The translations under genes were made by a program, and so were the position numbers. A DNA stretch of 64,000 bases from Candidatus Omnitrophota bacterium (GTDB taxonomy: Bacteria > Omnitrophota > Gorgyraeia > Zapsychrales > Zapsychraceae): contig JAGQKV010000012.1 of the NCBI GenBank assembly GCA_020429915.1, forward strand, positions 65,737 through 129,736, written 5' to 3'. This document shows, one piece after another, positions 1 to 64,000 of the stretch. Numbering within the stretch: position 1 is the first letter of the stretch; every line of letters starts with the position of its first letter. The notes below the pieces were generated by a model. That model had not been told where the DNA came from, made no database searches, and saw only the letters and a list, made by a program, of their open reading frames with translations.

Positions 1-238
1 TCATGGCTGCATAGTCGCAGATTTCTCCCGCGGCTTGATGCAGGGCCCGAAAATCATCTTCGCTGGTAAAGAAGCAGTAAGCCCAACACTCCCAATCAAT
101 TGCGTACCCCAGCTCACGGGACACCCGGCGTACTTCCGACGGGGGATAATATTTCTTCTTTCCGTGCCGCCGGACCAGTCCCTCGCCGACATCACTGAGG
201 TATTTCTTTTTGTCATCCGGTTCAACCTGACAAGCCAT
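1..238 (-). CDS. Partial hypothetical protein whose 3' end runs off the window. It is read in a different frame from track ORF 1..225 and begins MACQVEPDDKKKYLSDVGEGLVRRHGKKKYYPPSEVRRVSRELGYAIDWECWAYCFFTSEDDF...
   Basis: Manual reverse-complement translation from the ATG at 238 gives a protein-like sequence. GGAGG lies 5 nt upstream. There is no stop before the window edge. The competing track ORF 1..225 translates as low-complexity junk. Confidence 0.45.
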   Translation of the reverse strand, partial: MACQVEPDDKKKYLSDVGEGLVRRHGKKKYYPPSEVRRVSRELGYAIDWECWAYCFFTSEDDFRALHQAAGEICDYAAM

Positions 239-249
239 GGGACCTCCGC

Positions 250-630
250 TTAAATTTGCTGGTTTTGGTCCACGGCGTGTTCCTGCAGCCAATCCAGCGG
301 CACGTGCGCGAGTGCCGCTTCGTGAGTAGCTTCCAGCACCACTTGCGGGGCCATACCCGCTTCATAGGCTTCCTTCCAGCGCAGAACGCACACGCACCAT
401 TGGTCACCGGGAATCAGGCCGGGGAAATCCATTTCCGGATGGGGCGTGCTCAGATCGTTTCCGACCGCTTTGGAGAAGGACAGGAATTCCTCATTGATCC
501 GGACACAAACGGTATGCCGCCCGAAATCTTCCGGTCCGGTACGGCAGTATCCGTCACGGTAAAAACCGGTCATCGGAAACTTGCAGCACGGCTGAAGCCG
601 GGTGCCCAGGACATTTTTTTGCTCAGTCAT
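250..630 (-). CDS. DUF2237 family protein
   Basis: MTEQKNVLGTRLQPCCKFPMTGFYRDGYCRTGPEDFGRHTVC...GNDLSTPHPEMDFPGLIPGDQWCVC matches the conserved DUF2237 pattern. GGAAGGA RBS sits before the ATG at 630. The track ORF is extended upstream to 711 with no support. Confidence 0.7.
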   Translation of the reverse strand: MTEQKNVLGTRLQPCCKFPMTGFYRDGYCRTGPEDFGRHTVCVRINEEFLSFSKAVGNDLSTPHPEMDFPGLIPGDQWCVCVLRWKEAYEAGMAPQVVLEATHEAALAHVPLDWLQEHAVDQNQQI

Positions 631-667
631 ATTTTTCCTTCCCCCTCTTCCACAGTTCGGTCGGTTA

Positions 668-1270
668 CTACCGATCGAGGATCTCGAACTCCTCCACCCA
701 GACCACTTCACATGAGCCGGCTCCGGTGTCGTTGCGACTCAGCGAAGTGTACCACTTCCACCCGTCGTTCCGGTAAACGTTGACCAGATAACCCGCGATC
801 TCGACCACCTGACCGCGTCCGACGCGGTTCAATTCCTTAAAAATCTCTTCACTCGCCGGCAGCATATGCATATTGCCGCTATGGCGCAGGAGTTGCCGGT
901 GAGGGATCGGCGGGGCGCGGTTGTAATTAATAAAGTACCAGCGGTCATTCTGCGTAATTTTGACCTGACTGAGCACATCGTCATCCGACATGGGCCCCCA
1001 TCCCAGGGCGAGGTCCATCGGCGACAGTTTCGCCTCGATTCCGAGCTTATAGTTCTTCTTGGCGAGTACCCGCGCCTTGATCCGGAATTCGGCCTTTGGG
1101 ACAATCTTGAAATCCTGGACCAGGATGGGTTTTTGGCGGATTTTCCGCTGCACCGGCTCCTCGACGACCAGCATTCCGGGGCCGTGATATTCCCAGCTGT
1201 TATAGATGTGATTATAAACCGCGACGCCGATCAGAATCACGCCGCAGAGGATCAGGATTTCTCGGGACAT
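668..1270 (-). CDS. Membrane-anchored hypothetical protein
   Basis: 200-aa ORF with an N-terminal hydrophobic helix (ILILCGVILIGVAVY). No recognisable catalytic motif. Confidence 0.55.
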   Translation of the reverse strand: MSREILILCGVILIGVAVYNHIYNSWEYHGPGMLVVEEPVQRKIRQKPILVQDFKIVPKAEFRIKARVLAKKNYKLGIEAKLSPMDLALGWGPMSDDDVLSQVKITQNDRWYFINYNRAPPIPHRQLLRHSGNMHMLPASEEIFKELNRVGRGQVVEIAGYLVNVYRNDGWKWYTSLSRNDTGAGSCEVVWVEEFEILDR

Positions 1271-1404
1271 GGCTCAATTTGGGGTTAATCAATCAACTCA
1301 CCGTACGGATGACCGCCCACTCTGAAGTCATCAGCATGACACAACAGGTCCCGATAGTCAATCTTGGCCAACCGGATCATGTCCATCGGCTGATGGTCGT
1401 ACAG

Positions 1405-1770
1405 CTAATCGATCGTATTTTTTTCCCGAAAGTTTCCGAAAATTGATCCCACGAAATTAGCAACCAAAATGACCAAAATTTCGCCGACCGCATAGAATTC
1501 GTAGCGCCCTCCGTACTGAATCATCAGGTCCCGACCCACAAAGGGATCATTGCAAACCAGGATCGCCCGGGAGGAAAACAGAATGGTGAGCACCACCGTC
1601 AGAAAAACAAAGCGGGGGAAAAACACATTCAGGGTAAACCCGATCAGACCCAGGACAAGGGCATAGACCAGAATCGTGCGGGGCAAAACGATCTTCTGCG
1701 TAATCGAGGCCCAGGCCGGTCCGTTCATCAAAAAGAAACAACATATCGTCATCAATACTTTTCGCCACAT
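1405..1770 (-). CDS. Small integral membrane protein, about 4 TM helices
   Basis: 121-aa ORF that is hydrophobic throughout. Confidence 0.5.
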   Translation of the reverse strand: MWRKVLMTICCFFLMNGPAWASITQKIVLPRTILVYALVLGLIGFTLNVFFPRFVFLTVVLTILFSSRAILVCNDPFVGRDLMIQYGGRYEFYAVGEILVILVANFVGSIFGNFREKNTID

Positions 1771-1849
1771 ATCTTCACCCAGGTGTTTAGCGGATTCCTA
1801 ATAGTATACCCGAATCATGTCGGTAGGCAAATGATCATCCTGCCGGGGC

Positions 1850-2440
1850 TCAGCCACGACCCGAGGCCTTCACCAGCACCGTCCGGGCATCGGAAATAAA
1901 CTCATCCAAACGCTCGTCCTCGTCGATAAGTTCATAGACAGTGAAGCGCAGTGATTTATTCTTGATGGAAAGCGTGACGCGTTGGCGCCGCCATTTCAGG
2001 AACAGGGACTGAAGGTCTGCGGTGAGGAATTCGCGGATCGGATTCTTTTCCGGCCCCCGGACGACGAAGTCCGAATCGAATTCGGGCCGGATGATGTCAA
2101 TATCTTGTGACCCCCAGCGCTTGCCGAAAGCGGGTAGCCCGTCCTCCGCTCCGATACTCACCTCCACCGCGAACGGTGAATCCATCTCAACGGCCAGGGA
2201 GGTTTGGGCGGGGGATCTCCTGCCGGGATAAGACAGGCTCAGGCTGACCGGAATCCCATCCAGGTCAAATCCGACGTAGTAAGGAACACCGACAATCGAC
2301 TTCACGGCCCCGTCGTAACGCAGCGCAACACCGGTCAGGAGGTAATTGACACCCCGCCGCCTCCGGCGGATCAGCGGGATCGCGATAAAGACCGGCAAAA
2401 TGTAAAACACCAGGGCCCACCACGCCCAAAATTTGTCCAT
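1850..2440 (-). CDS. Membrane-anchored hypothetical protein
   Basis: 196-aa ORF with one N-terminal TM helix followed by RRRRR. Co-directional with its neighbours. Confidence 0.5.
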   Translation of the reverse strand: MDKFWAWWALVFYILPVFIAIPLIRRRRRGVNYLLTGVALRYDGAVKSIVGVPYYVGFDLDGIPVSLSLSYPGRRSPAQTSLAVEMDSPFAVEVSIGAEDGLPAFGKRWGSQDIDIIRPEFDSDFVVRGPEKNPIREFLTADLQSLFLKWRRQRVTLSIKNKSLRFTVYELIDEDERLDEFISDARTVLVKASGRG

Positions 2441-2449
2441 CCCGGCCTC

Positions 2450-3208
2450 CTAGCGTTCCGTGGCGATATAATCGCCGACGATCCGCCCGTGATCAAAGGC
2501 GAAATCCGCTCCCAACAGGTCGTGATAGCCAATAATCTTGAGCGCCTGGGCGTCGTCGCCGCTGCGCGGCTCGCCCATGCCCGTCCCGATAAAAACCGTC
2601 GTGGAGGTCTCAAAACGCGGATCGCGTCCGGGCTGATCATACACCCCGAATTCTCGCAGGCCGCCGAGATCCAAATTGGTCTCCTCCTTGGCCTCCCGCC
2701 GCGCCGCGGTCTGGGCATCCTCTCCCGGGTCAATAAATCCACCCGGCAACGCCCATCCGTAGGGCGGATTGGAGCGCTCGATCACCACCAGCCCCTCCGG
2801 ACGCTCGATAATCAGATCCACGGTATGATACGGCTCCCGTCCCAGATCGATTTCCAGATGCTTAATATATCCTTCGAAAGTATCCTGATATTCCTCCAGA
2901 TTTTGTCCTCCGTCGACGTTAATGACGATATGCTCCAGACCGCTGTCGCCGGCCTTAAGTATCCGGCGGATCTCCTGAGCGACGATGCGGGCCACACCTC
3001 CGATAGGAAAATCGGGGTAACGGTTGTCGAGGCCGGACATTTCAAACAATTTTTCCTCGCGTTCGGCTGCGCGCCGCAGGATATCCCGCACCCGGTCGCG
3101 GACAGGGCCTTGGGCCTTTACCAGTTCGGGGCCCTCCATCCCGACGGCTTTCTTGTCAGGGGTTCCATCCTTTAAAGCGAACGTGATCTCGGTTCCGCGT
3201 AAATTCAT
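2450..3208 (-). CDS. NUDIX hydrolase with an uncharacterised N-terminal extension of about 140 aa
   Basis: Nudix box GGFIDPGEDAQTAARREAKEETNL (GX5EX7REUXEEXGU). Overlaps cca by 4 nt. Confidence 0.8.
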   Translation of the reverse strand: MNLRGTEITFALKDGTPDKKAVGMEGPELVKAQGPVRDRVRDILRRAAEREEKLFEMSGLDNRYPDFPIGGVARIVAQEIRRILKAGDSGLEHIVINVDGGQNLEEYQDTFEGYIKHLEIDLGREPYHTVDLIIERPEGLVVIERSNPPYGWALPGGFIDPGEDAQTAARREAKEETNLDLGGLREFGVYDQPGRDPRFETSTTVFIGTGMGEPRSGDDAQALKIIGYHDLLGADFAFDHGRIVGDYIATER

Positions 3209-4635
3209 GCTGCGTCCTTTGCTATTTTCTTGGCCAATGCTATGGCCTCGATTTTGGTCTTGATTTTTCCGAGTGAATGCCGTTCCTGAATCTGCGCCAG
3301 GATTTCGCCGATCAAGGGCGAACCGGACACCTTCAAGGCCTTCATGATGTCATGCCCGTTCACCAACGGGACGTACGGTTCTTCTTTTTGCTTATGAAGA
3401 AACTCTTCAATCAGCTGAAGACATATCGCCTCATGATGCCGTTGGTCATCTTCGGTGGTCATCGGCCCGCGTGTCGAACGCTGATCCGCCCACGATAACA
3501 GCGCAATCGCCGCCGCCTCCTCGTCCGTATCGCGAAAATACCGGTACAGCATGCGCGGGCTCGGCCGCTTGTAATTGGAGATGTAACCCGGCCGCATGTG
3601 CCACTGGACCATATCCTCGACGCTATGCCGTTCGTGGGTTGACAATTTCAGCATCCGGCATACCGCCGTCGCGATGCGCCGCCCGACATGTTCATGCCCG
3701 TGGAAAGTGAGCCGCTCGCCCACGCGCTTGCGCGTATCCGGCTTGCCGATATCATGCAACAACCCGGCCAGCTTGATGAGCGCGCGGCGGGAATGTCCGC
3801 CGCCGACCGTCTCATCGAGATAAACCTGAAGTTCCGGATTATCGACCTTGGCGATCAGTATATCCAGCTGACGGACGACCTCAAGCGAATGCGGCCATAC
3901 GTCCAGATGATGATAACCGCCCTGACGACAGTCAAACATCACCCGCACCTGCGGAATCACGCGCTCCAAAAGCCCCACGCGGTCCATCGCCTTGAGAATT
4001 TCCGCGGTCTTGGACGATTCGAGAACCTTAAAGAATTCTTCGCGCACCCGTTCCGGCGACACGTCGCGGATGCGGTCCTTTTCCTTGCGGATTTGATTCA
4101 AAGTCTTGAGCTCGATCTTAAAGCCGAGATTCGCCTTCAGACTGAAGGCGCGCATCATCCGCAGCGGATCGTCCGTGAGCGACCGTATGGATGTCCGCTT
4201 GATGCGCCTGTCCGCAATGTCCTTCCGGGCCCGTTTAACATCAATGATTTGAACCTCAAGTTCATCTCCCTCCGTCAAGGCGTTCAGATCCACAGCCAGG
4301 GTATTGATGGTAAAATCGCGCAAACCGAGGTCGGCGACAAGATCCTCCCCACGGTAACCGGCAAAATCATAGGTAAATAATCGGCCGCCGGTCTTCTTGG
4401 CCACCCGCGCGCACTGATGATCTTCATCCAGAAGGATATACTTACCGCGAATCTCCCGGGCAAACGCCTCGGCCAGCACCAGAGGCCGCCGGTCGACGGC
4501 AAAGTCCAAATCGTTCAGCGGCCGCTTGAGCAAATAGTCTCGCAGGCACCCGCCCACCAGATGCACCTGCAGACGGCGCTTTTTGGCAAGAGCCTGTAAC
4601 GTTTTAAGGACCGGATATTCAGCTAATAGGTTCAT
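3205..4635 (-). CDS. cca: CCA tRNA nucleotidyltransferase with HD domain
   Basis: N-terminal GGCLRDYLL...DLDFAV polymerase-beta head domain. Central HD motifs (LLHDIGK, HGHEHVG). Confidence 0.9.
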   Translation of the reverse strand: MNLLAEYPVLKTLQALAKKRRLQVHLVGGCLRDYLLKRPLNDLDFAVDRRPLVLAEAFAREIRGKYILLDEDHQCARVAKKTGGRLFTYDFAGYRGEDLVADLGLRDFTINTLAVDLNALTEGDELEVQIIDVKRARKDIADRRIKRTSIRSLTDDPLRMMRAFSLKANLGFKIELKTLNQIRKEKDRIRDVSPERVREEFFKVLESSKTAEILKAMDRVGLLERVIPQVRVMFDCRQGGYHHLDVWPHSLEVVRQLDILIAKVDNPELQVYLDETVGGGHSRRALIKLAGLLHDIGKPDTRKRVGERLTFHGHEHVGRRIATAVCRMLKLSTHERHSVEDMVQWHMRPGYISNYKRPSPRMLYRYFRDTDEEAAAIALLSWADQRSTRGPMTTEDDQRHHEAICLQLIEEFLHKQKEEPYVPLVNGHDIMKALKVSGSPLIGEILAQIQERHSLGKIKTKIEAIALAKKIAKDAA

Positions 4636-4720
4636 GGCAAAAAAAAGAGCAGCGAGTAAAGCCGGACATCGATCCGCGCTTCAACGCGCTACTCTGACAG
4701 ATATCGATTGCGGGCCGGTC

Positions 4721-5125
4721 TCAGTTCTTGAAGATGACCGCCTGTTTGATCACGTCTTCGGCCACGTAAATCTCGGCCCCGGTCCGCACCGCGAGCGCCA
4801 CTCCGTCGGAGGGACGCGAGTCGACCAGAATTTTCTTGCCGGTTTTGGTCTTCAATTCCAACTTGGCGTGAAACGTATTGTTATGCATTTTATCGATGAT
4901 CAGACTGTTGAGTTTTGCGCCGAGACTCTCAATCACCGAGGCCAGCAAATCATGCGTCATCGGCCGCGGGGGAATCACCCCGGACAGTTTCATTTTGATA
5001 CTGGAGGCCTCCAGAAAACCGATCACGATCGGGAATTGGCGTTCCCCTTCCTTTTCTTTGAGAACGATAATCTGATCCTGTCGTTTTTCGTCGATGATAA
5101 TTTTGCTGAGTTCAACTTGTATCAT
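4721..5125 (-). CDS. Bifunctional nuclease (DUF151/BFN) domain protein
   Basis: 134-aa ORF with the typical BFN pattern (ILVDSRPSDGVALAVRTGAEIYV). Confidence 0.75.
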   Translation of the reverse strand: MIQVELSKIIIDEKRQDQIIVLKEKEGERQFPIVIGFLEASSIKMKLSGVIPPRPMTHDLLASVIESLGAKLNSLIIDKMHNNTFHAKLELKTKTGKKILVDSRPSDGVALAVRTGAEIYVAEDVIKQAVIFKN

Positions 5126-5148
5126 AAAACCTTCTTTACGGTCGTTGA

Positions 5149-5637
5149 TTAATCGGATGACGTCTTGGCTGATTTGCCGATCTTTTCTTTGTCCAGCATG
5201 CCCTTCAACTCCTGCATGAACTGATTGACGTCACGGAATTGGCGGTAAACCGATGCGAAACGCACATAGGCGACCTCATCGAGCCGCGCCAGTTTTTCCA
5301 TCATGATTTCACCGATATCCTGCGTATGGACCTCACGGTCAAAATTCTTTTGTACGTACCGCTCGACTTCATTCACCAGGGCTTCGATAGTATCGATACT
5401 GACCGGTCGCTTCTCACAGGCCTTCAAGAGACCGGAAATGATCCGCTTGCGATCAAATGGCTGCCGGCGGCCGTCGCGCTTGATAACCATCAACGGGACC
5501 TGCTCGACGAATTCGTACGTCGTGAAGCGGTGCTGACATTTCAGACATTCGCGGCGGCGGCGCACCGAATTCCCTTCTCCACTGAGACGCGAGTCGATAA
5601 CCTTGGTTTCTTTATAGTTGCAGGACGGGCACTTCAC
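5149..5637 (-). CDS. nrdR: Transcriptional repressor NrdR
   Basis: [19 protein letters not shown] zinc ribbon plus an ATP-cone. Confidence 0.95.
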
Positions 5638-5647
5638 AATGCGATCC

Positions 5648-6925
5648 TTAATACACCAGTCCGGGATAGACCGGATATTTTTGCGTCAGCTGTTCCACCT
5701 CGCGGATAACCGCGTCGAGTTCCACCTGATTGTTGCGGTTAGTCATGGCGCGGTCCATCAAACCGGCAATCACGCGCATATCGTCTTCCTTCATGCCGCG
5801 CGAAGTCACCGTGGGCGTCCCGATACGCAGACCGCTGGTCACCGTGGGCTTCTCCGGATCGAAGGGAATCAAATTCTTGTTCACTGTAATGCGCACCGAA
5901 TCAAGTACCGCGGCGGCTTCATTTCCCTTGATATTTTTCGGCCGAAGGTCCATCAGGAAAAGGTGATTGTCGGTGCCGCCGGATACGATCCGGTAACCGA
6001 GACGGCTGAACTCCTCGGCAAAAACGGCCGCGTTCTTCACCACTTGCCGTTGGTACTCCTTGAATTCATCGGTGAGCGCCTCTTTAAAGGCGATCGCCTT
6101 GGCCGCGATGACGTGCATCAGCGGACCGCCCTGGGTACCCGGAAATATGCGGGAATTGATCTTCTTAGCCCACTCCTCCCGGCACATGATGATCCCGGAA
6201 CGCGGACCGCGCAGTGTTTTATGCGTGGTGGTGGTCACAAAGTCGGCGTACGGAACCGGGTTGGGGTGAAGGCCGGCCGCGACCAGTCCGGAAATGTGCG
6301 CCATATCCACCATCAGCAGCGCGCCCACCGAATCGGCTATTTCGCGAAATTTCTTGAAGTCGATGATACGCGGATAGGCCGACGCGCCGGTCACCACCAT
6401 CTTGGGTTTGTGCTCCTTGGCCAGGGCGGCAATGGCGTCATAATCGAACCGCTCGGTTTCCTTGTCGACATGATACGACACAAAATTATAAGAGAGCCCG
6501 GAAAAATTGATCTTCAAGCCGTGTGTCAGATGCCCGCCGCTAGCCAAGTCCAACGCCAACACCGTGTCGCCGTAGTCAAGCGCCGCCAGGTAGACTGCCG
6601 CGTTCGCCTGCGAACCCGAGTGTGGTTGCACATTGACATGCTCAGCCCCGTACAATTCCTTGGCCCGGGCGATCGCCAGCTCTTCGACGACGTCCACGTA
6701 TTCACAACCGTCGTAATAACGTTTATGGGGATAACCCTCGGCATACTTGTTGGTCATGACCGAGCCCTGAGCCTCCATGACCGCAAGGGAAGTGATATTT
6801 TCCGACGCAATTAATTCAAGATTGTCGCGCTGTCGTTTCAGCTCGTGACAGAGCGCCTCATAAACCTCGGGATCTGTTTCCTGGATATGCTTCATGACTT
6901 GCCTCTTCTCTACTGTCGTACTCAC
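5648..6925 (-). CDS. glyA: Serine hydroxymethyltransferase
   Basis: [11 protein letters not shown]...HLTHG..K SHMT signatures. The ATGA overlap with the rpiB stop supports a start at 6925. Confidence 0.95.
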
Positions 6926-7389
6926 GGGTTGCTGTTTAGCACCTTTCCCTGTTCCATATCACGGATCAGATTGATGCGTCGCTCATGCCGTCCGCCCTCG
7001 AACGGGGTGGTCAGCCATATCCGGATGAGTTCAGGCAGTTCATCGGGGTCGACGAACTTGGAACTGAGAACCAGGACATTGGCGTTGTTGTGTTCCCGGG
7101 ACAGACGCGCCGCTTCGGTATTATAGCAAAGGGCCGCGCGAATGCCATCCACCTTGTTGGCCGCGATCGATTGTCCGATCCCGGACATACATACAAGGAT
7201 TCCCCGGCTTCCTTCCGCGGACAATACGCCCCTGGCGACTTTCTGGGCGATGACGGGATAATCACAACTGGCCGTGGAATTGGTTCCAACGTCTTCCACC
7301 GCATAGCCCAACTCACCGACGATGGTTTTGATGGTGCTCTTAAAATCGATCCCGCGGTGGTCCGCCCCGATATAAACCTTCACAGCCAA
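6922..7389 (-). CDS. rpiB: Ribose-5-phosphate isomerase B
   Basis: [17 protein letters not shown]...[16 protein letters not shown] RpiB/LacAB family. Confidence 0.9.
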
Positions 7390-7405
7390 CTCCTTATCCT
7401 GATAC

Positions 7406-8470
7406 CTACAATAAACCGACGACCTTCTGAACGGCCTGTTCGATCACACTCATACAAAATTGATATTCACTCCGGTCCCGTCCGATCGGATCCGGAATAT
7501 CGAGGTCCGCCAAAAGACTGCCCGGCTCGGCGGCAAATTCTTTCAGCAAATACACACGCTTTTCAACTTCCGGCATCCTTTCTAAAACCTGTTGGCGATG
7601 GGCCCGGGTCATGACAAAAATGAGGTCCGCCTTGCGCAGAAGGATGGTATTAATCGGCTGTGACAGATGCCCGCTGGCATCGATGCCTTTTTCCCCCAAA
7701 ACCATCAGCGTGTCCGCGCTCGCCTTGGCCTGCAGGAAGACACTGGTTCCCGCCGAGCAGACTTCAATGTGCGGTTTATCCCGCACCAAGTGTTGCAAAA
7801 GGTAATGAGCCATAACCGACCGGCAGCTGTTGCCGGTACACACGAACAAAATAGTTTTCAGCCCGCCCATTTTTTGAATCTCTGCCGCCGGGATCACACC
7901 TTCGCGCAGGACCTTCGGCTGATCCGAGGTAACATCCACCACCGTTGACCCGTGGCCGTATTGAGTCTCACCACCGTCAATCGCCAAATCCACTTGTCCG
8001 TCCAAGTCGACCAAGGCCTCCTGCAACGTGCGCGGCGCCGGTTTTCCTTCCAGATTTGCAGACGGAACAGCCACCGGAGTCTGGACCTCGGCAACCAAGC
8101 GGCGGGCGATCTCATGGTTCGGGACCCGCACGCCGACGGTGCGCCCCGGATCGCGGGCTTCGACGACAACGGTCAACGGGCCGGGCCAAAACCGGTCAAT
8201 GAATTTGTAAAGCAACGTCTTCTGGGAACGTGTGTAATTGGAAATGAGCTCCGGTTGGGAAATCATGATCGTCAGCGGCTTGTCCGGAGCGCGGTTTTTG
8301 ACCTTACGCAGACGGGCAACGGCATCGGGATTGGCAAAATCGGCGGCTATTCCGTAAACTGTTTCGGTCGGGAACACGACCAGACCGCCATTACGGATGA
8401 CCGACGCCCCTCTGAAAATCGCGGCCGGTTCGGGAAACTCGGGATGTAAGGTGAGTATTTCTGTCTTCAA
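7406..8470 (-). CDS. tsaC: L-threonylcarbamoyladenylate synthase (TsaC/YwlC) fused to a low-molecular-weight protein tyrosine/arginine phosphatase (YwlE-like)
   Basis: N-terminal YrdC/Sua5 fold (VVFPTETVYGIAAD). C-terminal CTGNSCRS P-loop characteristic of LMW-PTPs. Confidence 0.85.
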   Translation of the reverse strand: MKTEILTLHPEFPEPAAIFRGASVIRNGGLVVFPTETVYGIAADFANPDAVARLRKVKNRAPDKPLTIMISQPELISNYTRSQKTLLYKFIDRFWPGPLTVVVEARDPGRTVGVRVPNHEIARRLVAEVQTPVAVPSANLEGKPAPRTLQEALVDLDGQVDLAIDGGETQYGHGSTVVDVTSDQPKVLREGVIPAAEIQKMGGLKTILFVCTGNSCRSVMAHYLLQHLVRDKPHIEVCSAGTSVFLQAKASADTLMVLGEKGIDASGHLSQPINTILLRKADLIFVMTRAHRQQVLERMPEVEKRVYLLKEFAAEPGSLLADLDIPDPIGRDRSEYQFCMSVIEQAVQKVVGLL

Positions 8471-8485
8471 CGCAACCTTATCGTT

Positions 8486-9781
8486 CTAACGTTTCTGGCT
8501 GGGCTGCTCCATGTGGATGAAGGCCTTGGCGCCGATATCCCTGCGGAAAAAGCACTTATCGAACTTAATCTGCTCGACCGCGGCATAAGACTGGTCAATG
8601 GCCTTTTGCAGATTGGCTCCCAACGAAGTGACCCCCAGGACCCTTCCACCGTTGGTCACCACCTTGCCGTCGACAAGCTTGGTGCCGGCATGAAAAACGA
8701 CGGTCTTGTCGTGCCCGTTAAAAGCATCCAGTCCGGTGATCTCAAAACCGTTCTTATATTCACCCGGATATCCTCCGGAACTCATCACGACGCACACGCA
8801 GGCCCGGTTGTCCCAGTCGAGTTCGAATTCGTTCAGCCGTTCCTCACAACTGGCCAAAAGCACCGGCACCAGGTCATTCTTCAACCTGGGCAGGACCACC
8901 TGCGCTTCGGGATCACCGAAGCGCACGTTGTATTCAAGAACATAGGCCCCCTGCTTGGTGATCATCAACCCGACGTACAAAATTCCCTTGAAAGGCGCGC
9001 CTTCGCGGTTCATGCCGCGAATGGTGGGCTCAATAATGCGCGCTTCGATCTTGTTGAGCAATTCCCGTTTGATTATCGGCGCCGGGGAATAGGCCCCCAT
9101 CCCTCCCGTGTTGGGCCCCATATCGTCGTCGAAAATCCGCTTGTGGTCCTGGGATGAGGCCAGCATCACATAATCCTGCCCGTCGCAAATCGCCAGCAAC
9201 GAAGCCTCTTCGCCTTCGAGACATTCCTCGACGACGACCTTGTTTCCGGCTTCCTTGAAGACCTTATCCTGCATGATTTGCTCAAGGGCCTTATGGGCCT
9301 GGGCGATATCTTCACAAATAATCACACCTTTGCCGGCGGCCAGTCCGTCGGCCTTGATAACGAGCGGATACTCGGCACGTTCGGTATAATCGACGGCTTC
9401 ATGATAATTGTCGAAAGTTTTGAAGGAAGCCGTCGGAATATTGCACTTGTGCATAAATTCCTTGGCGAAAACCTTACTGCCTTCCAACAGGGCGGCGGAC
9501 TTGGTGGGACCGAAAATCTTCAGACCGCTGGCCGTGAAGTAATCGACGATCCCCTTTACCAGCGGGGCCTCCGGACCGACGATCGTCAGATCAATGCGTT
9601 TTTGGGAGGCGAAATCAAGCAGGCCTTCAATATCGTCCGCCGGGATATCAACGCACTCGGCCAAACCGGCAATCCCGCCGTTTCCCGGGGCGCAATAAAT
9701 CTCTTTGACCAGCGGACTTTGCTTGATCTTCCAGGCCAGAACATGCTCGCGGCCTCCGGAACCGATGATGAGTATTTTCAT
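8486..9781 (-). CDS. purD: Phosphoribosylamine--glycine ligase
   Basis: MKILIIGSGGREHVLAWKI ATP-grasp PurD. Confidence 0.95.
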   Translation of the reverse strand: MKILIIGSGGREHVLAWKIKQSPLVKEIYCAPGNGGIAGLAECVDIPADDIEGLLDFASQKRIDLTIVGPEAPLVKGIVDYFTASGLKIFGPTKSAALLEGSKVFAKEFMHKCNIPTASFKTFDNYHEAVDYTERAEYPLVIKADGLAAGKGVIICEDIAQAHKALEQIMQDKVFKEAGNKVVVEECLEGEEASLLAICDGQDYVMLASSQDHKRIFDDDMGPNTGGMGAYSPAPIIKRELLNKIEARIIEPTIRGMNREGAPFKGILYVGLMITKQGAYVLEYNVRFGDPEAQVVLPRLKNDLVPVLLASCEERLNEFELDWDNRACVCVVMSSGGYPGEYKNGFEITGLDAFNGHDKTVVFHAGTKLVDGKVVTNGGRVLGVTSLGANLQKAIDQSYAAVEQIKFDKCFFRRDIGAKAFIHMEQPSQKR

Positions 9782-10803
9782 GATGCTCCCCTTTGGAAGA
9801 CGATCTTTTTCTTTTGATTAGTGACGACACTTCCGATGCGGTAGTGTCTAATCCTGTACTTTTTGAGGGTTTCCTGCACGGCAGCGGCATCTTTGGCAGC
9901 CACGACCAGTGCCATGCCGATGCCCATGTTGAATGTCCGGTACATCTCGGACTCTTCTATTTTACCCTCTTTTTGCAAAAGGGGAAATACTTTTGGGACC
10001 GGCCAACTGCCGATATTCAGTGAGAAACAGCAGTTTTTTGGCAAAATCTTGGTCAACTTGTCGTAGAATGCTCCCCCGGTGATGTGTGCTATGCCTTTTA
10101 TTCTAAATTTGGAGGTCAATAACGCAACCTCTTTCGCATAAATCTTGGTCGGACGCAGCAGGCTGGTGGCGTGTTTCCGGAGCAACGGTTCGGACAGCAC
10201 TTTGCGAACCAGGGAATATCCGTTGGAGTGAATCCCGCTGGAAGGCAGGCCGATCACCGCATCACCGGGAATGATGGCGCTGCCGTCGATGATCTTCTTT
10301 TCGTCCACGACCCCCACGGCAAAACCAGCCAAATCGTACTCGGTCGGACCGTACATGCCCGGCATTTCTGCCGTCTCTCCGCCGATCAAACTGCAACCGG
10401 CGAGACGGCACCCCTTGGCGATGCCGGACACAACCTTCTTCAGAACCGCCGGCTCCAATTTTCCGCAAGCAATATAGTCGAGAAAGAAAAGAGGCTGCGC
10501 CCCTACACAAAGTATATCATTCACATTCATGGCCACCAGGTCGATCCCCACCGAATCGTGAATTTGAAACTGTTGCGCCAGCAAGAGTTTGGTGCCGACC
10601 CCGTCCGTGGAGGACACCAGCACGGGTTTGCGGAAACGGCCCGCCGCCAGCGCGTACAAGCCGCCGAAGGCGCCATCCCTTTTGATGACTTCCGGACCGT
10701 GCGTCGCGGTCACCATTTTCTTAATCTGCCGGACAAAGGTATTTGCCTGATCGATGTCGACGCCGCTGTCTTTGTACGAGGTCTTGGCTTTGGTCACTGG
10801 CAA
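9778..10803 (-). CDS. purM: Phosphoribosylformylglycinamidine cyclo-ligase
   Basis: AIR synthase signature (YKDSGVDID...GLPSSGIHSNGYSL). Confidence 0.95.
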   Translation of the reverse strand: MPVTKAKTSYKDSGVDIDQANTFVRQIKKMVTATHGPEVIKRDGAFGGLYALAAGRFRKPVLVSSTDGVGTKLLLAQQFQIHDSVGIDLVAMNVNDILCVGAQPLFFLDYIACGKLEPAVLKKVVSGIAKGCRLAGCSLIGGETAEMPGMYGPTEYDLAGFAVGVVDEKKIIDGSAIIPGDAVIGLPSSGIHSNGYSLVRKVLSEPLLRKHATSLLRPTKIYAKEVALLTSKFRIKGIAHITGGAFYDKLTKILPKNCCFSLNIGSWPVPKVFPLLQKEGKIEESEMYRTFNMGIGMALVVAAKDAAAVQETLKKYRIRHYRIGSVVTNQKKKIVFQRGAS

Positions 10804-11606
10804 AAATGCTCCCGCGCATAATTCACGCCGTTCTCAAAAATCAACGCCCCCTGCCCGAGCCGGCCGTTGACGGACAACCGGGTCCAGAACGGATGCTGCG
10901 TGGTGAAAAAATGCCGTTCGGGGTGGGGCATCAGACCGAGAATCCTGCCGCTCGGATCGGTAATTCCGGCCACGTCTCCCAGTGAGCCGTTGGGATTCTC
11001 CGGATAAGCCGGATCATTGCCCTCAAAAGAGCAGTAGCGAAAAGCGATCTGGTGGCTGCCGGACAACCGCTGCAGCAGGTCCGGGTCTGCGACAAACTTC
11101 CCCTCCGCATGGGCGACGGGATAGTAAACGAGCTCGTCGAGCCCTTTCGTCCAGACGCTGTGTCCTTCTACTCGCAGATAAGTCCAGCGGTCTTCAAACT
11201 TACCGGAATCATTGTGGGTCAGCGACACTGTCTGCGATGTCTTTTTCGCCGTCAATGTGGCCGCATCGACCGGTCCGGGCAGGATTCCCGCTTTGACCAG
11301 CACTTGAAATCCGTTGCAAATCCCGATAATCAATTTCCCGGCGGCGATAAATTCACCGAGGTCCGCGCCCAAGTGATGGCGCAGTTCATTCGCCAGAATG
11401 CGTCCCGACTCGATATCGTCGCCGTAGGTGAATCCTCCCGGTACGGCGAGGATGTGATACTCCCTGAGATGGGTCTCGTGCCGGTATAAGGCATCGATGT
11501 GCACCGAATCAACCTGCGCCCCGAAGTGCGCGAAGGCGAATGCAGTCTCGCTGTCACAATTGGTACCTGCCGTCCGGAGTACAATTACTTTAGGCTGCTT
11601 GCTCAT
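10794..11606 (-). CDS. purQ: Phosphoribosylformylglycinamidine synthase subunit PurQ (glutaminase)
   Basis: Class I GATase with a Cys-His pair (GICNGFQ...MPHPE). Confidence 0.9.
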   Translation of the reverse strand: MSKQPKVIVLRTAGTNCDSETAFAFAHFGAQVDSVHIDALYRHETHLREYHILAVPGGFTYGDDIESGRILANELRHHLGADLGEFIAAGKLIIGICNGFQVLVKAGILPGPVDAATLTAKKTSQTVSLTHNDSGKFEDRWTYLRVEGHSVWTKGLDELVYYPVAHAEGKFVADPDLLQRLSGSHQIAFRYCSFEGNDPAYPENPNGSLGDVAGITDPSGRILGLMPHPERHFFTTQHPFWTRLSVNGRLGQGALIFENGVNYAREHFCQ

Positions 11607-11607
11607 A

Positions 11608-14508
11608 TCACCACCTCAACGGAGCTTGCCAGGCTTCCTTGAGTTCATAAATACTGCTGTGCACACTCAGTTCTCCGTCCAGGCCGGTAATTACGAAGTC
11701 CGGGTATTCCTCAACCAGACCGATCAGCCCAAGGGGAACCCCCTTCAACTGCTGTTCAAACTGCTTTTGCTTGGCGGGCGGCACCTCCACCAGAAAACGG
11801 CTGTTGGATTCGGAGAACATCAGAATATCGTCGCGCGCGTCAGTCCCGCGGAACGGAACCTTTTGCAGGTGCGCGCTGACCCCCAATCCGCCGGCAAAGG
11901 CCATCTCCGCCAACGCGACCGCCAGACCGCCCTCGGAACAGTCGTGCGCGCTGCACACCAATCCCTTGCTGATGGCCCCGGACAACGCCCGAAACGTCCG
12001 CAATGCCTGGGCGAAGTTCGCCCGCGGCACATCCGTTCCCAGGCTCCCAAGATAATCATAATATATGGACCCTCCCATTTCGGGAAACGTTCGGCCCACA
12101 ATGTAAATCAGATTACCCGCTTCTTTCAGATCCATGGTGACGGTCATATGAATATCTTCTACGATCCCGATGGCCGAAATCAATAGCGTGCCGGGAATCG
12201 CGATGGACTTCTTGCCCTCGGCGTATTCATTGTACAGACTGTCTTTGCCGGAAATAAACGGTGTCTGATATCCGACCGCAGCCTTGTAACATCCTTCGGC
12301 GGCACGGACCAGCGCCCCCAACCGGTCGGGCTTGTCCGGATTTCCCCAGCAAAAATTATCGAGAATGGCGATACGGTCGGGGTCGCCGCCGACACACACG
12401 ATTTGCCGGATCGCCTCGTCGATGCAGGAAGCCGCCATCCAGTAGGGGTCGATCATTCCGTAACGGATATTGATCCCGTTGGAAACCGCAAACCCTTTTT
12501 TCGAGTCCAGCTTGGGCCGCACAACGCTGGCGTCCGACGGCCCGTCGGCATCCACTCCGCACAGCGGCTTGATGACACTGCCGCCCTGGACCTCATGATC
12601 GTACTGGCGGATGACCCATTCCTTGGAACAAACATTAAAGTGTCCCAACACCGCCCGTAAGGCCGCGTCGAGGTCCGGCTTCTTCGGTAATTTGGGCGAC
12701 TTGCCCTTGTACGGCTTCCATACCGCCTTCTTGGTCACCCGCGGGTTGCCGTCGTGAAGGAAGCGCATGTCGAGATTGCACACTTCGGTCTGCCCGTAAT
12801 AAATTTCCAGCCGGCCGGTCCCGGTGAACTCACCGATGACACTGGCCTCAACATTTTCCGCAGCGAACACGGCGAGAAATTCCTCGACCTTCTGCGGCGG
12901 GACCGAGAAGACCATGCGCTCCTGCGACTCGGAAATCCACACCTCCATATATTTCAGGCCTTGATACTTGAGCGGCACTTTATCCAGATGCACCCGCGCT
13001 CCGGTCTCTTCTCCCATTTCCCCCACGGCGCTCGACAAGCCGCCCGCCCCGCAGTCGGTAATGGCGTTGTACAGATCCCGGTCCCGCGCCTGGAGCAGAA
13101 CGTCCAAGACCTTCTTCTCCTGAATGGGATCCCCTATTTGCACTGCCCCCGACGAAACCGTCTCGGACTCGGTGGTCAGTTCGCCGGAGGAAAAAGTCGC
13201 CCCGTGTATTCCGTCGCGGCCGGTCTTGCCGCCGGCGACGATGATCGCGTCGCCTTCCATGACCTTTTTGCGAACCTTGTCCCGTGGCATAATTCCCACA
13301 CAACCGCAATACACCAGCGGATTGCCGACAAAGCCCTGATCGAAAAGGATGGCACCGTTGACCGTCGGGATTCCCATCTTGTTGCCGTAGTCCCGCACGC
13401 CGTCGACCACTCCCTTCATGACCCGTTTGGGATGCAAGGTCCCCGGCGGCAATTCGGAGAACGGCGTGTCCGGCCGGGCGAAGCAAAAGATATCCGTATT
13501 GCACACCGGCTTGGCGCCGAGTCCCGTTCCGAGGATGTCCCGGATAACCCCGCCGATCCCGGTATTCGCGCCGCCGAACGGCTCCAGGGCGGACGGGTGG
13601 TTGTGGGTTTCGACTTTGAAACACAAATGGGAATCTTTGTCGAACTTGATGACCCCGGCGTTATCGTGGAATACCGATACGCACCACGGCTTGGCCAAGC
13701 GCTCCGTGGCCTTGACAATAGTCGACTTTAACAGGTTGGTGATATGTTTGGTTTTGTGCCGGCCGTCGGTCATGGTCCGGTATTCGATGTTGCCGCGGAA
13801 CGTCTTGTGGAAACAATGCTCGCTCCACGTCTGCGCCAGCGTCTCGAGCTCACAATCGGTGGGATTGCGGCCCAGCGATTTAAAATGTTTTTGAATGGTC
13901 TGCATCTCGGGGATGCTGAGAAAGAGTTGCCCTTCCGCGCTGATGCGGGCCAAATCCGCTTTTTTGGCTGACAGCAAATCAATAGTAATCGCCTGCACCT
14001 CACCGCTAAGCGCGGCGGCATGCAGCAATTTGGGATGGGCCGGATCGGCGACGTGCTGAATAATTTTGTTACTGAGGACCTTATCGACGATCAGACTCAA
14101 CTTGGCCGCGCTGAGCGTGCCGCGCAGCGTATAACGGCGGGCCGTACTTACCGACTCGACGTCGTCGATATCCATATCACCGATACCCTTAAGGGTAGAC
14201 TCCTCCACCGGATCCATCACACCCGGATTAAAAGCGATTTCGATAGAGTGCACATCCCGTTGGGCGCGCGGGCGTTTAAATTCATCGGAAGGCAGGAAAT
14301 GAAACTCCTGGGTTACCGGATCGGTCAGCAGCTCCCGGCAGACCCGTTCCACGGCACCGGAGCTGAGCCGGCCTTCGATATTGAAGATCCTCTCAACGTC
14401 CACACCGGTGACGGTGGAAATGCCCAATTCCTGGATGGAACGGCGCACCCCTTCGGCGTGAGAATCAAACACGCCGGCCTTGTTTTTAATTTCAACGCGC
14501 CAGGTCAT
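11608..14508 (-). CDS. purL: Phosphoribosylformylglycinamidine synthase: PurS-like N-terminal domain fused to PurL
   Basis: First ~80 aa are PurS-like. Then about 120 aa of linker precede the PurL core (WSEHCFHKTF...). Total 966 aa. Confidence 0.9.
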   Translation of the reverse strand: MTWRVEIKNKAGVFDSHAEGVRRSIQELGISTVTGVDVERIFNIEGRLSSGAVERVCRELLTDPVTQEFHFLPSDEFKRPRAQRDVHSIEIAFNPGVMDPVEESTLKGIGDMDIDDVESVSTARRYTLRGTLSAAKLSLIVDKVLSNKIIQHVADPAHPKLLHAAALSGEVQAITIDLLSAKKADLARISAEGQLFLSIPEMQTIQKHFKSLGRNPTDCELETLAQTWSEHCFHKTFRGNIEYRTMTDGRHKTKHITNLLKSTIVKATERLAKPWCVSVFHDNAGVIKFDKDSHLCFKVETHNHPSALEPFGGANTGIGGVIRDILGTGLGAKPVCNTDIFCFARPDTPFSELPPGTLHPKRVMKGVVDGVRDYGNKMGIPTVNGAILFDQGFVGNPLVYCGCVGIMPRDKVRKKVMEGDAIIVAGGKTGRDGIHGATFSSGELTTESETVSSGAVQIGDPIQEKKVLDVLLQARDRDLYNAITDCGAGGLSSAVGEMGEETGARVHLDKVPLKYQGLKYMEVWISESQERMVFSVPPQKVEEFLAVFAAENVEASVIGEFTGTGRLEIYYGQTEVCNLDMRFLHDGNPRVTKKAVWKPYKGKSPKLPKKPDLDAALRAVLGHFNVCSKEWVIRQYDHEVQGGSVIKPLCGVDADGPSDASVVRPKLDSKKGFAVSNGINIRYGMIDPYWMAASCIDEAIRQIVCVGGDPDRIAILDNFCWGNPDKPDRLGALVRAAEGCYKAAVGYQTPFISGKDSLYNEYAEGKKSIAIPGTLLISAIGIVEDIHMTVTMDLKEAGNLIYIVGRTFPEMGGSIYYDYLGSLGTDVPRANFAQALRTFRALSGAISKGLVCSAHDCSEGGLAVALAEMAFAGGLGVSAHLQKVPFRGTDARDDILMFSESNSRFLVEVPPAKQKQFEQQLKGVPLGLIGLVEEYPDFVITGLDGELSVHSSIYELKEAWQAPLRW

Positions 14509-14553
14509 GGTTACGCATTCGTTTACGATTGTTAGTGAGTGGAGGTAGAGCGG

Positions 14554-15264
14554 TTATGAGTTAACCCGGTTAAACACTTCCTGGTAGGCCTCTTCAATAT
14601 TCCCCAAGTCATGCCTGAAACGGTCCTTGTCGAGCCGTTTGCCCGTCCCCTTCTCCCACAGGCGGCAGGTGTCCGGAGAAATCTCGTCGGCCAGGATAAT
14701 GTGCCCCTTGTGCCGGCCGAATTCGAGTTTGAAGTCGATAAGCTGCAAGTCAAGCTTGTCGAAAAAGTCTTTCATCAAACCATTGATCTTCAGTGTCAAC
14801 TCACGTATTTGCGCCAGCTCTTCGGCTGTGGCGATCTTGAGCATGCGGATATGATCTTCGTTGATGAGCGGATCGCCGAGTTCGTCCTTCTTGTAGCAGT
14901 ATTCCATCACCGGCTGTTCCATCCGGATCCCCTCTTCGACACCGAGCAGGCGGCATAATGATCCGGCCGTGACATTACGGACGATCACCTCAACCTTGAT
15001 GATCTCAACCGTCTTGATGAGCATCTCGCGGTCTGAAAGAGAGTCGACAAAATGAGTCGGAATGCCCTGCGCTTCGAGGAACTGGAAAATCTTCGTGGAA
15101 ATCTTGTTGTTAAAGACACCCTTTTGCTGGATGGTCCCTTTCTTGGCCGCGTTAAAGGCGGTGGCATCATCCTTGAAATACTGAATCATCCGGTCGGGAT
15201 CGTCGGTACGGTAGAGAATCTTGGCCTTGCCTTCGTAAATAGGCTCGCCCTTGGTAACCATCAC
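14554..15264 (-). CDS. purC: Phosphoribosylaminoimidazole-succinocarboxamide synthase
   Basis: SAICAR synthetase N-terminus (IYEGKAKILY). Confidence 0.95.
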   Translation of the reverse strand: MMVTKGEPIYEGKAKILYRTDDPDRMIQYFKDDATAFNAAKKGTIQQKGVFNNKISTKIFQFLEAQGIPTHFVDSLSDREMLIKTVEIIKVEVIVRNVTAGSLCRLLGVEEGIRMEQPVMEYCYKKDELGDPLINEDHIRMLKIATAEELAQIRELTLKINGLMKDFFDKLDLQLIDFKLEFGRHKGHIILADEISPDTCRLWEKGTGKRLDKDRFRHDLGNIEEAYQEVFNRVNS

Positions 15265-16556
15265 TTCAGTCCCACTCGTTTATAAATCTTGTCGTTATGA
15301 CGGGTGTAGTACTTGATGTCGAAACACTTGTCGATTTCTTCCGGTTTGAAATACTTGCGGACCTTGCGGTCACGGTTGAGGATGTCCTTGAAATCGGAAG
15401 TTTCCTGCCAAACCTGCATGGCGCAGCGCTGAATGATATCGTAAGCTGCTTCCCGTGTCAGGCCCTTCTTCATCAATTCCAGCAGAACCCGCTGGGAATA
15501 AATGAGCCCCTTGGTCTTGGCCAGACTGGCGATCATATTCTTGGGATAGACGAGCAAACCGTCCAAAATGGGAATAATCTTGTGGAACATATAATTCAGG
15601 GCGATACAGCTGTCGGGGATAATCACCCGCTCCACGGAAGAGTGGCTGATGTCGCGCTCATGCCACAGACATATATTTTCAAATGACGCGATCGCGTTGG
15701 AACGCAACAGACGGGACAACCCGGAGATCCGCTCGCAAGTCACAGGATTGCGTTTGTGCGGCATTGCCGAGGACCCGATCTGCCCTTTGAAGAACGGCTC
15801 TTCGACCTCCAGGACCTCGGTCTTCTGCAGCAGACGGATCTCGGTGGCGATCTTATCCAGAGTCGAACCGACCAGGGCCAGGGTCGTCATGAATTGGCAG
15901 TGATGATCGCGCTGAATGATCTGGGTTGCGATATTGGCCGGCTTCAATCCGAGTTTCTCGCAGACGAATTCTTCCACATACGGATCGATATTGGCAAACG
16001 TCCCCACGGCCCCGGAAAGCTTTCCGTAAGACATGATGTCACGGGCCTGTTCCAGCCGGGTTTGATTGCGCTTCATCTCGTCGTACCACACCGCGATCTT
16101 CAGCCCGAAGCTCATCGGCTCGGCGTGGACGCCGTGGGTACGCGCGATACACGGCGTGTCTTTGTACTTCTTGGCTTTCTGCTTGAGGACCGCCAGCATC
16201 TTTTTGGTGTCGGAAAGCAGGATATCCAGCGCTTCCATGCATTGTACGGACAACGAGGTGTCAAGCAAATCGGACGATGTCAGGCCCATATGGAGGTATT
16301 TGGCTTCAGCCCCGATGTACTGCCCCACATTATTGATGAAAGCGACCACATCATGGCGGGTCTTTTCCTCAAGCCGCTTGACCTCATCGATATCAAATTT
16401 GGCGCTCTTCTTGATTTGGTCGAGGGATTTCTTGGGAATGTGCCCCAATTTGCACAGGGCTTCACAAGCGAGGACTTCGATCTTCAGCATAATCTCCATC
16501 TTATGCTTTTCCGACCAGATGTTACCCATCTTAGACAGGGTATACCGTTCGATCAT
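15261..16556 (-). CDS. purB: Adenylosuccinate lyase
   Basis: Fumarate lyase family with the PurB N-terminus (MIERYTLSKMGNIWSE) and the SSAMPHKRNP signature. Confidence 0.95.
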   Translation of the reverse strand: MIERYTLSKMGNIWSEKHKMEIMLKIEVLACEALCKLGHIPKKSLDQIKKSAKFDIDEVKRLEEKTRHDVVAFINNVGQYIGAEAKYLHMGLTSSDLLDTSLSVQCMEALDILLSDTKKMLAVLKQKAKKYKDTPCIARTHGVHAEPMSFGLKIAVWYDEMKRNQTRLEQARDIMSYGKLSGAVGTFANIDPYVEEFVCEKLGLKPANIATQIIQRDHHCQFMTTLALVGSTLDKIATEIRLLQKTEVLEVEEPFFKGQIGSSAMPHKRNPVTCERISGLSRLLRSNAIASFENICLWHERDISHSSVERVIIPDSCIALNYMFHKIIPILDGLLVYPKNMIASLAKTKGLIYSQRVLLELMKKGLTREAAYDIIQRCAMQVWQETSDFKDILNRDRKVRKYFKPEEIDKCFDIKYYTRHNDKIYKRVGLK

Positions 16557-16667
16557 CTTCTAGACTCCTTTAATAGATACATTCTGTGGGGTCGACAAGG
16601 GGTTGCCATGAATCGGGTTTCAGGATTTTACCGGGAAATTAAAAGGTTTTGGCTCTTAGGTTTAGAT

Positions 16668-16696
16668 ACTATAACAGAGATAAATTTCAGGGTCAA
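16668..16696 (-). promoter_or_regulatory. Sigma70-type promoter of the pur operon (TTGACC-17-TATAGT)
   Basis: Read on the minus strand: TTGACCctgaaatttatctctgtTATAGT. This leaves a leader of roughly 105 nt before the purB ATG at 16556. Confidence 0.6.
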
Positions 16697-16882
16697 TTAA
16701 AATTGCGGCCCGGAATCGCCACCCAACCCCTAAGATATGCCTCAAACTACTGAAATTAATTAACTTATGGGATTTGCTATGCGAAAAAAATAGGCGGGAA
16801 TTTGATTGACACCAGGGGCACCGGAGCCGCCCGCGCGGGGCGACTCCGGAATTTCGCTTGTAAACATTTACTGATACTACAC

Positions 16883-17467
16883 TTATAAATCGGCAGGCAG
16901 CTTGAGCCGTTCCTTGAAATAATCCACCATCACCTCGGCGGTGTCACGGATCATATCGTCGGCGACCAGGATCATCTTTGAGCCGGTGGGCGTCTTGAGA
17001 AAGGTGTTCATTTCCTTGAATTCCTCCTCGGTAAAGGTGGCCGCGTACACCGGGATGATCACCTTGATCAGTTCGTTGATCCGCATCACTTCCTCGACCT
17101 TGGCCATTTGTGCCGGCGGCGCCTTGGCCCGCAGGATTTCGATATTCCGCTGGATATTGACACGTGCTCCGTTCAGCTCCAGGTGCTCGAGAATCAGCAG
17201 GACTTTGGTCGGCGGAATGCCTGGAAAACCGTTGGCGTCGATCTGGCTGGGATCCCACTTAAACGGCTCCTCCTCATCCATGATCTTTTCGATCTGCTCG
17301 TTATAGTAAAGCTTGGGCAGGCGCCCCTCCATCACCTTGATGTAATAGTTTCCTTTCTCAACGACCTTCCCTTTAATGACGCGGCCGTCCTTGAGATAGA
17401 TCAGCTCGGCCCGGGCGGTCGAACATATCAGCAGGAGGAACATCGCGGTAAAGATTGTTTTCTTCAT
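16883..17467 (-). CDS. Secreted hypothetical protein (Sec signal peptide)
   Basis: MKKTIFTAMFLLLICSTARA signal peptide. 194 aa with no recognisable domain. Confidence 0.6.
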   Translation of the reverse strand: MKKTIFTAMFLLLICSTARAELIYLKDGRVIKGKVVEKGNYYIKVMEGRLPKLYYNEQIEKIMDEEEPFKWDPSQIDANGFPGIPPTKVLLILEHLELNGARVNIQRNIEILRAKAPPAQMAKVEEVMRINELIKVIIPVYAATFTEEEFKEMNTFLKTPTGSKMILVADDMIRDTAEVMVDYFKERLKLPADL

Positions 17468-17659
17468 AATAACCCCTGTGTGTTTCGGTTTACCATTGAA
17501 CGCTCCGGGACGATCGGGGCCCCGGTCGCATTCTCAAGTGTACCACATTTCGCCGGAATCTTCCTTACCCGCGGGGAAACTTTCCGTGGCGTTTTTCGGC
17601 GCCAACAGCGCACAAATCTGGTTGAACCGCCAAATGATCTATGATACCATGTGTGACTT

Positions 17660-18769
17660 ATGATCGATAAAATAAGAGTCCAGATCGACCGGAGCCTGGC
17701 CGGCTTCATGGAGCAGGTCAAGCGCGACTATAAATTGCACCTGGTCAGCCCGGTTTTGTACGAAAGCATTAAGGAGTTCAACCTCCGCAAGGGCAAGCGA
17801 ATCCGTCCGTTGCTGCTGATCCTCAGCTACAAGGGCTTCTCGCCCAAAGGCAAACGCATTCCGCCGTCGATCTTCTATGCCTCCACCTGCATCGAATTGC
17901 TGCACAATTTCATGCTCATCCACGACGACATCATCGATCGGTCCGATCTGCGCCGGGGCAAGCCCACCATGCACAAACTGCTCGGCAAGATCGTCCGCGC
18001 CGGCGATCAACAGAAGCTGGGTTACGACCTGAGTATCGTGGCGGGGGATATCGTGTACGCGTTCGCTATCGATGCTTTTCTCTGTATTAAGGAACGACCC
18101 GAGCGCAAAGAGCGCGCCCTGAAGTATTTCGTCCAAACGGCGGCCTTTACGGCCATGGGAGAATTTATCGACACCATCCACGGCGTGGAAAAGCTGAACA
18201 AGGTTAAAGAAAAGGACGTGTTCCTGAATTATACGCTGAAAACCGCGCGCTATACCTTTGATTGTCCGCTGGTCACCGGGGCCATCCTGGCCGGCGCCAA
18301 GGAAAAAGACATCAAGAAGCTTTCACGGCTGGGCGTGCATATCGGCCAGGCCTTCCAAATCCAGGATGACATCATCGGGATCTTCGACACCCAGAAGAAT
18401 ATCGGCAAATCCATCCTCAGCGATCTCGACGAATCAAAAAAGACACTGTTGGTCTGCCACGCCAACGAGACGCTCTCCCCCGGGAAGAAACGCCAATTCA
18501 TCAAGTATTTCAACAAAAAGAAAAAGACCTACAACGACCTCGTCGCGGTCCGGAAGATCTTCATGTCCGCAGGCAGTCTGCAGTACTGCCTCGAACAACT
18601 CGACCAGCGCCTGACCGAGGCCATCAAAATCCTGATGAGCCTCGAAATGCAGCCGAAGTACCGTGACACCGTAAAGCAGGCGATCCAGGAACTCTTCAAG
18701 CACTCATGGCGGATTGCCGAGCAGTACGACGTCCCCCTCCCCTCCAAGCAGCGTGTTATCGCCCGCTAG
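17660..18769 (+). CDS. Polyprenyl (trans-isoprenyl) diphosphate synthase
   Basis: First and second aspartate-rich motifs are present (LIHDDIIDRSD and FQIQDDIIG). Product chain length is not inferable. Confidence 0.85.
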   Translation: MIDKIRVQIDRSLAGFMEQVKRDYKLHLVSPVLYESIKEFNLRKGKRIRPLLLILSYKGFSPKGKRIPPSIFYASTCIELLHNFMLIHDDIIDRSDLRRGKPTMHKLLGKIVRAGDQQKLGYDLSIVAGDIVYAFAIDAFLCIKERPERKERALKYFVQTAAFTAMGEFIDTIHGVEKLNKVKEKDVFLNYTLKTARYTFDCPLVTGAILAGAKEKDIKKLSRLGVHIGQAFQIQDDIIGIFDTQKNIGKSILSDLDESKKTLLVCHANETLSPGKKRQFIKYFNKKKKTYNDLVAVRKIFMSAGSLQYCLEQLDQRLTEAIKILMSLEMQPKYRDTVKQAIQELFKHSWRIAEQYDVPLPSKQRVIAR

Positions 18770-18817
18770 CAGATATTTTCACTAATCAGGTTTCAAAGAA
18801 GGATCGACTTCGCGCGG

Positions 18818-19291
18818 TCAGCGGGATAGGATGAGTTCGCCTTGCCTGATTTTTTCCGAATCGAGGGCAGCCTCATCTGTGGCGAAGGTCACTCCCGTGA
18901 CGGTCAGCGTCCGGTCACGGTCCGAAACGCCATCCTCAAGCGCGGTGAAATACAGGGTGAGCAGGTCGCCGGATTCAGCGTTTAAAGGGAATAGTCCGAT
19001 CAGGGCAATCTTCACTACATCAGGGCCGTCTTCACGGCTTTCCACGAGCTGAAATTGACTAACGGAACCGCCCTTTTCGATACGGTCGAGCCGGAAGGCA
19101 CCGGCATCGAAGGTAAAAGCGAGATCGACGGCAAAGACATCGGCAAGCGTGTTTTCCCTGAAGTTAATGGTCACGCTCGCCTGTTCGCCACGGTGCAACC
19201 GGGCGTCGGTAACGTTGACTTCCAGGGCATGCACAGCGGTCGCGGACAAGACAGCGGCCAAGGTGAGTAGCATCGTGAGTTGTCGGATCAT
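18818..19291 (-). CDS. Secreted single-domain cohesin-like protein
   Basis: Signal peptide MIRQLTMLLTLAAVLSATAVHA with AAAGGA RBS. The mature part (VNVTDARLHRGEQASVTINF...ADVFAVDLAFTFDAGAFRLDRIEKGG...VVKIALIGLF) follows the strand pattern of type-I cohesin modules. The track ORF is extended upstream to 19357. Confidence 0.5.
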   Translation of the reverse strand: MIRQLTMLLTLAAVLSATAVHALEVNVTDARLHRGEQASVTINFRENTLADVFAVDLAFTFDAGAFRLDRIEKGGSVSQFQLVESREDGPDVVKIALIGLFPLNAESGDLLTLYFTALEDGVSDRDRTLTVTGVTFATDEAALDSEKIRQGELILSR

Positions 19292-19344
19292 AAGGTGTCC
19301 TTTCCCCCGGCGGGGAGTATGCGGAATTCGGTCAGGCAGTCGGT

Positions 19345-28423: not shown

Positions 28424-28690
28424 ATGGCCGTAAAGAGGAAAGCAGTAAAGAAAAAAACCACAGCAACTAAGAGAAAAGCAGCCCCGAAGAAAAAAGCAGC
28501 AAAGAAAAAAGCAACAAAGAAGAAAGCAGTCAAGAAGAAGGCAACAAAGAAGAAGGCAGTCAAAAAGAAAGCAACTAAGAAAAAGGCAGTTAAGAAAAAA
28601 GCAACTAAGAAAAAGGCTGCCAAAAAGAAAGCCACTAAGAAGAAGGCTGCTAAGAAGGCGACTAAGAAGAAAGCCGCCAAGAGAAAGTAA
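28424..28690 (+). CDS. Histone H1-like (Hc1-like) lysine/alanine-rich DNA-binding protein
   Basis: MAVKRKAVKKKTTATKRKAAPKKKAAKKKATKKKAVKKK... (KKKATKKKAV repeats). AGGAGGG lies 6 nt upstream of the ATG. The track start at 28418 is a TTG. Confidence 0.85.
   Translation: MAVKRKAVKKKTTATKRKAAPKKKAAKKKATKKKAVKKKATKKKAVKKKATKKKAVKKKATKKKAAKKKATKKKAAKKATKKKAAKRK
28490..28680 (+). repeat. Roughly 30-bp tandem repeats encoding the KKKATKKKAV units inside the Hc1-like gene
   Basis: Near-identical units of the form AAGAAGGCAACAAAGAAGAAGGCAGTCAAG repeated about 6 times. Confidence 0.8.
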
Positions 28691-28710
28691 GCACTTTTTA
28701 ATCATAAAAA

Positions 28711-28747
28711 AACCCTTCGGAGAAATCCGGAGGGTTTTTTTATGGCC
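28711..28747. terminator. Bidirectional rho-independent terminator between convergent genes
   Basis: AAAAAAACCCTTCGGAGAAATCCGGAGGGTTTTTTT has a 9-bp stem flanked by A-run and T-run. Confidence 0.8.
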
Positions 28748-28757
28748 TGAAACTCGT

Positions 28758-28988
28758 TTACTTTTTCGAAGACGACTTGCGCTTCGGCTTCTTTTTGGTC
28801 AACTGTTTGTATTTCTCCGGCATATTGTACTTCATCCACCCCACCGCGTACAGCCGCAACCATTCCTCCGTGGCCTGCTCGATGCCGATGCTGTAGCCGG
28901 CTTTTTGGCTCTCAATCCATAAATGCTTGTTGATTTCTTCTATAACTCTTTTATCCTGAAGGAGTTCCCTAAAATTGTTCTGATCCAT
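28758..28988 (-). CDS. Small conserved hypothetical protein with a Lys-rich tail
   Basis: 76-aa ORF: MDQNNFRELLQDKRVIEEINKHLWIESQKAGYSIGIEQATEEWLRLYAVGW..KKKPKRKSSSKK. Confidence 0.55.
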   Translation of the reverse strand: MDQNNFRELLQDKRVIEEINKHLWIESQKAGYSIGIEQATEEWLRLYAVGWMKYNMPEKYKQLTKKKPKRKSSSKK

Positions 28989-29044
28989 CCTTATTCTCCC
29001 GTCCTACTTACCGGCCTCGCGGGGACGACCGGTACGCTCTGGAT

Positions 29045-29584
29045 TCACTTGGTACCCACAGTACATTCACTTTGGACGCAACGGCATGCCCGGCACTGAA
29101 AGTCCGACACCCCTTCCACCTGCGCCGAAATAAAATTGAAACATTGCCTCCCCTGGTTCGTCGGCCGGCCGCAGATGCAATCCGAATCGTCCATACAGTA
29201 GCGCGTGCCCCGGAAATAGTCGGCCTCCGGAAATTTGGACAACACCCGGCCGGTCAAAGCGTCAATCAAAATCGTTAGTCCCAGGCGACCGTCCTGCTCG
29301 ATACCGCAAATCTCTCCCACGGTGAACTGGACGACCCACGCGTTTTCGATACAGGTCACCCAGTCGCTTTCGCAGGGCTTGACCACTTCTTTTTCGATAC
29401 AGTTCTTCAGTCGCCCGTCATACATGGTGTACAACAACTCCGCCTCCTCCGTGCTTTCTGCGACAACCAGCGCTTCCTTGCGGGTCAGTCTCGTTTCCGC
29501 GGTCTGGGCAGCTACCGGAACGGCGGCTATTACCAATGCCATGGCCAATATGTATGATATCAAATTATGCCAGCGCGCTTTCAT
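29045..29584 (-). CDS. Secreted cysteine-rich hypothetical protein
   Basis: Signal peptide LAMALVIAAVPVAAQTA. About 14 Cys residues in 150 aa. Confidence 0.55.
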   Translation of the reverse strand: MKARWHNLISYILAMALVIAAVPVAAQTAETRLTRKEALVVAESTEEAELLYTMYDGRLKNCIEKEVVKPCESDWVTCIENAWVVQFTVGEICGIEQDGRLGLTILIDALTGRVLSKFPEADYFRGTRYCMDDSDCICGRPTNQGRQCFNFISAQVEGVSDFQCRACRCVQSECTVGTK

Positions 29585-31676
29585 TTGCCGAGTCCTTAAT
29601 AAAGAGTACGGATGATTGAATGTTGCGGTGAATATCCTGGACCGATTCCAGGTTGAGTTTGGCCTGCATGCCGAAAATGTTAAGGTCGGCCACCGGACAT
29701 TCCTGGATGACCATCTGAAAATCGCCTACGAGAACCTCGACCATGACATCGGAGGACAGGCGCATCAGTTTCTTGATTTTCTCCAGATAGGTGCGGGCGC
29801 CCTCAGCCTCCCCGGGATCCGCCACTACCTGGATCAACCTGACCGAGGCCTCCCAGTTCTGTTCCAGCTGCAGAGTCACCAGAACGGCCAGATTAATATT
29901 CGGGCTCTCCCGCCGGACCCACAAATTGATCATCGACTTTTGCTGGAAGCCGAGTTTGCGGTTGATGCCCAGGAGAATAATCCCCATACCCTCATGCGAG
30001 GCCTTCTCGACAACGGCATAAGTATACACATCATTGGTCGACGGTTCATCCAATATCTGCAAAAATGTGTTGGGTGGAAAGAAAAAACCCCTTACGGTCT
30101 GCAAGGCCGCGAAAGACGCCTGCTTGGGAGATCCGGTCTGAACGATGGCCGCTTCCGTAAAGATACCTTCCTGACGCAGCGGTGCCAACTCCTCGCGGAT
30201 TCCTTGCCGGGACACCTCCTTATTATCCTCTTCGTCAATGACATTGATGATGCTTAACCGACCCTCCGGATAAACAATACTGCGCACGAGCGGTAAAGCG
30301 CGCTCAAACTGCTCCTGGTGATACAACACCATCAGGATATTCGGTTTCCAGATCTTCGGATAATACGGCAGTTTGCTGGCCGCTTGGGCAAACTTCTCCG
30401 CCAGGTACACCAAGGCCCCGCTGCGTACATCCGGCGAGTAGACCTGGGAATGGCGCTTGATCAATACATAGTAAATCACCCCGATGGTCGCCATGGCCAG
30501 CACGCTGAAGCGGGCGTCCACCACGAGCATGACCAGCAGACAGCCGATGCTTCCCAACAATGAAACCGAACGGGGGATACGAAAAGACGGACGAAAACTG
30601 ACAATCCCGATGGATTGCTCGATAAAAACCGTCAGGTTGATCATCCCGTAAGTAATTAGAAAGAACATGGTCAGAAGACCAGCGATCTGATTCAGAGATC
30701 CCAACAGGATGGTCAGCAGCGCAATGGCAAACGTGACCAGGATCGCCCGCGTCGGTTCTCCCCCCGGCCGGATCTTTTCCAGCATTTCGGAAAATGGCAG
30801 CATCCGATGCTGGCTTAACGCTACCAGGACCCGCGGCGCGCCCACCGCGGTGCTCATCGCCGAAGACAGGGTCGCTCCCATGATCCCGGCCAGGACCAGC
30901 TTGGGCCAGGCGCCCATGCCGATCGCCACATACGGATCGGAACGCAACATGATCGCGGGCACGCGCGCGGCGAAGCATACCGCCAGGGCCACATAAACCA
31001 AGAAACTGACCAGGATCGCGGCCAGCGTCCCCCGCGGGATGGCCTGGGCCGGCTCCTTCAACTCACCCGACATCGATGCACCGGCCATAATCCCGGTGAC
31101 GGCCGGAAAGAAAACCGCGAAGGCCGGCCAAAATCCGACCCGCTCGCCGGTCACGGGGATATCCGAATAGGTATATCCGCTGTTGTTGAAAAAGATCGTG
31201 ACCAGCGACGCGAAAATGACGGCCATAATCCCGTACTGAATACGAAACGCCAGTTTAGTGCTGAAGTAAGTCACACCCAGCACCGCCCCCCAGACGATTA
31301 AAGAAACGGCCAAACCGGAATGACCCGGAAACAGATAGTGCCACGCCTCGGTAAAACCGGTGATATAAAACGCCACCGAGATCGCCTGCGACATATACAA
31401 CGGAATGCCGATAGCGCCGCCGGCCTCAATGCCAAGGGATTTGGTAATGATCGAATAAGCGCCGCCGGGCCCGATGCGAATATTGGTGACCATGCTCGAC
31501 ATGCACAGTGCTGTGGCCAAGGTGATCAGATTGGCCAGTATAATGATAATGATCGAGGCGCTCAACCCCACCTGACCGACCACCCACCCCAAGCGCAGAT
31601 ACATGATCACACCGAGGATGCTCAACAGGCACGGGGTAAAGACTCCTTCGAATGTCGAGAAACGCCGAACACTCAT
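29565..31676 (-). CDS. APC-superfamily transporter of the cation-chloride cotransporter / amino-acid permease type, with a C-terminal cytoplasmic domain
   Basis: About 12 TM helices with an SLC12/AAP-like N-terminus (FEGVFTPCLLSILGVIMYLRLGWVVGQ) and a roughly 280-aa soluble tail. Confidence 0.7.
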   Translation of the reverse strand: MSVRRFSTFEGVFTPCLLSILGVIMYLRLGWVVGQVGLSASIIIIILANLITLATALCMSSMVTNIRIGPGGAYSIITKSLGIEAGGAIGIPLYMSQAISVAFYITGFTEAWHYLFPGHSGLAVSLIVWGAVLGVTYFSTKLAFRIQYGIMAVIFASLVTIFFNNSGYTYSDIPVTGERVGFWPAFAVFFPAVTGIMAGASMSGELKEPAQAIPRGTLAAILVSFLVYVALAVCFAARVPAIMLRSDPYVAIGMGAWPKLVLAGIMGATLSSAMSTAVGAPRVLVALSQHRMLPFSEMLEKIRPGGEPTRAILVTFAIALLTILLGSLNQIAGLLTMFFLITYGMINLTVFIEQSIGIVSFRPSFRIPRSVSLLGSIGCLLVMLVVDARFSVLAMATIGVIYYVLIKRHSQVYSPDVRSGALVYLAEKFAQAASKLPYYPKIWKPNILMVLYHQEQFERALPLVRSIVYPEGRLSIINVIDEEDNKEVSRQGIREELAPLRQEGIFTEAAIVQTGSPKQASFAALQTVRGFFFPPNTFLQILDEPSTNDVYTYAVVEKASHEGMGIILLGINRKLGFQQKSMINLWVRRESPNINLAVLVTLQLEQNWEASVRLIQVVADPGEAEGARTYLEKIKKLMRLSSDVMVEVLVGDFQMVIQECPVADLNIFGMQAKLNLESVQDIHRNIQSSVLFIKDSANESALA

Positions 31677-31677
31677 G

Positions 31678-32397
31678 TCATCGTTCCCAAGCGAGTTTAT
31701 TCCGGTAGGTGATGCGTGATGCGATCACGCCGGCTTCATACAGTACGACCAGCGGGACAGACATTATCAACAAGGTGATGACATCGGGTGGTGTGATGAC
31801 CGCACTGACGATGAGGATCAGCACGATGGCGTGTCTCCGCTTCTGGACCAGAAACTCCGGCGTGGCAATGCCGATGGCCGTCAGGAAAATCAATACGATG
31901 GGTAATTCAAAAATGAGACCGCACGCCAGCACCAGTGATGTCAGGAAACTGACGTAACTCTTCACCGTGATCATCGGCACCAGCCATTCACTGGAAAAAC
32001 CCAGGAGAAACTTCAGTGAGATAGGCAGGGCGACGTAGTACGCAAAGGCCACTCCCAACGCGAAACACAGCAGAGACAAAGGGCCGTAGATCCGCACGAA
32101 TTTCTTTTCATTATCCTTTAAACCCCGCGCGACAAACATCCAGATTTGATAAAGAACAACCGGCATCGCCGTCAGCAGCCCGCCCAGGATCGCCAGCAAC
32201 ACGCGAGCTACGAACGCATCAGCCGGCGAGGTGAATACCAGGCGTCCGACGGGTTTGATAACGAAAGCCAGAACCGAATCGACAAATTGATAAAAAGCGA
32301 TGCCCGCCATCAGGACGAATCCCAGACAGATGAACAGCCGGGACCGTAGCTCTTCGACATGGTCCCAGACTGGGGCCAAATCAGGCTGCTGAGTCAT
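31678..32397 (-). CDS. tatC: Twin-arginine translocase subunit TatC
   Basis: HVEELRSRL N-terminal motif and 6 TM helices. Confidence 0.9.
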   Translation of the reverse strand: MTQQPDLAPVWDHVEELRSRLFICLGFVLMAGIAFYQFVDSVLAFVIKPVGRLVFTSPADAFVARVLLAILGGLLTAMPVVLYQIWMFVARGLKDNEKKFVRIYGPLSLLCFALGVAFAYYVALPISLKFLLGFSSEWLVPMITVKSYVSFLTSLVLACGLIFELPIVLIFLTAIGIATPEFLVQKRRHAIVLILIVSAVITPPDVITLLIMSVPLVVLYEAGVIASRITYRNKLAWER

Positions 32398-32569
32398 CTT
32401 TCGACTGTGTGGTCTTGGTTACATCTTCTTCGAGTTCACGGCCGGCCTTTCTGAATTCCTTTATCGCCTTTCCGATCGAGTGGCCGATTTCAGGCAATTT
32501 CTTTACGCCGAACAAGAGGATAATCACCAGGACGATAAAAATTATTTCCGCCGCTCCGATTCTTCCCAT
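32381..32569 (-). CDS. tatA: Twin-arginine translocase subunit TatA/E
   Basis: MGRIGAAEIIFIVLVIILLFGVKKLPEIGHSIGKAIKEF canonical TatA sequence. Confidence 0.9.
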   Translation of the reverse strand: MGRIGAAEIIFIVLVIILLFGVKKLPEIGHSIGKAIKEFRKAGRELEEDVTKTTQSKDDSAA

Positions 32570-32665
32570 ATGCTCTCCTCCTTTACCCCAGTGCGGGTGA
32601 CCGCGTTTCTCCGGTCTATTGTAAATGATGCGGGGCGATCTGGACAGGAATAATCCCGCTTTCCC

Positions 32666-33073
32666 TTACCGCGTCCGCTCGAAATATATCAATTTCGGAT
32701 TGTTAAGGACCTGATCCGCGGTTTTTACGTTCAGAATCTGGATCAAAAACCGATACTTGCGGTTAACCCGCAACGGCGACGTGTCGTCGGCAAAGACGAT
32801 CATCTCCTTGTCCGTCAGGACGTATTCAGCAAAGCGCGAACGCCGTTCGGCGATCACGACGTGGTCCGGCATACATGGTTTGCACTGCGTCCCTTCCGGA
32901 CACTCGGGACATTCGTATACCTTGACCACATATCCCGACACTTCGTAAGTGCCGAAGGCCGGATTCAGGGCGTTGAGTTCGCTGATGCTGTAGACCGGCG
33001 GCTCCGGCCGCTCCTGGGCAAAACCCGCGGCGCAAAGCGTCACGACAAACAACAACGTCAACAATCCCTTCAT
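32666..33073 (-). CDS. Secreted hypothetical protein
   Basis: MKGLLTLLFVVTLCAAGFAQ signal peptide. CPECPEGTQCKPC cysteine cluster. Confidence 0.55.
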   Translation of the reverse strand: MKGLLTLLFVVTLCAAGFAQERPEPPVYSISELNALNPAFGTYEVSGYVVKVYECPECPEGTQCKPCMPDHVVIAERRSRFAEYVLTDKEMIVFADDTSPLRVNRKYRFLIQILNVKTADQVLNNPKLIYFERTR

Positions 33074-33156
33074 AGTCCCCTCTCCTCCACAACGGCAGGC
33101 GATTCATAACAGTAAACAAACAGACAGGGGCAGATGACGTCCGGGCCGGATCGGGA

Positions 33157-34428
33157 CTACTTCTTACCGAGCAAGGCGAACATCTTTTTCTTATACGCCT
33201 CCACACCCGGTTGATTAAACGGGTTCACTCCCAGCAGATAGCCCGACACCGCGACGGCGCGTTCAAAGAAATAAAACAGCTGGCCCAGATGATAGGCATC
33301 GCCCTTACAAAGCTTGATCGTCATATTCGGCACATCTCCCTCAAAGTGCGCCGAGGCCGTGGCAATATGCGCCTGTGTATTAACATAATCCAAATCCTTG
33401 CCGGCAACGATGTTGAATCCGTCCAGATCTTCTTCACTGTCAGGAACAGCCAGCGTATGGTCAGGTGTTTCGATATCAATAAAGGTCTCGAACATATTGC
33501 GCAAACCTTCTTGCATAAGCTGACCCATCGAATGCAAATCGGTAGAAAGGCTCAGCGATGAAGGAAAGATTCCTTTGCCCTCCTTCGCCTCACTCTCACC
33601 GTACAGCTGTTTCCACCACTCCAGCACATAGAACACATTATCGTAAAACGAAGCGGCCACTTCGATGACCTTGCCCTTGCGGTACAACAGGTACCGTGTC
33701 GCCGCGTACTGATAGGCAATATTCTTATCGAGGTCAAAGTGCGAGTAGAGTCGTTGCCCTTCCCGCGCGCCGGAGACCAGTGATTTGATATCGATGCCCG
33801 CCAGGGCCAGCGGGACCAGCCCCACCGGCGTCAGAATCGAAAAACGTCCGCCGATATCATCGGGAATGACGTAACTGCGGTAGCCGTTGTCATCGGCGAT
33901 CGTTCGCAAAGCCCCGCGCTTGGCATCGGTGACGCAAATAATGCGTTTCTTCAACTCATCACCGCTGTATTTCGTCTGCAGAAAATCCTTAATAATACGG
34001 AAAGCCAGCGCCGGCTCCGTCGTGGTCCCGGATTTGGAGATCACCACCACCGTGGGATTGCGGTCCTTAAGCTGTTCCAGCAATCGGTAATGATAGTCGG
34101 CGCTGATATTCAGACCCGCGTAAAAAATCGGGATTTTCCCGCCGCGAACAAACTCTTCGGCGGCCCGGATGCCTAGGTAGGACCCCCCGATCCCGATGCT
34201 CACGATGCAATCGGAGTGCCCGCGCACCTCTTCGCCCAGGGCGACCAACTCATCGAGCTGTGCATCAGGGATGCGGCCGGGCAGGTCTGTCCAGCCGGTA
34301 AATTCGTGGCCGGCGCCGCGGCGGTGTTCCAAATCTTCGTGGACCTTCTGAATATTATCGGCGATCGCCTCGATGTCGGATTGTTCGGCAAATCCTTTGA
34401 GATGACCGCGGTCAAGACTTATGCTCAT
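33157..34428 (-). CDS. pgi: Glucose-6-phosphate isomerase
   Basis: PGI family (IGIGGSYLG, SKSGTTTE). True start is MSISLDRGHLKGF with GGAAGG RBS. The track ORF is extended upstream to 34620. Confidence 0.9.
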   Translation of the reverse strand: MSISLDRGHLKGFAEQSDIEAIADNIQKVHEDLEHRRGAGHEFTGWTDLPGRIPDAQLDELVALGEEVRGHSDCIVSIGIGGSYLGIRAAEEFVRGGKIPIFYAGLNISADYHYRLLEQLKDRNPTVVVISKSGTTTEPALAFRIIKDFLQTKYSGDELKKRIICVTDAKRGALRTIADDNGYRSYVIPDDIGGRFSILTPVGLVPLALAGIDIKSLVSGAREGQRLYSHFDLDKNIAYQYAATRYLLYRKGKVIEVAASFYDNVFYVLEWWKQLYGESEAKEGKGIFPSSLSLSTDLHSMGQLMQEGLRNMFETFIDIETPDHTLAVPDSEEDLDGFNIVAGKDLDYVNTQAHIATASAHFEGDVPNMTIKLCKGDAYHLGQLFYFFERAVAVSGYLLGVNPFNQPGVEAYKKKMFALLGKK

Positions 34429-34447
34429 GGCCTTCCTTTCTTTTAGT

Positions 34448-35401
34448 CTATCGCTTTTCTTCGAAATACTGGTACCACTTGCGGGTGGGCGTGTAAATCT
34501 GCTCCGGATCAAACGGACGCCGCCGCGGAGATTCAAGACACTCGGGGCTGCAGCACCCTTCGTATTGATGCGCCCCTTCCTCGCTGCATATGAACAACTT
34601 GTTGCAATCCGGATTGGCACAGTTCAAATAGGTATCGCACGGGACCCCGGTGATTTCACACGTCGTCAGCGGCTGCTCCTGACCCTGCTGGATCGGGACC
34701 GTCAGGCGGTCGTCAAAGACGAAACACTTGCCTTTATAGTGCGCGTCACCGACGGTCTTCGCATAATTGATAATCCCGCCGTGCAGCTGATTTACATCCC
34801 TGAATCCCTTCTTTTTCATCAACACGGAGAACTTCTCGCAGCGGATACCTCCGGTGCAATACATCAACACCTTCTTCGACTTGTCTAGTCCGGCGCGATC
34901 CAGCCATTGCGGAAAATCATAGAAGTTCCGTTCGTCGGGACAGATCGCCCCTTCGAAGTGACCGACTTTGGACTCATAGTCGTTGCGGACATCAATCAGG
35001 ATCACTTCTTCATCCGAGTCCAGTACCGCCTTCCATTCCTCCGGTGAGAGATGACGCCCCCCTTCGCGCACATCCAGCCGTTCGGGGGTCTTGAGCGTCA
35101 CGATTTCTTCACGAACCTTGACGATCAGTTTGACAAACGGCACATGGTCCAATTCGTCAACCTTGAACTCGGTCGCAGCGAAGCCGGGCAGCGCGCGCAC
35201 CGCCTGCATATACGTCTCGATCTGCCCGGATAAACCGGCCAAAGTCCCGTTGATGCCTTCGGCCGCCACGTAGACCCGGCCGTAGACATTCAGTTGCTGG
35301 CACAACTTCTTGTGGGCCAGACAGAATTCCTCCGGATCGGCCACCGGCGCAAATTGGTAGTAAAGAATCAATCTGTAAGGATACGCGGATACTTCGGACA
35401 T
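34448..35401 (-). CDS. trhO: tRNA uridine(34) hydroxylase TrhO (rhodanese-like, YceA family)
   Basis: YYQFAPVADPEE...NVYGRVYVAAEGINGT and the rhodanese CTGGIRCEK. The start could instead be the upstream 35458. Confidence 0.85.
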   Translation of the reverse strand: MSEVSAYPYRLILYYQFAPVADPEEFCLAHKKLCQQLNVYGRVYVAAEGINGTLAGLSGQIETYMQAVRALPGFAATEFKVDELDHVPFVKLIVKVREEIVTLKTPERLDVREGGRHLSPEEWKAVLDSDEEVILIDVRNDYESKVGHFEGAICPDERNFYDFPQWLDRAGLDKSKKVLMYCTGGIRCEKFSVLMKKKGFRDVNQLHGGIINYAKTVGDAHYKGKCFVFDDRLTVPIQQGQEQPLTTCEITGVPCDTYLNCANPDCNKLFICSEEGAHQYEGCCSPECLESPRRRPFDPEQIYTPTRKWYQYFEEKR

Positions 35402-35418
35402 GATTGCTCCCTCGGCCC

Positions 35419-36564
35419 TTAACGGCCGGCTAAATGTTCGATGTCCCCGGCGGCACATCCGATCGGCCCCTCGATGATCGCACCGCCAAGCACAACATCA
35501 TTCCGGTAAAAGACGACCGACTGCCCGGGCGTCACCGATTGCTGCGGTTCGTCGAAGTCGACGCGGATGCGGTCGGCCTCCAGACAGGTCAGGCGCGCGG
35601 GAATTTCCGGGGCATTGTAACGGATACGCGCACTCACCGCCACGGTCTCCCGGGGGACGTCCATGCTGACCGGATTAAAGTTTTCGGCAAACAGGCCCTT
35701 GGCATACAAATGTTCCCGCGGGCCGACATGCACCGTGTTGGATTCCTTGTCGATCCTATACACATAGACCGGTTCACCCAGCGCGATCCCGAGTTTATCG
35801 CGCTGTCCGATGGTGTAATTGATGATTCCTTTGTGACGGCCGACGACCTTGCCGTCGGCGCCGACAAAATCCCCGGGAACAAACACGCCGTCACCCAACC
35901 GTTGCCGGATAAACTCCTTGTATCCCGCATCCGGAACAAAACAGATATCCTGGCTCTCCGGCTTGTCGGCCGTGTTCAGCGCATACCGCTCCGCCAATTG
36001 ACGCACTTCGGCCTTGGTCAGATCCCCCAACGGGAACAGGACTCGCGACAACGTTTCCTTTTTCATGCTGTACAGAAAGTAAGACTGACACTTCCGCTGG
36101 TCTTCGGCCTTTTTCATCTCATAGCAGTCACGCGCCCGGTTGTAGTGGATCTTGGCATAATGTCCCGTCGCCAGGCAGTCCGCGCCGAGGCTCATGACTT
36201 TCCGGTATAGTGTGCCGAATTTCAGGAATTGGTTGCAGCGCACACACGGATTCGGGGTCCGGCCGTTGATGTACTCGTCGGTAAAATTGTCGATGATGTG
36301 CTCATTGATATCCTTGGCAAAATCCAGGACATAATGCGGGATATCGAGAATCTGCGCGGCACGTTTGGCATCCTGGATGCCGTCGACCCCGCAGCAGGAA
36401 GGCTTCTTGCTGTCCGGATGCGTAATGCTGAAGCACATCGTCACGCCGACGACATCATAGCCCTGCTCCTTCATCAGCGCGGCCACCACAGACGAATCCA
36501 CCCCGCCGCTCATCGCCACGAAGACCTTCTTGTCCTTGTTGACTTCTCTATTAATATTCACCAT
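35419..36564 (-). CDS. mnmA: tRNA-specific 2-thiouridylase MnmA
   Basis: VFVAMSGGVDSSVVAALM PP-loop and MnmA C-terminal domains. Confidence 0.95.
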   Translation of the reverse strand: MVNINREVNKDKKVFVAMSGGVDSSVVAALMKEQGYDVVGVTMCFSITHPDSKKPSCCGVDGIQDAKRAAQILDIPHYVLDFAKDINEHIIDNFTDEYINGRTPNPCVRCNQFLKFGTLYRKVMSLGADCLATGHYAKIHYNRARDCYEMKKAEDQRKCQSYFLYSMKKETLSRVLFPLGDLTKAEVRQLAERYALNTADKPESQDICFVPDAGYKEFIRQRLGDGVFVPGDFVGADGKVVGRHKGIINYTIGQRDKLGIALGEPVYVYRIDKESNTVHVGPREHLYAKGLFAENFNPVSMDVPRETVAVSARIRYNAPEIPARLTCLEADRIRVDFDEPQQSVTPGQSVVFYRNDVVLGGAIIEGPIGCAAGDIEHLAGR

Positions 36565-38617
36565 ATTCGTTTTCTGTCACTTCATCAATCGCCTGATAAG
36601 CCGCTGTTAACAGCCGGTCGATCTCCGCCCGGCTCACGGAAAGCGGCGGCATCAGGACGATCACATTGCCCAACGGACGCAGGATCACACCGTGCCGGCG
36701 CGCGGCGCGGCAGACCCTTACTCCGACTTGCCGCTCCCACGGAATGGACTTTTTTGTCTGCCGGTCGGCCACCAGCTCAATGCCGACCATGAACCCCTTC
36801 TGTCTGACGTCGCCTACAGAACGTAGATTATAAAACACCCGCAAGCCCTTGCTCAAGTGTTTTATTTTGGCCCCCAGCCGCTGCAAAACCCTTTCTTTTT
36901 CAAAGACTTCGAGATTCGCCAGCGCGGCGGCGCAACACAGTGGATTGCCGGTATAAGTATGCCCGTGAAAGAGCGTCTTCTGGTCCCGGTAGTCGGCCAC
37001 AAAACCGTCGTAAATCTTTTGACTGACTATAGTTGCGGCTAAAGGCAGATAGCCTCCCGTAATCCCCTTGGCCAGGCACATGATGTCCGGGACCACCCCT
37101 TCATGCTGACAGGCAAACATCCGGCCGGTCCGCCCAAAACCGGTTGCCACTTCGTCGGTTATGAGAATAACCCCGTATTCGTCACAGAGCTCCCGAAACC
37201 GGCGGAGTATTCCCTCCGGCCACACGATCATCCCGGCCGCCCCCTGGACCAACGGCTCCACGATCAGCGCGGCCGTACGGTCGTGGAACTTCTTGAGATG
37301 CTGTTCGAACCTGTCCACACATTCAAACGCGTAGGCGGGATATTCCTTGCCGGCCGGGGCCCGGTAACAATCGGGAAAGTCCAGCCGGACCGTTTTAAAG
37401 ATCAGTTTGCGGTAAACCCGGTGAAACAAATCGATGCCGCCGACGCTGACGCTGCCGAGGGTATCGCCGTGATAGGAATTTGCCAGATGCACCAGATCGG
37501 TCTTGCGGGGGCATCCCGTATTCTGCCAATACTGATAGGCCATCTTGAGGGCCACTTCCACGGCGGTCGAACCGTTGTCCGAGTAAAACACCTTATCCAG
37601 ACCGGGCGGGGTGATCTCAACCAGTTTGCGGGCGAGTTGCACGGCGGGCGCATTGGTGAGACCCAAAAGTGTGGAATGCGCCACACGATCGATCTGTTCC
37701 TTGAGCGCGCGATCGATTACAGGTTGGCGGTGACCGTGCACGGTAACCCACAGGCTGGAGATCCCGTCCAAATAGCGGTTGCCGTCGGTGTCGATCAGCT
37801 CGTTGCCGTCTGCCCGGTCGATGACCAAAGGCTCGTCGGCGACCCAATCGCGCATCTGGGTAAACGGATGCCAGATATGCGCCTTATCCAGGCGTTGCAG
37901 ACGGGCCGTCCGGGAAACCCGGCGCGGCCGGCACAGCTTCTTCAGATGGAGATGCTCCCGGCACGCCGCCGTCATCTTCCCGGGATCCTGCGACGCCAGG
38001 TACGGTATGCTGCCCAAGATAGGGACATCGCCGAACTTCCCGATGGCCGCCGGATTGGTCTCGTGGGCAATGGTCGGCTGTTCCCGACACGGCTGATTGA
38101 AAACCACACCGGCAATCTCCAATCCGTATTGATGTGCGCACTGTATGGTCATCAGGGTGTGATTGATCGTCCCCAGACCCGGCAACGCCACGATGACAAT
38201 CCGCGCGTTTAGCTCCCGCGCCAGATCGGCCATCAAATAGTCTTTCGCCAGCGGAACCAACAGCCCCCCCGCCCCCTCGATCAATACGGCTTCATGCCGT
38301 CCTCTGATCTTCTCAAACGCGGCGTTGATTGTCTGCGGCCGGATGATCCGCTTCTGACGTTTGAACGCAATATGCGGCGACAAGGGTTCGGGCGCAAAAT
38401 AGGGATTGATCTCATCCAGCGAATCCGCCACAGCGAGCCCCGACTTCAGACGGGCCGCGTCATCCCCGGCGCATTGCACCGGTTTGAACACGCCGACATC
38501 GACCCCTTGTTCCTGCAGGAGACGCCCCAGGCACAACGTGGCCACGGTCTTGCCGACATCGGTCCCCGTCCCGGTGATAAAAAGATCGCCGATCTGCCGG
38601 CCGAAATCAACCTTCAC
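36551..38617 (-). CDS. bioDA: Bifunctional dethiobiotin synthetase / adenosylmethionine-8-amino-7-oxononanoate aminotransferase (BioD-BioA fusion)
   Basis: N-terminal BioD P-loop FITGTGTDVGKT. C-terminal class-III aminotransferase with ...LAKGITGGYLPL. The probable GTG start at 38617 overlaps the bioC stop (GTGA). The track ORF is extended upstream to 38716. Confidence 0.85.
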   Translation of the reverse strand: MKVDFGRQIGDLFITGTGTDVGKTVATLCLGRLLQEQGVDVGVFKPVQCAGDDAARLKSGLAVADSLDEINPYFAPEPLSPHIAFKRQKRIIRPQTINAAFEKIRGRHEAVLIEGAGGLLVPLAKDYLMADLARELNARIVIVALPGLGTINHTLMTIQCAHQYGLEIAGVVFNQPCREQPTIAHETNPAAIGKFGDVPILGSIPYLASQDPGKMTAACREHLHLKKLCRPRRVSRTARLQRLDKAHIWHPFTQMRDWVADEPLVIDRADGNELIDTDGNRYLDGISSLWVTVHGHRQPVIDRALKEQIDRVAHSTLLGLTNAPAVQLARKLVEITPPGLDKVFYSDNGSTAVEVALKMAYQYWQNTGCPRKTDLVHLANSYHGDTLGSVSVGGIDLFHRVYRKLIFKTVRLDFPDCYRAPAGKEYPAYAFECVDRFEQHLKKFHDRTAALIVEPLVQGAAGMIVWPEGILRRFRELCDEYGVILITDEVATGFGRTGRMFACQHEGVVPDIMCLAKGITGGYLPLAATIVSQKIYDGFVADYRDQKTLFHGHTYTGNPLCCAAALANLEVFEKERVLQRLGAKIKHLSKGLRVFYNLRSVGDVRQKGFMVGIELVADRQTKKSIPWERQVGVRVCRAARRHGVILRPLGNVIVLMPPLSVSRAEIDRLLTAAYQAIDEVTENEYGEY

Positions 38618-39402
38618 CGGCGGGTCCCTTCCAGCCAAATCACACAGAACGTCGCGGTAACGCCGAAACGGTCTGTAAAATGCCGGCGGTAATAATCGCC
38701 GGCGCGCCCAAGCCATTCCTTGCCCAACGCCACCTCGGGATTAAGGACGTTCGCCCCGATCTCCTTGGTCCAACGCAATAACGCCAGCAAATCGGGAAAA
38801 TGGACTTTGATGATCTCTTCGCTGATCTGGATCTCCGAGAATCCGGCCTCACCGGCATACCGCGTGACATCCTCGAGACGGGGAAGTCGGCGAAAGGCGC
38901 GCACCTGGCGGCCCGCCGGGGCGGTTTCTTCGAGGGAGCGAAACATCTCGCCGAAGGTGTCGTAACCGAACAGGGTGATGTAAATCTTTCCGCCATCTCT
39001 CAAAATATCCCGGTTGCCGCGCAGAGCCGCGGGCAGGTCTTCGATCCACTGGTAAGCCAGGTTCGACACGAGCACATCAAAAGAACCGGGCTTAAAGGGA
39101 AGCACACGGGCGTCAGCCTGCACGACGGTAAACTCCGCCCACTTTTTCTGCGCCTCCTGAAGCATTCCGCTGGCAAAATCCAGCCCGACGATCTGCGCCT
39201 CGGGCAAATAGAATCCCAGCCGGTTGGTCAACCAACCCGTACCCATACCGACGTCAAGGATCCGGTCGACACCTTCATTGTCGATCACCTTGCGGCTCAA
39301 CTCACGGCCGATCTCCTTGTGCAGACTGGCCAGGGCCTCGTATTGGGCGGCGGCATCCGAAAAAGACGCACGGATGCGGCGGCTGATGGCATTAAGTATC
39401 AT
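38614..39402 (-). CDS. bioC: Malonyl-[ACP] O-methyltransferase BioC
   Basis: SAM-MTase motif ILDVGMGTG. Sits in the bio cluster between bioH and bioDA. Confidence 0.85.
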   Translation of the reverse strand: MILNAISRRIRASFSDAAAQYEALASLHKEIGRELSRKVIDNEGVDRILDVGMGTGWLTNRLGFYLPEAQIVGLDFASGMLQEAQKKWAEFTVVQADARVLPFKPGSFDVLVSNLAYQWIEDLPAALRGNRDILRDGGKIYITLFGYDTFGEMFRSLEETAPAGRQVRAFRRLPRLEDVTRYAGEAGFSEIQISEEIIKVHFPDLLALLRWTKEIGANVLNPEVALGKEWLGRAGDYYRRHFTDRFGVTATFCVIWLEGTRR

Positions 39403-40207
39403 GTTCGGTTTCCTTCAAGAATGCCTCGAGGACGGCGTTAAATTCATGCGGTTTGCTTAAAAACGGAAAGTGCCCGCACTCCTCGAAGGAGTCATAACGG
39501 GCGTCCGGTTGAACCTGACGGATGTACTCCATGACTTCCTGTTTACAGATTTCATCACCGGTCCCGGTAATAAAATGCATCGGCACGGCGACCTTTTCCA
39601 GCACCGGCCGCAAATCCTCCTGCTCCAGAATATCCAGATACTGGACCAACGCCGACTTGATCGGCTTATCTTCGAACTGCCGGAATTTTTGCAGCCACTT
39701 AAACCGCCGCGAGGCCCGCTCCTGTTTGGTAAACAGCGAGCGGAAAAAGACGTCTACGATCGACGGATAGTGCGTGTGCAGCTGGGTTCCGAGCTTGCGC
39801 ATCGCGTCCACATCCAGACCGTAGGGAAAATCGGCGGATTGCGCGAAACGCGGCATCGATCCCACCATCACCATCCGCGAAAACTTCTCCGGCATCGCCT
39901 CATACATCTTCAGTGCGAACAATCCGCCCAGGGAGCTGGCGACCAATGTAACTTTGCCGGGCATCAGACGAGTGATCATCGTGGTCAGATCGGCACACAT
40001 ATTCGCCAGGTTCGTCTTTTCCCAACTGGATTGTCCGTGTCCGGGCAGATCCACCGTCAACACACGATAATTGTGGGAGAAATACTTGGACTGTTGGCGC
40101 CACACCCGCTTGTCCACACCCCATCCGTGCAGAAAGACCAGCGACGGCCCCTCGCCTTCCAACTCATAATGCCAAACTATGCCATGTGCGCCTTTGATAT
40201 GTCCCAT
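39392..40207 (-). CDS. bioH: Pimeloyl-[ACP] methyl ester esterase BioH (alpha/beta hydrolase)
   Basis: LVFLHGWG...ASSLGG nucleophile elbow. Located in the bio operon. Confidence 0.8.
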   Translation of the reverse strand: MGHIKGAHGIVWHYELEGEGPSLVFLHGWGVDKRVWRQQSKYFSHNYRVLTVDLPGHGQSSWEKTNLANMCADLTTMITRLMPGKVTLVASSLGGLFALKMYEAMPEKFSRMVMVGSMPRFAQSADFPYGLDVDAMRKLGTQLHTHYPSIVDVFFRSLFTKQERASRRFKWLQKFRQFEDKPIKSALVQYLDILEQEDLRPVLEKVAVPMHFITGTGDEICKQEVMEYIRQVQPDARYDSFEECGHFPFLSKPHEFNAVLEAFLKETEHDT

Positions 40208-41379
40208 CAGATGACCTGCAGTTCCTTGCCGATGTGCTGCATTTTATTCAGCACATAGTCGATATCGGCCTTGTTATGTTTCGCCGTGACCGTCATCCGC
40301 AGCCGGGCGGTGCCCGGCGGCACCGTCGGGGGTCGAATCGCCAGGACGAGAATCCCTTCTTCAAACAACCGCCGTGAAAATGTCACGGCCTTCTCGTTAT
40401 CGCCGACCCGTATCGGGATGATCGGCGTTGAGGAATCCATCGTGTCAAAGCCCGCCAAACGCAAGGCGGCCCGGGTGTAGTGCGTATTGTCCCATAACTT
40501 GTTCCTGTGGGCCTGGTCGCGTTCGATGATCTCCACAGCCTTCAAAGATGCCGCAGCCACCAGTGGTGGCAAACCGGTGGTGTAAATAAAGCTGCGCGAT
40601 TTATTGACCAATACGTCGATCAGGTTGCGCGAGCCGCAACAATACGCTCCGAAACTGCCCGCCGCCTTGGAGAAGGTCCCCATCTGTATTTCGACGCGAT
40701 CAGCCACACCGAAATGCTCGCAACATCCCTTGCCGGTGTCGCCCATCACGCCCATGGCGTGGGCCTCATCCACCATCACCATCGCCTGATACTTCCCGGC
40801 CAATTCGACGATCCGGTCCAGCGGGGCCAAGTCGCCGTCCATACTGAACACCGTATCGGTGACGATGCATTTGCGTTGAGCGGGCGGCGCGGCAGTCAGC
40901 AACCGGTCGAGATGGTCCATATCGACATGGCGGTATCTGTGAAATGACGCTCCGCTTAAGCGGATCCCGTCGATAATAGAGGCATGATTGAGCCGGTCGC
41001 TGAAGATCACGTCGTCTTTGCCGAACAAACTGGTCAGGATCCCCTGGTTGGCCATGAAGCCGGTGCTGTAGAGCAAACACGCCTCGGTACCTTTGAAGCG
41101 GGCCATTTCCCGCTCGAGCCGGTGATGCGAGGGCATGCTGCCGCACAACAAACGGGACGCGGCCGCGCCGTATCCTTCCTGCCGGATGCTGTTGACAATG
41201 CTTTGCCCCAACCGGCTGTCATTCGCCAGTCCGAGGTAATCGTTGGAACAAAAATTGTGAACCTGCCGCCCGTCAAACTGGATCGTCGGGCCCTGGGGGC
41301 TTTGGGTCTCTCGGACGTGCCGTAGCAATCCCTGGTCCGCCCATTCATGCAGCATTTTTCTGAGGTCGTCTTCCAACAT
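40207..41379 (-). CDS. bioF: 8-amino-7-oxononanoate synthase
   Basis: PLP-dependent class-II aminotransferase in the bio operon with the lysine motif TFSKAAGSFG. Confidence 0.9.
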   Translation of the reverse strand: MLEDDLRKMLHEWADQGLLRHVRETQSPQGPTIQFDGRQVHNFCSNDYLGLANDSRLGQSIVNSIRQEGYGAAASRLLCGSMPSHHRLEREMARFKGTEACLLYSTGFMANQGILTSLFGKDDVIFSDRLNHASIIDGIRLSGASFHRYRHVDMDHLDRLLTAAPPAQRKCIVTDTVFSMDGDLAPLDRIVELAGKYQAMVMVDEAHAMGVMGDTGKGCCEHFGVADRVEIQMGTFSKAAGSFGAYCCGSRNLIDVLVNKSRSFIYTTGLPPLVAAASLKAVEIIERDQAHRNKLWDNTHYTRAALRLAGFDTMDSSTPIIPIRVGDNEKAVTFSRRLFEEGILVLAIRPPTVPPGTARLRMTVTAKHNKADIDYVLNKMQHIGKELQVI

Positions 41380-42323
41380 CAGCCGATCGGTTGCACGTCG
41401 CCGGTCATGCAGCGCACGCGTTGCCCGTCCTTAACCTGTACGATTAAACCGCCGTGTTCATCCAAATCCACGGCCGTTCCGATAATATCCCCGATGGAAA
41501 TCTTCTGCCCCAGCGTCGAGGACAGCTCCCGCCAACGTTTAATCACCGGATCAAAGCCTTGCCCATTGAGAACCGCATACCAACGATCGAGACTGCGCAG
41601 CACGGCCTGCATCACGGCAATGCGGTCGGCAGACGTTCCGGTTTGCAGTTTCAGCGAAGTCGCCTGCGGAGGAAGCTGACGCTGAGCGGTGTTGACGTTG
41701 AGACCCAAGCCGATAACGATAAATCTCACCCGGTCCATTTCCGCGCTGAGCTCCATGAGAATCCCGGCCAATTTCTTCCCCTGGACCAGCAGGTCGTTCG
41801 GCCACTTGATGTGTACGTCGAGCCCGCTGAACTCCCGCAGCGCCTCGCATACAGCCACGGCGCTGAACAATGTCATCTTGGCTGCATCCGTGGGCAACAG
41901 ATTCGGCCGCAACAGCAGCGAAAAATAGACACCCTTACCCTTGGGAGACGACCACCGGCGTTCCATGCGCCCTCTTCCCCGGGTTTGTGTCTCGGCACAA
42001 ACGACGGCCCCTTCCGGTTCGTCTTCCACTCCCAGTTGAAAGGCGACATCCATCGTTGACGCCAAAGACTCGTAATGCAACACCCGGCTTCCGACGATCG
42101 CGGTGCCCAGTCCGTGCGCGACTTCCCGGGGGAGCAATTTATCCGGAATGCCGTTGAGCTTGTAGCCCAGGTGCGGGACCGCGACAATTTCGTAACCGTC
42201 TCTACGCAGTTCTTCGATATTCTTCCAAATACCGGCCCGACTGATCTTCAGCTGCCGGGATATGTCCTCACCGGACGAATAGCCCGCGGATTTTCGCAAA
42301 CAATCTATGATGGCGTCTTTCAT
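41379..42323 (-). CDS. birA: Bifunctional biotin ligase / bio-operon repressor BirA
   Basis: N-terminal HTH (ISRQLKISRAGIWKNIEELR) plus the BPL catalytic domain (GRGRMERRWSSPKGKG). Confidence 0.9.
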   Translation of the reverse strand: MKDAIIDCLRKSAGYSSGEDISRQLKISRAGIWKNIEELRRDGYEIVAVPHLGYKLNGIPDKLLPREVAHGLGTAIVGSRVLHYESLASTMDVAFQLGVEDEPEGAVVCAETQTRGRGRMERRWSSPKGKGVYFSLLLRPNLLPTDAAKMTLFSAVAVCEALREFSGLDVHIKWPNDLLVQGKKLAGILMELSAEMDRVRFIVIGLGLNVNTAQRQLPPQATSLKLQTGTSADRIAVMQAVLRSLDRWYAVLNGQGFDPVIKRWRELSSTLGQKISIGDIIGTAVDLDEHGGLIVQVKDGQRVRCMTGDVQPIG

Positions 42324-42378
42324 ATCTGTATTATTTCTGCGGCAATAGGGTTTAATCGTAAAGTTGTCGATGGAAAAT

Positions 42379-43518
42379 CTAAATGCGCAGGCTCGTCACC
42401 AAACCGGGCAATTTGTCCAGGACGGTGTCGACATGTTCCTGTGTGGTCCAACGGCCGAGGCTGAGCCGCAGGGAGCCGTAGGCCAGCTCGTCGTCGAGAC
42501 CGATGGCGCGCAAAACATGCGACGGCTCCATCGCGCCGGACGTACAGGCCGACCCCATGGAGGCGTACACCTTGTTCATGTCCAGGGCCATGAGCAGCGA
42601 CTCACCCTCCACACGTTCGAAAGAAAAGTGCACGTTGTTCGGCAACCGGTTGCCGCGATGTCCGTTGATGGTCACCCCCTCCACACGCCGGGGAACTTCT
42701 TCGAAGAGCTGTTCACGCCATTGGGTTTGCCGGGCCGCCTCATCTGTCATCCGCTCACGGGCGAGCGCGACGGCCTTGGACATACCGACGGCCCCGGGCA
42801 CATTCTGTGTTGAGGCGCGCATATCCCGCTCTTGATCTCCGCCGCGCAGCAGTTTTTCAAGCGGCGTTTTCTTCCGGACATACAGCGCGCCGACGCCTTT
42901 CGGCCCGTAGAATTTGTGAGCGGACAGCGAGAGCAGATCCGCTCCCAGTTCATTCACATCCACCGGAATATGGCCCACGGTCTGGCAGGCATCGACCAGC
43001 AGCGGGATTTTCTTCGCGCGGGTCAAAGCGCTGATCTCACGGATCGGTTGAATGGTCCCGATTTCATTGCTGGCATGCATCACCGCCACCAGAATGGTCT
43101 GGTCCGTGATGGCCGCGCCGACTGACGTCGGTGACACCCGGCCTTCCCGGTCGACCGGCAGAAAAGTGACTTTATACCCTTCGGCCTGCAGGAATTCCGC
43201 CGGCTCCAGCACGCTGTGATGCTCTATCGCCGAGACGATCACATGCTTGCCGATACCGCGCAAGGCATGGGCCGCCCCGTAAATCGCGTGATTGTTGGAT
43301 TCGGTCGCTCCGCTGGTCAGCACGATTTCCTCGGGCAGTGCGCCCAGAAAATCCGCCAGATTCGTGCGCGCGTCCTCAAGGGCCTTAAGCGCGGCACGAC
43401 CCAAGTCGTGCGGACTGGCGGCATTGCCGAACTCCTCATGCCAATAGGGGGTCATGGCCTCAATGACCGCCGGATCGACCGGGGTCGTGGCCGCATAATC
43501 GAAGTACATTTTGTCCAT
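42379..43518 (-). CDS. Cysteine desulfurase (NifS/IscS family)
   Basis: Class-V aminotransferase with active-site Cys (SMGSACTSG) and PLP lysine (SLSAHKFYGPKG). Confidence 0.9.
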   Translation of the reverse strand: MDKMYFDYAATTPVDPAVIEAMTPYWHEEFGNAASPHDLGRAALKALEDARTNLADFLGALPEEIVLTSGATESNNHAIYGAAHALRGIGKHVIVSAIEHHSVLEPAEFLQAEGYKVTFLPVDREGRVSPTSVGAAITDQTILVAVMHASNEIGTIQPIREISALTRAKKIPLLVDACQTVGHIPVDVNELGADLLSLSAHKFYGPKGVGALYVRKKTPLEKLLRGGDQERDMRASTQNVPGAVGMSKAVALARERMTDEAARQTQWREQLFEEVPRRVEGVTINGHRGNRLPNNVHFSFERVEGESLLMALDMNKVYASMGSACTSGAMEPSHVLRAIGLDDELAYGSLRLSLGRWTTQEHVDTVLDKLPGLVTSLRI

Positions 43519-43704
43519 AGCTCTCCCTGTTATCGCTTAATATTAGTGAAGTTGCGAATCATTGTCAACCCCGATTCCAAGTCAGGTTGACCAAACCGGC
43601 AAAATCCGGCCCCGCCTGGCCCAATCCGCCCGCGGAACCGGGATACTCTTCCCACACCCCGCCATTTGTGATATATTTGAAGCTATTCTGGAGAATCATT
43701 CCGC

Positions 43705-44649
43705 ATGCGTTCCAAGCTATATCTCACATTATTTGCCGCCCTTGCACTGGCCGGGTATCTCAGCCGATTCGGCTTCTGGTTCGATCTGACCACGCATTTT
43801 CAGCCGCAGTATCTGATCGGATTGTTGGCCTGCGCCGGATTCTGCGCCTGGCAACGGCGCTGGAGGACCATGGCCGTGGCTGTCATCTGCGCGGCGATCC
43901 CTTTAAGCCGGATCCTTCCTTTATATATGCCGCTCACCCGCACCGCCCATGCCGGCCCCGCATCCACGCTTTCCCTACTGCTGGTCAATATCAAGGCCGA
44001 GAACCGTCAGTTTGAGAAGCTGCGCGCCTACATCCGGGAGTCCGATCCGGACATTATCGCGCTGGAAGAGTTCAATGAACTTTGGCACAATGAACTTTCG
44101 CCGGTATTGAAGGATTACCCGTACACCATTCATGAATTCAGAGCAGACAATTTCGGCATCGGATTATACAGCCGTCTGCCGGTCGAGAATCTCAAGATCA
44201 AGCGCTTTAGCGATGTTCCCAGTATCTCAGGAGACTTGACCGTCAACGGCCGGCCGCTCACGGTCCTGGTGACACATCCCATCCCGCCGGTCCGTCCGAG
44301 CGCCTTCCGCTACCGCAACCGGCACTTCGCCAACATGGCGGCCGCCCGCGGGGAGTATCACGATAACCTTGTGCTCATCGGCGACTTGAACTCGTCGTCC
44401 TGGTCGTATTTCTTCCAGAAACTGGCCGCGGATATGGGCCTGCGCGACTCACGCGAGGGGTTCGGCCTGCAGTTTTCCTGGCCGACGATGACGGCCTTGC
44501 TGCTGACCACCATTGATCATGCCCTGGTCAGTGATAATATCGTTGTTAATGAAAGGCGTATCGGGAAGGACATCGGATCGGATCACTTTCCGGTGTATCT
44601 TGAGATCGGGGTCAGCGGTCCGCGGGCGGTTACTCCGTCAGCCAACTGA
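43705..44649 (+). CDS. Endonuclease/exonuclease/phosphatase (EEP) family membrane protein
   Basis: 2-3 N-terminal TM helices and EEP motifs (LLLVNIKAEN...LIGDLNSS...SDHFPV). Confidence 0.8.
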   Translation: MRSKLYLTLFAALALAGYLSRFGFWFDLTTHFQPQYLIGLLACAGFCAWQRRWRTMAVAVICAAIPLSRILPLYMPLTRTAHAGPASTLSLLLVNIKAENRQFEKLRAYIRESDPDIIALEEFNELWHNELSPVLKDYPYTIHEFRADNFGIGLYSRLPVENLKIKRFSDVPSISGDLTVNGRPLTVLVTHPIPPVRPSAFRYRNRHFANMAAARGEYHDNLVLIGDLNSSSWSYFFQKLAADMGLRDSREGFGLQFSWPTMTALLLTTIDHALVSDNIVVNERRIGKDIGSDHFPVYLEIGVSGPRAVTPSAN

Positions 44650-47600
44650 TCTGGTCCGCGGATTCCGCAGGCACAACCTCCGGCTCCGGCCCGCCGGCCA
44701 GTGAGTCGCCATTAATCCCGCCGCCGAGTATCAACGGCAGATTAAGAACCGGACTGATATTGATGATGACCGGCACGAAACCGTTTACCGGGACCGTCTG
44801 CAATTCCTGCAACTCCGCGGGCACGTTCATCTGAATCACATCCCCGCTGCTGTGCAATTCCATATTCCCCGCGTTGAGATCGATCCCACCGACCGGACGG
44901 CTCAGCACCGCACGGTCCGTGGACTGCTCACCCTGTTGCACGGCCGTCTCCTGTGCATCCGGCCGGACTCCGAGAATATTGCGCGCGTATTCCAGCTGAT
45001 TGGTAGGGATAATGATGGTCGTGTTGGCCTGAAGGTCTTCGGGTCGGCGAATACCGTTACGGTCCATGATCCGCTGGTAGAGGGGCCGGTTGAAAATGCC
45101 GTCCCATTCCGCCAACGGCGTGGGTGACCCGTCGGCCTGGATACCGTAAAAACGCTGCGCGATGAGTTCCAGACGGTCGCCCGGCTGCACACTATAAGCC
45201 ACCTCCAACCCGCCGGGTACTATCAGCGACACGTTCTGTGGAAGATAGTAAAAGCCGCGCACGGCATTGTAATCGGCGGGATCGGGAAGCGGATCAAGGT
45301 CGAGTTCACTCGCATTTGCACTGTGAATCTCCGGATAGGCAAAATAATTGTCGAAGTAAAGCTTCGCGATACCGCTGAGCGTGCCCATGGCGGCACCCCG
45401 ACGTGTGATAAACCCTTCCACGTCGCTGACGCCGGTGATGTGCACATCCGGCCGCGCCGAATAGTCCATCAACGGCTCGATCAGCGGGACAAGATCACGG
45501 AAGACATCCGGGGGAATGAGTATGGACGGTTCATCCAGATAGCGCGGCAACGCATTGAGCGGAGGCACCGGGCCCTGTTCGGTCACTAGGGGCTCACTGT
45601 CGTTCTCCGCCCCATCCAAGTCACCGCCGGGATTATGGCGCGAATAGATATACGGCGTTATCAACAACGCCGCCACCAACGTGATGATAAGCGTTGCCTC
45701 CGTCACGTCGGAGAAACCGGCACGCGTCACACCGGCTTCGGTCGCGGCAAGTTCAACCGCGGCCGCTTCCGATGCACCGGATTGCGCGGCAAAGACCGGG
45801 GCGTAAGGTTTTCCCCGTTTCTGCAGCGCCAGCACCTCGTCCAAAATGTCGGCAGCCATAGCCTTCAATTCCGCAGCCGACAGCGCCAACGCCGCATCCA
45901 TCAGGTCGGCATTGCTGTCCAGCAACCTGTTATTGAGATCAAAGTCATCGACGCCTAATCGTTGCGCGAAAAGATTGAGGATATTACCGGTGGCCTGTCC
46001 GTAGATCACGGCGTTCTGTCCGGCAAACAACGCGGCCAATCCGCTGTTCAGGGAAATGTGCAGTTCAATGACCTTGACCAAATCGGTGTAAGGCGCGTCT
46101 CCGTACGCGATGCTGGACAGATACGCCGTGGTTTCCTGGGCAATGCGGCGGCCGGCGCCGTAATAGCGGTTCTGCACTCCGTTAAGCTCGTCGCGCGTGT
46201 GCTGACGTTCATGGATCCCGGTGGAGGCGTGACGGCTGCGAAGGATAGCCTCAATCTGATCCGCCCCCGGAAAGCGCGGGTAATCCCGCTGCACTCCCCG
46301 GCGAATCAGCTCACTGAGCCGGTGAATCCCGCGCCCGCCGTAGGTGCGAAACGGCCTCTCAAACAGATGCGGCAGCACGTCGCTGTACGTTTCGCCGTCA
46401 ATTATATCCTTCAACACCACACCGAAGGTATCGCCGTTCCAGGTGAAACCCAAGGCCGCAATATCTTCGTCGACGCGGTCGATCCGCTGTCCCAGGTAAT
46501 AGATTTCCGGCAATGCCCCGCGGCGATTGCGCGGCCCGTCCGTATCGATCTCAATCGCGTCGATCCGGAAGGCCTGGCTCGACAGGATAGATACATTTTG
46601 CTGCGAGCCGTCGGAGAAATTCTGGGTCCGCTCCAACACTTCCAATTGAACGTACACCATCTGTTCCTTGAGAAACGGATTGTTGCGTAAATCACGGGCC
46701 AAATCTTCAATCAACGCCCGGTTGCGGCGTACATTGGCGCTGTAACCGCGCAATCCCTTGCCGATGAGCGACGGACTGAAGCTCCGTTGCAGCAACCGGG
46801 AAAAGATTTTCTCGACACTGGAATCGAGCAGACCCGCACCGCGACGGGTCAGCCGCAGCATGTCGGTCGTCGCGACCTCATGGGCCGAGGCCATCAGCAG
46901 TTGCGGCAGCACTTCCGAGAAAAAGATCATCGTCCGCAGCGACGGGTCCTTGGTCTCGGCCATGGCCTCGACCGCTGGCTGCATTCTGTCCAGATACTGA
47001 CGGGAGGTGACTTCGAGCGGCACGAAAATAGCTTGTTCGGGTTCGCGGCGATCGTCCCGCCGGGTACTCTCCCGCTCGAAACCGAAGGAAATGTCGCGCT
47101 CCCCGCTGGCCGCGTCTTCTCCCTGGGAATAGGCGGATGACGAATCCCCCACCCCAAACGTCCGCTTCGTTGACTCCCGTTCGCCCAACAGCTCGCGTGC
47201 GTGGACCATTATCTGCTCTTTGGTCCGCTCCCGTTCCCGAGCCGCCCGCGCTTCCTCTTCTTCGCGCTCGGTACGGGTACTTGTTCCGCCGGTCGTGCGC
47301 CTATCCGATTCAGGCACCTGAACGATGTATTGCGACCAATCGATCTCTTCGGTTTCCGCTGCCTGCAGCTTGACGCCAAGCTCGGGTGATATCGCGTCGA
47401 AAAGAGCGACGATCTCGTCGACCGTTTCCGGCGTGTATGTCCCGGCAAACTCCGCTTGTTCACGTAATTGCGGCCGGCCGTAGATAAATTCCAGAATGGC
47501 GGTCACCCGTTGGGGAAGATTGGCTTCGAAACGCAGGCTGCGCTTACCGGGCTCTTCAATATCCGCCAGCCGTTCCAATTGACGGATCAGGCCGGCCAAT

Positions 47601-49783
47601 GTCTGAATCCCCCGGTCCTGGCGGAGTTCGCGATAGTAGTCGCCGCGCGACCGTCGCGCGATTTCCTTCCACTCAGGAGCATGATCTTCTCCGAGATATT
47701 TCTGAGTACGCGGGCCGTTGTGAACGTCGACCTTATCGCGCATGATTTGAAGGATTTGAACCACTTGTTTGAGCAGCTGCGGATTGTTACGGACAAACGG
47801 ACTCGCTTCCCGCAAGCGGTCGGCGAGAATTTCGTCCAGCAGACTTCCGGAGCGCATCATTTCCCATGCCATGTTCAGCGAGTTATCGTACGTGCCGCGG
47901 AAGATCCCCAACAGGTCGACGGTCAGGACAGCCGCCTCACCGTCACGCCCCAACCCCAAAGTAAAAGGCGCTACCGTATTGACGGCCAACCGGATATCGG
48001 TCTGCCCCCAGCCACTGACGTCATCACCGTTGGAATCCAGGAAACTTTTCAGCGAGTCGAGCGCATGCCGGACCAGGGCCGCATACACTTCATCGTCGAG
48101 TTCGCGCAGCTGTCCCAGAATCTCGGTCAACAACTCACGGCGGCGGTTACCGTCGCGGGGGATGCTTTGCAACCGTCCGGCGAGCGCCTCAAACACGCGG
48201 CGCTGTTTGTAGCCGTATTTGTCGGTCCTGATCCGATAACCGGCCAGCGTATCCAGCAACGGTTTCAAGGCGGCCAGCTTCTCGGAACTGCGACCCGCCT
48301 CGCCCAGTTCTTCCAGCGATCGGCGCAGGGCCTGCGCAGACGCCCGCAGCCCCTCTTCACCGCCCGGCACGTTTAATTCACGTTCGGGAAATCCGATCCC
48401 AAAGACATAACCGCGGTCGTCATCTACCTCAATTTCAGTGCGTTCTTCCGAACCTTCCACCGCCACGGTCGCCTTACGAAACTGGCGATACCGGATACCG
48501 TCCATCACCACTTCATAACTGCCGAAATGGTACGTATCGTAAAAAGGCAGGACCGCACGGTCGCTCAGACGACCGACTCTGTCAAAGGCGATATCCTCTG
48601 CGCCGGCCGTCCCCCGCCCGCGCAGACCGGTGTTGACCGACAGAATCTTTCCCTGGGGCACGATCTGAGCTGCCACGCTCCCGGGTTCGATTTCCCTGAT
48701 TTGCTGCGGGAGTTTGGAATGGTTCACGCCTCCGGAGAAGTACTTCTTGGGGATAATCTCATCGAGCTGTGGATCGTATTCCTCCTTGATATAGCTGTAC
48801 ACCCCTTCTTTAAAGGCCGTCACGTATTGTTCGTAAATCTTCCGGTTAATCTCGCGGTCCGCTACGTCCACTCCGTCGACACGGTTCTTGTCGACATAGA
48901 CCCGGCTCAGGAAGCTCTCGCGCAGGTTCTTCTTGTACCACGTGGCCAGGATCATGGAATGGTAAATCTGCCGCAAGTTGGAGAATGTCCGGCCGTTGTT
49001 GACCTCGCGTTCGATCTCGGGAATAAGGATCTCCCGGACGATTTGGGAGGACACCTCGGACAAGACATTGGTGTCGCCTGGTTTTTCGGCGGAATGATGT
49101 TCCAGGGCGAGGTAATCCTCCTCCAACATGACTTTCAGCCGGCTGTTGACGACATACACCGTCTGTCCCTGCACGACCACATCGGCCGTCTCCGGAACGA
49201 TCCAGATCTTATTATAGGTGTTGACCGGGACGTCGGTGGTCCCGAACTCAGTCTGGGCCCGTTGATAAACACGGTCCCAAAACTTCTTTCCCAACTCATC
49301 TTCGGGATAGATCATGGAAGCCGTCAGCTGTTTGAGCAGATAGTCCTGCGCCAACAGATCACGCCCCATTTCCGTCCGGCCGAATTCATCCGGAATGATC
49401 CGGTCCCGCTCGAACGGCGACAGGTTGACCCACATCTTGTCTTCCGAGACCGTCAACGCAGCCAGGAAATACTTAATGAGGCGGGTTGACTCGCGCTGCA
49501 AGTCGACTCCGTCCAAATCCTGTTCACCGGTATCGATCAGAAAGTCAAACTGAAGAGGATTGTCCGCATCAATGGTCACCCCGCGTATGATGGCGGGATG
49601 AAAGTCGGGGGTGACATACAACATCGTACCCGGCTCGGGCAAATCAAGGACAGTCGCGGGCTGTGCCGCAAAGGAAGACCCCGGGACCAGTCCGGTATTG
49701 ACAGCCAAAACGCAGGCCATAAATGCCCGGAGGAAACGGCTCCAGACGGTCATGTTCGCATTGTTTCTATGCATAGTTGTCAT
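44630..49783 (-). CDS. Giant multidomain protein of unknown function (about 1700 aa) with a signal peptide, one late TM helix and a LysM-like C-terminal region
   Basis: Continuous 1730-codon ORF. A probable Met start at 49783 or 49753 precedes the SP-like RAFMACVLAVNTGLVPGSSFAAQPA. An E/R-rich low-complexity block lies in the middle. A TM helix appears at about aa 1370 (TLIITLVAALLITPYIY). The C-terminal region is LysM-like (YSVQPGDRLELIAQRFYG). Confidence 0.75.
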   Translation of the reverse strand: MTTMHRNNANMTVWSRFLRAFMACVLAVNTGLVPGSSFAAQPATVLDLPEPGTMLYVTPDFHPAIIRGVTIDADNPLQFDFLIDTGEQDLDGVDLQRESTRLIKYFLAALTVSEDKMWVNLSPFERDRIIPDEFGRTEMGRDLLAQDYLLKQLTASMIYPEDELGKKFWDRVYQRAQTEFGTTDVPVNTYNKIWIVPETADVVVQGQTVYVVNSRLKVMLEEDYLALEHHSAEKPGDTNVLSEVSSQIVREILIPEIEREVNNGRTFSNLRQIYHSMILATWYKKNLRESFLSRVYVDKNRVDGVDVADREINRKIYEQYVTAFKEGVYSYIKEEYDPQLDEIIPKKYFSGGVNHSKLPQQIREIEPGSVAAQIVPQGKILSVNTGLRGRGTAGAEDIAFDRVGRLSDRAVLPFYDTYHFGSYEVVMDGIRYRQFRKATVAVEGSEERTEIEVDDDRGYVFGIGFPERELNVPGGEEGLRASAQALRRSLEELGEAGRSSEKLAALKPLLDTLAGYRIRTDKYGYKQRRVFEALAGRLQSIPRDGNRRRELLTEILGQLRELDDEVYAALVRHALDSLKSFLDSNGDDVSGWGQTDIRLAVNTVAPFTLGLGRDGEAAVLTVDLLGIFRGTYDNSLNMAWEMMRSGSLLDEILADRLREASPFVRNNPQLLKQVVQILQIMRDKVDVHNGPRTQKYLGEDHAPEWKEIARRSRGDYYRELRQDRGIQTLAGLIRQLERLADIEEPGKRSLRFEANLPQRVTAILEFIYGRPQLREQAEFAGTYTPETVDEIVALFDAISPELGVKLQAAETEEIDWSQYIVQVPESDRRTTGGTSTRTEREEEEARAARERERTKEQIMVHARELLGERESTKRTFGVGDSSSAYSQGEDAASGERDISFGFERESTRRDDRREPEQAIFVPLEVTSRQYLDRMQPAVEAMAETKDPSLRTMIFFSEVLPQLLMASAHEVATTDMLRLTRRGAGLLDSSVEKIFSRLLQRSFSPSLIGKGLRGYSANVRRNRALIEDLARDLRNNPFLKEQMVYVQLEVLERTQNFSDGSQQNVSILSSQAFRIDAIEIDTDGPRNRRGALPEIYYLGQRIDRVDEDIAALGFTWNGDTFGVVLKDIIDGETYSDVLPHLFERPFRTYGGRGIHRLSELIRRGVQRDYPRFPGADQIEAILRSRHASTGIHERQHTRDELNGVQNRYYGAGRRIAQETTAYLSSIAYGDAPYTDLVKVIELHISLNSGLAALFAGQNAVIYGQATGNILNLFAQRLGVDDFDLNNRLLDSNADLMDAALALSAAELKAMAADILDEVLALQKRGKPYAPVFAAQSGASEAAAVELAATEAGVTRAGFSDVTEATLIITLVAALLITPYIYSRHNPGGDLDGAENDSEPLVTEQGPVPPLNALPRYLDEPSILIPPDVFRDLVPLIEPLMDYSARPDVHITGVSDVEGFITRRGAAMGTLSGIAKLYFDNYFAYPEIHSANASELDLDPLPDPADYNAVRGFYYLPQNVSLIVPGGLEVAYSVQPGDRLELIAQRFYGIQADGSPTPLAEWDGIFNRPLYQRIMDRNGIRRPEDLQANTTIIIPTNQLEYARNILGVRPDAQETAVQQGEQSTDRAVLSRPVGGIDLNAGNMELHSSGDVIQMNVPAELQELQTVPVNGFVPVIINISPVLNLPLILGGGINGDSLAGGPEPEVVPAESADQISWLTE

Positions 49784-50023
49784 CAGGACGTCTTGATTGG
49801 GGCTATATAGTTTAGCACACAACGGTTTGGGTCACCAGCGCCGCCTGCGGGCGCGCGACATCCTGTAAATATATGCTATGGATAACTTTATGCATCAATC
49901 ATAAAGATAGTTGAGTATGAACTGATGACGACCGACGATCCGCGCCGCCGCATCGCTATATATAATATCGAATTAATATTAATAAAAATAAGCTTCCGCG
50001 GCAAATATGTGCGGCTTAATAAA

Positions 50024-50052
50024 TTGACAAGCCAGCACCTGAGTGATATATT
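50024..50052 (+). promoter_or_regulatory. Consensus sigma70 promoter (TTGACA-17-TATATT) driving the tRNA pair
   Basis: TTGACAagccagcacctgagtgaTATATT. The -10 ends 26 nt upstream of tRNA-Ala. An AT-rich UP-like tract precedes the -35. Confidence 0.7.
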
Positions 50053-50077
50053 GGGTGATATTTTGCAGCGAAATGAC

Positions 50078-50150
<73 letters not shown>

Positions 50151-50256
50151 TATCTTTTTGGCGTACCGGCCGCTGACGAGCGCTCTGCGAGGACCTGGAT
50201 GACTTCGATGATTGCTCCCACAGCATTTTCGTATTCGGCCGTAACCGCCTCCTTTT

Positions 50257-50340
50257 GCTGGAGTGGTGAAATTGGTAGACGCACTGGATTCAAAATCCAG
50301 CGGGGGCGACCCCATGAGAGTTCGAGTCTCTCCTCCAGCA
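50257..50340 (+). tRNA. tRNA-Leu (anticodon CAA)
   Basis: 84 nt. Acceptor stem GCTGGAG/CTCCAGC with discriminator A. Anticodon loop TTCAAAA. Long variable arm. T-loop TTCGAGT. Confidence 0.9.
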
Positions 50341-50422
50341 TTACTCCCCCTTTCCTTTAATACCGCACGGCCATTGACCCTCCGGACATCTTAAGATACA
50401 CTTGAGAAAAAGGAGACCGCCC

Positions 50423-50956
50423 ATGAAAAATGTGATCCCGCTCCTCGTAGTGCTGTTCGTAGCCGCCACCGGCATCAACGCCGACGCTGAAACCAAGACC
50501 AAGCTGATCCACCTGCGTGACGGATCTTCACTGACCGGTAATGTGCTCTCCCTCAACCGGGGCGAGTACACCATCCAAACCAAGAATCTCGGTGTCATGA
50601 AAGTCCGCCAGGACGATATTGTCAGCATCTCGAACCCCGGCTTTGCGCCGCAAGAAGCCCAGGCAGCGGAACCGCTGATGCCCGGCCAGATGGCACCGCA
50701 TCTGACCAAATCCAACCTGGGACACCAAGTGCAGACACTGCAAAGCAGCATCATGGGCGATCCGGAACTGGTCGAGGACATTCAGGTGTTGATGAGCGAT
50801 CCGGAGATCGTCAAGATCATCCAGGACGAAACGTTTATGCAGAAAATCATGACGCTTGATATGGATTCTATCGAGAACGATCCGCGATACCGGGACCTCA
50901 TGTACAATCCCCGCATGCGGCGCTTCATTCAGAAACTCCAGGCGCGCGATCAATAG
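50423..50956 (+). CDS. Secreted hypothetical protein
   Basis: MKNVIPLLVVLFVAATGINA signal peptide. AGGAG RBS. The track start at 50402 lies upstream of the RBS. Confidence 0.6.
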   Translation: MKNVIPLLVVLFVAATGINADAETKTKLIHLRDGSSLTGNVLSLNRGEYTIQTKNLGVMKVRQDDIVSISNPGFAPQEAQAAEPLMPGQMAPHLTKSNLGHQVQTLQSSIMGDPELVEDIQVLMSDPEIVKIIQDETFMQKIMTLDMDSIENDPRYRDLMYNPRMRRFIQKLQARDQ

Positions 50957-50972
50957 CCGTCGTTATGTCGGA

Positions 50973-52814
50973 TTAGTACGGGACACGCAGGTTCCACAGC
51001 TGCGGATTGCGTGGCAGCGTCGGCCGCTCCGCCGAATTGATCAGCGCGTCGTCGGGAAGGTCATTGAGGGGGACAGGCCGGCGGCTCGTCAAACCGAAAC
51101 GTTTGGCATTTAATATCAGATGCCGCGCCCCGAAAGTCTTGTATTCCTTATTCAAAGCCCCCGCCTCTTTTCGAATCATCACAAAGCTGTGCCGGTAGTC
51201 GCTGACAAAGTCCTGAATGAACTTGTCGGTAATCGCCTTGCGGCCGGCCAGAACCTCGACCTTGTCGCTGTTCTCCTGCCTCACCCTGAGTTGGCTTTTC
51301 TCGTTAAACATGGGCGACAAGAGCTTCAGAGCCTCCGGGTTGTCATTCTCCAGGGTAGAGAAATACGGAGTAATCTCCGCAAAACCGGCGGCACGCAGCG
51401 TCGAGAAGTATACTTCCCAATATTGCCGGTCATGCAGATCAACGATCTCTGAAGCATCGAATACACCAAACCCGCCCTCCGCCAATGACGTCAGGACGAA
51501 GTGAAAGAATTCGCGGCTGTAGAGTTTGCTGAGATCGTAATCCTTGACCCGGGGAAAGTCCATGTAAATAGCGTCATACAGCGTGTCGTTGTGACGCAGG
51601 TAGTGGTAAGCATCGGCGGCGATCGTTTTGACCCGCGGATCGGCGAGAGCGCCGCGATTGGCGTAACGCAGCACCGGGTCCTCTGACGCGACTTTGAGTA
51701 TCTGCCGGTCGATATCGACAAGGGTGACTTCTTTGACGTCGGGGTATTTTAAAATCTCGCGCAACAACAATCCGTCGCCGCCGCCGAGAATCAGCACCCG
51801 CCGGGGGACCCGGTTATTGTATATGACAGGGACATGCGCGAAATACTCGTGGTTGATATTCTCGGTATCGAGTCGGAACTGGAAAAAACCGTCCATAAAC
51901 AGCACGACCCCTTTAGGGAACTCCGGGTCCTTGTCGAATTTGCCGCTGTAAATCGCCCACAGGTCGTCGAAGACATCCTCCTCGGGCGGATAATACACCA
52001 GATCAATTTTTTGATAAGGTGAACTCAACCGGGTCACCGTGGGCCATTCTTTCATCGGCCGGAAGAGGTCCCGGATGCTTTCGGCGCTTTGGGCGTAGTA
52101 GTAATACTTCTGGAGAAAATATTGATTCAGACTCTTGGCCTGCCACAAACCGGCGCTCATGAGCAGCAGCACGACACTCACGGCACCGCGCCGCAGCCAG
52201 CCGCGCGGCAGATCGAGTTGGAGGTAAAGCGCGGCCAGAATATTGATTAATCCGACGATAAAGGCGATGGTGAGCAATTCAAATCGCGCCAACAAAACCA
52301 GCGGAAACAGGACTGCGCCGCACAGGGAGCCGAAATAATCGATACTCAGAATACGGTTGGTGATCCCGGGGCCCTTATCGTTAGTGGCCTGACCGATCCC
52401 AATCAAAAGCGGCAACTCGCACCCGGTCAAGAACCCGATCTTTACAACCGCGCCGAGGACCACCAGATAGAAGATCCACGCCATATCGAAAAAGTTGTTA
52501 TTGACCCAGATATACCGGACCACCATATGGGCCACGTGGATAACCGCCAGCGACAACCCGCCGATCAGACTCAACAGGATTTCCACGCGCACCAGGGCGG
52601 CGCGGCAGTCCTCGTCGCCGAACCAGTGCCGGTAATTTAGCGCGCCGAGCCCCATCGATCCGAGAAAGGCCCCCAGCCCCAGACTGTACCAGACCACCGT
52701 ATTGGCGGCATAGAACGATACGGTCTGCGCCAGCAACAATTCATATACAATGCTGCACGCCGCCAGCAGGAAGGTAATCGCGTAGAGTGACTTATTGCCG
52801 CCACGGAACTTCAT
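50973..52814 (-). CDS. speE: Membrane-embedded polyamine aminopropyltransferase (spermidine synthase-like): N-terminal multi-TM domain plus SpeE catalytic domain and a C-terminal extension
   Basis: About 7 TM helices over aa 1-220. Then the spermidine-synthase motif VLILGGGDGLLLREILKYPDVKEVTLVDID and D...DFP. Total 613 aa. Confidence 0.8.
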   Translation of the reverse strand: MKFRGGNKSLYAITFLLAACSIVYELLLAQTVSFYAANTVVWYSLGLGAFLGSMGLGALNYRHWFGDEDCRAALVRVEILLSLIGGLSLAVIHVAHMVVRYIWVNNNFFDMAWIFYLVVLGAVVKIGFLTGCELPLLIGIGQATNDKGPGITNRILSIDYFGSLCGAVLFPLVLLARFELLTIAFIVGLINILAALYLQLDLPRGWLRRGAVSVVLLLMSAGLWQAKSLNQYFLQKYYYYAQSAESIRDLFRPMKEWPTVTRLSSPYQKIDLVYYPPEEDVFDDLWAIYSGKFDKDPEFPKGVVLFMDGFFQFRLDTENINHEYFAHVPVIYNNRVPRRVLILGGGDGLLLREILKYPDVKEVTLVDIDRQILKVASEDPVLRYANRGALADPRVKTIAADAYHYLRHNDTLYDAIYMDFPRVKDYDLSKLYSREFFHFVLTSLAEGGFGVFDASEIVDLHDRQYWEVYFSTLRAAGFAEITPYFSTLENDNPEALKLLSPMFNEKSQLRVRQENSDKVEVLAGRKAITDKFIQDFVSDYRHSFVMIRKEAGALNKEYKTFGARHLILNAKRFGLTSRRPVPLNDLPDDALINSAERPTLPRNPQLWNLRVPY

Positions 52815-52817
52815 AGG

Positions 52818-53171
52818 CTAATATCCGCGCTCCAGTATCCGCTGTTTCATATCCCTGGCCCCGAACTCGCGCCGGACGTGTTCCACCGCCTGTTCCGGAA
52901 GCATCTCCCCGCAGGTGAGGATATCAAAGGCTACAAACTCATCCTCCGGCCACGTGTGAACGGAAAAATGCGATTCGGCGATCAGGATCACGCCGGTCAC
53001 GCCGTGCGGTTCGTATTGCTTGAAAAAATGTTCCACCACGGTCGCACGGCTGACTTCTGCCGCCTGCAACAGCACGGGCTTGACCTGCTCCACCCGGCTG
53101 ATTTTCTCCGCCGGGCAGCCGATCAATTCAATGAGGAAATGGCGACCGAATGAATGTTTCAATTTATCCAC
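52818..53171 (-). CDS. speH: S-adenosylmethionine decarboxylase proenzyme, small class 1A, pyruvoyl-dependent
   Basis: AESHFSVHTWPE self-cleavage/pyruvoyl site. 117 aa. Confidence 0.85.
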   Translation of the reverse strand: MDKLKHSFGRHFLIELIGCPAEKISRVEQVKPVLLQAAEVSRATVVEHFFKQYEPHGVTGVILIAESHFSVHTWPEDEFVAFDILTCGEMLPEQAVEHVRREFGARDMKQRILERGY

Positions 53172-53174
53172 GGA

Positions 53175-53876
53175 CTAAACTCCTTTATTGAGGTACAGAT
53201 CCACGCAAAACTCCTTGATTCCCGGCGTAAATATCAAACCGATCGCCATAACGATAAAAAGGGCGACTTGAAAATACAGTAACGGATAAAAACGCCTCGC
53301 CTCTTCCCTGTCCGGTTCCGTATCGAGATAGTTGGTCAGCAAGCCGGCGCAACTGTTCAATAACCCGGTTATAAACGCGGCCATCACCAAGCCGGTGACC
53401 GGATAGTAGATAAACGCGAACACCATTGTTCCGATGACCGCGCCGAAATAGCTGAAGCCGAGCACCTTGCTTTCCGCGTGCGGGACCTCGTCCTTCATCA
53501 GTTCCATCAGGATCGGCAGTTCCTTACCGGTGAGATATCCGACAAGCAGAATCAACCCGTGAGACAACACGGCAAACAACGGTCCGGAACCGAACAGACG
53601 GTCCAATCCGTACAGCCACAGCATCAGAAAACCGCCCGCGAAGGTCAGCCATATCTCGGTCCTGAGAAGCTGGCACCGCGGGTTTCGCAAGCCGCTTTCC
53701 ACGGACCGCGCGCCCAAACCCATGGCAAAAAGGTACAGACCGATCGTCACGCTGTAGCGCAGGACGGTATTACGCAAAAACAGACAGAGCGACTGCGCCA
53801 GCAACAACTCATAGCAGATGCTGCACAGGGAAACGACAACAGTAATGAAAAGTAAGAGTGTCTTGCGATCAGGCAT
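53175..53876 (-). CDS. Transmembrane-only paralog of the spermidine-synthase N-terminal membrane domain
   Basis: 233 aa and all TM. The N-terminus LLLFITVVVSLCSICYELLLAQSLCLF aligns with LYAITFLLAACSIVYELLLAQTVSFY of the 613-aa SpeE-like protein. No catalytic domain. Confidence 0.65.
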   Translation of the reverse strand: MPDRKTLLLFITVVVSLCSICYELLLAQSLCLFLRNTVLRYSVTIGLYLFAMGLGARSVESGLRNPRCQLLRTEIWLTFAGGFLMLWLYGLDRLFGSGPLFAVLSHGLILLVGYLTGKELPILMELMKDEVPHAESKVLGFSYFGAVIGTMVFAFIYYPVTGLVMAAFITGLLNSCAGLLTNYLDTEPDREEARRFYPLLYFQVALFIVMAIGLIFTPGIKEFCVDLYLNKGV

Positions 53877-54924
53877 AATCGACTTTCCTGCGGCGATCGA
53901 TAATATAAGCGATCAGATAACCAATGATTAATGTGCCGGCGACCAGACCGAGGTAAGCGGCCAGCGCCTGCGGAAAGGTCATGCGAAAATGAAAAAGGAC
54001 ATAATGGGTGGCGTGATACCCCGCGATCGTATTCAGCAGGAATAACCACAAAATAGCCCGCCCCATCTTGACCATGAACGACCGTTCACACAACCGCCGC
54101 CACTGCTCGCTCCGGCGAAACAGCGTTTCCAGCCCCCAAATCCAAACCATGCTCGTCCCGGTAATGCCCAGGATATAGAACGGCGACGCCTTAAACATAT
54201 CCCCTCCCCACAGCGCCGTGGTCACTACCGGATGATAGTCGCCGGTCGCCAGGGACACGGCGACCAGCGCCAGCCCCGCCGGCAGCAACGCGCCGAACAG
54301 CCTTCCGTTACCCGTCTCCAAGACATAACCGATGAGCAGTCCGGCGGTAAAAACGAACAACCACGGACACAACGGCCAAAAGTGTTCCCCCGTCTGGGAG
54401 CCGATGACAATCGCATACCAGTACTGGTCGGACAACTCTTGCCACGGAAACCGGTCGGACAGCGCCAGAGCCGCGCACCCCATGCCGAACGCCATTCCCA
54501 CACCGACCGCCCGCGGCAGCCAGCGGATGAGCGGAAACGTCATCATCATCGCCAGGGCGATAAACTGCAGGACATCCCATTCGTCGATGCCGTATATCCC
54601 CCAGCACATGTAGTTGATCAAAAATCCCAGCGACAACAACCCCAGCGCCCGCTTGGCGACAAATCCGAAACCGCTATTTTTGCGGACGGTAGCGATGTAA
54701 AACGTCACCCCCGCCAGCAACGGCACTTCGAACCCGAACACATGCAGACTGAAATAACCGAAGCAGGGAAACGGCCCGGCCATCTCGGGCCAACGCATTT
54801 CAAACCGGGTGAGATCAAGCCACATCCACACCCATTCATGCAGACCGATCAGATAGATGATGCCCAATCCCTTGAGAAATTCAATGCTGGTATAGCGACG
54901 ACTACTCATAACGCGGCAAAACAT
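53869..54924 (-). CDS. Acyltransferase-3 (AT3, OatA N-terminal-like) family integral membrane protein
   Basis: About 10 TM helices. N-terminal AT3 signature R..(I)EFLKGLGIIYLIGLH corresponds to the family pattern R..LDGLRG.A...V..H. Confidence 0.6.
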   Translation of the reverse strand: MFCRVMSSRRYTSIEFLKGLGIIYLIGLHEWVWMWLDLTRFEMRWPEMAGPFPCFGYFSLHVFGFEVPLLAGVTFYIATVRKNSGFGFVAKRALGLLSLGFLINYMCWGIYGIDEWDVLQFIALAMMMTFPLIRWLPRAVGVGMAFGMGCAALALSDRFPWQELSDQYWYAIVIGSQTGEHFWPLCPWLFVFTAGLLIGYVLETGNGRLFGALLPAGLALVAVSLATGDYHPVVTTALWGGDMFKASPFYILGITGTSMVWIWGLETLFRRSEQWRRLCERSFMVKMGRAILWLFLLNTIAGYHATHYVLFHFRMTFPQALAAYLGLVAGTLIIGYLIAYIIDRRRKVDYA

Positions 54925-56128
54925 CCTCGGTTAAGTAGCGCGCGATATGCCCGGCCATCAGCGCGTGCATGCGGCCGGAGTTGTGGCCGTCATCGGTGTA
55001 GTAGACCGGATCGCGGACATTGATTCTGTCATTATAAATCAAGTCGTTCAGATCCAGGACATGATATTGCTGTTTTTCCCAATGTTGCGCGAAGCGCAGA
55101 TACTGTTTCGGCTGCCCGGCCGCCTTCCGGACGAGGTCCTTGCCGGTGGGCAGAATCAGGATGACGGGGATAGCGCCTTCTGCACGGACCGCGCCGACGA
55201 ACCGGTCGATCACGACCGTGGCCACGCGGTAACCCTCGGAGTCGATATTAAAAATATTGTCTTTGAGGAACAACATATCCGGGTGCTGAGCCCCCGAGAG
55301 CTGATAACCGACCAACTTCAGATAGCGCACCATTGCCAGGTGATCCCATCCGCCGCTGCGGTACAACTGGTGATAATAGAAGTCATGTTCGCCGAGCCGG
55401 CGGATCGTGGCCGCGGGCTTATTCAACAGTAAGCGGTAATCCTCAAGCTGCTGAAAGGGGTTCTGCACCTCGGTGAGCTGTCCGTCCTGTTCCAAAAACC
55501 TCGGTTTGGTCAGCGGGAATTCTGTTTGGGGGGAATAAAACGGCCGGAAGACATTCAGATTGCGAAAGACATTCTCGCTGTTAAAGCCGAAGATGACGAT
55601 TCGCGGGTGATAGTCCCGCCCCTCATACCGGTAACGCCAATAGGCCTGATCCTGCGCGTACCCGCTGACCCCGAAATTAAGGACCTCCCACTCCGGACGC
55701 AGCCCTTCGAGTTGCGCCTGCCAGGTATCGGGATACGTTACCCCGTGCCCGAACGTAAAGGAATCACCGAAGGTGGCTACACGCAACCGGTCCGCAGCCG
55801 GCCGCGCATCAACGACCGCCGCAGCCGCCCTGAAGCCCTGCGTATTGCACCGGAAGCCGGTCTTGGTCGTCGCCGGGTTGGGCACCCAGCCCAACCGCGC
55901 GTGATAACGGATGTGACCTTCTTCGCCGGCGAGCATGCGGCGGATAATGTCCCGCTGGCCGTCGCTCAAGCGAGCTTCCGGCAATGGAGAATATTCGATC
56001 CCTTTCCACTTCTTTAATAATGACAGCGCTCCGGCGGCGGTCAGTTCGGCCACCAGAAATAATCCGAGAATCAGCAGGATAGAAAACAGGAAGTGGTTGA
56101 AACGGCGTTTTGCGGCTGGTTGTTGCAT
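54902..56128 (-). CDS. Membrane-anchored SGNH/GDSL hydrolase-family protein
   Basis: N-terminal TM anchor and block-I motif ATFGDSFTFGHG. Overlaps the AT3 gene by 23 nt. Confidence 0.7.
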   Translation of the reverse strand: MQQPAAKRRFNHFLFSILLILGLFLVAELTAAGALSLLKKWKGIEYSPLPEARLSDGQRDIIRRMLAGEEGHIRYHARLGWVPNPATTKTGFRCNTQGFRAAAAVVDARPAADRLRVATFGDSFTFGHGVTYPDTWQAQLEGLRPEWEVLNFGVSGYAQDQAYWRYRYEGRDYHPRIVIFGFNSENVFRNLNVFRPFYSPQTEFPLTKPRFLEQDGQLTEVQNPFQQLEDYRLLLNKPAATIRRLGEHDFYYHQLYRSGGWDHLAMVRYLKLVGYQLSGAQHPDMLFLKDNIFNIDSEGYRVATVVIDRFVGAVRAEGAIPVILILPTGKDLVRKAAGQPKQYLRFAQHWEKQQYHVLDLNDLIYNDRINVRDPVYYTDDGHNSGRMHALMAGHIARYLTEDVLPRYE

Positions 56129-56184
56129 ACAAACATATCATCGCGGGACGGCGTCCCTGCGGCCAATAAGCGGTTGTCACCGGC

Positions 56185-57789
56185 TCATTGCCGGTTGAGC
56201 CCCAGCGCCTTGGGCGGCGCAACGGTAGGCGGAAAGCGGCGGTCAATCCGGATACGTGTCGCCCCGCGTACCGGCCACCCCATCCGTTCGCAGATATGAC
56301 GCCAGATGTGATACAGATTATATTTCGCGTACAGGATGTGGCTGACGGACAAGCGCCCCAAGCTGAAGACGACATCGGCGCAGAAAAGGGCCAAGTTACT
56401 GACGAACGGCGGGGCCTTGCTGAAAAATTTGGGATCCAAATGAGGCCGCAACCATGCAGGGACCTGCGGCATCAGTTTGAGAACGACCTGGTAGCCGCGA
56501 TAAATCGGCAAATGCTCCGGCTGAATGGTCCGGTTCGGTCTGAGAAAGACGGTCAGCTCCAGCCCGTCGTTCATCTTCTCCACATCGGCCGCGGTAATCC
56601 GGCCGGAGGCCAGCGCCTGCCCGACGATCTCGGTCCCCGGATAAAACATCACAAAATACGTGTCGATCATACCCGGCGTGCTGCGCAGAAAGAGTTGTCG
56701 CGCCATTTCCTGTGACTCGAGCGGCTCGCCCGGCAATCCGAACAGATGGTGGGCACGGACGTGGATATGATATTTCTTCAACCAAGCGATCGACTCGGCG
56801 ACCTTGTCATTCTTTTCTGAACGTTTGACCACGCGACGCTTGAACGACTCGTTCGCGCTTTGCACGCCCAAGTCCACCTGCACGCAACCCGCCTCGGCCA
56901 GCATGCGGGCGATATCTTCACTCATGTAATTGGCATGGATCTCCACCTGGAACGGCAGTCCGATTTCTTCACCGTAACGCTCACAAAATTCCTTGAGCCA
57001 CGGTTTATTGATGATAAAAACGTCGTCATAAAAACGGATCAGCCGTGGCCGGTAGCGTGCCTTGACGACACGTAACTCTTCCATGACGTGATCGACGCTA
57101 CGCTGCCGGATATAACCGGTTTTTTTGTCCCCCGGCAGGTTGGCGAAGAAACTGTTAAAACAGAAGGTGCAGCGATAGGGACAACCCCGGGAGGCCATCG
57201 TCAGATAGGAGTCGTGCTGCGGGACGTATTCTTCCCATATGGCTTTGTCGTAATGCGGCAGGGAATCCAGATCCATCACGAATCCGTCCTGGGGTCCGCG
57301 CACCCGTGTTCCGTCGGGCAATTTGTAGAGCGTGTTGGAGATTTCCTGTCCGGTCAGACCGCCGTTCTCCAGGGCCGCGCAGATCCGCGGAAAGGCCAGG
57401 TCGGCCTCACCGATCACTACGATATCCACCTCCGGCTGATCGATCACCCGATCGGGCAGTGCCGAGGGGTGCACCCCGCCGAAGATAACCTTCACCCCGG
57501 GACGCAGGGACTTGGCCTCCCGTGCGATGCTCAGCGCCCACTGATAAGTCGCGGTCAACACGGAAAAGGCCAAGACGTCGGGTTGAGTTTCTCTGATTTT
57601 GTCGATCACCCGCTGACGGTCGTCGAACATGCGGGCAAGGAAGGGAACGTGGAGATGGTCGCGGTCGTGAAAGAGGGATACGCTGAAGGCCAGATGGACC
57701 TCGTGCCCTTCCCTCTTGAGGATCGCGGAAAGCTGGGAAATTCCCAGACTCTCAAATCCAACCGTGGCAAACGTGACGACCATAGGCAT
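56185..57789 (-). CDS. B12-binding domain radical SAM protein
   Basis: N-terminal cobalamin-binding Rossmann-like domain and radical SAM cluster motif ASRGCPYRCTFC. Confidence 0.8.
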   Translation of the reverse strand: MPMVVTFATVGFESLGISQLSAILKREGHEVHLAFSVSLFHDRDHLHVPFLARMFDDRQRVIDKIRETQPDVLAFSVLTATYQWALSIAREAKSLRPGVKVIFGGVHPSALPDRVIDQPEVDIVVIGEADLAFPRICAALENGGLTGQEISNTLYKLPDGTRVRGPQDGFVMDLDSLPHYDKAIWEEYVPQHDSYLTMASRGCPYRCTFCFNSFFANLPGDKKTGYIRQRSVDHVMEELRVVKARYRPRLIRFYDDVFIINKPWLKEFCERYGEEIGLPFQVEIHANYMSEDIARMLAEAGCVQVDLGVQSANESFKRRVVKRSEKNDKVAESIAWLKKYHIHVRAHHLFGLPGEPLESQEMARQLFLRSTPGMIDTYFVMFYPGTEIVGQALASGRITAADVEKMNDGLELTVFLRPNRTIQPEHLPIYRGYQVVLKLMPQVPAWLRPHLDPKFFSKAPPFVSNLALFCADVVFSLGRLSVSHILYAKYNLYHIWRHICERMGWPVRGATRIRIDRRFPPTVAPPKALGLNRQ

Positions 57790-57807
57790 AATTCGGGTTG
57801 ATGACGG

Positions 57808-57836
57808 ATGATAACGGGCCCCCGGGACCCGGTCAA
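57808..57836 (-). promoter_or_regulatory. Sigma70-type promoter (TTGACC-17-TATCAT) for the rSAM-SGNH-AT3-speE operon
   Basis: Minus strand reads TTGACCgggtcccgggggcccgtTATCAT. The spacer is a GC-rich near-palindrome. The -10 is about 19 nt from the rSAM ATG. Confidence 0.5.
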
Positions 57837-57886
57837 CTTACACTAGATCATATCATATTACGCCGGATTCGAAAACCGGCACGGTG

Positions 57887-58420
57887 CTACTCGTTCTCGG
57901 AGATGATTTTACCCTGGAGCAGACGAACCAGCAGATCGGCCTCCTGAGGGTCGATCACCTTGGTGGATTCGGTGAAGTTGGCGATGCGCTCTTTTTGTTT
58001 GAGAAAGAACACGATATCACCCAGCACCCGGATGGCGTCCAGCAACCGCGCCCGCAGGTTCGCGGCGGCCTTGAAATCGGGATTGCTCCCCTCGGCTTGA
58101 GCCATCTCCCCGACCAGACGCTTGAGTTCCGCGACCCAGTCGTTGTAATTGTTTTCCAGTTTGACGTAGTAGTCGGCGTCCCCGCAGATCCACATCTTGA
58201 TCAGCTCGATCTCCTCGGCCGTTAGTTCCTGTTTGCTCTGTAACTTGCCGATAATCCCCTCCACCTCGGACTTGGTAACGGCCTGGATGTGTTCGCGCAA
58301 GGCGGCGTCCAGGTCCTGCATGGTGGTGGACAAACGCCAGCAGCTTCCGGTACTGAAATTTCCCTCCAAGGAGGCGAATTGGCTCTGGATCTCGTTCAGG
58401 GATGCCTTAAAATCACTCAT
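57887..58420 (-). CDS. Soluble hypothetical protein, predicted helical
   Basis: 177-aa ORF with AGGAGAA RBS. An extended -10 TGATATAAT lies about 45 nt upstream (58461..58469). Confidence 0.55.
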   Translation of the reverse strand: MSDFKASLNEIQSQFASLEGNFSTGSCWRLSTTMQDLDAALREHIQAVTKSEVEGIIGKLQSKQELTAEEIELIKMWICGDADYYVKLENNYNDWVAELKRLVGEMAQAEGSNPDFKAAANLRARLLDAIRVLGDIVFFLKQKERIANFTESTKVIDPQEADLLVRLLQGKIISENE

Positions 58421-58530
58421 CGGATTCTCCTATCTGTACATTGTGGGACGTGGATTTGCCTCAATTATATCACATCCGGCAGTTCCCCGCCGGGTGAAGA
58501 ACAGCGCCCCCGGCGAAGGGACACACAGGC

Positions 58531-59439
58531 TTAACCGGCCGCGGCAGCCGCTTTTTCGGACACGCGGACATTCATCGGCGGCGCCGATCCGTCCTTGTCT
58601 TTTCCCATGTAGAGCGTCACATGGGGGAACGGGATCTCGATATCCCGCTCGTCAAAGCGTTTCTTGAGTCGCTTATTGAATTCACGGCCGACCGCCCACT
58701 GCTTGATAGGCTTGGTCATTGTCCGCGCCTTGATTATCACGGCGGAATTGTCGAACTTGTCCAGCCCGAGGATCTCGATCGGGGCCAAGATGTCCTTTTT
58801 GAATTCCGGATCCTGACGCAGCTCTTCATCGACCGCCTTAATGACCTCAATCACCTCATCGACGTCTTCACGGTAAGCGACACCGATATCGAATACGTAA
58901 CGGGAATACTCTTTCGTCATATTGGTCACCACCCCGATCTGTCCGTTGCGGACGTAATGGACGTTGCCGGCGAGGTCGCGCAGGATGACCATGCGCAGGG
59001 TGACCTTTTCCACCAGGCCGCCTTTGTCGGCGATATTGACCACGTCGCCGACCCGGATTTGATCTTCCAAGAGAATGAAGAAACCGCTGATCACGTCTTC
59101 AACCAGTTTCTGTGCCCCGAAACCGACCGCCAATCCGACAACCCCGGCCGTGGCCAGGATCGGACCGATGTCGATGCCGAGCTCCTTGAGAATCATCATA
59201 CCGGCCATAACGAAAATCCCGATTTTCAGAACATAGCGGACAATCGAACTCAGGGTATCGGTCCTTTTTTGCAATTCGGCATTATCGGCTTCCTTCTTGC
59301 TGATCCATTGGATCAATTTCGCGGACAGCAATTCCGCCGCCTTGAGCCCGATCACCATCAGGATCATTATCAGGACGATCTGGAGACCGCTGGTGATCAG
59401 CCACTCACCGACGGCCTGTAAATACTTTTGTGCATCCAT
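58531..59439 (-). CDS. Mechanosensitive ion channel, MscS family
   Basis: TM3-beta domain signature GVVGLAVGFGAQKLVEDVISGFFILLEDQIRVGDVV...IPN-like. Confidence 0.85.
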   Translation of the reverse strand: MDAQKYLQAVGEWLITSGLQIVLIMILMVIGLKAAELLSAKLIQWISKKEADNAELQKRTDTLSSIVRYVLKIGIFVMAGMMILKELGIDIGPILATAGVVGLAVGFGAQKLVEDVISGFFILLEDQIRVGDVVNIADKGGLVEKVTLRMVILRDLAGNVHYVRNGQIGVVTNMTKEYSRYVFDIGVAYREDVDEVIEVIKAVDEELRQDPEFKKDILAPIEILGLDKFDNSAVIIKARTMTKPIKQWAVGREFNKRLKKRFDERDIEIPFPHVTLYMGKDKDGSAPPMNVRVSEKAAAAAG

Positions 59440-59530
59440 TTTATTGCTCCTCTCACTTGCGTCTCGGCGTTAATTCACCCTTTATGTCAACCCTCCGAGT
59501 CGCCGCCTGATCGACGGCGCAAGAAATCTA

Positions 59531-61039
59531 TTACGGCTTCGGCCACACGCGGAATAATTGGCGGGGATAGCGGCCCGATTGCCAGCAGCTCTCCTGCCAA
59601 AATTCGTAAGGCCGAACCCCCACCGAATCCAGCCGGTAACCCTCCGTCATCATCGCAGCGAAGCGGCCCTGCGGATCATAATTATACAGACCATGTTCGG
59701 TTACGTAAACCGGGATTCCGCTGTTCAGCAGTCCGTCAAGCTCCCGGCGGAAGGCGGCGTGCGCCTCTTCATCGATGCGATACTGATCATGAAACCGGGA
59801 AAGCAGATTCAGATTGCTGTAGTAACGAAAGAACAGCGAATCGTCCACGGTGATGATGCGCGCATCCGGCGGGGCGAGCCGTGCCACCCAGCGAACGTAT
59901 TCCGGAATGGTCGCCTGCCGGTGCCGGGTCGTCAGGACCGGTTCGACCATACACACCATCCCGACCGCCATGACCACGGCCAGGAGCATGGCCAAAATAC
60001 GTCTGAACCGCCCGGCCGCACAATTATGGGAAAAGAAGCAGGCCATCAGGATGCACAGCGGCGGATGCAGGATGGTCAAAAATCGCGGGACCAGCGTGTA
60101 CAGCCGGCTGTACAACAGCACCGGGAAAAGCAGCCACAGCATCAAAAATAAATACGCCGGCCCGCCGCGCTGCTTCGACAATTTCCATCCCCCGATAAAG
60201 ATCAGCATGATCCCCACCGGAGTAAATGTATAAATGATGTGATAGAGGATATTCAGCAACGGCTTGAACAACAGCCCGATGGAAGCATGCGGAATCACCG
60301 ATGCCTCCTTATACTTCACGAATTGGGCCAAATAGGCCGCCCGTTCACTGCCGATGAGGTACGGCAGATAAAAGATGCTCATCGCCGCTGCCGCGACGGA
60401 ACCGAACACCAAGAAAGTCCGCAAGCGGTCCCGCGTGCTGACGGTCCACAACAAAAAGGCCAGCGGCACCGCCATCAGCACCAGATTCTGCAACCGGGCC
60501 GCCCCCAGAAACCCGATGAACGCCGCCGCGACGACCAAATCCCTTCCCCGCCCGGAATCCCGAAAACGCAACAGAAAATTAATCCCGGTCAGTAAGAAAA
60601 AGAGTGCCGGCGTATGACTCAATCCGTAAGTGGAAACCGCCAGAAATATGGGGGTCACCGATAAGAAAAATGCCGCGAAAAACGCGGTGTCGCGGTCAAT
60701 GAGGCGCCGGGTTACCTGATATAGCAACGGTACGCAAGCAGCTCCCATCACGACACTCATGAAGTTAACGGCCAGCACCGGGTCATGCACGCCGACGATC
60801 TTACCCAACAGGACAAAGATTCCGCCGCACACAATGGTGAGCGGATAACCCGATCCGAAAGAGTAGGACAATTGCAGGGTGGTGACGAGCTGCTCGGCCT
60901 TTAATGCCAGATTCAGGGTATCGACACTGTAGGGGCCGATACTGATCCAGAGTAACCGCGGCACAAAACTGACCACGAACAGTAGTGTAGCGACAACGCC
61001 CGCCGGGATCTGCCGCCGTGAGTGTGATTCAGACGTCAC
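59531..61039 (-). CDS. GT-C fold membrane glycosyltransferase-like protein (ArnT/PMT-like)
   Basis: 502 aa, about 12 TM helices in the N-terminal two-thirds plus a C-terminal soluble domain. Fold-level call only. Confidence 0.5.
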   Translation of the reverse strand: MTSESHSRRQIPAGVVATLLFVVSFVPRLLWISIGPYSVDTLNLALKAEQLVTTLQLSYSFGSGYPLTIVCGGIFVLLGKIVGVHDPVLAVNFMSVVMGAACVPLLYQVTRRLIDRDTAFFAAFFLSVTPIFLAVSTYGLSHTPALFFLLTGINFLLRFRDSGRGRDLVVAAAFIGFLGAARLQNLVLMAVPLAFLLWTVSTRDRLRTFLVFGSVAAAAMSIFYLPYLIGSERAAYLAQFVKYKEASVIPHASIGLLFKPLLNILYHIIYTFTPVGIMLIFIGGWKLSKQRGGPAYLFLMLWLLFPVLLYSRLYTLVPRFLTILHPPLCILMACFFSHNCAAGRFRRILAMLLAVVMAVGMVCMVEPVLTTRHRQATIPEYVRWVARLAPPDARIITVDDSLFFRYYSNLNLLSRFHDQYRIDEEAHAAFRRELDGLLNSGIPVYVTEHGLYNYDPQGRFAAMMTEGYRLDSVGVRPYEFWQESCWQSGRYPRQLFRVWPKP

Positions 61040-61638
61040 GATTTGATAATCTCCACGGGGTTGTTAAAAAGATTCGCATTGGGAATCAATACAGTCCGGT
61101 TATCACTCTCCAAGGTGGTGTAACGCAGGTCGACGCGGCGCACGGTCCCGTCGTACCCGGAGACCTTGATATGCGATCCGATGCGAAACGGCTGGTACAC
61201 CAGGACAAGCACGCCGGCCAGGACGTTGGACAGCGCATCTTTCAGGGCAAATCCCAGAGCGAAACCGGTCAGGCCCAGCCCCGCGACCATAGCCGCGACA
61301 TCAATACCCATTGTCCCCAATCCGGCAATCAGTCCGACAACGATCAGCACCATTTTCACAATGCGCCCCAACAGATAAAAAACATCCTGCTGAATCCGCG
61401 ATTTCGTGGCCAGCGTCAGAATTATCTTTTCAATGACGATGGCTATCGCCCAGATAATCAAACAGGCCGCCACTCCGGCCAGAATGCGGGCCGGTGCGGT
61501 AATGAACAGCGATGCAACGGGCGCGGCGGTTTCGACGAACACGGTAACCTCCTCGATTGTGATGTCTTTTTTCTTTCCCGGACGCGTGGAGAAAGAAATA
61601 TTTAATGGTCCGATCACCGGATACGTTAACCGAAACAT
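61036..61638 (-). CDS. Small MscS-family mechanosensitive channel
   Basis: GLGLTGFALGFALKDALSNVLAGVLVLVYQPFRIGSHIKVSGYDGTVRRVDLRYTTLESDNRTVLIPNANL MscS signature. Confidence 0.8.
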   Translation of the reverse strand: MFRLTYPVIGPLNISFSTRPGKKKDITIEEVTVFVETAAPVASLFITAPARILAGVAACLIIWAIAIVIEKIILTLATKSRIQQDVFYLLGRIVKMVLIVVGLIAGLGTMGIDVAAMVAGLGLTGFALGFALKDALSNVLAGVLVLVYQPFRIGSHIKVSGYDGTVRRVDLRYTTLESDNRTVLIPNANLFNNPVEIIKS

Positions 61639-61677
61639 CCCCCCGCATACGGTTTCGGAAATCCGAACGGTGTGCGC

Positions 61678-62724
61678 TCAGGAATGTCGGAGTTGGCCGC
61701 AGGCACTGTTGATATCTTTGCCGCGCGGCGTGCGGATCGTGGCGTGAACACCGAACTCCGTCAAACGGTCACGGAAACGGAGCATCTCGTCCCGGGCCGG
61801 TGTCTGATGATCGAACTCCGAAACCGGATTGTAGGGAATGAGATTCAACTTGCAGATCAATCCGTGAAACGCCTTTTTCAGCGCCTGAGCGGCCTGCTCG
61901 GTGCAGGTGACATCCTTGATAAGGATATATTCGAAGGTGATTTGCCGGCGATAGCTTTTTTGATAGGTCCGGCAGGCCTCAATCAGATCGTTAAACGGAT
62001 ACTTCTTATTGACCGGCATCAGGACATTGCGCGACTCATTGTCGTAGCCGTGCAGGGAAATCGCGAGTTCAATCTGAATCCCTTCCCGTCCCATTTCAAG
62101 AATGCGGGGAATGACACCGCAGGTGGATACGGTGATGCGCCGTGCGCCGATATTCACACCGACCGGATCATTAATCAGCCGGATAGCCTTCATCAGATTT
62201 TCGTAATTGTCGAGCGGTTCGCCGATACCCATAAAAACGATATGCGACAACGGCCGGGGATGCGACTTGGCTTCTTCCTTGACCTGCAGCACCTGCGTGA
62301 TAATCTCTCCGCAGCTCAAATTACGGTTCCAGCCGCCGATCCCGCTGGCACAAAACCGGCAGCCGAACTTGCATCCGGCCTGAGTGGAGATGCAGGCCGT
62401 CGTGCGGGTCTTGGTGGGGATCAGGACCGTCTCCACCTTCTCATCATCGTGCAGGGCAAACAGGAACTTGGTAGTGCCGTCGGCGGACACTTCCTTGCGG
62501 ATCTGCTTATGCGGATGCAACGCAAAATCTTTTTCCAACCGCTCACGCAACGGTTTTGAGATATTGCCCATGTCGGCAAAACTCTGCGCGCCTTTGTGGT
62601 AGATCCATTCGGCGACCTGACGGGCGCGGTAAGACTTCTCGCCGATCGTGGCCATGTATTCTTGAAGTTCCGTAAGGGAGAGATCGCGGATATCGTTGGT
62701 AGACGGTGCCGGCGTCATGATCAC
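61678..62724 (-). CDS. rlmN: 23S rRNA/tRNA adenine-C2 methyltransferase RlmN (radical SAM)
   Basis: STQAGCKFGCRFCASG cluster motif and RlmN N-terminal domain. Confidence 0.9.
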   Translation of the reverse strand: MIMTPAPSTNDIRDLSLTELQEYMATIGEKSYRARQVAEWIYHKGAQSFADMGNISKPLRERLEKDFALHPHKQIRKEVSADGTTKFLFALHDDEKVETVLIPTKTRTTACISTQAGCKFGCRFCASGIGGWNRNLSCGEIITQVLQVKEEAKSHPRPLSHIVFMGIGEPLDNYENLMKAIRLINDPVGVNIGARRITVSTCGVIPRILEMGREGIQIELAISLHGYDNESRNVLMPVNKKYPFNDLIEACRTYQKSYRRQITFEYILIKDVTCTEQAAQALKKAFHGLICKLNLIPYNPVSEFDHQTPARDEMLRFRDRLTEFGVHATIRTPRGKDINSACGQLRHS

Positions 62725-63677
62725 TTTTTGGACTGGAACATGCCGATCGCGCGAAACTTTTGATAGCGTTGTTCCAGCAACTCTTCCCCGGAGAGCGGAA
62801 CGAGTTCGCCGATATGTTTCACCAGCGCGCCTTTAAGACGCTCGGCGATCAGGACCGGGTCGCGGTGGGCACCGCCCCTGGGCTCTTCGATGACTTCGTC
62901 GGCGATACCGAAATCGCGCAGATGCTCACCGGTGATCTTGAGGGCCTCGGCGGCCTGCGGCGCTTTTTCGGCGCTGCGCCAGAGGATGGACGCGCAGCCC
63001 TCCGGAGAAATGACGGAATAGTAGGCGTGTTCCAGAATAAGGACCCGGTCGGCCACTCCGATACCGATCGCCCCGCCGCTGCCGCCTTCGCCGATAACGA
63101 CAGCGATCACCGGCGTCGAAAGCCGGGACATATCGCACAAATTCTCCGCGATGGCCTGAGCCTGCCCGCGTTCTTCCGCCCCGATTCCCGGATAGGCGCC
63201 CGGAGTATCAATCAGGGTCACGACCGGCAGGCGGAACTTGGCCGCCATTTCCATCAGGCGCATGGCCTTACGATAACCTTCGGGGTGGGCGCAGCCGAAG
63301 TTGCGCTTGACGTTCTCCTTCGTGTCCCGTCCTTTTTGATGACCGAGGATCATGACCTTGTGCCCGTCGATACGCGCGAATCCCGCGATGAGCGCCAGAT
63401 CATCCGCATACTGGCGGTCTCCGTGAAGTTCGACGAATTCATCAGTGATCATGCGGATATAGTCCAAGGTGTACGGTCGGTCCGGATGACGGGCGATCTG
63501 CACACGCTGCCACACAGTCAAGTTTTTATAGATCTGGGTTTTGACCTTTTCCAGCTTCTCCTGGAGTTTACGGATTTCCGGCTCGATGGAAATCTTCAGA
63601 TCATCCCCGTGATTGCGTAACTCTTCAATCTTGGCTTCCAGTTCGTATATCGGTTTTTCGAATTCTAAGACAGTCAT
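62721..63677 (-). CDS. accA: Acetyl-CoA carboxylase carboxyltransferase subunit alpha
   Basis: Carboxyltransferase alpha sequence family (HPDRPYTLDYI...IDTPGAYPGIGAEERGQ). Confidence 0.95.
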   Translation of the reverse strand: MTVLEFEKPIYELEAKIEELRNHGDDLKISIEPEIRKLQEKLEKVKTQIYKNLTVWQRVQIARHPDRPYTLDYIRMITDEFVELHGDRQYADDLALIAGFARIDGHKVMILGHQKGRDTKENVKRNFGCAHPEGYRKAMRLMEMAAKFRLPVVTLIDTPGAYPGIGAEERGQAQAIAENLCDMSRLSTPVIAVVIGEGGSGGAIGIGVADRVLILEHAYYSVISPEGCASILWRSAEKAPQAAEALKITGEHLRDFGIADEVIEEPRGGAHRDPVLIAERLKGALVKHIGELVPLSGEELLEQRYQKFRAIGMFQSKK

Positions 63678-63787
63678 AGCAGCTTCCTTATTTCGTCCCG
63701 CCTATCGCGGGCCGATCATATGAAAAATTCACAGGCACTTTCCACAGCCGGAGGGCGGTGCTTGTGAATTCGTTGGGACACTTTTCG

Positions 63788-64000
63788 TTAATTGACGATC
63801 GCCACCTGCGTGCCGACCGGAATAATGCTGTACAATTCTTCTACATCCGAATTGCGCATCCGCACGCAGCCGGCCGTTACCTGTTGACCGATTTTGTCCG
63901 GATCCACCGTCCCGTGAATGCCGTACCCGGGAATGTCAAAGCCCAACCAGCGGCTTCCCAGGACATTGGCGGGACTCTCCGGGGGGACCACCACGCCCTT
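63788..64000 (-). CDS. L,D-transpeptidase catalytic (YkuD) domain protein; C-terminal part only, the N-terminus lies beyond the window
   Basis: HGT...AGCVRM catalytic His/Cys signature. The ORF continues past 64000. Confidence 0.75.
   Translation of the reverse strand, partial: KGVVVPPESPANVLGSRWLGFDIPGYGIHGTVDPDKIGQQVTAGCVRMRNSDVEELYSIIPVGTQVAIVN

Follow-up and report, generated by a model that had tools for sequence, protein, structure and literature searches.

RHS proteins of the SpvB/TcdB type that are exported by Sec, and for which neither a TcA nor a T6SS partner is visible, are found commonly among environmental bacteria (at least 120 homologs), and, to our knowledge, it is not understood how such TcA-less, T6SS-less proteins are held, aimed or released. 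The question is raised in a particular form by the stretch of Omnitrophota DNA analysed here—64,000 nucleotides (64 kb) in length and hereafter called the window—where, among neighbouring housekeeping genes, an operon for an RHS toxin with a dockerin in its shell ends in a gene for a free cohesin. Is that small protein truly a cohesin, is the dockerin of the toxin its partner, and what might the pair do for the toxin?

The cohesin gene and its signal peptide lie as follows:

18818..19291, minus strand: single-module, stand-alone cohesin gene (157-aa ORF, Pfam, AF2 model, Foldseek, Shine-Dalgarno-like GGGGGAAAGGA)
19223..19291, minus strand: N-terminal Sec signal peptide, MIRQLTMLLTLAAVLSATAVHA/LEV, of the cohesin protein, non-lipoprotein (read by eye from the sequence)

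A preliminary description of this DNA had reported a secreted 157-aa protein with a Sec signal peptide at this location. The coordinates hold, and the strand is minus, the protein quoted being the minus-strand ORF (a plus-strand reading of 18818–19291 is ruled out by stop codons throughout). The start codon is the ATG at 19291, with GGGGGAAAGGA, which resembles a Shine-Dalgarno sequence, ~8 nt to its 5′ side, and the start methionine is common to six of seven aligned orthologs (P0004 is called 18 residues longer); another possible ATG, at 19357, falls within the 3′ end of the upstream gene. A signal peptide is read by eye at aa 1–23, and its small-x-Ala/LE junction is kept in all eight aligned sequences; the AlphaFold2 model places an N-terminal helix (aa 2–15) ahead of the beta-sandwich. 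The mature protein (aa 24–157; 134 aa, 14.7 kDa, pI 4.4, no Cys) has neither anchor nor linker and, as all 134 residues belong to the cohesin fold, consists of one domain and nothing besides.

The protein matched Pfam PF00963 with E=7.2e-6 and 26.7 bits against a cut-off of 24.1 (profile positions 2–123 of 139), and precomputed Pfam annotations assign the same family to all eight close homologs. A phmmer search against PDB sequences gave no significant match (best, an enoyl-CoA hydratase at E=0.37; a true cohesin, 5lxv, at E=0.75), so that a fold comparison was needed. The accepted AlphaFold2 model, built from a 23-sequence alignment, reached pLDDT 89.8 and pTM 0.80 and has the predicted nine-stranded beta-sandwich (jelly-roll) of solved cohesins. 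The best 50 matches listed by Foldseek against the PDB are all cohesins (E down to 5.8e-9, TM up to 0.76), with sequence identities to characterised cohesins of 12–19%; a first model, from the eight close orthologs only, had pLDDT 62, and its fold matches were again cohesins. Prediction of a cohesin fold had been set beforehand as a test that could refute the idea, and with this pLDDT and these matches the protein passed it. The 157-aa protein is thereby confirmed as a true cohesin module. Its assignment to type I in the preliminary description is not established, since cohesins of type I (2vn5, 4dh2, 1aoh), type II (1tyj, 2y3n) and type III (5lxv, 5n5p) match the model with similar E-values and TM scores, and the non-cellulosomal cohesins 2xdh and 2vo8 do so about as well.

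Could such a module be a cohesin-like beta-sandwich that binds no dockerin and acts instead as a glycan-binding, structural envelope, accessory or immunity protein? The low identity to characterised cohesins, the phmmer result and a Pfam score just 2.6 bits over the cut-off all lean that way, and many non-cellulosomal cohesin-like modules are said to be without a demonstrated partner. We nevertheless regard this reading as very improbable: the family profile also retrieves genuine multi-cohesin proteins (Pfam Cohesin E down to 1e-75), some of them bearing dockerins; a dockerin is encoded in the same operon, and again at a second locus (L004) described below; and changes of the toxin tip are not matched by changes of the cohesin gene, as they are in the case of immunity genes. 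The nearest relatives of the cohesin include multi-cohesin and cohesin-plus-dockerin surface proteins, and 9 of the 67 matches to the cohesin profile have a dockerin of the subtype found in the RHS toxin within one polypeptide.

The toxin itself contributes three features:

20472..26876, minus strand: RHS cocoon toxin of TcB/TcC type, 2134 aa (Pfam domains)
20475..21377, minus strand: polymorphic C-terminal region of the RHS protein, aa 1834–2134 (alignment break points)
22470..22694, minus strand: 75-aa insertion in a YD-shell loop, aa 1395–1469 (Pfam, motif scan, flank mapping)

From its N-terminus, the protein runs through a signal peptide, SpvB, TcdB_midN, an FG-GAP propeller, the YD shell and the RHS core (DPSGHG, aa 1830) to a variable C-terminal toxin, and N-terminal signal-like sequences are conserved among its orthologs. 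In domain set and variable C-terminus it is a BC component of Tc toxins, or RHS polymorphic toxin, and the nearest solved chains are those of TcdB2-TccC3 (4o9x). The C-terminal region has a glycine-zipper hydrophobic stretch followed by the toxin tip (weak Gly-zipper matches only); alignments to P0077 and to the L013 locus end at aa 1834, and that to the L001 locus at aa 1933. The protein thus shares with the TcB-TcC cocoon of Tc toxins and with Rhs toxins (TcdB2-TccC3; T6SS Rhs effectors) both the order of domains and the swapping of the C-terminal toxin after the core motif. It differs from them in that no TcA translocator was found in the operon or among the scanned large ORFs of the 64-kb window and no PAAR or VgrG domain was seen, in its apparently Sec-dependent export, and in having a loop dockerin and an operon-encoded cohesin.

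Within the loop insertion lies a type-I dockerin (aa 1402–1464, 63 aa), which matches Pfam PF00404 (Dockerin_1) with E=1.8e-9 and 38 bits against a cut-off of 22.9 (aa 1402–1456, profile positions 1–55 of 57). Its two Ca-loop repeats, DVSGDGRITAIDAS and DTSADGLVTSIDAS, have the patterns D-V-S-G-D-G-R-I-T-A-I-D and D-T-S-A-D-G-L-V-T-S-I-D, stand 34 aa apart and both present the Ca-ligand positions D1/S3/D5/T9/D12. The dockerin is internal, between aa 1394 and 1470, rather than a terminal module of its carrier as is usual. Flank mapping of the same site in RHS homologs found 1–10 aa in 17 of 22 and 445–1197 aa in three others, one of which (P0080) has four fn3 domains, a Laminin_G_3 lectin and GH115_C there. 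Inserts of 445–1197 aa can only sit outside the cocoon, which suggests that the loop faces outwards and that the dockerin would be exposed on the exterior. Among the best 120 RHS homologs, a loop dockerin occurs only in P0076 and P0077, to which the L001 ortholog can be added. A Dockerin_1 flag on P0093, a distant RHS homolog, was rejected, the match being ‘faint’ and placed among Ca-binding FG-GAP repeats; none of the genes called on its 9-kb contig is recorded with a cohesin family, the last gene, cut by the contig end, falling outside the search.

Between toxin and cohesin, and ahead of both, lie the remaining parts of the operon:

19345..19944, minus strand: TPR lipoprotein, 199 aa, lipobox LLLAG/C (TPR_12 E=1.2e-5, below the Pfam cut-off)
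19975..20475, minus strand: 166-aa secreted protein, coupled translationally to RHS through ATGA (ORF)
26970..26997, minus strand: candidate operon promoter, TTGACA-16-TATAAT (12/12 consensus positions; consensus match only)

The four genes run on the minus strand in the order RHS, 166-aa protein, TPR lipoprotein and, last, cohesin. The 166-aa gene starts on the stop of RHS, in a 4-nt ATGA overlap, and gaps of 30 nt and 53 nt separate it from the lipoprotein gene and the lipoprotein gene from the cohesin gene, respectively; the shared strand and tight gene string noted at the outset are therefore real. Past the cohesin stop, 48 nt lead to the end of a polyprenyl synthase gene that runs the opposite way, convergent with the operon. 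The candidate promoter stands ~94 nt upstream of the RHS ATG and is the sole 12/12 match in a 10-kb scan.

The labels first given to the two intervening genes fared less well. The ‘Sel1-lipoprotein’ is a lipoprotein by its lipobox, with TPR rather than Sel1 models matching its sequence. It is the best-conserved accessory gene, 63–88% identical in L001, L002, L013 and L015 and directly upstream of the cohesin gene in all four as well as in the window, and it has seven homologs in 5.8 billion proteins, four of which sit on contigs equal in length to those of cohesin homologs. ‘Immunity’ is a doubtful name for the 166-aa gene, as its product is 33% identical to a 171-aa protein of L001, where the toxin tip differs, and no counterpart was detected when looked for in L013 and L015. 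L001 also has a different, 123-aa lipoprotein gene directly after RHS. Neither for the toxin tip nor for the 166-aa protein or the lipoprotein did a Pfam or NCBIfam family score above cut-off.

The window contains a single cohesin, which the family HMM retrieves at E=1e-80 against E=2.2 for the next match, and a single dockerin, that of the RHS protein (HMM E=1.5e-36, against E=3.1 for the next match). The two are 3.2 kb apart in one operon, the cohesin gene three genes downstream of RHS. The same order, from RHS to TPR lipoprotein and cohesin, recurs at L001 and L013 (whose contig starts within the RHS C-terminus), and the TPR lipoprotein and cohesin genes adjoin at L002 and L015; L010 and L002, which come from the same sample, probably form a fourth RHS-cohesin locus. 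Across these RHS-linked or TPR-linked loci cohesin identity falls as low as 54% and the toxin tips differ. Co-occurrence of the cohesin with dockerin-bearing RHS genes, a further test set beforehand, was borne out: the cohesin follows an RHS gene in the window, L001 and L013, and the loop dockerin is confined to this clade among the best 120 RHS homologs. From locus to locus the toxin tip and the immunity genes change, while RHS is followed by the TPR lipoprotein and cohesin wherever contigs reach. Dockerin, TPR lipoprotein and cohesin are kept while tip and immunity genes are exchanged, which suggests that the three are a constant mounting or delivery part rather than cargo.

All RHS-linked loci are, however, orthologous and occupy one chromosomal position, beside a polyprenyl synthase 80–94% identical, so that the co-occurrence is in part phylogenetic inertia. 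One independent pairing was recovered (L004/L006), with a partner that is not an RHS protein: at L004 the gene for a stand-alone cohesin, P0010 (34% identical), follows at a distance of 38 nt the gene for an esterase-like protein of 1567 aa, whose C-terminal dockerin is identical to the RHS dockerin, ungapped, at 28 of 63 positions (44%) and has in common with it a DAS-x-(I/A)AR signature. Searches of GTDB genomes with alignments A1 and A4 returned no relatives; in JGI metagenomes A1 returned none and A4 only a 1.9-kb contig identical to P0010. The gene contexts of P0012, P0014, P0025 and P0030, on contigs of 0.7–1.4 kb, were uninformative.

On balance, we favour the view that the cohesin is the cognate in-operon partner of the RHS dockerin, and that it tethers, mounts or caps the toxin; we infer that the two bind physically, and a connector best known as ‘cellulosome’ equipment was here probably put to a new use, the holding or mounting of a toxin. 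The orthology of the RHS-linked loci also gives room to a reading in which the partner is some other dockerin-bearing protein elsewhere in the genome, such as a dockerin-rich giant adhesin, and proximity to RHS is owed to inherited synteny, the two genes being functionally unconnected. Further dockerin-rich proteins, among them giant many-dockerin ones, have been reported from Omnitrophota (PMC10066038; bioRxiv 10.1101/2023.11.21.568195), so that the cohesin might pair with one of these instead or as well, and our census of cohesins and dockerins covers the 64-kb window. That the RHS dockerin is not a partner at all strikes us as improbable. The loop dockerin and the cohesin (eight homologs among 5.8 billion proteins) are equally narrow in distribution, their genes lie close together on one strand, with one strong promoter-like site ahead of them, a distant homolog of the cohesin also adjoins a dockerin of the same subtype, and the pair is retained while neighbouring cargo and immunity genes turn over.

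If the cohesin does bind the RHS dockerin, the pair might work as follows. RHS and cohesin would be made from one operon and each Sec-exported by its own signal peptide. In a Ca-containing envelope or exterior, the two EF-hand-like dockerin repeats would fold and engage the cohesin. As this protein lacks an anchor, it would either couple the cocoon to the co-conserved TPR lipoprotein, leaving the toxin tethered on the producer's envelope, or cap or shuttle the dockerin until the cocoon docks elsewhere. The missing anchor and the need for a ~230-kDa cocoon to cross an outer membrane both weigh against this scheme. In the former case both the role of the TPR lipoprotein and the envelope location of the system are presumptive.

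The second course amounts to an alternative in its own right: a soluble cap or shuttle, rather than a tether made with the TPR lipoprotein, that masks the dockerin or keeps the cocoon monomeric and soluble until it is handed over to a cohesin-bearing surface scaffold encoded elsewhere. The mature protein, a bare module with no anchor, linker or Cys, would suit this role, and multi-cohesin and cohesin-plus-dockerin surface proteins stand among its nearest relatives. At L004 and L003 there is no TPR lipoprotein, so that the case for a tether is weaker and the L004 cohesin-dockerin pair has to manage without one. Among the structural matches is a stand-alone cohesin of Ruminococcus flavefaciens (4n2o, which we take to be the small secreted protein CohG), at 10–11% identity and as an architectural resemblance only, both being secreted single modules. 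That cohesin belongs to a full cellulosome with many partners, whereas the present one is operon-linked to one dockerin carrier and a TPR lipoprotein. PMC12484212 and PMC12270676 cite the proposal that a stand-alone cohesin shuttles components bearing a dockerin; for the R. flavefaciens protein the proposed role is that of a ‘molecular shuttle’ (Voronov-Goldman 2015 FEBS Lett, cited in PMC12484212). Yet no scaffold-type cohesin protein was found within the 64-kb window, and the TPR lipoprotein shares the narrow distribution of the cohesin and always adjoins it, which suggests a joint function. A soluble cap or shuttle therefore seems to us possible but unlikely, and a tether remains part of the partnership that we favour.

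How far does this arrangement follow known systems? Like the cellulosomal type-I pairs (for example the CipA cohesin of Clostridium thermocellum with an enzyme dockerin, 1ohz), it combines a beta-sandwich cohesin (TM 0.63–0.70 to 1ohz, 1aoh and 1anu) with a dockerin made of a duplicated 22-residue Ca-loop-plus-helix, and both partners are secreted. Unlike them, it comes with no multi-cohesin scaffoldin or set of dockerin enzymes within the 64-kb window, nor with CAZymes, CBM, SLH or sortase anchor; its host belongs to the Omnitrophota rather than to cellulolytic Firmicutes; and its dockerin sits inside a shell loop of a 2134-aa RHS protein instead of at a terminus, its cohesin being a free single module. 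In Clostridium perfringens, cohesin-dockerin pairs reportedly assemble secreted toxins into complexes. The GH33 and GH84C cohesins of that species (2vo8, 2jh2 and 2w1n, titled in the PDB as cohesin modules of C. perfringens glycoside hydrolases) lie outside any cellulosome; by structure they belong to the best matches, 2vo8 with a TMt of 0.76. Their partners are glycoside hydrolases with terminal modules, whereas here an encapsulating RHS cocoon with polymorphic cargo is matched by a separate small cohesin.

Rhs-repeat modules have been catalogued in cohesin- or dockerin-bearing proteins of cellulosome producers: ScaO/ScaP of Acetivibrio cellulolyticus and Clostridium alkalicellulosi and a dockerin-bearing ‘RhsA’ combine Rhs repeats with a cohesin and/or a dockerin (PMC6780208, PMC3413522). 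In these proteins, which are part of cellulosome systems, a single polypeptide unites Rhs modules with cohesin, dockerin and peptidase modules. They are not described as toxins; their dockerin is not set into a loop of the shell, and their descriptions mention no single cohesin as a separate partner. Together with the C. perfringens pairs and the stand-alone cohesin of R. flavefaciens, they temper the novelty that the preliminary description had claimed for a cohesin-dockerin pair at an RHS toxin.

Should the binding prove true, it would be a third way to mount an RHS cocoon, besides docking to TcA and loading on a T6SS spike, and would extend cohesin-dockerin biology to toxin deployment in a diderm candidate phylum, with a reach limited by the very narrow distribution of the cohesin and lipoprotein. 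A tentative and rather doubtful generalisation would go further: in BC-type RHS cocoons that lack TcA and T6SS, one loop of the shell would serve for mounting or targeting, with contents that can be exchanged; it is bare in most relatives and filled with lectin and fn3 domains in one. In this Omnitrophota clade, whose phylum is suspected of being predatory or parasitic, loop dockerin, free cohesin and TPR lipoprotein would then be the three parts of a launcher mounted on the envelope and loaded with interchangeable toxins. The loop itself is a hot-spot for insertions, with room for 1 to ~1200 residues of binding modules. As the place at which RHS cocoons can be decorated, it may be of use in studies of targeting and in the design of delivery vehicles based on Tc or RHS proteins.

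The cohesin gene was originally reported at 18818-19291, an interval that is correct provided that it is read on the minus strand: plus-strand translation contains stops, and the minus-strand open reading frame encodes the 157-aa protein quoted at the time. A purine-rich GGGGGAAAGGA lies upstream of the ATG at 19291, whose Met is the start in six of seven aligned orthologs (P0004 was called 18 residues longer). An alternative 179-aa reading from 19357 is unlikely, because that start falls within the upstream gene. By eye, the N-terminus (MIRQLTMLLTLAAVLSATAVHA/LEV, with an Ala-x-Ala-type site) looks like the Sec signal peptide first proposed, and the junction is kept in all eight aligned sequences. 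The mature protein (134 aa, acidic, pI 4.4, no cysteine) has space for a single domain only.

That domain had been described as a type-I cohesin. It matched Pfam Cohesin (PF00963) with E = 7.2e-6 and 26.7 bits, narrowly above the gathering score of 24.1, and a sequence search against PDB chains gave no significant match. A first AlphaFold2 model, built on eight orthologs, was of moderate quality (pLDDT 62), with PDB neighbours that were already all cohesins. Searching 1.8 billion representatives with a family profile yielded 68 matches, from which a 23-sequence alignment was used for a second model (pLDDT 89.8, pTM 0.80). The best 50 Foldseek PDB matches listed for the cohesin model were all cohesins (E down to 5.8e-9, TM-score up to 0.76), among them cellulosomal cohesins of types I, II and III, a non-cellulosomal cohesin from Archaeoglobus (2xdh), two cohesins from Clostridium perfringens (2vo8, 2jh2) and the stand-alone one of R. 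flavefaciens (4n2o). We consider the cohesin fold settled by this prediction; the assignment to type I is not, as all three types occur among the matches.

The tight same-strand gene string of the preliminary description was recovered as four minus-strand genes, with a 53-nt gap before the cohesin gene and a convergent polyprenyl synthase gene ending the operon.

Features of the operon, in order of transcription
26970-26997, minus strand: TTGACA-16-TATAAT, 12/12 sigma-70 consensus (a consensus match only), positioned about 94 nt 5' of the RHS ATG and the sole perfect consensus in the 10-kb region scanned
20472-26876, minus strand: RHS protein, 2134 aa
22470-22694, minus strand: 75-aa dockerin insertion in a loop between YD repeats of the RHS protein
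20475-21377, minus strand: polymorphic tip region of the RHS protein (on contigs with homologs: L001, 6616-8277; L010; L013, 3-1304)
19975-20475, minus strand: 166-aa protein with N-terminal signal-like sequence, its start overlapping the RHS stop as ATGA
19345-19944, minus strand: 199-aa lipoprotein, lipobox LLLAG/C, TPR matches below threshold
18818-19291, minus strand: cohesin, 157 aa

The RHS protein carries SpvB, TcdB_toxin_midN, FG-GAP repeats, many RHS repeats and an RHS core (DPSGHG at aa 1830) by Pfam; its nearest solved relatives are TcdB2-TccC3 cocoons, and it and its orthologs have signal-peptide-like N-termini. Dockerin_1 matches aa 1402-1456 over its full length (38 bits against a cut-off of 22.9). 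Both repeats, DVSGDGRITAIDAS and DTSADGLVTSIDAS, have D/S/D/T/D at Ca-ligand positions 1, 3, 5, 9 and 12 and the common helix start IDAS-x-(I/A)-(A/V)-R. When the conserved segments on either side of the insertion (aa 1330-1394 and aa 1470-1560) were placed on the 120 best RHS homologs, they lay 1-10 aa apart in 17 of the 22 with both segments mapped; the same site holds inserts of 464 aa in P0079, 445 aa in P0088 and 1197 aa in P0080. Within the last are four fn3 domains together with a lectin domain (Laminin_G_3) and a beta-sandwich (GH115_C). On this mapping the shell loop is an insertion hot-spot and, since an insert on the 1197-aa scale cannot fit inside the cocoon, we infer that it must face outward and serves as a display site. 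Among the 120 homologs the loop dockerin was restricted to P0076 and P0077; the L001 ortholog has it as well. A faint Dockerin_1 match in the FG-GAP region of homolog P0093 was rejected as a dockerin. A weakly dockerin-like module (GDLNEDGRLDAADALIAERI...) occurs in three distant homologs (P0123, P0133, P0140), located closer to the C-terminus than the loop (about aa 1840-1900) and preceded by a hydrophobic stretch.

Co-occurrence of the two partners was examined across contigs. Close cohesin homologs numbered only eight in 5.8 billion proteins, and lipoprotein homologs only seven; a protein identical to the window cohesin is annotated in an NCBI MAG of an uncultured Candidatus Omnitrophica bacterium. 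Four of the lipoprotein homologs are on contigs that match cohesin-bearing contigs in length, and by tblastn the lipoprotein adjoins the cohesin in L001, L002, L013 and L015. The entire arrangement is present in L001 (cohesin 57% identical), in the order loop-dockerin RHS, 123- and 171-aa genes, lipoprotein, cohesin and convergent polyprenyl synthase, with the RHS gene broken by frameshifts (2x assembly). L013 begins within the RHS C-terminus and continues with lipoprotein and cohesin, L002 and L015 have the latter two at contig ends, and L010, which comes from the L002 sample, ends in the dockerin-bearing RHS protein P0077.

Identity to the window proteins at the orthologous loci
RHS shell: 62-78%
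Dockerin: 62-76%
TPR lipoprotein: 63-88%
Cohesin: 54-68%
Toxin tip: not alignable past aa 1834 (P0077, L013) or aa 1933 (L001)

Because the RHS-linked loci are all orthologs in synteny, with polyprenyl synthases 80-94% identical, they do not amount to independent replication. RHS orthologs share 74-78% identity as far as aa 1834, just beyond DPSGHG, after which their C-terminal tips are unrelated; judged from these alignments, this is the classic polymorphic-toxin pattern. The small genes 3' of RHS likewise vary from locus to locus. Dockerin, lipoprotein and cohesin, being conserved, therefore seem to behave as constant equipment, with toxin tip and immunity genes as exchangeable cargo. In the window tip, which matched no family, a glycine-zipper stretch and a His...Asn-Cys motif can be seen; the tips of L013 and L001 look like alpha/beta-hydrolases. 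Directly 3' of the L001 RHS gene, a 123-aa lipoprotein (8280-8651; homologous fragment at L015, 930-1106), to which nothing in the window is similar, is a better candidate immunity protein for that toxin type than the 166/171-aa protein.

Outside the orthologous loci, the gene for the 159-aa stand-alone cohesin P0010 (34% identical) comes 38 nt after that of a 1567-aa secreted esterase/lipase-like protein (Palm_thioest and DUF676 matches) with a C-terminal Dockerin_1, on two informative contigs (L004, 3227-8447, where fatty-acid synthesis genes follow, and L006) from an unrelated metagenome. This dockerin and that of RHS are identical at 28 of 63 positions without gaps and have a common DAS-x-(I/A)AR signature. 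With a related dockerin on a different carrier, the cohesin and dockerin subfamilies thus appear to travel together while the carrier protein changes. The RHS-type dockerin subtype occurs in the same polypeptide in 9 of 67 cohesin-profile matches. Among larger proteins, those most closely related to the cohesin are multi-cohesin proteins and surface proteins with abundant Ig, cadherin and PKD repeats. Downstream of another stand-alone cohesin, P0009 (36% identical; L003, 707-7055), lie a PEP-CTERM protein and an orphan RHS C-terminal cassette (Tox-MPTase3), then an HNH protein and another RHS-core remnant; the contig is cut upstream, at the place expected for a main RHS gene.

We think it rather probable that cohesin and RHS dockerin form a cognate pair from one operon, both exported by Sec, with the cohesin binding the dockerin displayed on the cocoon exterior; binding, loop orientation, localisation and lipoprotein role we infer. 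As the cohesin has no anchor, two forms of this cognate pairing can be envisaged. The cohesin might be a soluble cap or shuttle, the shuttle role being one suggested for a stand-alone cohesin during assembly of cellulosomes (work cited in PMC12484212). Alternatively, it might link the cocoon to the TPR lipoprotein, which is conserved along with it, and thereby tether the toxin to the envelope. Less probably, the cohesin's partner is encoded elsewhere in the genome, giant Omnitrophota proteins with many dockerins having been described (PMC10066038; bioRxiv 10.1101/2023.11.21.568195); HMM searches of the window found neither a second dockerin nor a second cohesin. A function of the cohesin-like fold unconnected to dockerins is less likely still.

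Beyond cellulosomes, too, cohesin-dockerin pairs are familiar. In C. perfringens, cohesin modules occur in GH33 and GH84C glycoside hydrolases, going by PDB entry titles. Cohesin-dockerin pairs assemble these secreted toxins. Dockerins of Omnitrophota have already been noted (PMC10066038), and in a recent survey both cohesin and dockerin figure among the domains of PT-TG polymorphic toxins (PMC13483458). The suggestion that an RHS toxin with a cohesin partner is undescribed needs qualifying, in that Rhs-repeat modules were already known in the cohesin- and dockerin-containing scaffoldins ScaO and ScaP and among the A. cellulolyticus proteins that carry dockerins (PMC6780208, PMC3413522); the literature searched contained no description of a TcB/TcC-type RHS cocoon with a shell-loop dockerin, an operon-encoded single cohesin partner of an RHS toxin or an RHS shell loop as insertion hot-spot. 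The arrangement is phylogenetically very narrow and its basis purely genomic inference; the locus is easily testable and of interest to RHS/Tc and cellulosome specialists.

The remaining window genes are housekeeping genes (purine and biotin synthesis, PGI, a transporter). Amid them lies a 1730-aa open reading frame (44630-49822, minus strand) for which neither Pfam (E ≤ 1e-5) nor NCBIfam (E ≤ 0.1) gives a family. A 721-aa protein (36551-38716, minus strand) is an apparent fusion of an AAA_26/CbiA-type domain, which appears dethiobiotin-synthetase-like (BioD), and a class-III aminotransferase that appears BioA-like.

Follow-up and report, generated by a model that had tools for sequence, protein, structure and literature searches.

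A long protein with a Sec-type signal and a LysM domain belongs to a large family of modular Omnitrophota proteins of conflicting topology

The gene described here lies on the reverse strand of a 64,000-nucleotide stretch of contig JAGQKV010000012.1 of a Candidatus Omnitrophota bacterium (the window) and has two tRNA genes upstream of it in divergent orientation. The features of the locus are as follows.

44630..49783 (-), whole CDS, 1717 aa from the ATG at 49783, stop codon included
49664..49783 (-), aa 1-40, Sec/SPase-I-like signal sequence with charged n-region, short h-region, and SSFAA↓Q junction (the arrow marks the presumed cut)
48728..49663 (-), aa 41-352, family-defining N-terminal domain (N-domain), LPxPG to YFSGG, from family-wide sequence matches
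46727..48727 (-), aa 353-1019, lineage-specific middle region, R/L/E-rich, kept only among full-length orthologs
47213..47275 (-), aa 837-857, E/R-rich low-complexity block, a linker variable among orthologs
45749..46726 (-), aa 1020-1345, conserved globular domain, β-sheet then helices, of zincin-like look
46199..46213 (-), aa 1191-1195, HERQH, an HExxH motif with residues invariant in six orthologs
46127-46141 (-), candidate third ligand E1217, within AQETT
45641..45697 (-), aa 1363-1381, only candidate transmembrane (TM) helix, ATLIITLVAALLITPYIYS, of marginal hydrophobicity
45005..45196 (-), aa 1530-1593, LysM domain with an ~21-aa insertion, from a Pfam search
44723..44896 (-), aa 1630-1687, family-wide C-terminal module (C-module), GGIDLN...GFVPVIINISPVLNLPLILG, in 190/227 family proteins
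44633-44722 (-), 30-aa acidic tail after the C-module
50078-50150 (+), tRNA-Ala(GGC), context only, divergent from the gene
50256-50341 (+), tRNA-Leu(CAA), context only, divergent from the gene

A longer version of the reading frame (44630..49822, minus strand) yields 1730 aa from an alternative TTG start at 49822; in the ortholog alignment the closest ortholog starts 3 codons inside the ATG at 49783. The giant open reading frame is genuine, since its 5.2 kb are kept at 33 to 94% identity across metagenome-assembled genomes (MAGs), a conservation far above chance. A scan of the flanking open reading frames placed the gene beside a biotin operon, birA, and a spermidine-synthase-like gene, and a 94%-identical relative has the same gene order on at least 24 metagenome contigs; on these two grounds it counts among the vertically inherited core genes of this Omnitrophota bacterium. 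A Tc/Rhs-type toxin is encoded in the same window.

The N terminus, described as Sec-like in the first-pass annotation, is indeed signal-like and reads MTTMHRNNANMTVWSRFLRAFMACVLAVNTGLVPGSSFAA↓Q. The A↓Q junction was present in 181 of 206 members (88%) of the family described below, in which the n-region was net positive in 96% of members, residue -3 was S, V, A, or G in ~72%, the uncharged stretch had a median length of 19 residues, and the consensus carried a PP helix breaker ahead of the junction. Signal-like N termini of other proteins in this window close with the same junction, which is reminiscent of the Bacteroidota, where substrates of signal peptidase I follow a Gln-at-+1 rule. The h-region is too short for an anchor, and its rough sum on the Hessa scale (+5.4 kcal/mol) speaks for a signal peptide and against a membrane anchor. 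An earlier suggestion that a signal anchor would leave the N-terminal part cytoplasmic and LysM periplasmic is topologically wrong because the N-tail is positively charged: the 1300 aa after an uncleaved N-in anchor still end up outside the cytoplasm, and only an N-out anchor, against which the N-tail charges argue, would place them inside.

The N-domain was 50 to 68% identical to that of >100 proteins with otherwise unrelated middles. A first sequence search with the protein gave >3000 significant matches, and a full HMMER scan with the N-domain gave 8339 cluster representatives (6691 at E ≤ 1e-30), with the domain N-terminal in all 150 representatives listed. These matches are not due to composition, as 58 columns were invariant across 35 sequences. 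Full-length orthologs (33 to 44% identity) were found in other Omnitrophota MAGs, and the family had at least 570 loci, and some individual MAGs carried at least 6 of them; the 80 loci listed all came from MAGs labeled Omnitrophota, Planctomycetales (which we read as mislabeled), or just "bacterium." The protein, taken for an orphan on first inspection, is thus one lineage of a very large, phylum-restricted family of long modular proteins; across the Omnitrophota it has orthologs and, in their thousands, relatives of paralog type. Searches of Pfam, NCBIfam, PDB sequences, and PDB folds gave no match to the N-domain, for which AlphaFold2 (AF2) predicted a mixed α/β fold (pLDDT, 61; pTM, 0.64). 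Exoproteins of two-partner secretion likewise carry a conserved ~300-aa domain (TPS) right after the signal peptide; no sequence or fold similarity links the family to these or to MARTX toxins, and the predicted fold is not a β-helix.

The C-module (~56 aa) follows the pattern GGIDLN…GFVPVIINIxPVxNLPLILG, with GGIDL 36 to 37 aa ahead of GFxPVI. It is too polar and proline-rich to be a TM helix, and neither the PDB (sequences and folds) nor NCBIfam or Pfam gave a match. Proteins that lack the N-domain carry it as well: it closes an HPr fusion and an SNF2 helicase, neither with a signal-like N terminus, which suggests that the module alone does not imply Sec export. Like the C-terminal sorting domains of other systems (T9SS CTD, PEP-CTERM/exosortase, LPXTG/sortase, and T1SS), it is a short conserved terminal module on hundreds of proteins whose cargo is unrelated and which mostly begin with a signal sequence. 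In contrast to those domains, it has no NCBIfam or Pfam model, lacks a TM helix with a basic tail (its tail is acidic), is found on signal-less proteins, and comes with no identified candidate sorting enzyme.

Between these bookends, this lineage carries an ~670-aa R/E/L-rich region, an ~300-aa HExxH...E domain, the marginal helix, and LysM. The charged E/R block noted earlier is present (RTEREEEEARAARERERTKEQ), but the ~1300 aa once described as devoid of recognizable motifs contain an invariant HExxH...E: H1191, E1192, H1195, and E1217, the last 22 residues past the second His, are invariant in 6/6 orthologs. In the AF2 model of aa 1020-1345 (pLDDT, 81; pTM, 0.81), a β-sheet is followed by a helix bearing HExxH and a consecutive helix bearing the invariant Glu, an order that in this model resembles gluzincins (thermolysin, M1, M3), where the HExxH helix is likewise followed by a Glu on the next helix. 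Unlike gluzincins, the domain had no Pfam or PDB profile match, and neither sequence nor fold searches gave a significant match or recovered a zincin (best Foldseek match, metalloprotease-containing ArdC; E = 0.2, not significant). The call of a metallopeptidase accordingly rests on the motif and predicted secondary structure, and the domain may be zincin-like.

The single TM helix reported near residue 1370 corresponds to one hydrophobic helix at aa 1363-1381, with a Kyte-Doolittle average of 1.88 and a rough Hessa sum of +1.4 kcal/mol (+1.4 to +3.7 in orthologs); the helices of orthologs P0003 and P0004 fall under the Kyte-Doolittle threshold of 1.7. Its position is kept across orthologs of 33 to 94% identity, which suggests a function. 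The LysM-like segment reported beyond it was also recovered, slightly below the Pfam cutoff in the query (20.6 versus 20.9 bits) and above it in 4/5 orthologs (21.1 to 36.7 bits; 19.0 in P0005). A second, weaker LysM-like segment may precede it (~aa 1447-1500); in P0005 the LysM match has immediately upstream a match to Phage_tail_X, which we take to be a member of the LysM clan. LysM domains are usually extracytoplasmic, although cytoplasmic LysM proteins such as E. coli Kbp/YgaU are known. LysM-tethered cell wall hydrolases and peptidases (PF01476 architectures) similarly combine LysM, a hydrolytic domain (putative here), and an N-terminal signal; here, however, sequence and fold searches linked the putative catalytic domain to no known peptidase family, LysM follows a hydrophobic helix, and two bookend modules are present.

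The paradoxical topology pointed out in the first-pass annotation is genuine and common to the entire N-domain family, whose plan is an A↓Q Sec-type signal, an ~310-aa N-domain, variable cargo, and an ~56-aa C-module. The cargo of the paralogs is overwhelmingly cytoplasmic in type and includes response-regulator receivers, HATPase, GGDEF, TetR HTH, DnaJ, PGK, PPDK, PfkB kinases, GAPDH, enolase, PLP enzymes, and acetyltransferases, besides HEAT repeats, GT, PGM, GPI, TIM, and aldolase; in 157 of 190 complete members no internal TM helix separates it from the N-domain. Where a real internal TM helix is present, cytoplasm-type domains lie on its N-domain side, and in P0074 a GH116 domain is placed after it. 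Around the first internal TM helix, K/R residues were more frequent toward the N-domain in 20 members and less frequent there in 7. Homology was found to a family that is itself uncharacterized and shares the same paradox, not to a characterized one with consistent topology. From the first-pass annotation, the listed features and the topological conflict hold; the orphan status, the lack of motifs, the signal-anchor solution, and a tRNA integration hotspot do not.

We weakly favor, as a tentative reading, a protein of the envelope or surface that leaves the cytoplasm through Sec and is tethered to peptidoglycan. The chain would be exported via Sec and its signal cut after Ala40, leaving an N-terminal Gln, and the entire protein would then be extracytoplasmic, as part of the cell envelope or of a surface coat. 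The helix at aa 1363-1381 would be too weakly hydrophobic for a stop-transfer anchor, in which case no cytoplasmic LysM arises. Paralog P0104, which has no TM helix, carries its LysM (23.6 bits) on the N-domain side, so that a location of everything outside fits both LysM-bearing proteins. Against export stand the cytoplasm-type cargo that in most paralogs no helix sets apart from the N-domain, the C-module on the signal-less HPr fusion and SNF2 helicase, and the conserved position of the helix. The flank before this helix is moreover strongly basic in P0002 (6 K) and in P0003 and P0005 (several R), which under the positive-inside rule places the N-terminal part inside and LysM outside.

These charges, with the family skew of 20:7, are what a bitopic N-in/C-out protein would be expected to show, a possible but doubtful alternative in which the first ~1360 aa are cytoplasmic, the helix acts as a type-II-like anchor, and LysM and the C-module are periplasmic; the signal-like N terminus would be an uncleaved element of membrane association or assembly, and the protein as a whole would link peptidoglycan to a module in the cytoplasm. 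Such an arrangement accommodates extracytoplasmic-type domains after the internal helix (LysM here, GH116 in P0074), cytoplasm-type enzymes always on the N-domain side, and the C-module on signal-less HPr and SNF2 proteins. It conflicts with the N terminus, where a positive tail and a hydrophobic stretch put the next domain outside, cleaved or not, and where the -3/-1/+1 pattern (A↓Q in 88%) has no obvious reason if uncleaved. Moreover, the LysM of P0104, a bona fide one, lies on the same side as the N-domain, and the C-module would be cytoplasmic in the 157 TM-less members but periplasmic here.

Long proteins of the same phylum (Archaeovorin-type and others; West-Roberts et al. 2023 preprint; 2026 preprint) share with this one a predicted N-terminal signal peptide and N-terminal regions without identifiable domains. 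The Archaeovorin giants of predatory Omnitrophota contain HEAT, GT, PGM, GPI, TIM, aldolase, PPDK, HATPase, and GGDEF domains (10.1101/2023.11.21.568195). Their cargo types are those of the paralogs of this protein, and they show the same conflict between a predicted extracellular location and cytoplasm-type enzymes. They differ in length (>10 to 30 kaa versus 1.7 kaa), their metabolic domains are absent from this member, and the present family is set by its N-domain and C-module.

This match in cargo with the Archaeovorin giants (10.1101/2023.11.21.568195) is one argument for a host- or prey-directed system resembling them in miniature, which we consider unlikely. The family would be delivered onto or into cells to which Omnitrophota attach; the N-domain and C-module would form the delivery apparatus, the cytoplasm-type cargo would act once inside the target, and this member would use LysM and the HExxH domain to bind the wall of the target cell and cut it. 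A Sec signal and cytoplasm-type cargo would thereby be reconciled, and the Tc/Rhs-type toxin of the window would fit. The fixed bookends and variable cargo would also recall MARTX toxins, in which conserved bookend repeats enclose exchangeable cargo, as an analogy of layout only. Nevertheless, no evidence of translocation machinery was found, searches of Pfam, NCBIfam, and PDB folds turned up no homolog among toxin translocation domains, the gene neighborhood is of a housekeeping kind, and HPr, SNF2 helicases, and glycolytic enzymes would be odd effectors.

Simple rules taken literally, with a signal-like N terminus plus a single hydrophobic helix, would give a type I membrane protein, the case first described as odd: signal cleaved, aa 41-1360 periplasmic, helix as stop-transfer, and LysM and C-module cytoplasmic. 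Kbp/YgaU offers a precedent for such a LysM and signal-less C-module proteins would suit a cytoplasmic C-module, but this topology is improbable, as the basic flank of the orthologs is on the wrong side of the helix, TM-less members have the C-module on the side of the exported N-domain, unlike this protein, and LysM is normally extracytoplasmic. Hardly credible is an orphan gained horizontally in an island at the tRNA pair, for which the closeness of two tRNA genes (294 bp from the gene, not ~250 bp as first given) is the one point in favor: the gene is located 5' of the tRNAs, while islands integrate at tRNA 3' ends, its G+C is ordinary (0.55 to 0.59; window, 0.48 to 0.59), the flanking open reading frames scanned showed no integrase-family domain, synteny is identical in the relative on at least 24 contigs, orthologs in other MAGs adjoin other members of the N-domain family, two distant ones (P0003 and P0005) have no tRNA gene within 8 kb, and that family is restricted to one phylum.

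The N-domain family is apparently undescribed; a term search of 10.1101/2023.11.21.568195 and 10.64898/2026.06.07.730766 returned no description of the N-domain or C-module. Long Omnitrophota proteins have likewise been predicted to have signal-peptide-plus-TM or extracellular topologies (10.1101/2023.11.21.568195; 10.64898/2026.06.07.730766). In the exported, peptidoglycan-tethered protein that we weakly favor, the N- and C-modules would be handling modules (for sorting, docking, or assembly) and not catalytic parts specific to the protein, the HExxH domain would be a putative zinc metallopeptidase acting on envelope peptides or proteins, and LysM would be the tether to peptidoglycan, be it that of the own cell or that of a host.

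The gene occupies an uninterrupted ORF on the minus strand, and its product (here called the query) carries the four features that the first-pass annotation had read from it: a Sec-like N terminus, a charged E/R block, a single transmembrane (TM) helix near residue 1370 and a LysM-like segment. The ORF and the first two of these features were as follows, with a hyphen marking the putative signal-peptidase junction here and below.

44630..49822, minus strand: uninterrupted ORF, encoding 1717 aa from an ATG at 49783
Query N terminus: MTTMHRNNANMTVWSRFLRAFMACVLAVNTGLVPGSSFAA-QPATV, bearing basic residues and a short hydrophobic stretch ahead of a small-x-small junction
Query aa 837-857: E/R block, RTEREEEEARAARERERTKEQ, in a linker without conservation among orthologs

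In alignment, the start of the closest ortholog lies three codons downstream of the query ATG. TM helices and signal peptides were assessed throughout by simple rule-based hydrophobicity and charge criteria, by which the N terminus shows the positive n-region (R6, R16, and R19), the hydrophobic h-region (AFMACVLAV) and the small residues at −3 and −1 (SFA-A or FAA-Q) of a Sec/signal peptidase I substrate. A sliding hydrophobicity scan yielded one internal helix (aa 1363-1381) and a second hydrophobic stretch (aa 1668-1686), the latter inside a conserved C-terminal module. LysM (PF01476; aa 1530-1593) was the only Pfam match, at 20.6 bits just under the gathering threshold of 20.9, and NCBIfam returned nothing for the query; weak matches to TFIIS (E ≥ 0.22) and SoxG (E = 0.35) were dismissed as noise.

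The protein had been taken for an orphan, a view overturned by a whole-protein database search. P0001 (MCB9720509.1), from a Candidatus Omnitrophota MAG and annotated in GenBank only as a "LysM peptidoglycan-binding domain-containing protein," was 94% identical to the query. Three further relatives were full length (P0002 and P0003 at 41 to 44% identity and P0005 at 33%), and P0004 was near full length (approximately 40% over three BLAST segments and 40% in the alignment of the six proteins). In addition, more than 3000 significant matches, from scored candidates capped at 8000, covered only the first ∼20% of the query each, at 47 to 68% identity, and most of these also matched its last ∼56 residues. 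We built a profile from 35 of these N-terminal domains (N-domain; query aa 41-352) and scanned 1.84 billion cluster representatives with HMMER, which gave 8339 proteins at E ≤ 1e-3, 6691 of them also at E ≤ 1e-30. In all 150 matches listed of the 8339, the domain stood at the very N terminus of proteins of 420 to 5312 aa. At least 570 N-domain loci were present in one-genome-per-species contigs; the 80 listed were all in MAGs labelled Omnitrophota, Planctomycetales or just "bacterium," and we read the Planctomycetales labels as mislabelling. Single MAGs contributed six or more copies, and no paralog of the query was found elsewhere within the window.

Members of the family share a leader, the N-domain and, at the other end, a short module (C-module). 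An Ala-Gln junction lies ∼8 residues ahead of a conserved LPxPG motif in 181 of the 206 members with a complete N terminus; the −3 residue is S, V, A, or G in ∼72%, and the tail ahead of the junction carries a net positive charge in 96%. Within the leader, the uncharged stretch has a median length of 19 residues and ends in PP in the family consensus. The N-domain (∼310 residues) has 58 invariant columns, among them WVNLSP.E, DY.LKQ, and KYFSGG, and a mean column identity of 56% across the 35 sequences. All of its motifs (LPxPG, WVNLSP(Y/F)E, DY(L/M/I)LKQL, and YFSGG) are present in the query, which is 50 to 68% identical to more than 100 members in this domain. Its AlphaFold model (pLDDT 61, pTM 0.64) is mixed alpha/beta and gave no Foldseek match in the PDB.

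The C-module consensus reads vGGIDLNPalLDLQIkRDGnGvpLP…IdGFvPVIINItPvtNLPLLLG and is followed by an acidic tail of ∼30 aa. This module was found in 190 of 227 family proteins, the remaining ones looking truncated. In the query, the family pattern GGI(D/N)(L/F)...G(F)xPVIxxIxP...LG, which falls within the last ∼30 to 110 aa of members, occupies aa 1630-1687, ahead of a 30-aa acidic tail. The hydrophobic stretch of the module contains two or three prolines and has a rough Hessa sum (an estimate of membrane-insertion energy) of +5.8 to +9.5 kcal/mol, and on both grounds we do not regard it as a TM helix; a TM tail anchor was likewise ruled out, the stretch being too polar and proline rich. Neither the N-domain nor the C-module matched Pfam, NCBIfam or PDB sequences (the PDB being searched with a profile for the N-domain). 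No curated NCBIfam/TIGRFAM or Pfam model of the known C-terminal sorting domains (T9SS CTD, PEP-CTERM, and LPXTG) matched the C-module of the query; whereas CTERM types consist of a TM helix and a basic tail, the family module pairs a proline-rich stretch unlike a TM helix with an acidic tail.

Between these two ends, precomputed Pfam matches among the 120 best relatives revealed a wide range of cargo. Among the matches were phosphoglucomutase, UDP-glucose pyrophosphorylase, glucose-6-phosphate isomerase, aldolase, TIM, GAPDH, PGK, enolase, and PPDK. PfkB kinases, response-regulator receivers, HATPase, GGDEF, TetR, and DnaJ occurred as well, as did acetyltransferases, glycosyltransferases, M48 peptidases, UbiB kinases, and HEAT repeats. 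The window itself encodes a stand-alone phosphoglucose isomerase (33157-34620, minus strand; 487 aa). This genome therefore possesses an ordinary version of an enzyme that in other Omnitrophota is also part of family fusions, a hint that such fusions supply additional copies. The motif SSP[IVL] (often SSSPV or SSSPI) was ∼21-fold overrepresented in P0001 to P0226 (271 observed versus 12.9 expected) and tended to domain borders, e.g., in P0104 and P0214; it is absent from the query and could indicate linkers or sites of processing or glycosylation.

A degenerate DNA pattern scan of metagenomes showed that the C-module also ends proteins with neither an N-domain nor a signal-like N terminus, at the following metagenome loci.

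L110:403-1203, minus strand, and L160:55-6576, plus strand: C-module-only loci
L118, L120, L138, L146, and L164: further C-module-only loci

Among them are a fusion with HPr (PTS), a helicase of the SNF2 type and several small ORFs. L160 begins close to the end of a contig and could represent the tail of a gene that has been split. In one subtype the module reads GGIDLTPANMNLQTQN...FHLDPA...APGFVPVIINIQP. An alternative genetic code behind the short ORFs was ruled out, as their upstream stops are a mixture of TAA, TAG, and TGA. At another locus (L116:1-6537, plus strand), an N-domain ORF (1-2850) and a C-module ORF (2854-6537) lie in the same frame with a single TAG between them, a split that could reflect a pseudogene, a sequencing error or stop-codon read-through.

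Alignment of the six full-length orthologs identified three further conserved elements: a domain with an HExxH motif, the hydrophobic helix and LysM. Within aa 1020-1345, H1191, E1192, H1195 and, 22 residues on, E1217 are invariant. The confident AlphaFold model of this region (pLDDT 81, pTM 0.81) places a beta-sheet ahead of helices, with HExxH on one predicted helix and E1217 on the next. As predicted, this is the layout of gluzincin metallopeptidases, in which a third-ligand Glu follows HExxH by ∼19 to 25 residues, on the next helix. However, no sequence or fold similarity to a known zincin was detected: profile searches of Pfam and PDB sequences returned nothing, and Foldseek gave no significant match (top, the metalloprotease-containing ArdC at E = 0.2). 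We therefore term the modelled domain zincin-like, its membership being unproven. The helix at aa 1363-1381 is conserved in position among orthologs and marginal in hydrophobicity, with rough Hessa sums of +1.4 kcal/mol in the query and P0002 and +2.6 to +3.7 kcal/mol in P0003 to P0005; a K/R-rich flank precedes it in P0002, P0003, and P0005. At the position homologous to that of the query, LysM scored 21.1, 32.2, 36.7, 23.5, and 19.0 bits in the five orthologs, four of which exceed 20.9. On these scores, LysM membership of the query is assigned through its ortholog group, and another LysM-clan-like segment may immediately precede the domain.

The paradoxical topology noted in the first-pass annotation, in which cleavage of the leader would leave LysM in the cytoplasm, is real and extends to the whole family. 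Of the two ways out that had been proposed, the uncleaved signal anchor is wrongly stated, because with a positive N-tail such an anchor would still place the next domain outside the cytoplasm. In favor of export of the N-domain side, the leader shows every rule-based Sec/signal peptidase I property, including the conserved cleavage-like Ala-Gln, and two other signal-like proteins of the window likewise end in this junction.

29045-29584, minus strand: signal-like N terminus ending VAA-Q
20472-26876, minus strand: signal-like N terminus ending ADA-Q

A preference for Gln at +1 of signal peptidase substrates has been described for Bacteroidota, and these endings, a very small sample, may reflect the same preference in this organism. 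Furthermore, the h-region of the query is too short for an anchor, and the paralog P0104 carries a bona fide LysM (23.6 bits) on the N-domain side and has no TM helix. Two preprints predict the same exported topology for long Omnitrophota proteins and note its clash with their enzyme content (10.1101/2023.11.21.568195; 10.64898/2026.06.07.730766).

In contrast, several observations argue for a cytoplasmic location of the N-domain side. The recognizable cargo of the family is almost entirely cytoplasmic in type, and internal TM helices are absent from 157 of 190 complete members. Where a real internal helix is present, cytoplasm-type domains lie on its N-domain side (e.g., in P0024, P0045, and P0097); the apparent helix of P0014 lies inside an FBPase domain and was discounted. 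In 20 members the N-domain side of the first internal helix is the one richer in K/R residues, and in 7 it is the poorer. An internal helix precedes GH116 in P0074 and LysM in the query, and the C-module occurs on the proteins without N-domain or signal-like N terminus listed for the metagenome loci. No simple-rule topology assignment satisfies all of these observations.

We weakly favor, as a reading that falls short of probable, that the query is exported and wholly extracytoplasmic. No other reading accounts for the leader together with both LysM-bearing proteins, the query and P0104, and this one is in line with the "surface coat" view in the literature. The leader would be cleaved, the marginal helix at aa 1363-1381 would not stop transfer, LysM would tether the chain to peptidoglycan, and the modelled HExxH domain would act as a metallopeptidase, with the N-domain and C-module serving sorting, docking or assembly across the family. 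A bitopic arrangement, with the N-domain and HExxH domain in the cytoplasm and the C terminus outside, fits the charge distribution and the family cargo, and we consider it possible but rather doubtful. The uncultivated, ultra-small Omnitrophota occur widely and are thought either to live on other cells or to prey on them; delivery of the query to a host or prey is in our estimate improbable. A literal type I topology with LysM in the cytoplasm is very unlikely.

The first-pass annotation had also placed the gene ∼250 bp from two tRNA genes, a frequent integration hotspot. Both tRNA genes were confirmed, ARAGORN and Rfam agreeing on each; the distance from the query start codon is 294 bp, and the pair is divergent from the gene.

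50078-50150, plus strand: tRNA-Ala(GGC)
50256-50341, plus strand: tRNA-Leu(CAA)

Islands that target tRNA genes do not insert 5′ of them, where the query gene lies, and we therefore rejected integration at this hotspot. No integrase-family domain was found in the nearby ORFs scanned, and the G+C content of the gene is unremarkable. The flanks are housekeeping genes: a biotin operon (bioD-bioA fusion, bioC-like methyltransferase, bioH-like hydrolase, and bioF), birA, a class V aminotransferase, an Exo_endo_phos protein and a spermidine-synthase-like gene. The bioD-bioA gene (36551-38716, minus strand), which encodes a 721-aa fusion of a dethiobiotin-synthetase-like (AAA_26/CbiA) part and a class III aminotransferase, heads this compact operon adjoining birA. 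Synteny is conserved: P0227, in the same 90% cluster as P0001, is indexed in 46 collection blocks and is on at least 24 contigs, and both loci shown match the query gene order exactly. No tRNA gene occurs within 8 kb at the loci examined for the more distant orthologs P0003 and P0005. At the query locus, none of the marks of a tRNA-linked island looked for (3′-end insertion, integrase, atypical composition, and variable presence) was found, and that origin is extremely improbable.

Other long proteins lie nearby in some genomes. The P0003 ortholog is directly preceded by P0097 (L001:315-7934), a family member of 2539 aa that contains PALP and ARMT1 domains, and the P0005 ortholog by a 2573-aa cNMP-binding protein (L003:248-7969), so that family genes may cluster in tandem; this is not the case in the window. 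The ORF at 20472-26876 (2134 aa; SpvB, TcdB_toxin_midN, FG-GAP, RHS-repeat, and dockerin domains) is, by its domain content, a Tc/Rhs-type polymorphic-toxin-like protein; it has no BLAST similarity to the query and is unrelated.

Long proteins of Omnitrophota that combine signal peptides with metabolic domains are already known, and the literature acknowledges the presence of metabolic enzymes behind signal peptides as a puzzle. No description of the N-domain or C-module was found in the literature searched by term and motif. Archaeovorins are giant ORFs (collected by the authors as genes >90 kb, >30,000 aa) with glycosyltransferase, methyltransferase, glycosyl hydrolase, peptidase, and NUDIX domains (10.1101/2023.11.21.568195). 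The query, with 1717 aa and LysM as its sole Pfam match, differs from them in both respects; its paralogs share cargo types with Archaeovorins, and we do not claim membership.

We tentatively suggest, as a proposal less likely than the export of the query itself, that the N-domain (with the leader) and the C-module form a hitherto unrecognized, phylum-wide targeting or assembly system. It would put cytoplasm-type enzymes and regulators on a cell surface coat, in a host cell or in an unrecognized compartment, or would tether them head to tail into large assemblies by docking between the C-module of one protein and the N-domain of the next; the query would be a wall-anchoring piece and the giant Omnitrophota proteins fused units. 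The puzzle of metabolic enzymes behind signal peptides is not limited to rare giants and concerns ∼8,300 protein clusters, several per genome, all with one N-terminal domain and most also with one C-module, for which there is no Pfam/NCBIfam model or detectable structural relative. The query is a useful test case: its one chain unites a single, marginal helix with a peptidoglycan-binding domain, so that one localization experiment on it would discriminate between the competing topologies. The ∼310-aa domain and the ∼56-aa tail provide two short, defined handles on the destination and recognition of the family proteins.

Follow-up and report, generated by a model that had tools for sequence, protein, structure and literature searches.

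An uncharacterised triad in a gene cluster of Candidatus Omnitrophota: class 1b AdoMetDC encoded with two half-MFS membrane proteins, one of them an aminopropyltransferase

The gene cluster analyzed here, which lies on the minus strand of a 64-kb stretch of a Candidatus Omnitrophota genome (hereafter, the window), has as its conserved core a widespread, uncharacterised triad of a 7-TM protein, a class 1b S-adenosylmethionine decarboxylase (AdoMetDC) and a 7-TM::aminopropyltransferase. As the best explanation overall, which we hold with moderate confidence, this core represents an aminopropyltransferase built on a split transporter and probably modifying an extracytoplasmic target.

Organization of the gene cluster

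All six open reading frames of the preliminary description were found on the minus strand at the coordinates given there:

57808..57836, minus strand: promoter-like TTGACC-17-TATCAT
56185..57789, minus strand: 534-aa B12-binding (class B) radical SAM enzyme (rSAM)
54902..56128, minus strand: 408-aa esterase or acyltransferase of SGNH/GDSL type, signal-anchor helix at the N-terminus (SGNH)
53869..54924, minus strand: 351-aa polytopic membrane acyltransferase (HGSNAT_cat/DUF1624 family)
53175..53876, minus strand: 233-aa free-standing half-MFS membrane protein, 7-TM (TM-only)
52818..53171, minus strand: 117-aa class 1b pyruvoyl AdoMetDC (SpeD/SpeH type), supplier of decarboxylated SAM, dcSAM (SpeD)
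50973..52814, minus strand: 613-aa half-MFS::aminopropyltransferase (TM-SpeE)
52101-52814, minus strand: TM-SpeE 7-TM domain (aa 1-238)
51345-52052, minus strand: TM-SpeE PABS/Rossmann catalytic domain (about aa 255-490)
50976-51344, minus strand: TM-SpeE conserved C-terminal extension (aa 491-613)

The four junctions described earlier as minimal or overlapping were correct: the SGNH and acyltransferase genes overlap by 23 nt (54902/54924), or by 8 nt with the public gene call, which starts the acyltransferase at 54909 (346 aa); the acyltransferase and TM-only genes overlap by 8 nt (53869/53876), and 3-nt gaps flank the SpeD gene on both sides (53171/53175 and 52814/52818). The rSAM gene is separated from the SGNH gene by 56 nt. 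As for the single promoter proposed for the cluster, the TTGACC-17-TATCAT sequence does exist at 57836-57808, within the 97 nt preceding the rSAM gene (10/12 matches in a consensus scan), but this is a chance-level match, with 7 promoter-like sites observed in the region versus 6.1 +/- 2.5 in shuffled sequences, and the single promoter is hypothetical. Since nearly all genes of the window are encoded by the minus strand, the sharing of one strand by the six genes is unremarkable, and part of their co-location in Omnitrophota could be inherited synteny, because the AccA-RlmN-cluster gene order is conserved in this phylum.

Components of the triad

Behind its N-terminal membrane domain, TM-SpeE matches Pfam Spermine_synth (84.3 bits); its best NCBIfam match, NF002956, spans both the membrane and the PABS parts at 285 bits, below the cutoff of 472, and NF037959 reaches 18.3 bits, below the cutoff of 40. 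The AF2 model of the protein has a pLDDT of 90.7 and a pTM of 0.88. In the alignment of 45 homologs, the GGGDG motif with D347, as well as Y267, Q268, D369, D401 and D419, are invariant; the Asp of GGGDG is the residue that selects dcSAM (criterion from PMC10349129). In place of the canonical acceptor motif D-x-x-D-P, all five aligned members of the subfamily possess DFP, of which D419 and P421 are invariant and F420 nearly so across the 45 homologs.

The second membrane protein had been regarded, together with TM-SpeE, as one of two SpeE-domain aminopropyltransferases flanking SpeD. Two 7-TM proteins are indeed encoded, but there is a single catalytic SpeE domain: NF002956 matches only positions 18-231 of the 233-aa TM-only protein, which correspond to the membrane domain, and the SpeE catalytic domain was not found in it by NCBIfam, nor was there any Pfam match. 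Thus, the cluster encodes one aminopropyltransferase, not two. [quoted passage not shown] Its relatives form about 100 clusters at 90% identity, mostly of about 210-270 aa, with a few fragments. Rather than serving as simple anchors, these membrane domains have the fold of MFS transporter halves; both halves share a conserved Glu in each of TM1, TM3 and TM4 and Asp/Tyr in TM5.

SpeD is recognized by PF02675 (AdoMet_dc, 115.7 bits) and TIGR03330 (121.6 bits, cutoff 75.65), and in the alignment with AdoMetDC structures of Aquifex (2iii) and Thermotoga (1tlu) it retains the AESH processing site, HTWPE and TCG. Because SpeD homologs, including those of Omnitrophota, can be neofunctionalised to ornithine/arginine decarboxylases (PMC10407285), the AdoMetDC activity of the 117-aa protein is deduced from its partnership with SpeE.

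Conservation of the triad and gene fusions

TM-only and TM-SpeE co-occur in 50 of the 61 species-level loci, distributed over many phyla, and lie within 450 nt of each other in 48 of them; SpeD is placed between the two in about 41/61, and in nine loci the pair occurs without an adjoining SpeD. Of 7,424 family representatives, the best 145 include natural fusions: ten half-half-SpeE, four SpeD-half and two SpeD-half-SpeE proteins, SpeD always being N-terminal. The adjacency in 48 loci together with these fusions indicates that the triad is a conserved functional unit, in agreement with the earlier suggestion that SpeD works with a membrane aminopropyltransferase. When the neighbourhood of the six-gene combination was checked, it was the triad that proved to be conserved elsewhere, and not the whole set, SGNH being confined to two sister clades and rSAM being intermittent.

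Topology and proposed mechanism

Lys and Arg are concentrated at the N-terminus and, with 1.1-2.8 residues per loop, in loops 2-3, 4-5 and 6-7, and are scarce in loops 1-2, 3-4 and 5-6 (0.02-0.5). TM7 matches TM1/4/6 in hydrophobicity (best 18-residue window 2.06-2.26) and has a low hydrophobic moment. In the half-half-SpeE fusions, TM7 is gone from the first half, so that 6+7=13 segments precede SpeE. Judging by the loop charges and the count of 7 or 13 helices, the N-terminus and SpeD are predicted to be cytoplasmic; the catalytic domain of TM-SpeE, being located after the seventh helix, is most likely periplasmic, as charge bias, hydropathy and helix parity suggest. Against this placement, bacteria offer, to our knowledge, no precedent for dcSAM-dependent chemistry outside the cytoplasm.

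According to the mechanism we propose, the class 1b AdoMetDC would produce dcSAM at the cytoplasmic face of the membrane. TM-only would provide one half of a transporter and the homologous N-terminal domain of TM-SpeE the other, each made up of an MFS domain of six helices and an additional, seventh helix, and the halves may pair as a heterodimer into a split MFS-like transporter. The acidic residues conserved on the cavity helices would suit a cationic cargo, e.g., dcSAM or a polyamine. The catalytic domain, presumably on the periplasmic side, would then transfer the aminopropyl group from dcSAM to an amine other than cytosolic putrescine. In this Omnitrophota lineage, an HGSNAT-type acyltransferase and a membrane-anchored periplasmic SGNH protein would have been recruited to the operon, presumably placing an acyl or acetyl group on the same extracytoplasmic target. 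Such a target is plausible, which preserves part of the earlier idea of an envelope-modifying machine; the lipid, glycan or long-chain polyamine acceptor it named is purely conjectural.

A possible, though clearly less probable, explanation is synthesis-coupled export, in which a cytoplasmic catalytic domain uses dcSAM and an amine of the cytosol to make spermidine, or else a polyamine that is longer or unusual, while the split MFS exports the product to the periplasm or surface, where the HGSNAT-like/SGNH pair may acylate it. The MFS fold with its conserved acidic TM residues matches polyamine/cation efflux, dcSAM and SpeD are cytoplasmic, the two or three membrane aminopropyltransferase paralogs per locus in L012 and L023 are what iterative chain extension predicts, and a dedicated speD2/speE2 pair with a suggested role in antibiotic resistance is present in Pseudomonas aeruginosa (PMC11107197). 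However, with an odd helix count the catalytic domain falls on the other side of the membrane from the cytoplasmic N-terminus, the loss of TM7 from the first half in the fused proteins fits poorly with export, and the acceptor motif is unlike that of characterised polyamine synthases.

It is improbable that the cluster performs housekeeping spermidine synthesis by a membrane-tethered SpeE and SpeD, with TM-only, acyltransferase, SGNH and rSAM being unrelated neighbours held by phylum-level synteny. SpeD-SpeE is the canonical spermidine route, the dcSAM-selecting Asp is kept, no other polyamine gene was seen in the 64-kb window, and the AccA-RlmN-cluster synteny is of the kind this explanation invokes; yet TM-only adjoins TM-SpeE in the 48 loci, which belong to unrelated phyla, and natural fusions join it to SpeE or SpeD, the acyltransferase linkage survives rearrangement, and NF002956 stays below its cutoff with the acceptor motif altered. 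Related MFS-SpdSyn fusions are also said, in the 2019 work of Li et al., to fail to complement speE. The earlier view that this is not ordinary cytosolic spermidine synthesis is supported.

Accessory genes

The acyltransferase, previously labelled AT3, belongs to PF07786 HGSNAT_cat (43.3 bits, cutoff 22) and gave no PF01757 AT3 match at E<=0.01 in the Pfam search. It is located directly upstream of TM-only, overlapping it, in 8 species (the window and seven genome loci: L010, L011, L016, L024, L028, L032, L039), and a search from the acyltransferase side added three further gene orders (L071, L072, L074) with SpeE or TM-only adjacent. Its assignment to the system therefore holds: it is a clade-specific accessory, robustly linked to the triad in several gene orders.

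For the 408-aa protein, Lipase_GDSL_2 gave 26.1 bits, below the threshold of 32.9, so that Pfam does not sustain the SGNH label; the conserved residues do: in 22 homologs, G121-D122-S123, N151 and H382 never vary and N186 hardly varies. The conserved Asp precedes the His by two residues, not three (consensus DGH), and distant homologs carry PF16822 ALGX. The N-terminal signal-anchor helix predicts a periplasmic location of the catalytic domain. Within the cluster, the SGNH gene is confined to a pair of sister clades of Omnitrophota, namely, that of the window (L001, L002, L081) and its sister (L003/L010, L082, L083); more distant homologs are stand-alone genes, and most acyltransferase-containing clusters have no SGNH.

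The domains of rSAM were confirmed by Pfam (PF02310, 85.3 bits; PF04055, 88.9 bits), the CPYRCTFC motif is visible in its translation, and every NCBIfam subfamily match was far under cutoff. Its membership in the system fared less well: orthologs occur upstream of the module in L011 (61% identity) and downstream of SpeE in L014 (44% identity), i.e., in just two other lineages, and the gene is absent from the sister clade that retains the other five. It is a loosely associated, occasional accessory, only intermittently linked. Given these narrow distributions, a pathway shared by SGNH and rSAM with the triad is weakly supported.

An obligatory six-gene machine, in which a membrane lipid or glycan is modified jointly by two membrane aminopropyltransferases, a split OatA of AT3 and SGNH and a B12-rSAM methylase, would explain the tight spacing from SGNH through SpeE, the rSAM orthologs beside the module at three different positions in three lineages (window, L011, L014) and the L014 neighbours (UbiA-family, GT2, TM+TPR and a second B12-rSAM gene), but is hardly to be expected with a catalytic SpeE domain in one protein only, no rSAM in the five-gene sister clade, SGNH missing from most acyltransferase-containing clusters and an acyltransferase outside Pfam AT3.

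Relation to known systems

The closest described system is the pairing of fused MFS/SpdSyn proteins (NF037959) with class 1b AdoMetDC. In the 2019 work of Li, Kurihara, Kim, Liang and Michael, such MFS-SpdSyn fusions reportedly cluster with class 1b AdoMetDC and yield no spermidine. PMC11237479 cites Li et al. (2019) for aminopropylation of other substrates. Both systems join a transporter-type domain to a SpdSyn-like domain, are linked to a small class 1b AdoMetDC and have a presumed non-spermidine role, and the catalytic domain of NF037959 proteins is preceded, as hydropathy suggests, by about 13 TM segments, as in the fused forms of the triad. An NF037959-type protein accompanies the triad in 12 genome loci (in L027 with 65 bits, cutoff 40), and in 11 of these it lies immediately upstream of TM-only. 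In the triad, however, the MFS is divided between a free and a fused polypeptide, each with 6+1 helices. GGGDG is retained in the catalytic domain, whereas the Asp is missing from the NF037959 neighbours, whose sequence at this site is G(L/I)G(A/I)G, and TM-SpeE has a conserved 120-aa C-terminal extension.

Polyamine aminopropyltransferases of the PRK03612/NF002956 type, of which the annotated SpeE of Mycobacterium tuberculosis is an example, are membrane-anchored and have a similar N-terminal multi-helix membrane domain followed by a PABS domain. TM-SpeE differs from them in score (285 bits, below 472), length (600-660 aa), C-terminal extension and DFP motif, and in having as its partner a free-standing paralog of the membrane domain that it carries itself, which is an MFS half.

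The acyltransferase and SGNH genes, which overlap here, resemble OatA/OafA (AT3-SGNH) and PatA/PatB in combining an integral-membrane acyl-CoA-dependent acyltransferase with an extracytoplasmic SGNH-fold enzyme. Unlike in those systems, the membrane enzyme is PF07786, neither PF01757 nor MBOAT, SGNH is a separate, divergent protein with DGH spacing and ALGX-bearing distant relatives, and the two genes form part of an operon for aminopropyl transfer. Lysosomal HGSNAT transfers acetyl from cytosolic acetyl-CoA to an amine across the membrane.

The fungal N-terminal histidine methyltransferase NHMT, an ER-resident protein of seven TM helices followed by a spermidine-synthase-fold (SpeE-fold) domain, methylates secreted, signal-peptide-bearing LPMOs and is an architectural precedent for secretory-pathway substrates, the catalytic side of the membrane not being stated in the source (PMC10349129); it uses SAM, and an Ile occupies the position of the dcSAM-selecting Asp that is invariant in TM-SpeE. 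The speD2-speE2 pair of P. aeruginosa (PA4773-PA4774) is likewise a second, dedicated pair of class 1b AdoMetDC and aminopropyltransferase, with a suggested role in norspermidine production as well as antibiotic resistance, but PA4774 is a soluble 349-aa thermospermine synthase without membrane domain, half-MFS partner or acyltransferase (PMC11107197); going by its title, a cited work (Johnson et al. 2012) ties the pair to surface polyamines.

If the proposed reading of the triad is true, the module would represent a widespread aminopropyl-transfer machinery distinct from ordinary spermidine synthesis, belonging to the same unsolved class as the MFS/SpdSyn pairing, with the MFS here split.

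Gene cluster and its genomic setting

The cluster consists of six head-to-tail ORFs on the minus strand, listed here from the upstream end.

Genes of the cluster (window coordinates, strand, product, basis of assignment)
56185-57789, minus, B12-binding radical SAM protein (rSAM), profile search
54902-56128, minus, SGNH/GDSL protein, weak profile match
53869-54924, minus, HGSNAT_cat (DUF1624) membrane acyltransferase, PF07786
53175-53876, minus, 233-aa membrane protein (TM-only), membrane part of NF002956
52818-53171, minus, class 1b AdoMetDC (SpeD), above equivalog cutoff
50973-52814, minus, 613-aa membrane + Spermine_synth protein (TM-SpeE), profile search

The preliminary description regarded these genes as one candidate envelope-modification operon behind a single promoter. 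Its gene junctions are correct (two overlaps and two 3-nt gaps, to which a 56-nt gap behind the rSAM gene is to be added), and the sequence TTGACC-17-TATCAT is present at 57836-57808; however, promoter-like sites are no commoner in the region than in shuffled sequence. As the regional site count equals chance, the promoter was rejected as proof of a single operon. The one-strand arrangement is real as well, but nearly all genes of the 64-kb window share this strand, and therefore both strand and promoter are weakly informative.

An Rfam search of the whole window revealed no riboswitch or other RNA control element, the sole matches being two plus-strand tRNAs just past the downstream end of the cluster: tRNA-Ala (GGC) at 50078-50150 (+) and tRNA-Leu (CAA) at 50256-50341 (+). 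They are preceded by the best promoter-like site of the region (TTGACA-17-TATATT with extended TG, 11/12 matches, 50024-50052, +). The minus-strand ORF 49979-50341, overlapping the tRNA genes, and the ORF 50341-50781, antisense to a conserved plus-strand gene, are probably not genes. Directly past the TM-SpeE gene, a convergent gene (50402-50956, +) encodes a secreted protein of ~176-184 aa with a faint match to the STI1/HOP DP domain. It is also found in related loci (numbered L001, L002, etc.), namely in the sister clade (L003 13224-13754; L082/L083 ~13218-13749), in the window lineage (L081 12967-13500) and in L011 (12911-13432), and may represent either conserved synteny or an extra component.

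No further polyamine genes were found among 20 additional window proteins scanned. The window also carries two giant minus-strand ORFs, 44630-49822 (1730 aa, with a marginal LysM match only) and 20472-26876 (2134 aa), and a biotin gene group, in which a fused BioD (AAA_26) + BioA (Aminotran_3) protein of 721 aa (36551-38716, -) is accompanied by a BioF-like aminotransferase, an alpha/beta hydrolase, a BioC-like methyltransferase and BirA. The cluster proteins are 94-100% identical to proteins from Candidatus Omnitrophota MAGs; the SGNH protein is indexed in 66 blocks of a public assembly collection, and the SpeE cluster on 48 contigs.

Conservation and distribution of the module

A scan of species-representative genomes yielded 61 loci, every ORF of which was scored against the proteins of the window. 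The loci belong to Omnitrophota, Planctomycetales-labelled MAGs, Legionellaceae, Binatia, Gemmatimonadetes, Bdellovibrionales, Desulfobacterales, Terriglobia, Luminiphilus (strain records HTCC2080 and nBUS_07) and others. TM-only and a TM-SpeE of 600-660 aa occurred together in 50 of the 61 loci, being separated by at most 450 nt in 48, and a small AdoMetDC lay between them in about 41. The conserved unit is therefore the triad of TM-only, SpeD and TM-SpeE, and not the six-gene combination proposed previously.

TM-only constitutes a real family of about 100 clusters at 90% identity, mostly ~210-270 aa long, with a few fragments, and an exhaustive profile search of the half-MFS family returned 7,424 representatives (E<=1e-3), 627 of them at E<=1e-30. 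The TM-SpeE subfamily comprises at least 502 clusters at E<=1e-10, and in nearly all of the best 120 the alignment spans 91-100% of the query. Literature searches on membrane aminopropyltransferases, envelope aminopropylation and split MFS turned up no account of the triad, of the half-MFS character of the membrane domains or of aminopropylation in the envelope.

TM-SpeE occurs without a free TM-only gene in L046, L054 and L063-L067 (Desulfobacterales, Desulfovibrionaceae and one of Omnitrophota), where SpeD is often encoded upstream or divergently and, in L065, is fused to TM-SpeE; such loci would require the half-MFS to form homodimers. A second, more divergent TM-SpeE paralog stands in tandem in L012 (5291-9169), L023 (4113-11543), L025 and L059. 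L023 possesses three SpdSyn-like membrane proteins and one SpeD, which hints at successive transfers.

AdoMetDC and aminopropyltransferase

The placement of the 117-aa SpeD in the class 1b AdoMetDC family was confirmed by profile scores well above the cutoffs (TIGR03330, 121.6 bits versus 75.65; PF02675, 115.7 versus 25). The protein keeps AESH, HTWPE and TCG, which align with the AdoMetDC structures 2iii and 1tlu and hold the self-processing Glu-Ser and the active-site His and Cys. SpeD homologs with ornithine or arginine decarboxylase activity exist, Omnitrophota included (PMC10407285); adjacency and fusion of SpeD to SpeE favour the prediction of a true AdoMetDC in the window over ODC/ADC.

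Two SpeE-type aminopropyltransferases had been proposed for the cluster. TM-only matches NF002956 in the membrane part only (positions 18-231 of 522), so the cluster encodes one aminopropyltransferase, not two. The scores of both proteins lie below the equivalog cutoff of NF002956 (PRK03612; cutoff 472 bits, against 285.3 for TM-SpeE and 110 for TM-only), and TM-SpeE is also below the cutoff for NF037959, the fused MFS/spermidine synthase (18.3 bits versus 40). Its catalytic domain matches the fold of solved spermidine/polyamine synthases. The Asp/Glu of the GxG(D/E)G motif shuts out the carboxylate of SAM and marks dcSAM users (PMC10349129); TM-SpeE reads GGGDG, and D347 is invariant among 45 homologs, as are the YQ, HE, D369, D401 and D419 positions. 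The canonical D-x-x-D-P acceptor motif is absent: where 1uir has 'DLTDP', TM-SpeE has 'MDF--P', two residues being deleted. DFP was present in 5/5 aligned subfamily members, P421 being as invariant as D419 among the 45 homologs and F420 nearly so. A conserved extension of ~120 aa follows at the C-terminus. The invariant dcSAM Asp and the replacement of D-x-x-D-P by DFP therefore predict an aminopropyltransferase with an acceptor site unlike those of characterised spermidine synthases.

Membrane domains, natural fusions and topology

TM-only and the membrane domain of TM-SpeE are full-length paralogs, the seventh helix and a short amphipathic helix included (hhalign probability 100%, E 1.8e-54). 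AlphaFold2 gave confident models (pLDDT 90.9 for TM-only; pLDDT 90.7 and pTM 0.88 for the 613-aa protein), in which structural comparison recognized a six-helix MFS domain. Both halves keep conserved polar residues in the cavity-lining helices (Y-E in TM1, E in TM3, G-x-E-L-P-L-L in TM4, D/Y in TM5 and N in TM6), and this acidic set suits a cationic cargo.

Among the best 145 representatives of the half-MFS family, 97 were free halves, 30 half-SpeE, 10 half-half-SpeE (718-764 aa), four SpeD-half, two SpeD-half-SpeE and two half-half proteins, SpeD being always fused at the N-terminus. The existence of half-half-SpeE proteins argues that two halves function as a single unit, and from these fusions, together with paralogy and adjacency, we infer that TM-only and the membrane domain of TM-SpeE pair into one putative transporter.

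In both families Lys and Arg are abundant at the N-terminus and, with 1.1-2.8 per loop, in loops 2-3, 4-5 and 6-7, and scarce in loops 1-2, 3-4 and 5-6 (0.02-0.5), which is the pattern predicted for the customary N-in MFS topology. The seventh helix equals TM1/4/6 in hydrophobicity and is not amphipathic, so it should cross the membrane. In the half-half-SpeE fusions the first half ends at helix 6, as the topology demands, leaving 13 hydrophobic segments ahead of the catalytic domain; the NF037959 fusions possess ~13 segments by crude hydropathy. Such an odd number of helices would put the catalytic domain opposite SpeD, on the periplasmic side, as far as sequence statistics can indicate. Against this parity stands the main rival explanation, namely that the catalytic domain stays cytoplasmic and the MFS exports a polyamine product, which we regard as unlikely.

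Comparison with described systems

The closest described system is an MFS-SpdSyn fusion clustered with class 1b AdoMetDC. This fusion reportedly gave no spermidine and did not complement speE, and the acceptor of its aminopropyl group is said to have been proposed as an unknown one. In the window, by contrast, the MFS is split over two polypeptides (half-half-SpeE fused relatives exist elsewhere), the catalytic domain has GGGDG and is nearer to PRK03612, TM-SpeE bears the C-terminal extension, and the acyltransferase and SGNH accessories are added. PMC11237479 cites a study of such fusions (Li et al. 2019) for 'aminopropylation of other substrates'. An architectural precedent for TM-SpeE is the fungal NHMT, an ER-resident 7-TM + SpeE-fold enzyme which modifies secreted proteins and uses SAM (PMC10349129); its membrane domain is probably unrelated.

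In 12 loci of Luminiphilus, Ca. Endobugula, Binatia, Gemmatimonadetes, Anaerolineae and Nitrospinaceae the triad is joined by a homologous protein of ~690 aa, whose gene lies directly upstream of TM-only in 11 (L027, L034, L035, L037, L030, L038, L050, L021, L023, L043 and L069). The one scanned, from L027 (7971-10007), is a 'fused MFS/spermidine synthase' of NF037959 (65 bits versus a cutoff of 40). One SpeD is accompanied by two different SpdSyn-like membrane proteins in these clusters. The nucleotide-binding loop of the neighbour, G(L/I)G(A/I)G, lacks the dcSAM-selecting Asp, so the protein may use SAM or be non-catalytic.

Accessory genes

The membrane acyltransferase, labelled AT3 in the preliminary description, matched only PF07786 (HGSNAT_cat; 43.3 bits versus a gathering threshold of 22), with no PF01757 match at E<=0.01; its ortholog in L032 scored 44.2 bits with PF07786. 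HGSNAT-type enzymes pass acetyl from cytosolic acetyl-CoA to an amine across the membrane. The supposed split OatA-like pair resembles OatA/OafA or PatA/PatB in logic only, its membrane enzyme being from another Pfam family. Both in the window and in seven other species, which are all Omnitrophota or MAGs labelled Planctomycetales, the acyltransferase gene is situated directly upstream of TM-only and mostly overlaps it, and a metagenome search from the acyltransferase (AT) side yielded three gene orders: AT->TM-only->SpeE, SpeE->AT, and TM-only divergent from AT. Linkage in several orders argues for a functional, not accidental, association.

In the SGNH protein G121-D122-S123 and H382 are invariant and N151 and N186 conserved, which upholds its assignment, though the Pfam score is below threshold. 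Its N-terminal signal anchor and the invariant GDS...H predict a functional esterase or acyltransferase on the periplasmic side. An ALGX domain is present in distant relatives; sequence searches of the acyltransferase and the SGNH protein against PDB gave no useful match. Membership of the SGNH gene in the cluster is confined to the window lineage (L001, L002, L081) and a single sister clade (L003/L010, L082, L083; 46-48% identity), where the order is RlmN->SGNH->AT->TM-only->SpeD->SpeE. Homologs of <=36% identity are solitary and occur in unrelated contexts, so SGNH is not a core component, and its use as a conservation anchor was rejected.

The B12-rSAM label is borne out by PF02310 (85.3 bits), PF04055 (88.9 bits) and the CxxxCxxC motif, present as CPYRCTFC. 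Every match of rSAM in NCBIfam and PDB was far below family level, and its placement in a characterised B12-rSAM subfamily was rejected (the best score was 114.9 bits versus 750, for ApyD; HpnJ, 100 versus 577.6). The gene is missing from the sister clade; L011 has an ortholog of 61% identity upstream of the module, and L014 one of 44% downstream of SpeE, an association that is loose but recurrent. Between RlmN and rSAM the window encodes (57887-61638, -) an MscS-like protein truncated to 200 aa, a 502-aa PMT_2 GT-C glycosyltransferase, a complete MscS of 302 aa and a protein of 177 aa without family. These four and rSAM form a five-gene block between RlmN and SGNH in the window lineage (L001, L081); the sister clade has no such block, which therefore resembles an insertion that carried rSAM in with it. 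In the Omnitrophota MAG locus L014 (5733-18735), a 788-aa UbiA-prenyltransferase-domain protein is encoded directly upstream of TM-only, and the other flanking genes are those of two TM+TPR proteins, a GT2 glycosyltransferase and two B12-radical SAM proteins; this lipid/envelope context is denser than that of the window.

Proposed function and significance

Taken together, the data reveal a widespread module of a putative split MFS, an aminopropyltransferase and an AdoMetDC, with lineage-specific accessories predicted to act in acylation. We propose that SpeD would produce dcSAM at the inner face of the membrane, while TM-only and the N-domain of the 613-aa protein would form a split MFS-type transporter, via which the aminopropyltransferase domain, probably periplasmic, would get dcSAM (or the amine) and modify a non-cytosolic amine; the HGSNAT-like and SGNH enzymes, found only in this Omnitrophota branch, would acylate the same target. 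This overall picture has, in our judgement, about an even chance of being correct. Its more explicit form is tentative: SpeD would be docked at the cytoplasmic mouth of the split MFS, its dcSAM carried over the inner membrane to the periplasm-facing aminopropyltransferase, and an amine of an envelope polymer or lipid aminopropylated, after which, in this lineage, the HGSNAT-like/SGNH pair would acylate either that new amine or a group next to it.

Plain housekeeping spermidine synthesis fits the data less well and seems improbable. The same applies to the obligatory six-gene machine. Of the preliminary interpretation, the departure from cytosolic spermidine synthesis and a possible envelope direction are retained; the two aminopropyltransferases and the six genes as one conserved unit are not.

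A small AdoMetDC and a membrane-bound SpdSyn-like protein of unsolved substrate are paired in thousands of bacterial genomes, and the window holds a split version of this pair, which makes the layout readable: two MFS halves, SpeD inside, and the catalytic domain behind an odd-numbered helix. The natural fusions of the split version bind the parts together, the accessory acyltransferases indicate an extracytoplasmic target, and the presence of the triad in cultured Luminiphilus / HTCC2080 strains (L027 and L034) renders it testable. If the periplasmic reading is true, aminopropylation outside the cell would constitute a new envelope chemistry, served by a rare MFS transporter built from two separate polypeptides. 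If dcSAM itself is transported, dcSAM-dependent chemistry would for the first time be placed outside the cytoplasm of bacteria, and this would explain the role of 'polyamine-independent' AdoMetDC/membrane-SpdSyn systems.

Follow-up and report, generated by a model that had tools for sequence, protein, structure and literature searches.

A stand-alone paralogue of a spermidine-synthase-like membrane domain is a probable second, non-catalytic subunit of a SpeD-linked aminopropyltransferase

Introduction

What is the function of a protein that consists of the membrane domain of a spermidine-synthase-like enzyme, without the enzyme, and is encoded close to a complete version of the same fusion? 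This question is raised by a locus of a Candidatus Omnitrophota bacterium (GenBank assembly GCA_020429915.1, contig JAGQKV010000012.1), which we analysed within a window of 64,000 nucleotides (positions 65,737 to 129,736 of the contig). The genes concerned, here called S, SpeD and F, belong to a cluster on one strand (Table 1).

Fusions of this general kind are represented by the NF002956 (PRK03612) family, in which an N-terminal domain with multiple transmembrane (TM) helices is joined to a SpeE domain, and in the literature on this family we found no role assigned to the membrane domain. Nor did we find a publication identifying the substrate of membrane-fused SpeE-like proteins that are paired with S-adenosylmethionine (AdoMet) decarboxylase. 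According to a citation in PMC12803844, Li et al. 2019 (Biochem J 476:2579) reported that bacterial fusions of a membrane domain with a spermidine-synthase-like domain clustered with AdoMet decarboxylase did not make spermidine, and the same source credits NF037959-type fusions with a role outside spermidine synthesis.

Table 1 Features of the S - SpeD - F locus, in window positions.
Feature	Position	Strand	Description
B12-binding radical SAM protein	56185..57789	minus	534 aa; accessory; opens the same-strand cluster; PF04055 and PF02310
SGNH/GDSL-like protein with N-terminal membrane anchor	54902..56128	minus	408 aa; accessory operon gene; PF13472 (E 1.4e-5, below the curated cut-off)
HGSNAT_cat (transmembrane acyltransferase-like) polytopic membrane protein	53869..54924	minus	351 aa; PF07786 (E 3.9e-11)
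S	53175..53876	minus	Stand-alone 7-TM protein, 233 aa; paralogue of the F membrane domain, without catalytic domain
SpeD	52818..53171	minus	Class 1b S-adenosylmethionine decarboxylase, 117 aa; AESH processing-site motif
F	50973..52814	minus	613 aa; 7-TM domain (residues ~5-238) and SpeE-like aminopropyltransferase domain (~255-500)
F membrane domain	52101..52814	minus	Residues 1-238 of F; segment homologous to S

Results

S is a paralogue of the F membrane domain

BLASTP aligned S with F at 83.6 bits (E 8e-23, 32% identity over 184 residues; S 11-179, F 13-196). A profile-profile comparison with hhalign of the S family (95 sequences) against the F family (117 sequences) gave a probability of 100% and an E-value of 2.7e-55 over 224 columns, spanning S residues 3-229 and F residues 5-238 and thus all seven helices and a juxtamembrane helix. 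The first-pass annotation had matched S to the N-terminal membrane domain of F by eye, through a common S.CYELLLAQ helix, and this match is borne out: the helix lies inside the BLASTP alignment as CSIxYELLLAQ. The annotation had also named generic hydrophobicity as the explanation that would undo the match. Against F residues 1-230, 300 residue shuffles of S scored 14.6 ± 2.2 bits with a maximum of 21.9, and reversed S scored 13.1, whereas the real pair scored 85.1; since these controls lie far below the real pair, the similarity is not that of hydrophobic helices in general.

The absence of a catalytic domain from S, likewise claimed at first pass, was confirmed. No Pfam family, PF01564 included, matched S at E ≤ 0.1, and the protein terminates after TM7 and a short helix; in F, PF01564 (Spermine_synth) covers residues 319-457. 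The match of NCBIfam NF002956 to S (E 9.7e-32) spans positions 18-231 of the 522 in the profile and thus only its membrane part, whereas F matched both parts (E 7.5e-85), and the motifs CSxxYELxLAQ, GxLTGxELPLL and DYxG of that family are common to S and F. The curated cut-off of 472 bits exceeds the scores of both S (110) and F (285.3). Members of NF002956 carry their catalytic domain on the same polypeptide, as F does and S does not. S and the F membrane domain are paralogues that arose from one old duplication.

The genes are tightly spaced. The stop codon of the HGSNAT_cat gene overlaps the start codon of S by 8 nt, the S/SpeD and SpeD/F junctions each read TAG, 3 nt and start codon, and a ribosome-binding site precedes S, SpeD and F. 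The position of the SpeD gene between S and F corrects a detail of the earlier description of the locus.

SpeD is predicted to supply, and F to use, decarboxylated SAM

SpeD matched PF02675 (E 1.6e-33) and scored 121.6 bits against TIGR03330 (cut-off 75.65), which places it in class 1b; its translation contains AESH...HTWPE with an internal Glu-Ser self-processing site. It is thus predicted to supply decarboxylated SAM (dcSAM). In alignment with Thermus SpeE, F carries the motif selective for dcSAM, GGG(D/E)G (GGGDG in F), together with the cofactor-binding residues at the Q, YHE and acidic positions, and Gln312, His322, Glu323, Gly344, Gly346, Asp347, Asp369, Asp401 and Asp419 are invariant in the F family. 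The F model superimposed on SpeE structures with target-normalised TM-scores of 0.65-0.77.

The acceptor side differs. In canonical SpeE the second Asp of the D-S-x-D-P loop binds putrescine; F and its family have D-F-P-x-x-x-D-Y at this place (Asp419-Phe-Pro421), and F, which scored 92 bits against TIGR00417, is below the cut-off of 249.55. The acceptor of F is probably not putrescine. Beyond the aminopropyltransferase domain, F continues into a conserved C-terminal extension.

S, SpeD and F are inherited together

Cassettes of the order S - SpeD - F were found in Omnitrophota, Gammaproteobacteria, Binatia, Acidobacteriota, Gemmatimonadota, Bdellovibrionota and others, including the cultured gammaproteobacteria HTCC2080 and Luminiphilus. 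Among 61 genome loci from at least 10 phylum-level groups, 52 could be assessed for adjacency; F adjoins S in 50 of these, and SpeD lies between the two in about 42 loci. L029 has S and SpeD and no F within 6 kb, and L041 has an S fragment alone. In a neighbour-joining tree, S and F separated cleanly into two clades with matching internal groupings. S and F have thus been kept together across many phyla, usually with SpeD between them.

A conserved wider neighbourhood was considered and rejected, as beyond S - SpeD - F the recurrent neighbours are either lineage-specific or housekeeping genes. HGSNAT_cat homologues lie immediately upstream of S in seven loci (L001, L007, L012, L020, L024, L028 and L035), and an AT3/HGSNAT-like protein recurs beside the cassette in Omnitrophota and in Planctomycetota-labelled MAGs. 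An SGNH/GDSL-like homologue occupies the equivalent place in L001, and B12-binding radical SAM homologues occur near the cassette in L007 and L010. The HGSNAT-like protein of the window matched the polytopic neighbours of SpeD-fused and tandem systems (described below) weakly, at E 0.045 and 0.11.

An NF037959 protein of ~690 aa lies near S in 12 loci, directly upstream in 10 and downstream on the opposite strand in 2; the window holds no gene of this type. NF037959 proteins are fused MFS/SpdSyn-like proteins which, as Li et al. 2019 is cited in PMC12803844 and PMC11237479, combine a membrane domain with a SpeE-like domain near a class 1b AdoMet decarboxylase, as in the cassette. However, their nucleotide-binding motif is GLGIGT, lacking the acidic residue of the F motif, and F matched NF037959 in the catalytic region only (E 7.5e-4, below the cut-off). 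The idea that S corresponds to half of the NF037959 membrane domain was rejected, because hhalign gave a probability of 0.4% for the S family against the member in L023.

S is more strongly constrained than the F membrane domain

S has ~190 stand-alone relatives with 15-18 invariant columns in the family, and a word search returned 101 matches, all of 154-268 aa. Pairwise identities averaged 45.8% within S, compared with 38.3% within the membrane domain of F and 47.2% within its catalytic domain; of 703 genome pairs, 95% showed a higher identity for S than for the F membrane domain. S is therefore under stronger constraint than its paralogous domain in F. The divergence of S correlated with that of F (r 0.83), which we do not count as evidence of interaction because genes that share a genome would be expected to show such a correlation anyway.

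S keeps a signature of single-module enzymes that partnered F proteins have lost

Single-module members of NF002956 keep Arg40, His106 and Gly162 (S numbering), which S retains and F lacks; the corresponding residues of F are Trp42, Leu120 and Glu179. Of the stand-alone proteins, 179 of 190 have Arg40, as do 22 of 25 single-module enzymes and all 11 SpeD-fused modules, while Trp occupies the equivalent position in 99 of the 118 F proteins that have an S partner. Arg40/His106/Gly162 is, in these alignments, a signature typical of single-module enzymes that was kept in S and lost in partnered F. Other residues are common to S and F (Glu23, Glu74, Glu119-x-Pro121, Tyr143 and Asn174).

Natural fusions repeat this division. 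Ten proteins of 718-764 aa join an S-like module of six TM helices, an F-like module of seven and a catalytic domain. The first module of such tandems keeps the signature, with Arg40 in 14/14 and Gly162 in 14/14, and the second has lost it, with Ala, Gly or Ser at position 40. Elsewhere, SpeD is fused to a membrane-only module in proteins of 357-363 aa, one of which has a complete gene, located on a contig of 212 kb, with a TM-plus-aminopropyltransferase gene directly after it. Fusions of SpeD, a 7-TM domain and a catalytic domain also occur.

S is predicted to resemble half of an MFS transporter with a seventh helix

AF2 predicted S with seven TM helices (pLDDT 90, pTM 0.87) and F with seven long membrane helices (pLDDT 93, pTM 0.90). 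The best PDB matches of the S model were almost all MFS or MFS-like transporters. For most, the TM-score normalised to the query was 0.5-0.57 and the alignment covered about 190-216 columns, with Foldseek E-values (0.03-0.3) that are not significant. In these models the fold of S resembles one half of an MFS transporter with a seventh helix added. The likeness is that the S model aligns over about one half of such transporters and that the tandem relatives have 6 + 7 helices. The differences are that the putative halves S and F are on separate polypeptides, one of them fused to an enzyme, that S has a seventh helix, and that there is no MFS signal at the sequence level: S had no Pfam MFS match at E ≤ 0.1, and on inspection its loop 2-3 consensus, GAxxAEGRxxxxPVxxLL, showed no motif A (GxLaDrxGrk).

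Positive charge alternates along both families: Lys+Arg counts are 1.1-3.6 at the N-terminus and in each of loops 2-3, 4-5 and 6-7, and 0.02-0.5 in loops 1-2, 3-4 and 5-6. Because of this positive-inside bias, and because SpeD is fused N-terminally in other lineages, the N-termini of S and F are likely to be cytoplasmic. Seven spans from a cytoplasmic N-terminus would bring the catalytic domain of F into the periplasm, a placement inferred only from helix counting and charge bias.

Discussion

We consider it probable that the SpeD-fed aminopropyltransferase consists of two proteins and that S is its second membrane subunit, the non-catalytic one. The first-pass annotation had suggested a hetero-oligomeric membrane platform or transport subunit, and the comparative evidence of co-inheritance, tightly spaced genes, fusions, the signature and a predicted MFS-half-like fold favours that suggestion. 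The 7-TM modules of S and F may pair 1:1 into a pseudo-symmetric transporter-like unit, each module being comparable to one six-helix MFS half with an extra helix, and S would be the half that retains the functional signature Arg40/His106/Gly162.

Given the predicted periplasmic position of the F catalytic domain, the most likely task of such a unit would be to bring the domain a cationic substrate from the other side of the membrane. Of the candidate cargoes, dcSAM made by SpeD is the best; the amine acceptor or the product could be carried instead. We put forward, tentatively and as something less than probable, that an envelope component is aminopropylated in the periplasm with dcSAM delivered across the inner membrane through a split, MFS-like conduit formed by the 7-TM modules of S and F and fed by SpeD. 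We know of no periplasmic dcSAM-dependent enzyme in bacteria.

Eukaryotic systems offer partial parallels. Compared by description, the fungal N-terminal histidine methyltransferase NHMT, like F, places a SpeE-fold domain after a domain of seven TM helices; it resides in the ER and targets proteins of the secretory pathway (PMC10349129), for which reason its catalytic domain is presumably lumenal, and its authors discuss cofactor supply to the ER compartment as a possible limitation. It differs from F in having Ile322 in GxG(D/E)G and in using SAM, whereas F has GGGDG and an adjacent SpeD, and a stand-alone membrane paralogue comparable to S is not described for it. GoSAMT proteins are putative MFS-type importers of SAM into the Golgi lumen (bioRxiv 10.1101/2021.07.06.451061). 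Among bacteria, Pseudomonas aeruginosa SpeD2-SpeE2 (PA4773-PA4774) likewise sets a class 1b AdoMet decarboxylase beside an atypical aminopropyltransferase with a link to the cell envelope. We rejected this pair as an analogue: PA4774 is a functionally identified thermospermine synthase of 349 aa, about the length of a catalytic domain, and has no membrane-domain paralogue.

The catalytic domain of F could instead be cytoplasmic, with S still the partner of F, as one half of a transporter for acceptor or product and not for dcSAM. The two modules would then bind an acceptor that is embedded in the membrane or imported, or present it to the enzyme (for example the head group of a lipid, a polyprenyl-linked glycan or an amine from outside), or else they would export the aminopropylated product. 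This is the simplest arrangement because dcSAM and SpeD are cytoplasmic, and two conserved lysines follow directly after TM7 of F (QYFLKKYYYY). The HGSNAT-like, SGNH-like and B12 radical SAM neighbours would fit lipid or glycan tailoring, and an amine as cargo would go well with Glu23, Glu74 and Glu119, which are invariant in both modules. However, the AF2 models of S and F each have seven long helices, loop 6-7 is placed inside by its charge (Lys+Arg 3.6) so that TM7 should lead out, and the 6 + 7 helices of the tandem proteins preserve this parity. Fusions of SpeD, 7-TM domain and aminopropyltransferase would moreover need an even number of spans, which no model shows. We regard a cytoplasmic F as possible but rather doubtful.

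It is unlikely that S is a small transporter that acts alone, for instance as a homodimer, on a polyamine-like product or precursor and is linked to F only through the operon. Half-size transporters often homodimerise, S keeps the full single-module signature, and L029 has S and SpeD with no adjacent F. Yet the natural tandems join an S-like to an F-like module and not two S-like modules, the loss of the signature from partnered F would be difficult to understand if the membrane domain of F had to work by itself, and F adjoins S in nearly all assessable loci. Although S is a truncated paralogue of a neighbouring gene and has no Pfam domain, it is not a relic: a decaying tandem-duplication remnant of the F gene, or a functionless gene-calling artefact, is highly improbable and is refuted by the conservation of its same-length relatives and their invariant residues in many phyla, and neither the greater conservation of S than of the F membrane domain, its intact frame with a ribosome-binding site and an overlap with the upstream gene, nor its confident AF2 model fits such a remnant.

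In thousands of bacterial genomes, AdoMet decarboxylase is paired with a spermidine-synthase-like protein that is fused to a membrane domain. The reading of S as a subunit makes several testable points about a widespread subgroup of them: the enzyme would be a two-gene membrane unit; its better-conserved subunit would be the non-catalytic S, which holds residues required by single-module enzymes; natural fusions would define in which order and orientation the parts lie, SpeD being at the cytoplasmic N-terminal side; and the helix count predicts that catalysis takes place across the membrane, on its far side. As the cassette is present in the cultured marine strains HTCC2080 and Luminiphilus, genetics and biochemistry are feasible. 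The S/F pair would also show how a transporter-like domain that presumably paired with itself can diverge after duplication into an asymmetric pair. If dcSAM is indeed used in the periplasm, F would be the first known bacterial enzyme with a SAM-derived cofactor in the periplasm, and the system would show concretely what the reported 'polyamine-independent role' of AdoMet decarboxylase consists in.

S is an ancient paralogue of the F membrane domain

In the window, S lies within a run of six overlapping or closely packed genes, all on the minus strand. The stop codon of the gene upstream overlaps the S start codon by 8 nt, and the junctions between S and the AdoMet decarboxylase SpeD and between SpeD and F, the SpeE-like partner of S, both consist of TAG, three nucleotides and a start codon, with a ribosome-binding site 5' of each start. 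A Candidatus Omnitrophica MAG encodes a protein 100% identical to F. RlmN and AccA are encoded upstream of the cluster here and also in L001, a 57%-identical Omnitrophota locus from which the MscS/GT-C block and the B12-binding radical SAM gene are missing; accessory genes thus differ among close relatives. About 1.7 kb upstream of the cluster, a polytopic protein of 502 aa carries a PMT_2 (ArnT-like GT-C glycosyltransferase) domain; it is another enzyme working on extracytoplasmic acceptors, and its gene has an MscS-type mechanosensitive channel gene on either side. Two tRNA genes lie just past the 3' end of the cluster, beside which a convergent 184-aa ORF weakly matches the STI1/HOP DP domain; downstream of the tRNA genes is a 1730-aa ORF, otherwise without annotation, whose sole family match is a weak LysM domain near residues 1543–1606.

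Locations of cluster genes, neighbouring features and related proteins (L numbers denote related genome loci; other coordinates are those of the window)
Feature	Location	Strand	Basis
B12-binding radical SAM protein	56185..57789	-	domain assignment
SGNH/GDSL-like protein with N-terminal anchor	54902..56128	-	domain assignment
HGSNAT_cat/acyltransferase-like polytopic membrane protein	53869..54924	-	domain assignment
S, 233 aa	53175..53876	-	membrane protein of the finding
SpeD, class 1b S-adenosylmethionine decarboxylase, 117 aa	52818..53171	-	domain assignment
F, 613 aa, membrane domain and Spermine_synth domain	50973..52814	-	domain assignment
RlmN and AccA	61678..63677	-	
RlmN and AccA	L001:3629-5639		
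PMT_2 protein	59531..61039	-	
MscS-type channels	58531..59439 and 61036..61638	-	
tRNA-Ala(GGC)	50078..50150	+	
tRNA-Leu(CAA)	50256..50341	+	
184-aa ORF	50402..50956		
1730-aa ORF	44630..49822	-	
S and SpeD, F absent	L029:5938-8015		
Second TM+APT paralogue	L008:7298-9169; L019:1473-3866		
SpeD and membrane-only fusion, then TM+APT gene	L067:5001-7771		
Tandem enzymes P0257, P0344	L069:786-5561; L070:3270-8152		
NF037959 proteins	L023:3971-6007; L026:3688-5907; ten more in L017, L029-L034, L039, L046, L065		

The first-pass annotation had described S as a duplicate of the F membrane domain without a catalytic domain, and the comparisons bear this out. BLASTP aligned S with F over 184 residues at 32% identity (E 8e-23), and the 85.1 bits of the real pair, against a maximum of 21.9 bits over 300 shuffles of S and 13.1 bits for reversed S, exceed what generic hydrophobicity yields. 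Profile–profile comparison of the two families (probability 100%, E 2.7e-55, 224 columns) placed S 3–229 on F 5–238, spanning the entire membrane domain with its seventh helix and juxtamembrane helix. Domain searches of S revealed no Pfam match and no catalytic domain, and the NCBIfam PRK03612 match is limited to the membrane part. S and the F membrane domain are ancient paralogues.

A search through 5.8 billion proteins recovered 101 S relatives, every one of 154–268 aa and mostly nameless or, in one source, called "spermidine synthase". When 1.84 billion cluster representatives were searched with a profile, 6987 proteins matched at E ≤ 1e-3, of which 603 reached E ≤ 1e-30. The family alignments contain 15–18 invariant columns and the motifs CSxxYELLLAQ, NTVLRYSVTIGLY, GxLTGxE(L/I)PLL, DYxGA and GLxxxAFxxGxLN. 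Compared pairwise across 38 genomes, S proteins share a mean identity of 45.8%, F membrane domains 38.3% and F catalytic domains 47.2%; S is better conserved than the F membrane domain in 95% of 703 genome pairs. S is a conserved family and no relic.

The S–SpeD–F cassette and its natural fusions

Scanning one genome per species yielded 61 loci, distributed over Omnitrophota, Gammaproteobacteria (including the cultured strain HTCC2080 and a complete Luminiphilus genome), Legionellaceae, Binatia, Terriglobia, Thermoanaerobaculia, Gemmatimonadota, Bdellovibrionota, MAGs labelled Planctomycetota, Elusimicrobia and Desulfobacterota. Stand-alone S was found in 54 of the 61 loci by ORF calling and phmmer, and F adjoins it in 50 of the 52 assessable loci, with SpeD between them in ~42 and S followed directly by F in about eight. 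One locus (L014) has the order F-S-SpeD, another (L041) an S fragment alone, six Desulfobacterota loci have, of this set, just one protein with a membrane module and an aminopropyltransferase domain (TM+APT), and L061 encodes a SpeD-TM-APT fusion. On a Thermoanaerobaculia chromosome (L029), S and SpeD occur with F absent within 6 kb; in its place is a convergent ~223-aa ORF like the C-terminal part of an NF037959-type protein. L008 and L019 carry a second, divergent TM+APT paralogue beside the cassette.

In a neighbour-joining tree of 114 membrane modules, the S and F clades separate and their internal groupings match, which points to a single ancient duplication after which S and F were inherited together. 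The single-module Desulfobacterota proteins group on the S side.

Three kinds of fusion were found among the best profile matches of the S-family search. Ten proteins of 718–764 aa carry two membrane modules and then the catalytic domain on one chain, module 1 having six helices and ending near residue 185 and module 2 having seven; one is from Bdellovibrionales MAGs, a group in which the split form also occurs. The second kind, with SpeD at the N-terminus of a membrane-only module (357–363 aa; P0335, P0338, P0341, P0349 and P0354), is a second way to build a non-catalytic membrane subunit; one of these fusion genes, in L067, lies complete on a 212-kb contig and is followed, with a 4-nt overlap, by a gene for a 563-aa TM+APT protein. 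The third comprises SpeD-7TM-APT triple fusions of 762–772 aa. The surveyed sequences show that S and the F membrane domain are kept adjacent, together with SpeD, and that some lineages fuse them.

The 13-TM tandem enzymes P0257 and P0344 have two conserved flanking genes, encoding a single-anchor protein upstream and a 334–372-aa polytopic membrane protein downstream that weakly matches (E 0.045) the HGSNAT-like protein of the window. The gene directly 3' of each enzyme encodes a protein of ~290 aa whose N-terminal export signal is Tat-like (RREFF motif) in L069 and Sec-like in L070; similarity between these two exported proteins was not detectable.

Asymmetric divergence of the two modules

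The S and F clades have in common Cys18, Ser19, Tyr22, Glu23, Gln28, Asn36, Tyr41, Ser42, Gly46, Gly53, Gly55, Glu74, Gly81, Gly113, Gly117, Glu119, Pro121, Tyr143, Gly145, Phe153 and Asn174, and the module classes diverge at three positions.

Residues at the three divergent positions (S numbering)
Module class	Position 40	Position 106	Position 162
Stand-alone S proteins	Arg 179/190	His 172/190 (Tyr 17)	Gly 183/190
Tandem proteins, first module	Arg 14/14	Tyr 10, His 1	Gly 14/14
Single-module TM+APT enzymes	Arg 22/25	His 19/25	Gly 24/25
SpeD-fused membrane-only modules	Arg 11/11	His 10/11	Asn 5, Ser 3
F proteins with S partner	Trp 99/118	Phe or Leu 100/118	Glu, Ser or Asp 100/118
Tandem proteins, second module	Ala, Gly or Ser	Gln or Ser	Gly 9/14

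These residues show that S and the F membrane domain have diverged, with the signature of self-sufficient modules retained in S only. In the simplest reading, the ancestral enzyme would have been a single module bearing the Arg/His/Gly signature, which after duplication would have been kept by S and lost from the module joined to the catalytic domain. Since SpeE enzymes are dimers or tetramers, the ancestral single-module enzyme probably self-associated. If the F membrane domain worked alone, the loss of the signature from it would be difficult to explain.

Structure, topology and chemistry

The AF2 models of S (pLDDT 90, pTM 0.87) and F (pLDDT 93, pTM 0.90) are confident, and in both a short helix comes after seven long ones. 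The F catalytic domain resembles solved polyamine aminopropyltransferases (target-normalised TM-scores 0.65–0.77); no solved structure with a sequence match to the membrane domain was found. Nearly all the top Foldseek matches of modelled S are transporters of the MFS or MFS-like kind (PepT1/2, VMAT1/2, VGLUT2, NorA and OCTN2), most with query-normalised TM-scores of 0.5–0.57 over ~190–216 columns, roughly half of the transporter. Because the E-values (0.03–0.3) are not significant, the resemblance of modelled S to one half of an MFS transporter is suggestive only.

F contains the GGGDG motif typical of binding to decarboxylated SAM (dcSAM) and the conserved SpeE residues Gln, Tyr-His-Glu and Asp, with Asp419-Phe-Pro corresponding to the D-S-x-D-P of canonical enzymes, and scores far under the curated cut-offs of every aminopropyltransferase equivalog model. 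It belongs to the PRK03612-like group and not to the NF037959 group, whose membrane domain is unrelated to S in hhalign. The NF037959-type protein (~690 aa, about 12 hydrophobic segments), matched by NCBIfam NF037959 (fused MFS/SpdSyn) at E 5e-18, has a SpeE-like C-terminal domain in which the acidic motif residue is absent (GLGIGT). In 10 related loci of several phyla its gene immediately precedes S on the same strand, and in 2 further loci it lies downstream on the opposite strand; the window contains no such gene.

In both the S and F families, Lys and Arg are enriched in the N-terminus and loops 2–3, 4–5 and 6–7 (1.1–3.6 per segment) and nearly absent from loops 1–2, 3–4 and 5–6 (0.02–0.5). 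This distribution indicates a cytoplasmic N-terminus, in agreement with the fusion of SpeD there, and with seven spans the S C-terminus and the F catalytic domain would then be periplasmic. A conserved KK after TM7 of F is a caveat to this placement, and the main rival explanation of the mechanism has the enzyme facing the cytoplasm, with the acceptor or product handled by its membrane modules.

Proposed function

We propose a transporter-like unit in which S pairs 1:1 with the membrane domain of F. More tentatively, the F catalytic domain may lie across the membrane from SpeD, in which case the unit would pass dcSAM, or else the amine acceptor or product; dcSAM, a dication, would suit the invariant glutamates. 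For the supply of SAM to a compartment of extracytoplasmic type, one precedent is offered by the plant GoSAMTs, MFS proteins proposed to import it into the Golgi (bioRxiv 10.1101/2021.07.06.451061), and a second by a fungal 7TM and SpeE-like histidine methyltransferase that acts in the ER on secreted proteins (PMC10349129). S as an independent transporter is less likely, and S as a decaying duplicate is, with a family so conserved, effectively excluded. The neighbouring HGSNAT-like transmembrane acyltransferase and SGNH-like protein would fit a system that modifies some envelope component.

Families of membrane-fused aminopropyltransferases have been recognised and named before, and a "7TM transporter-like" description has been published. 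Li et al. (2019) are cited in later papers of their own laboratory and of others (PMC12803844, PMC11237479) as having shown that bacterial membrane-SpdSyn-like fusions clustered with AdoMetDC make no spermidine, and as having proposed an unidentified aminopropyl acceptor. In the literature searched, we found no description of the stand-alone paralogue, the S-SpeD-F cassette, the fusion series or the signature asymmetry.
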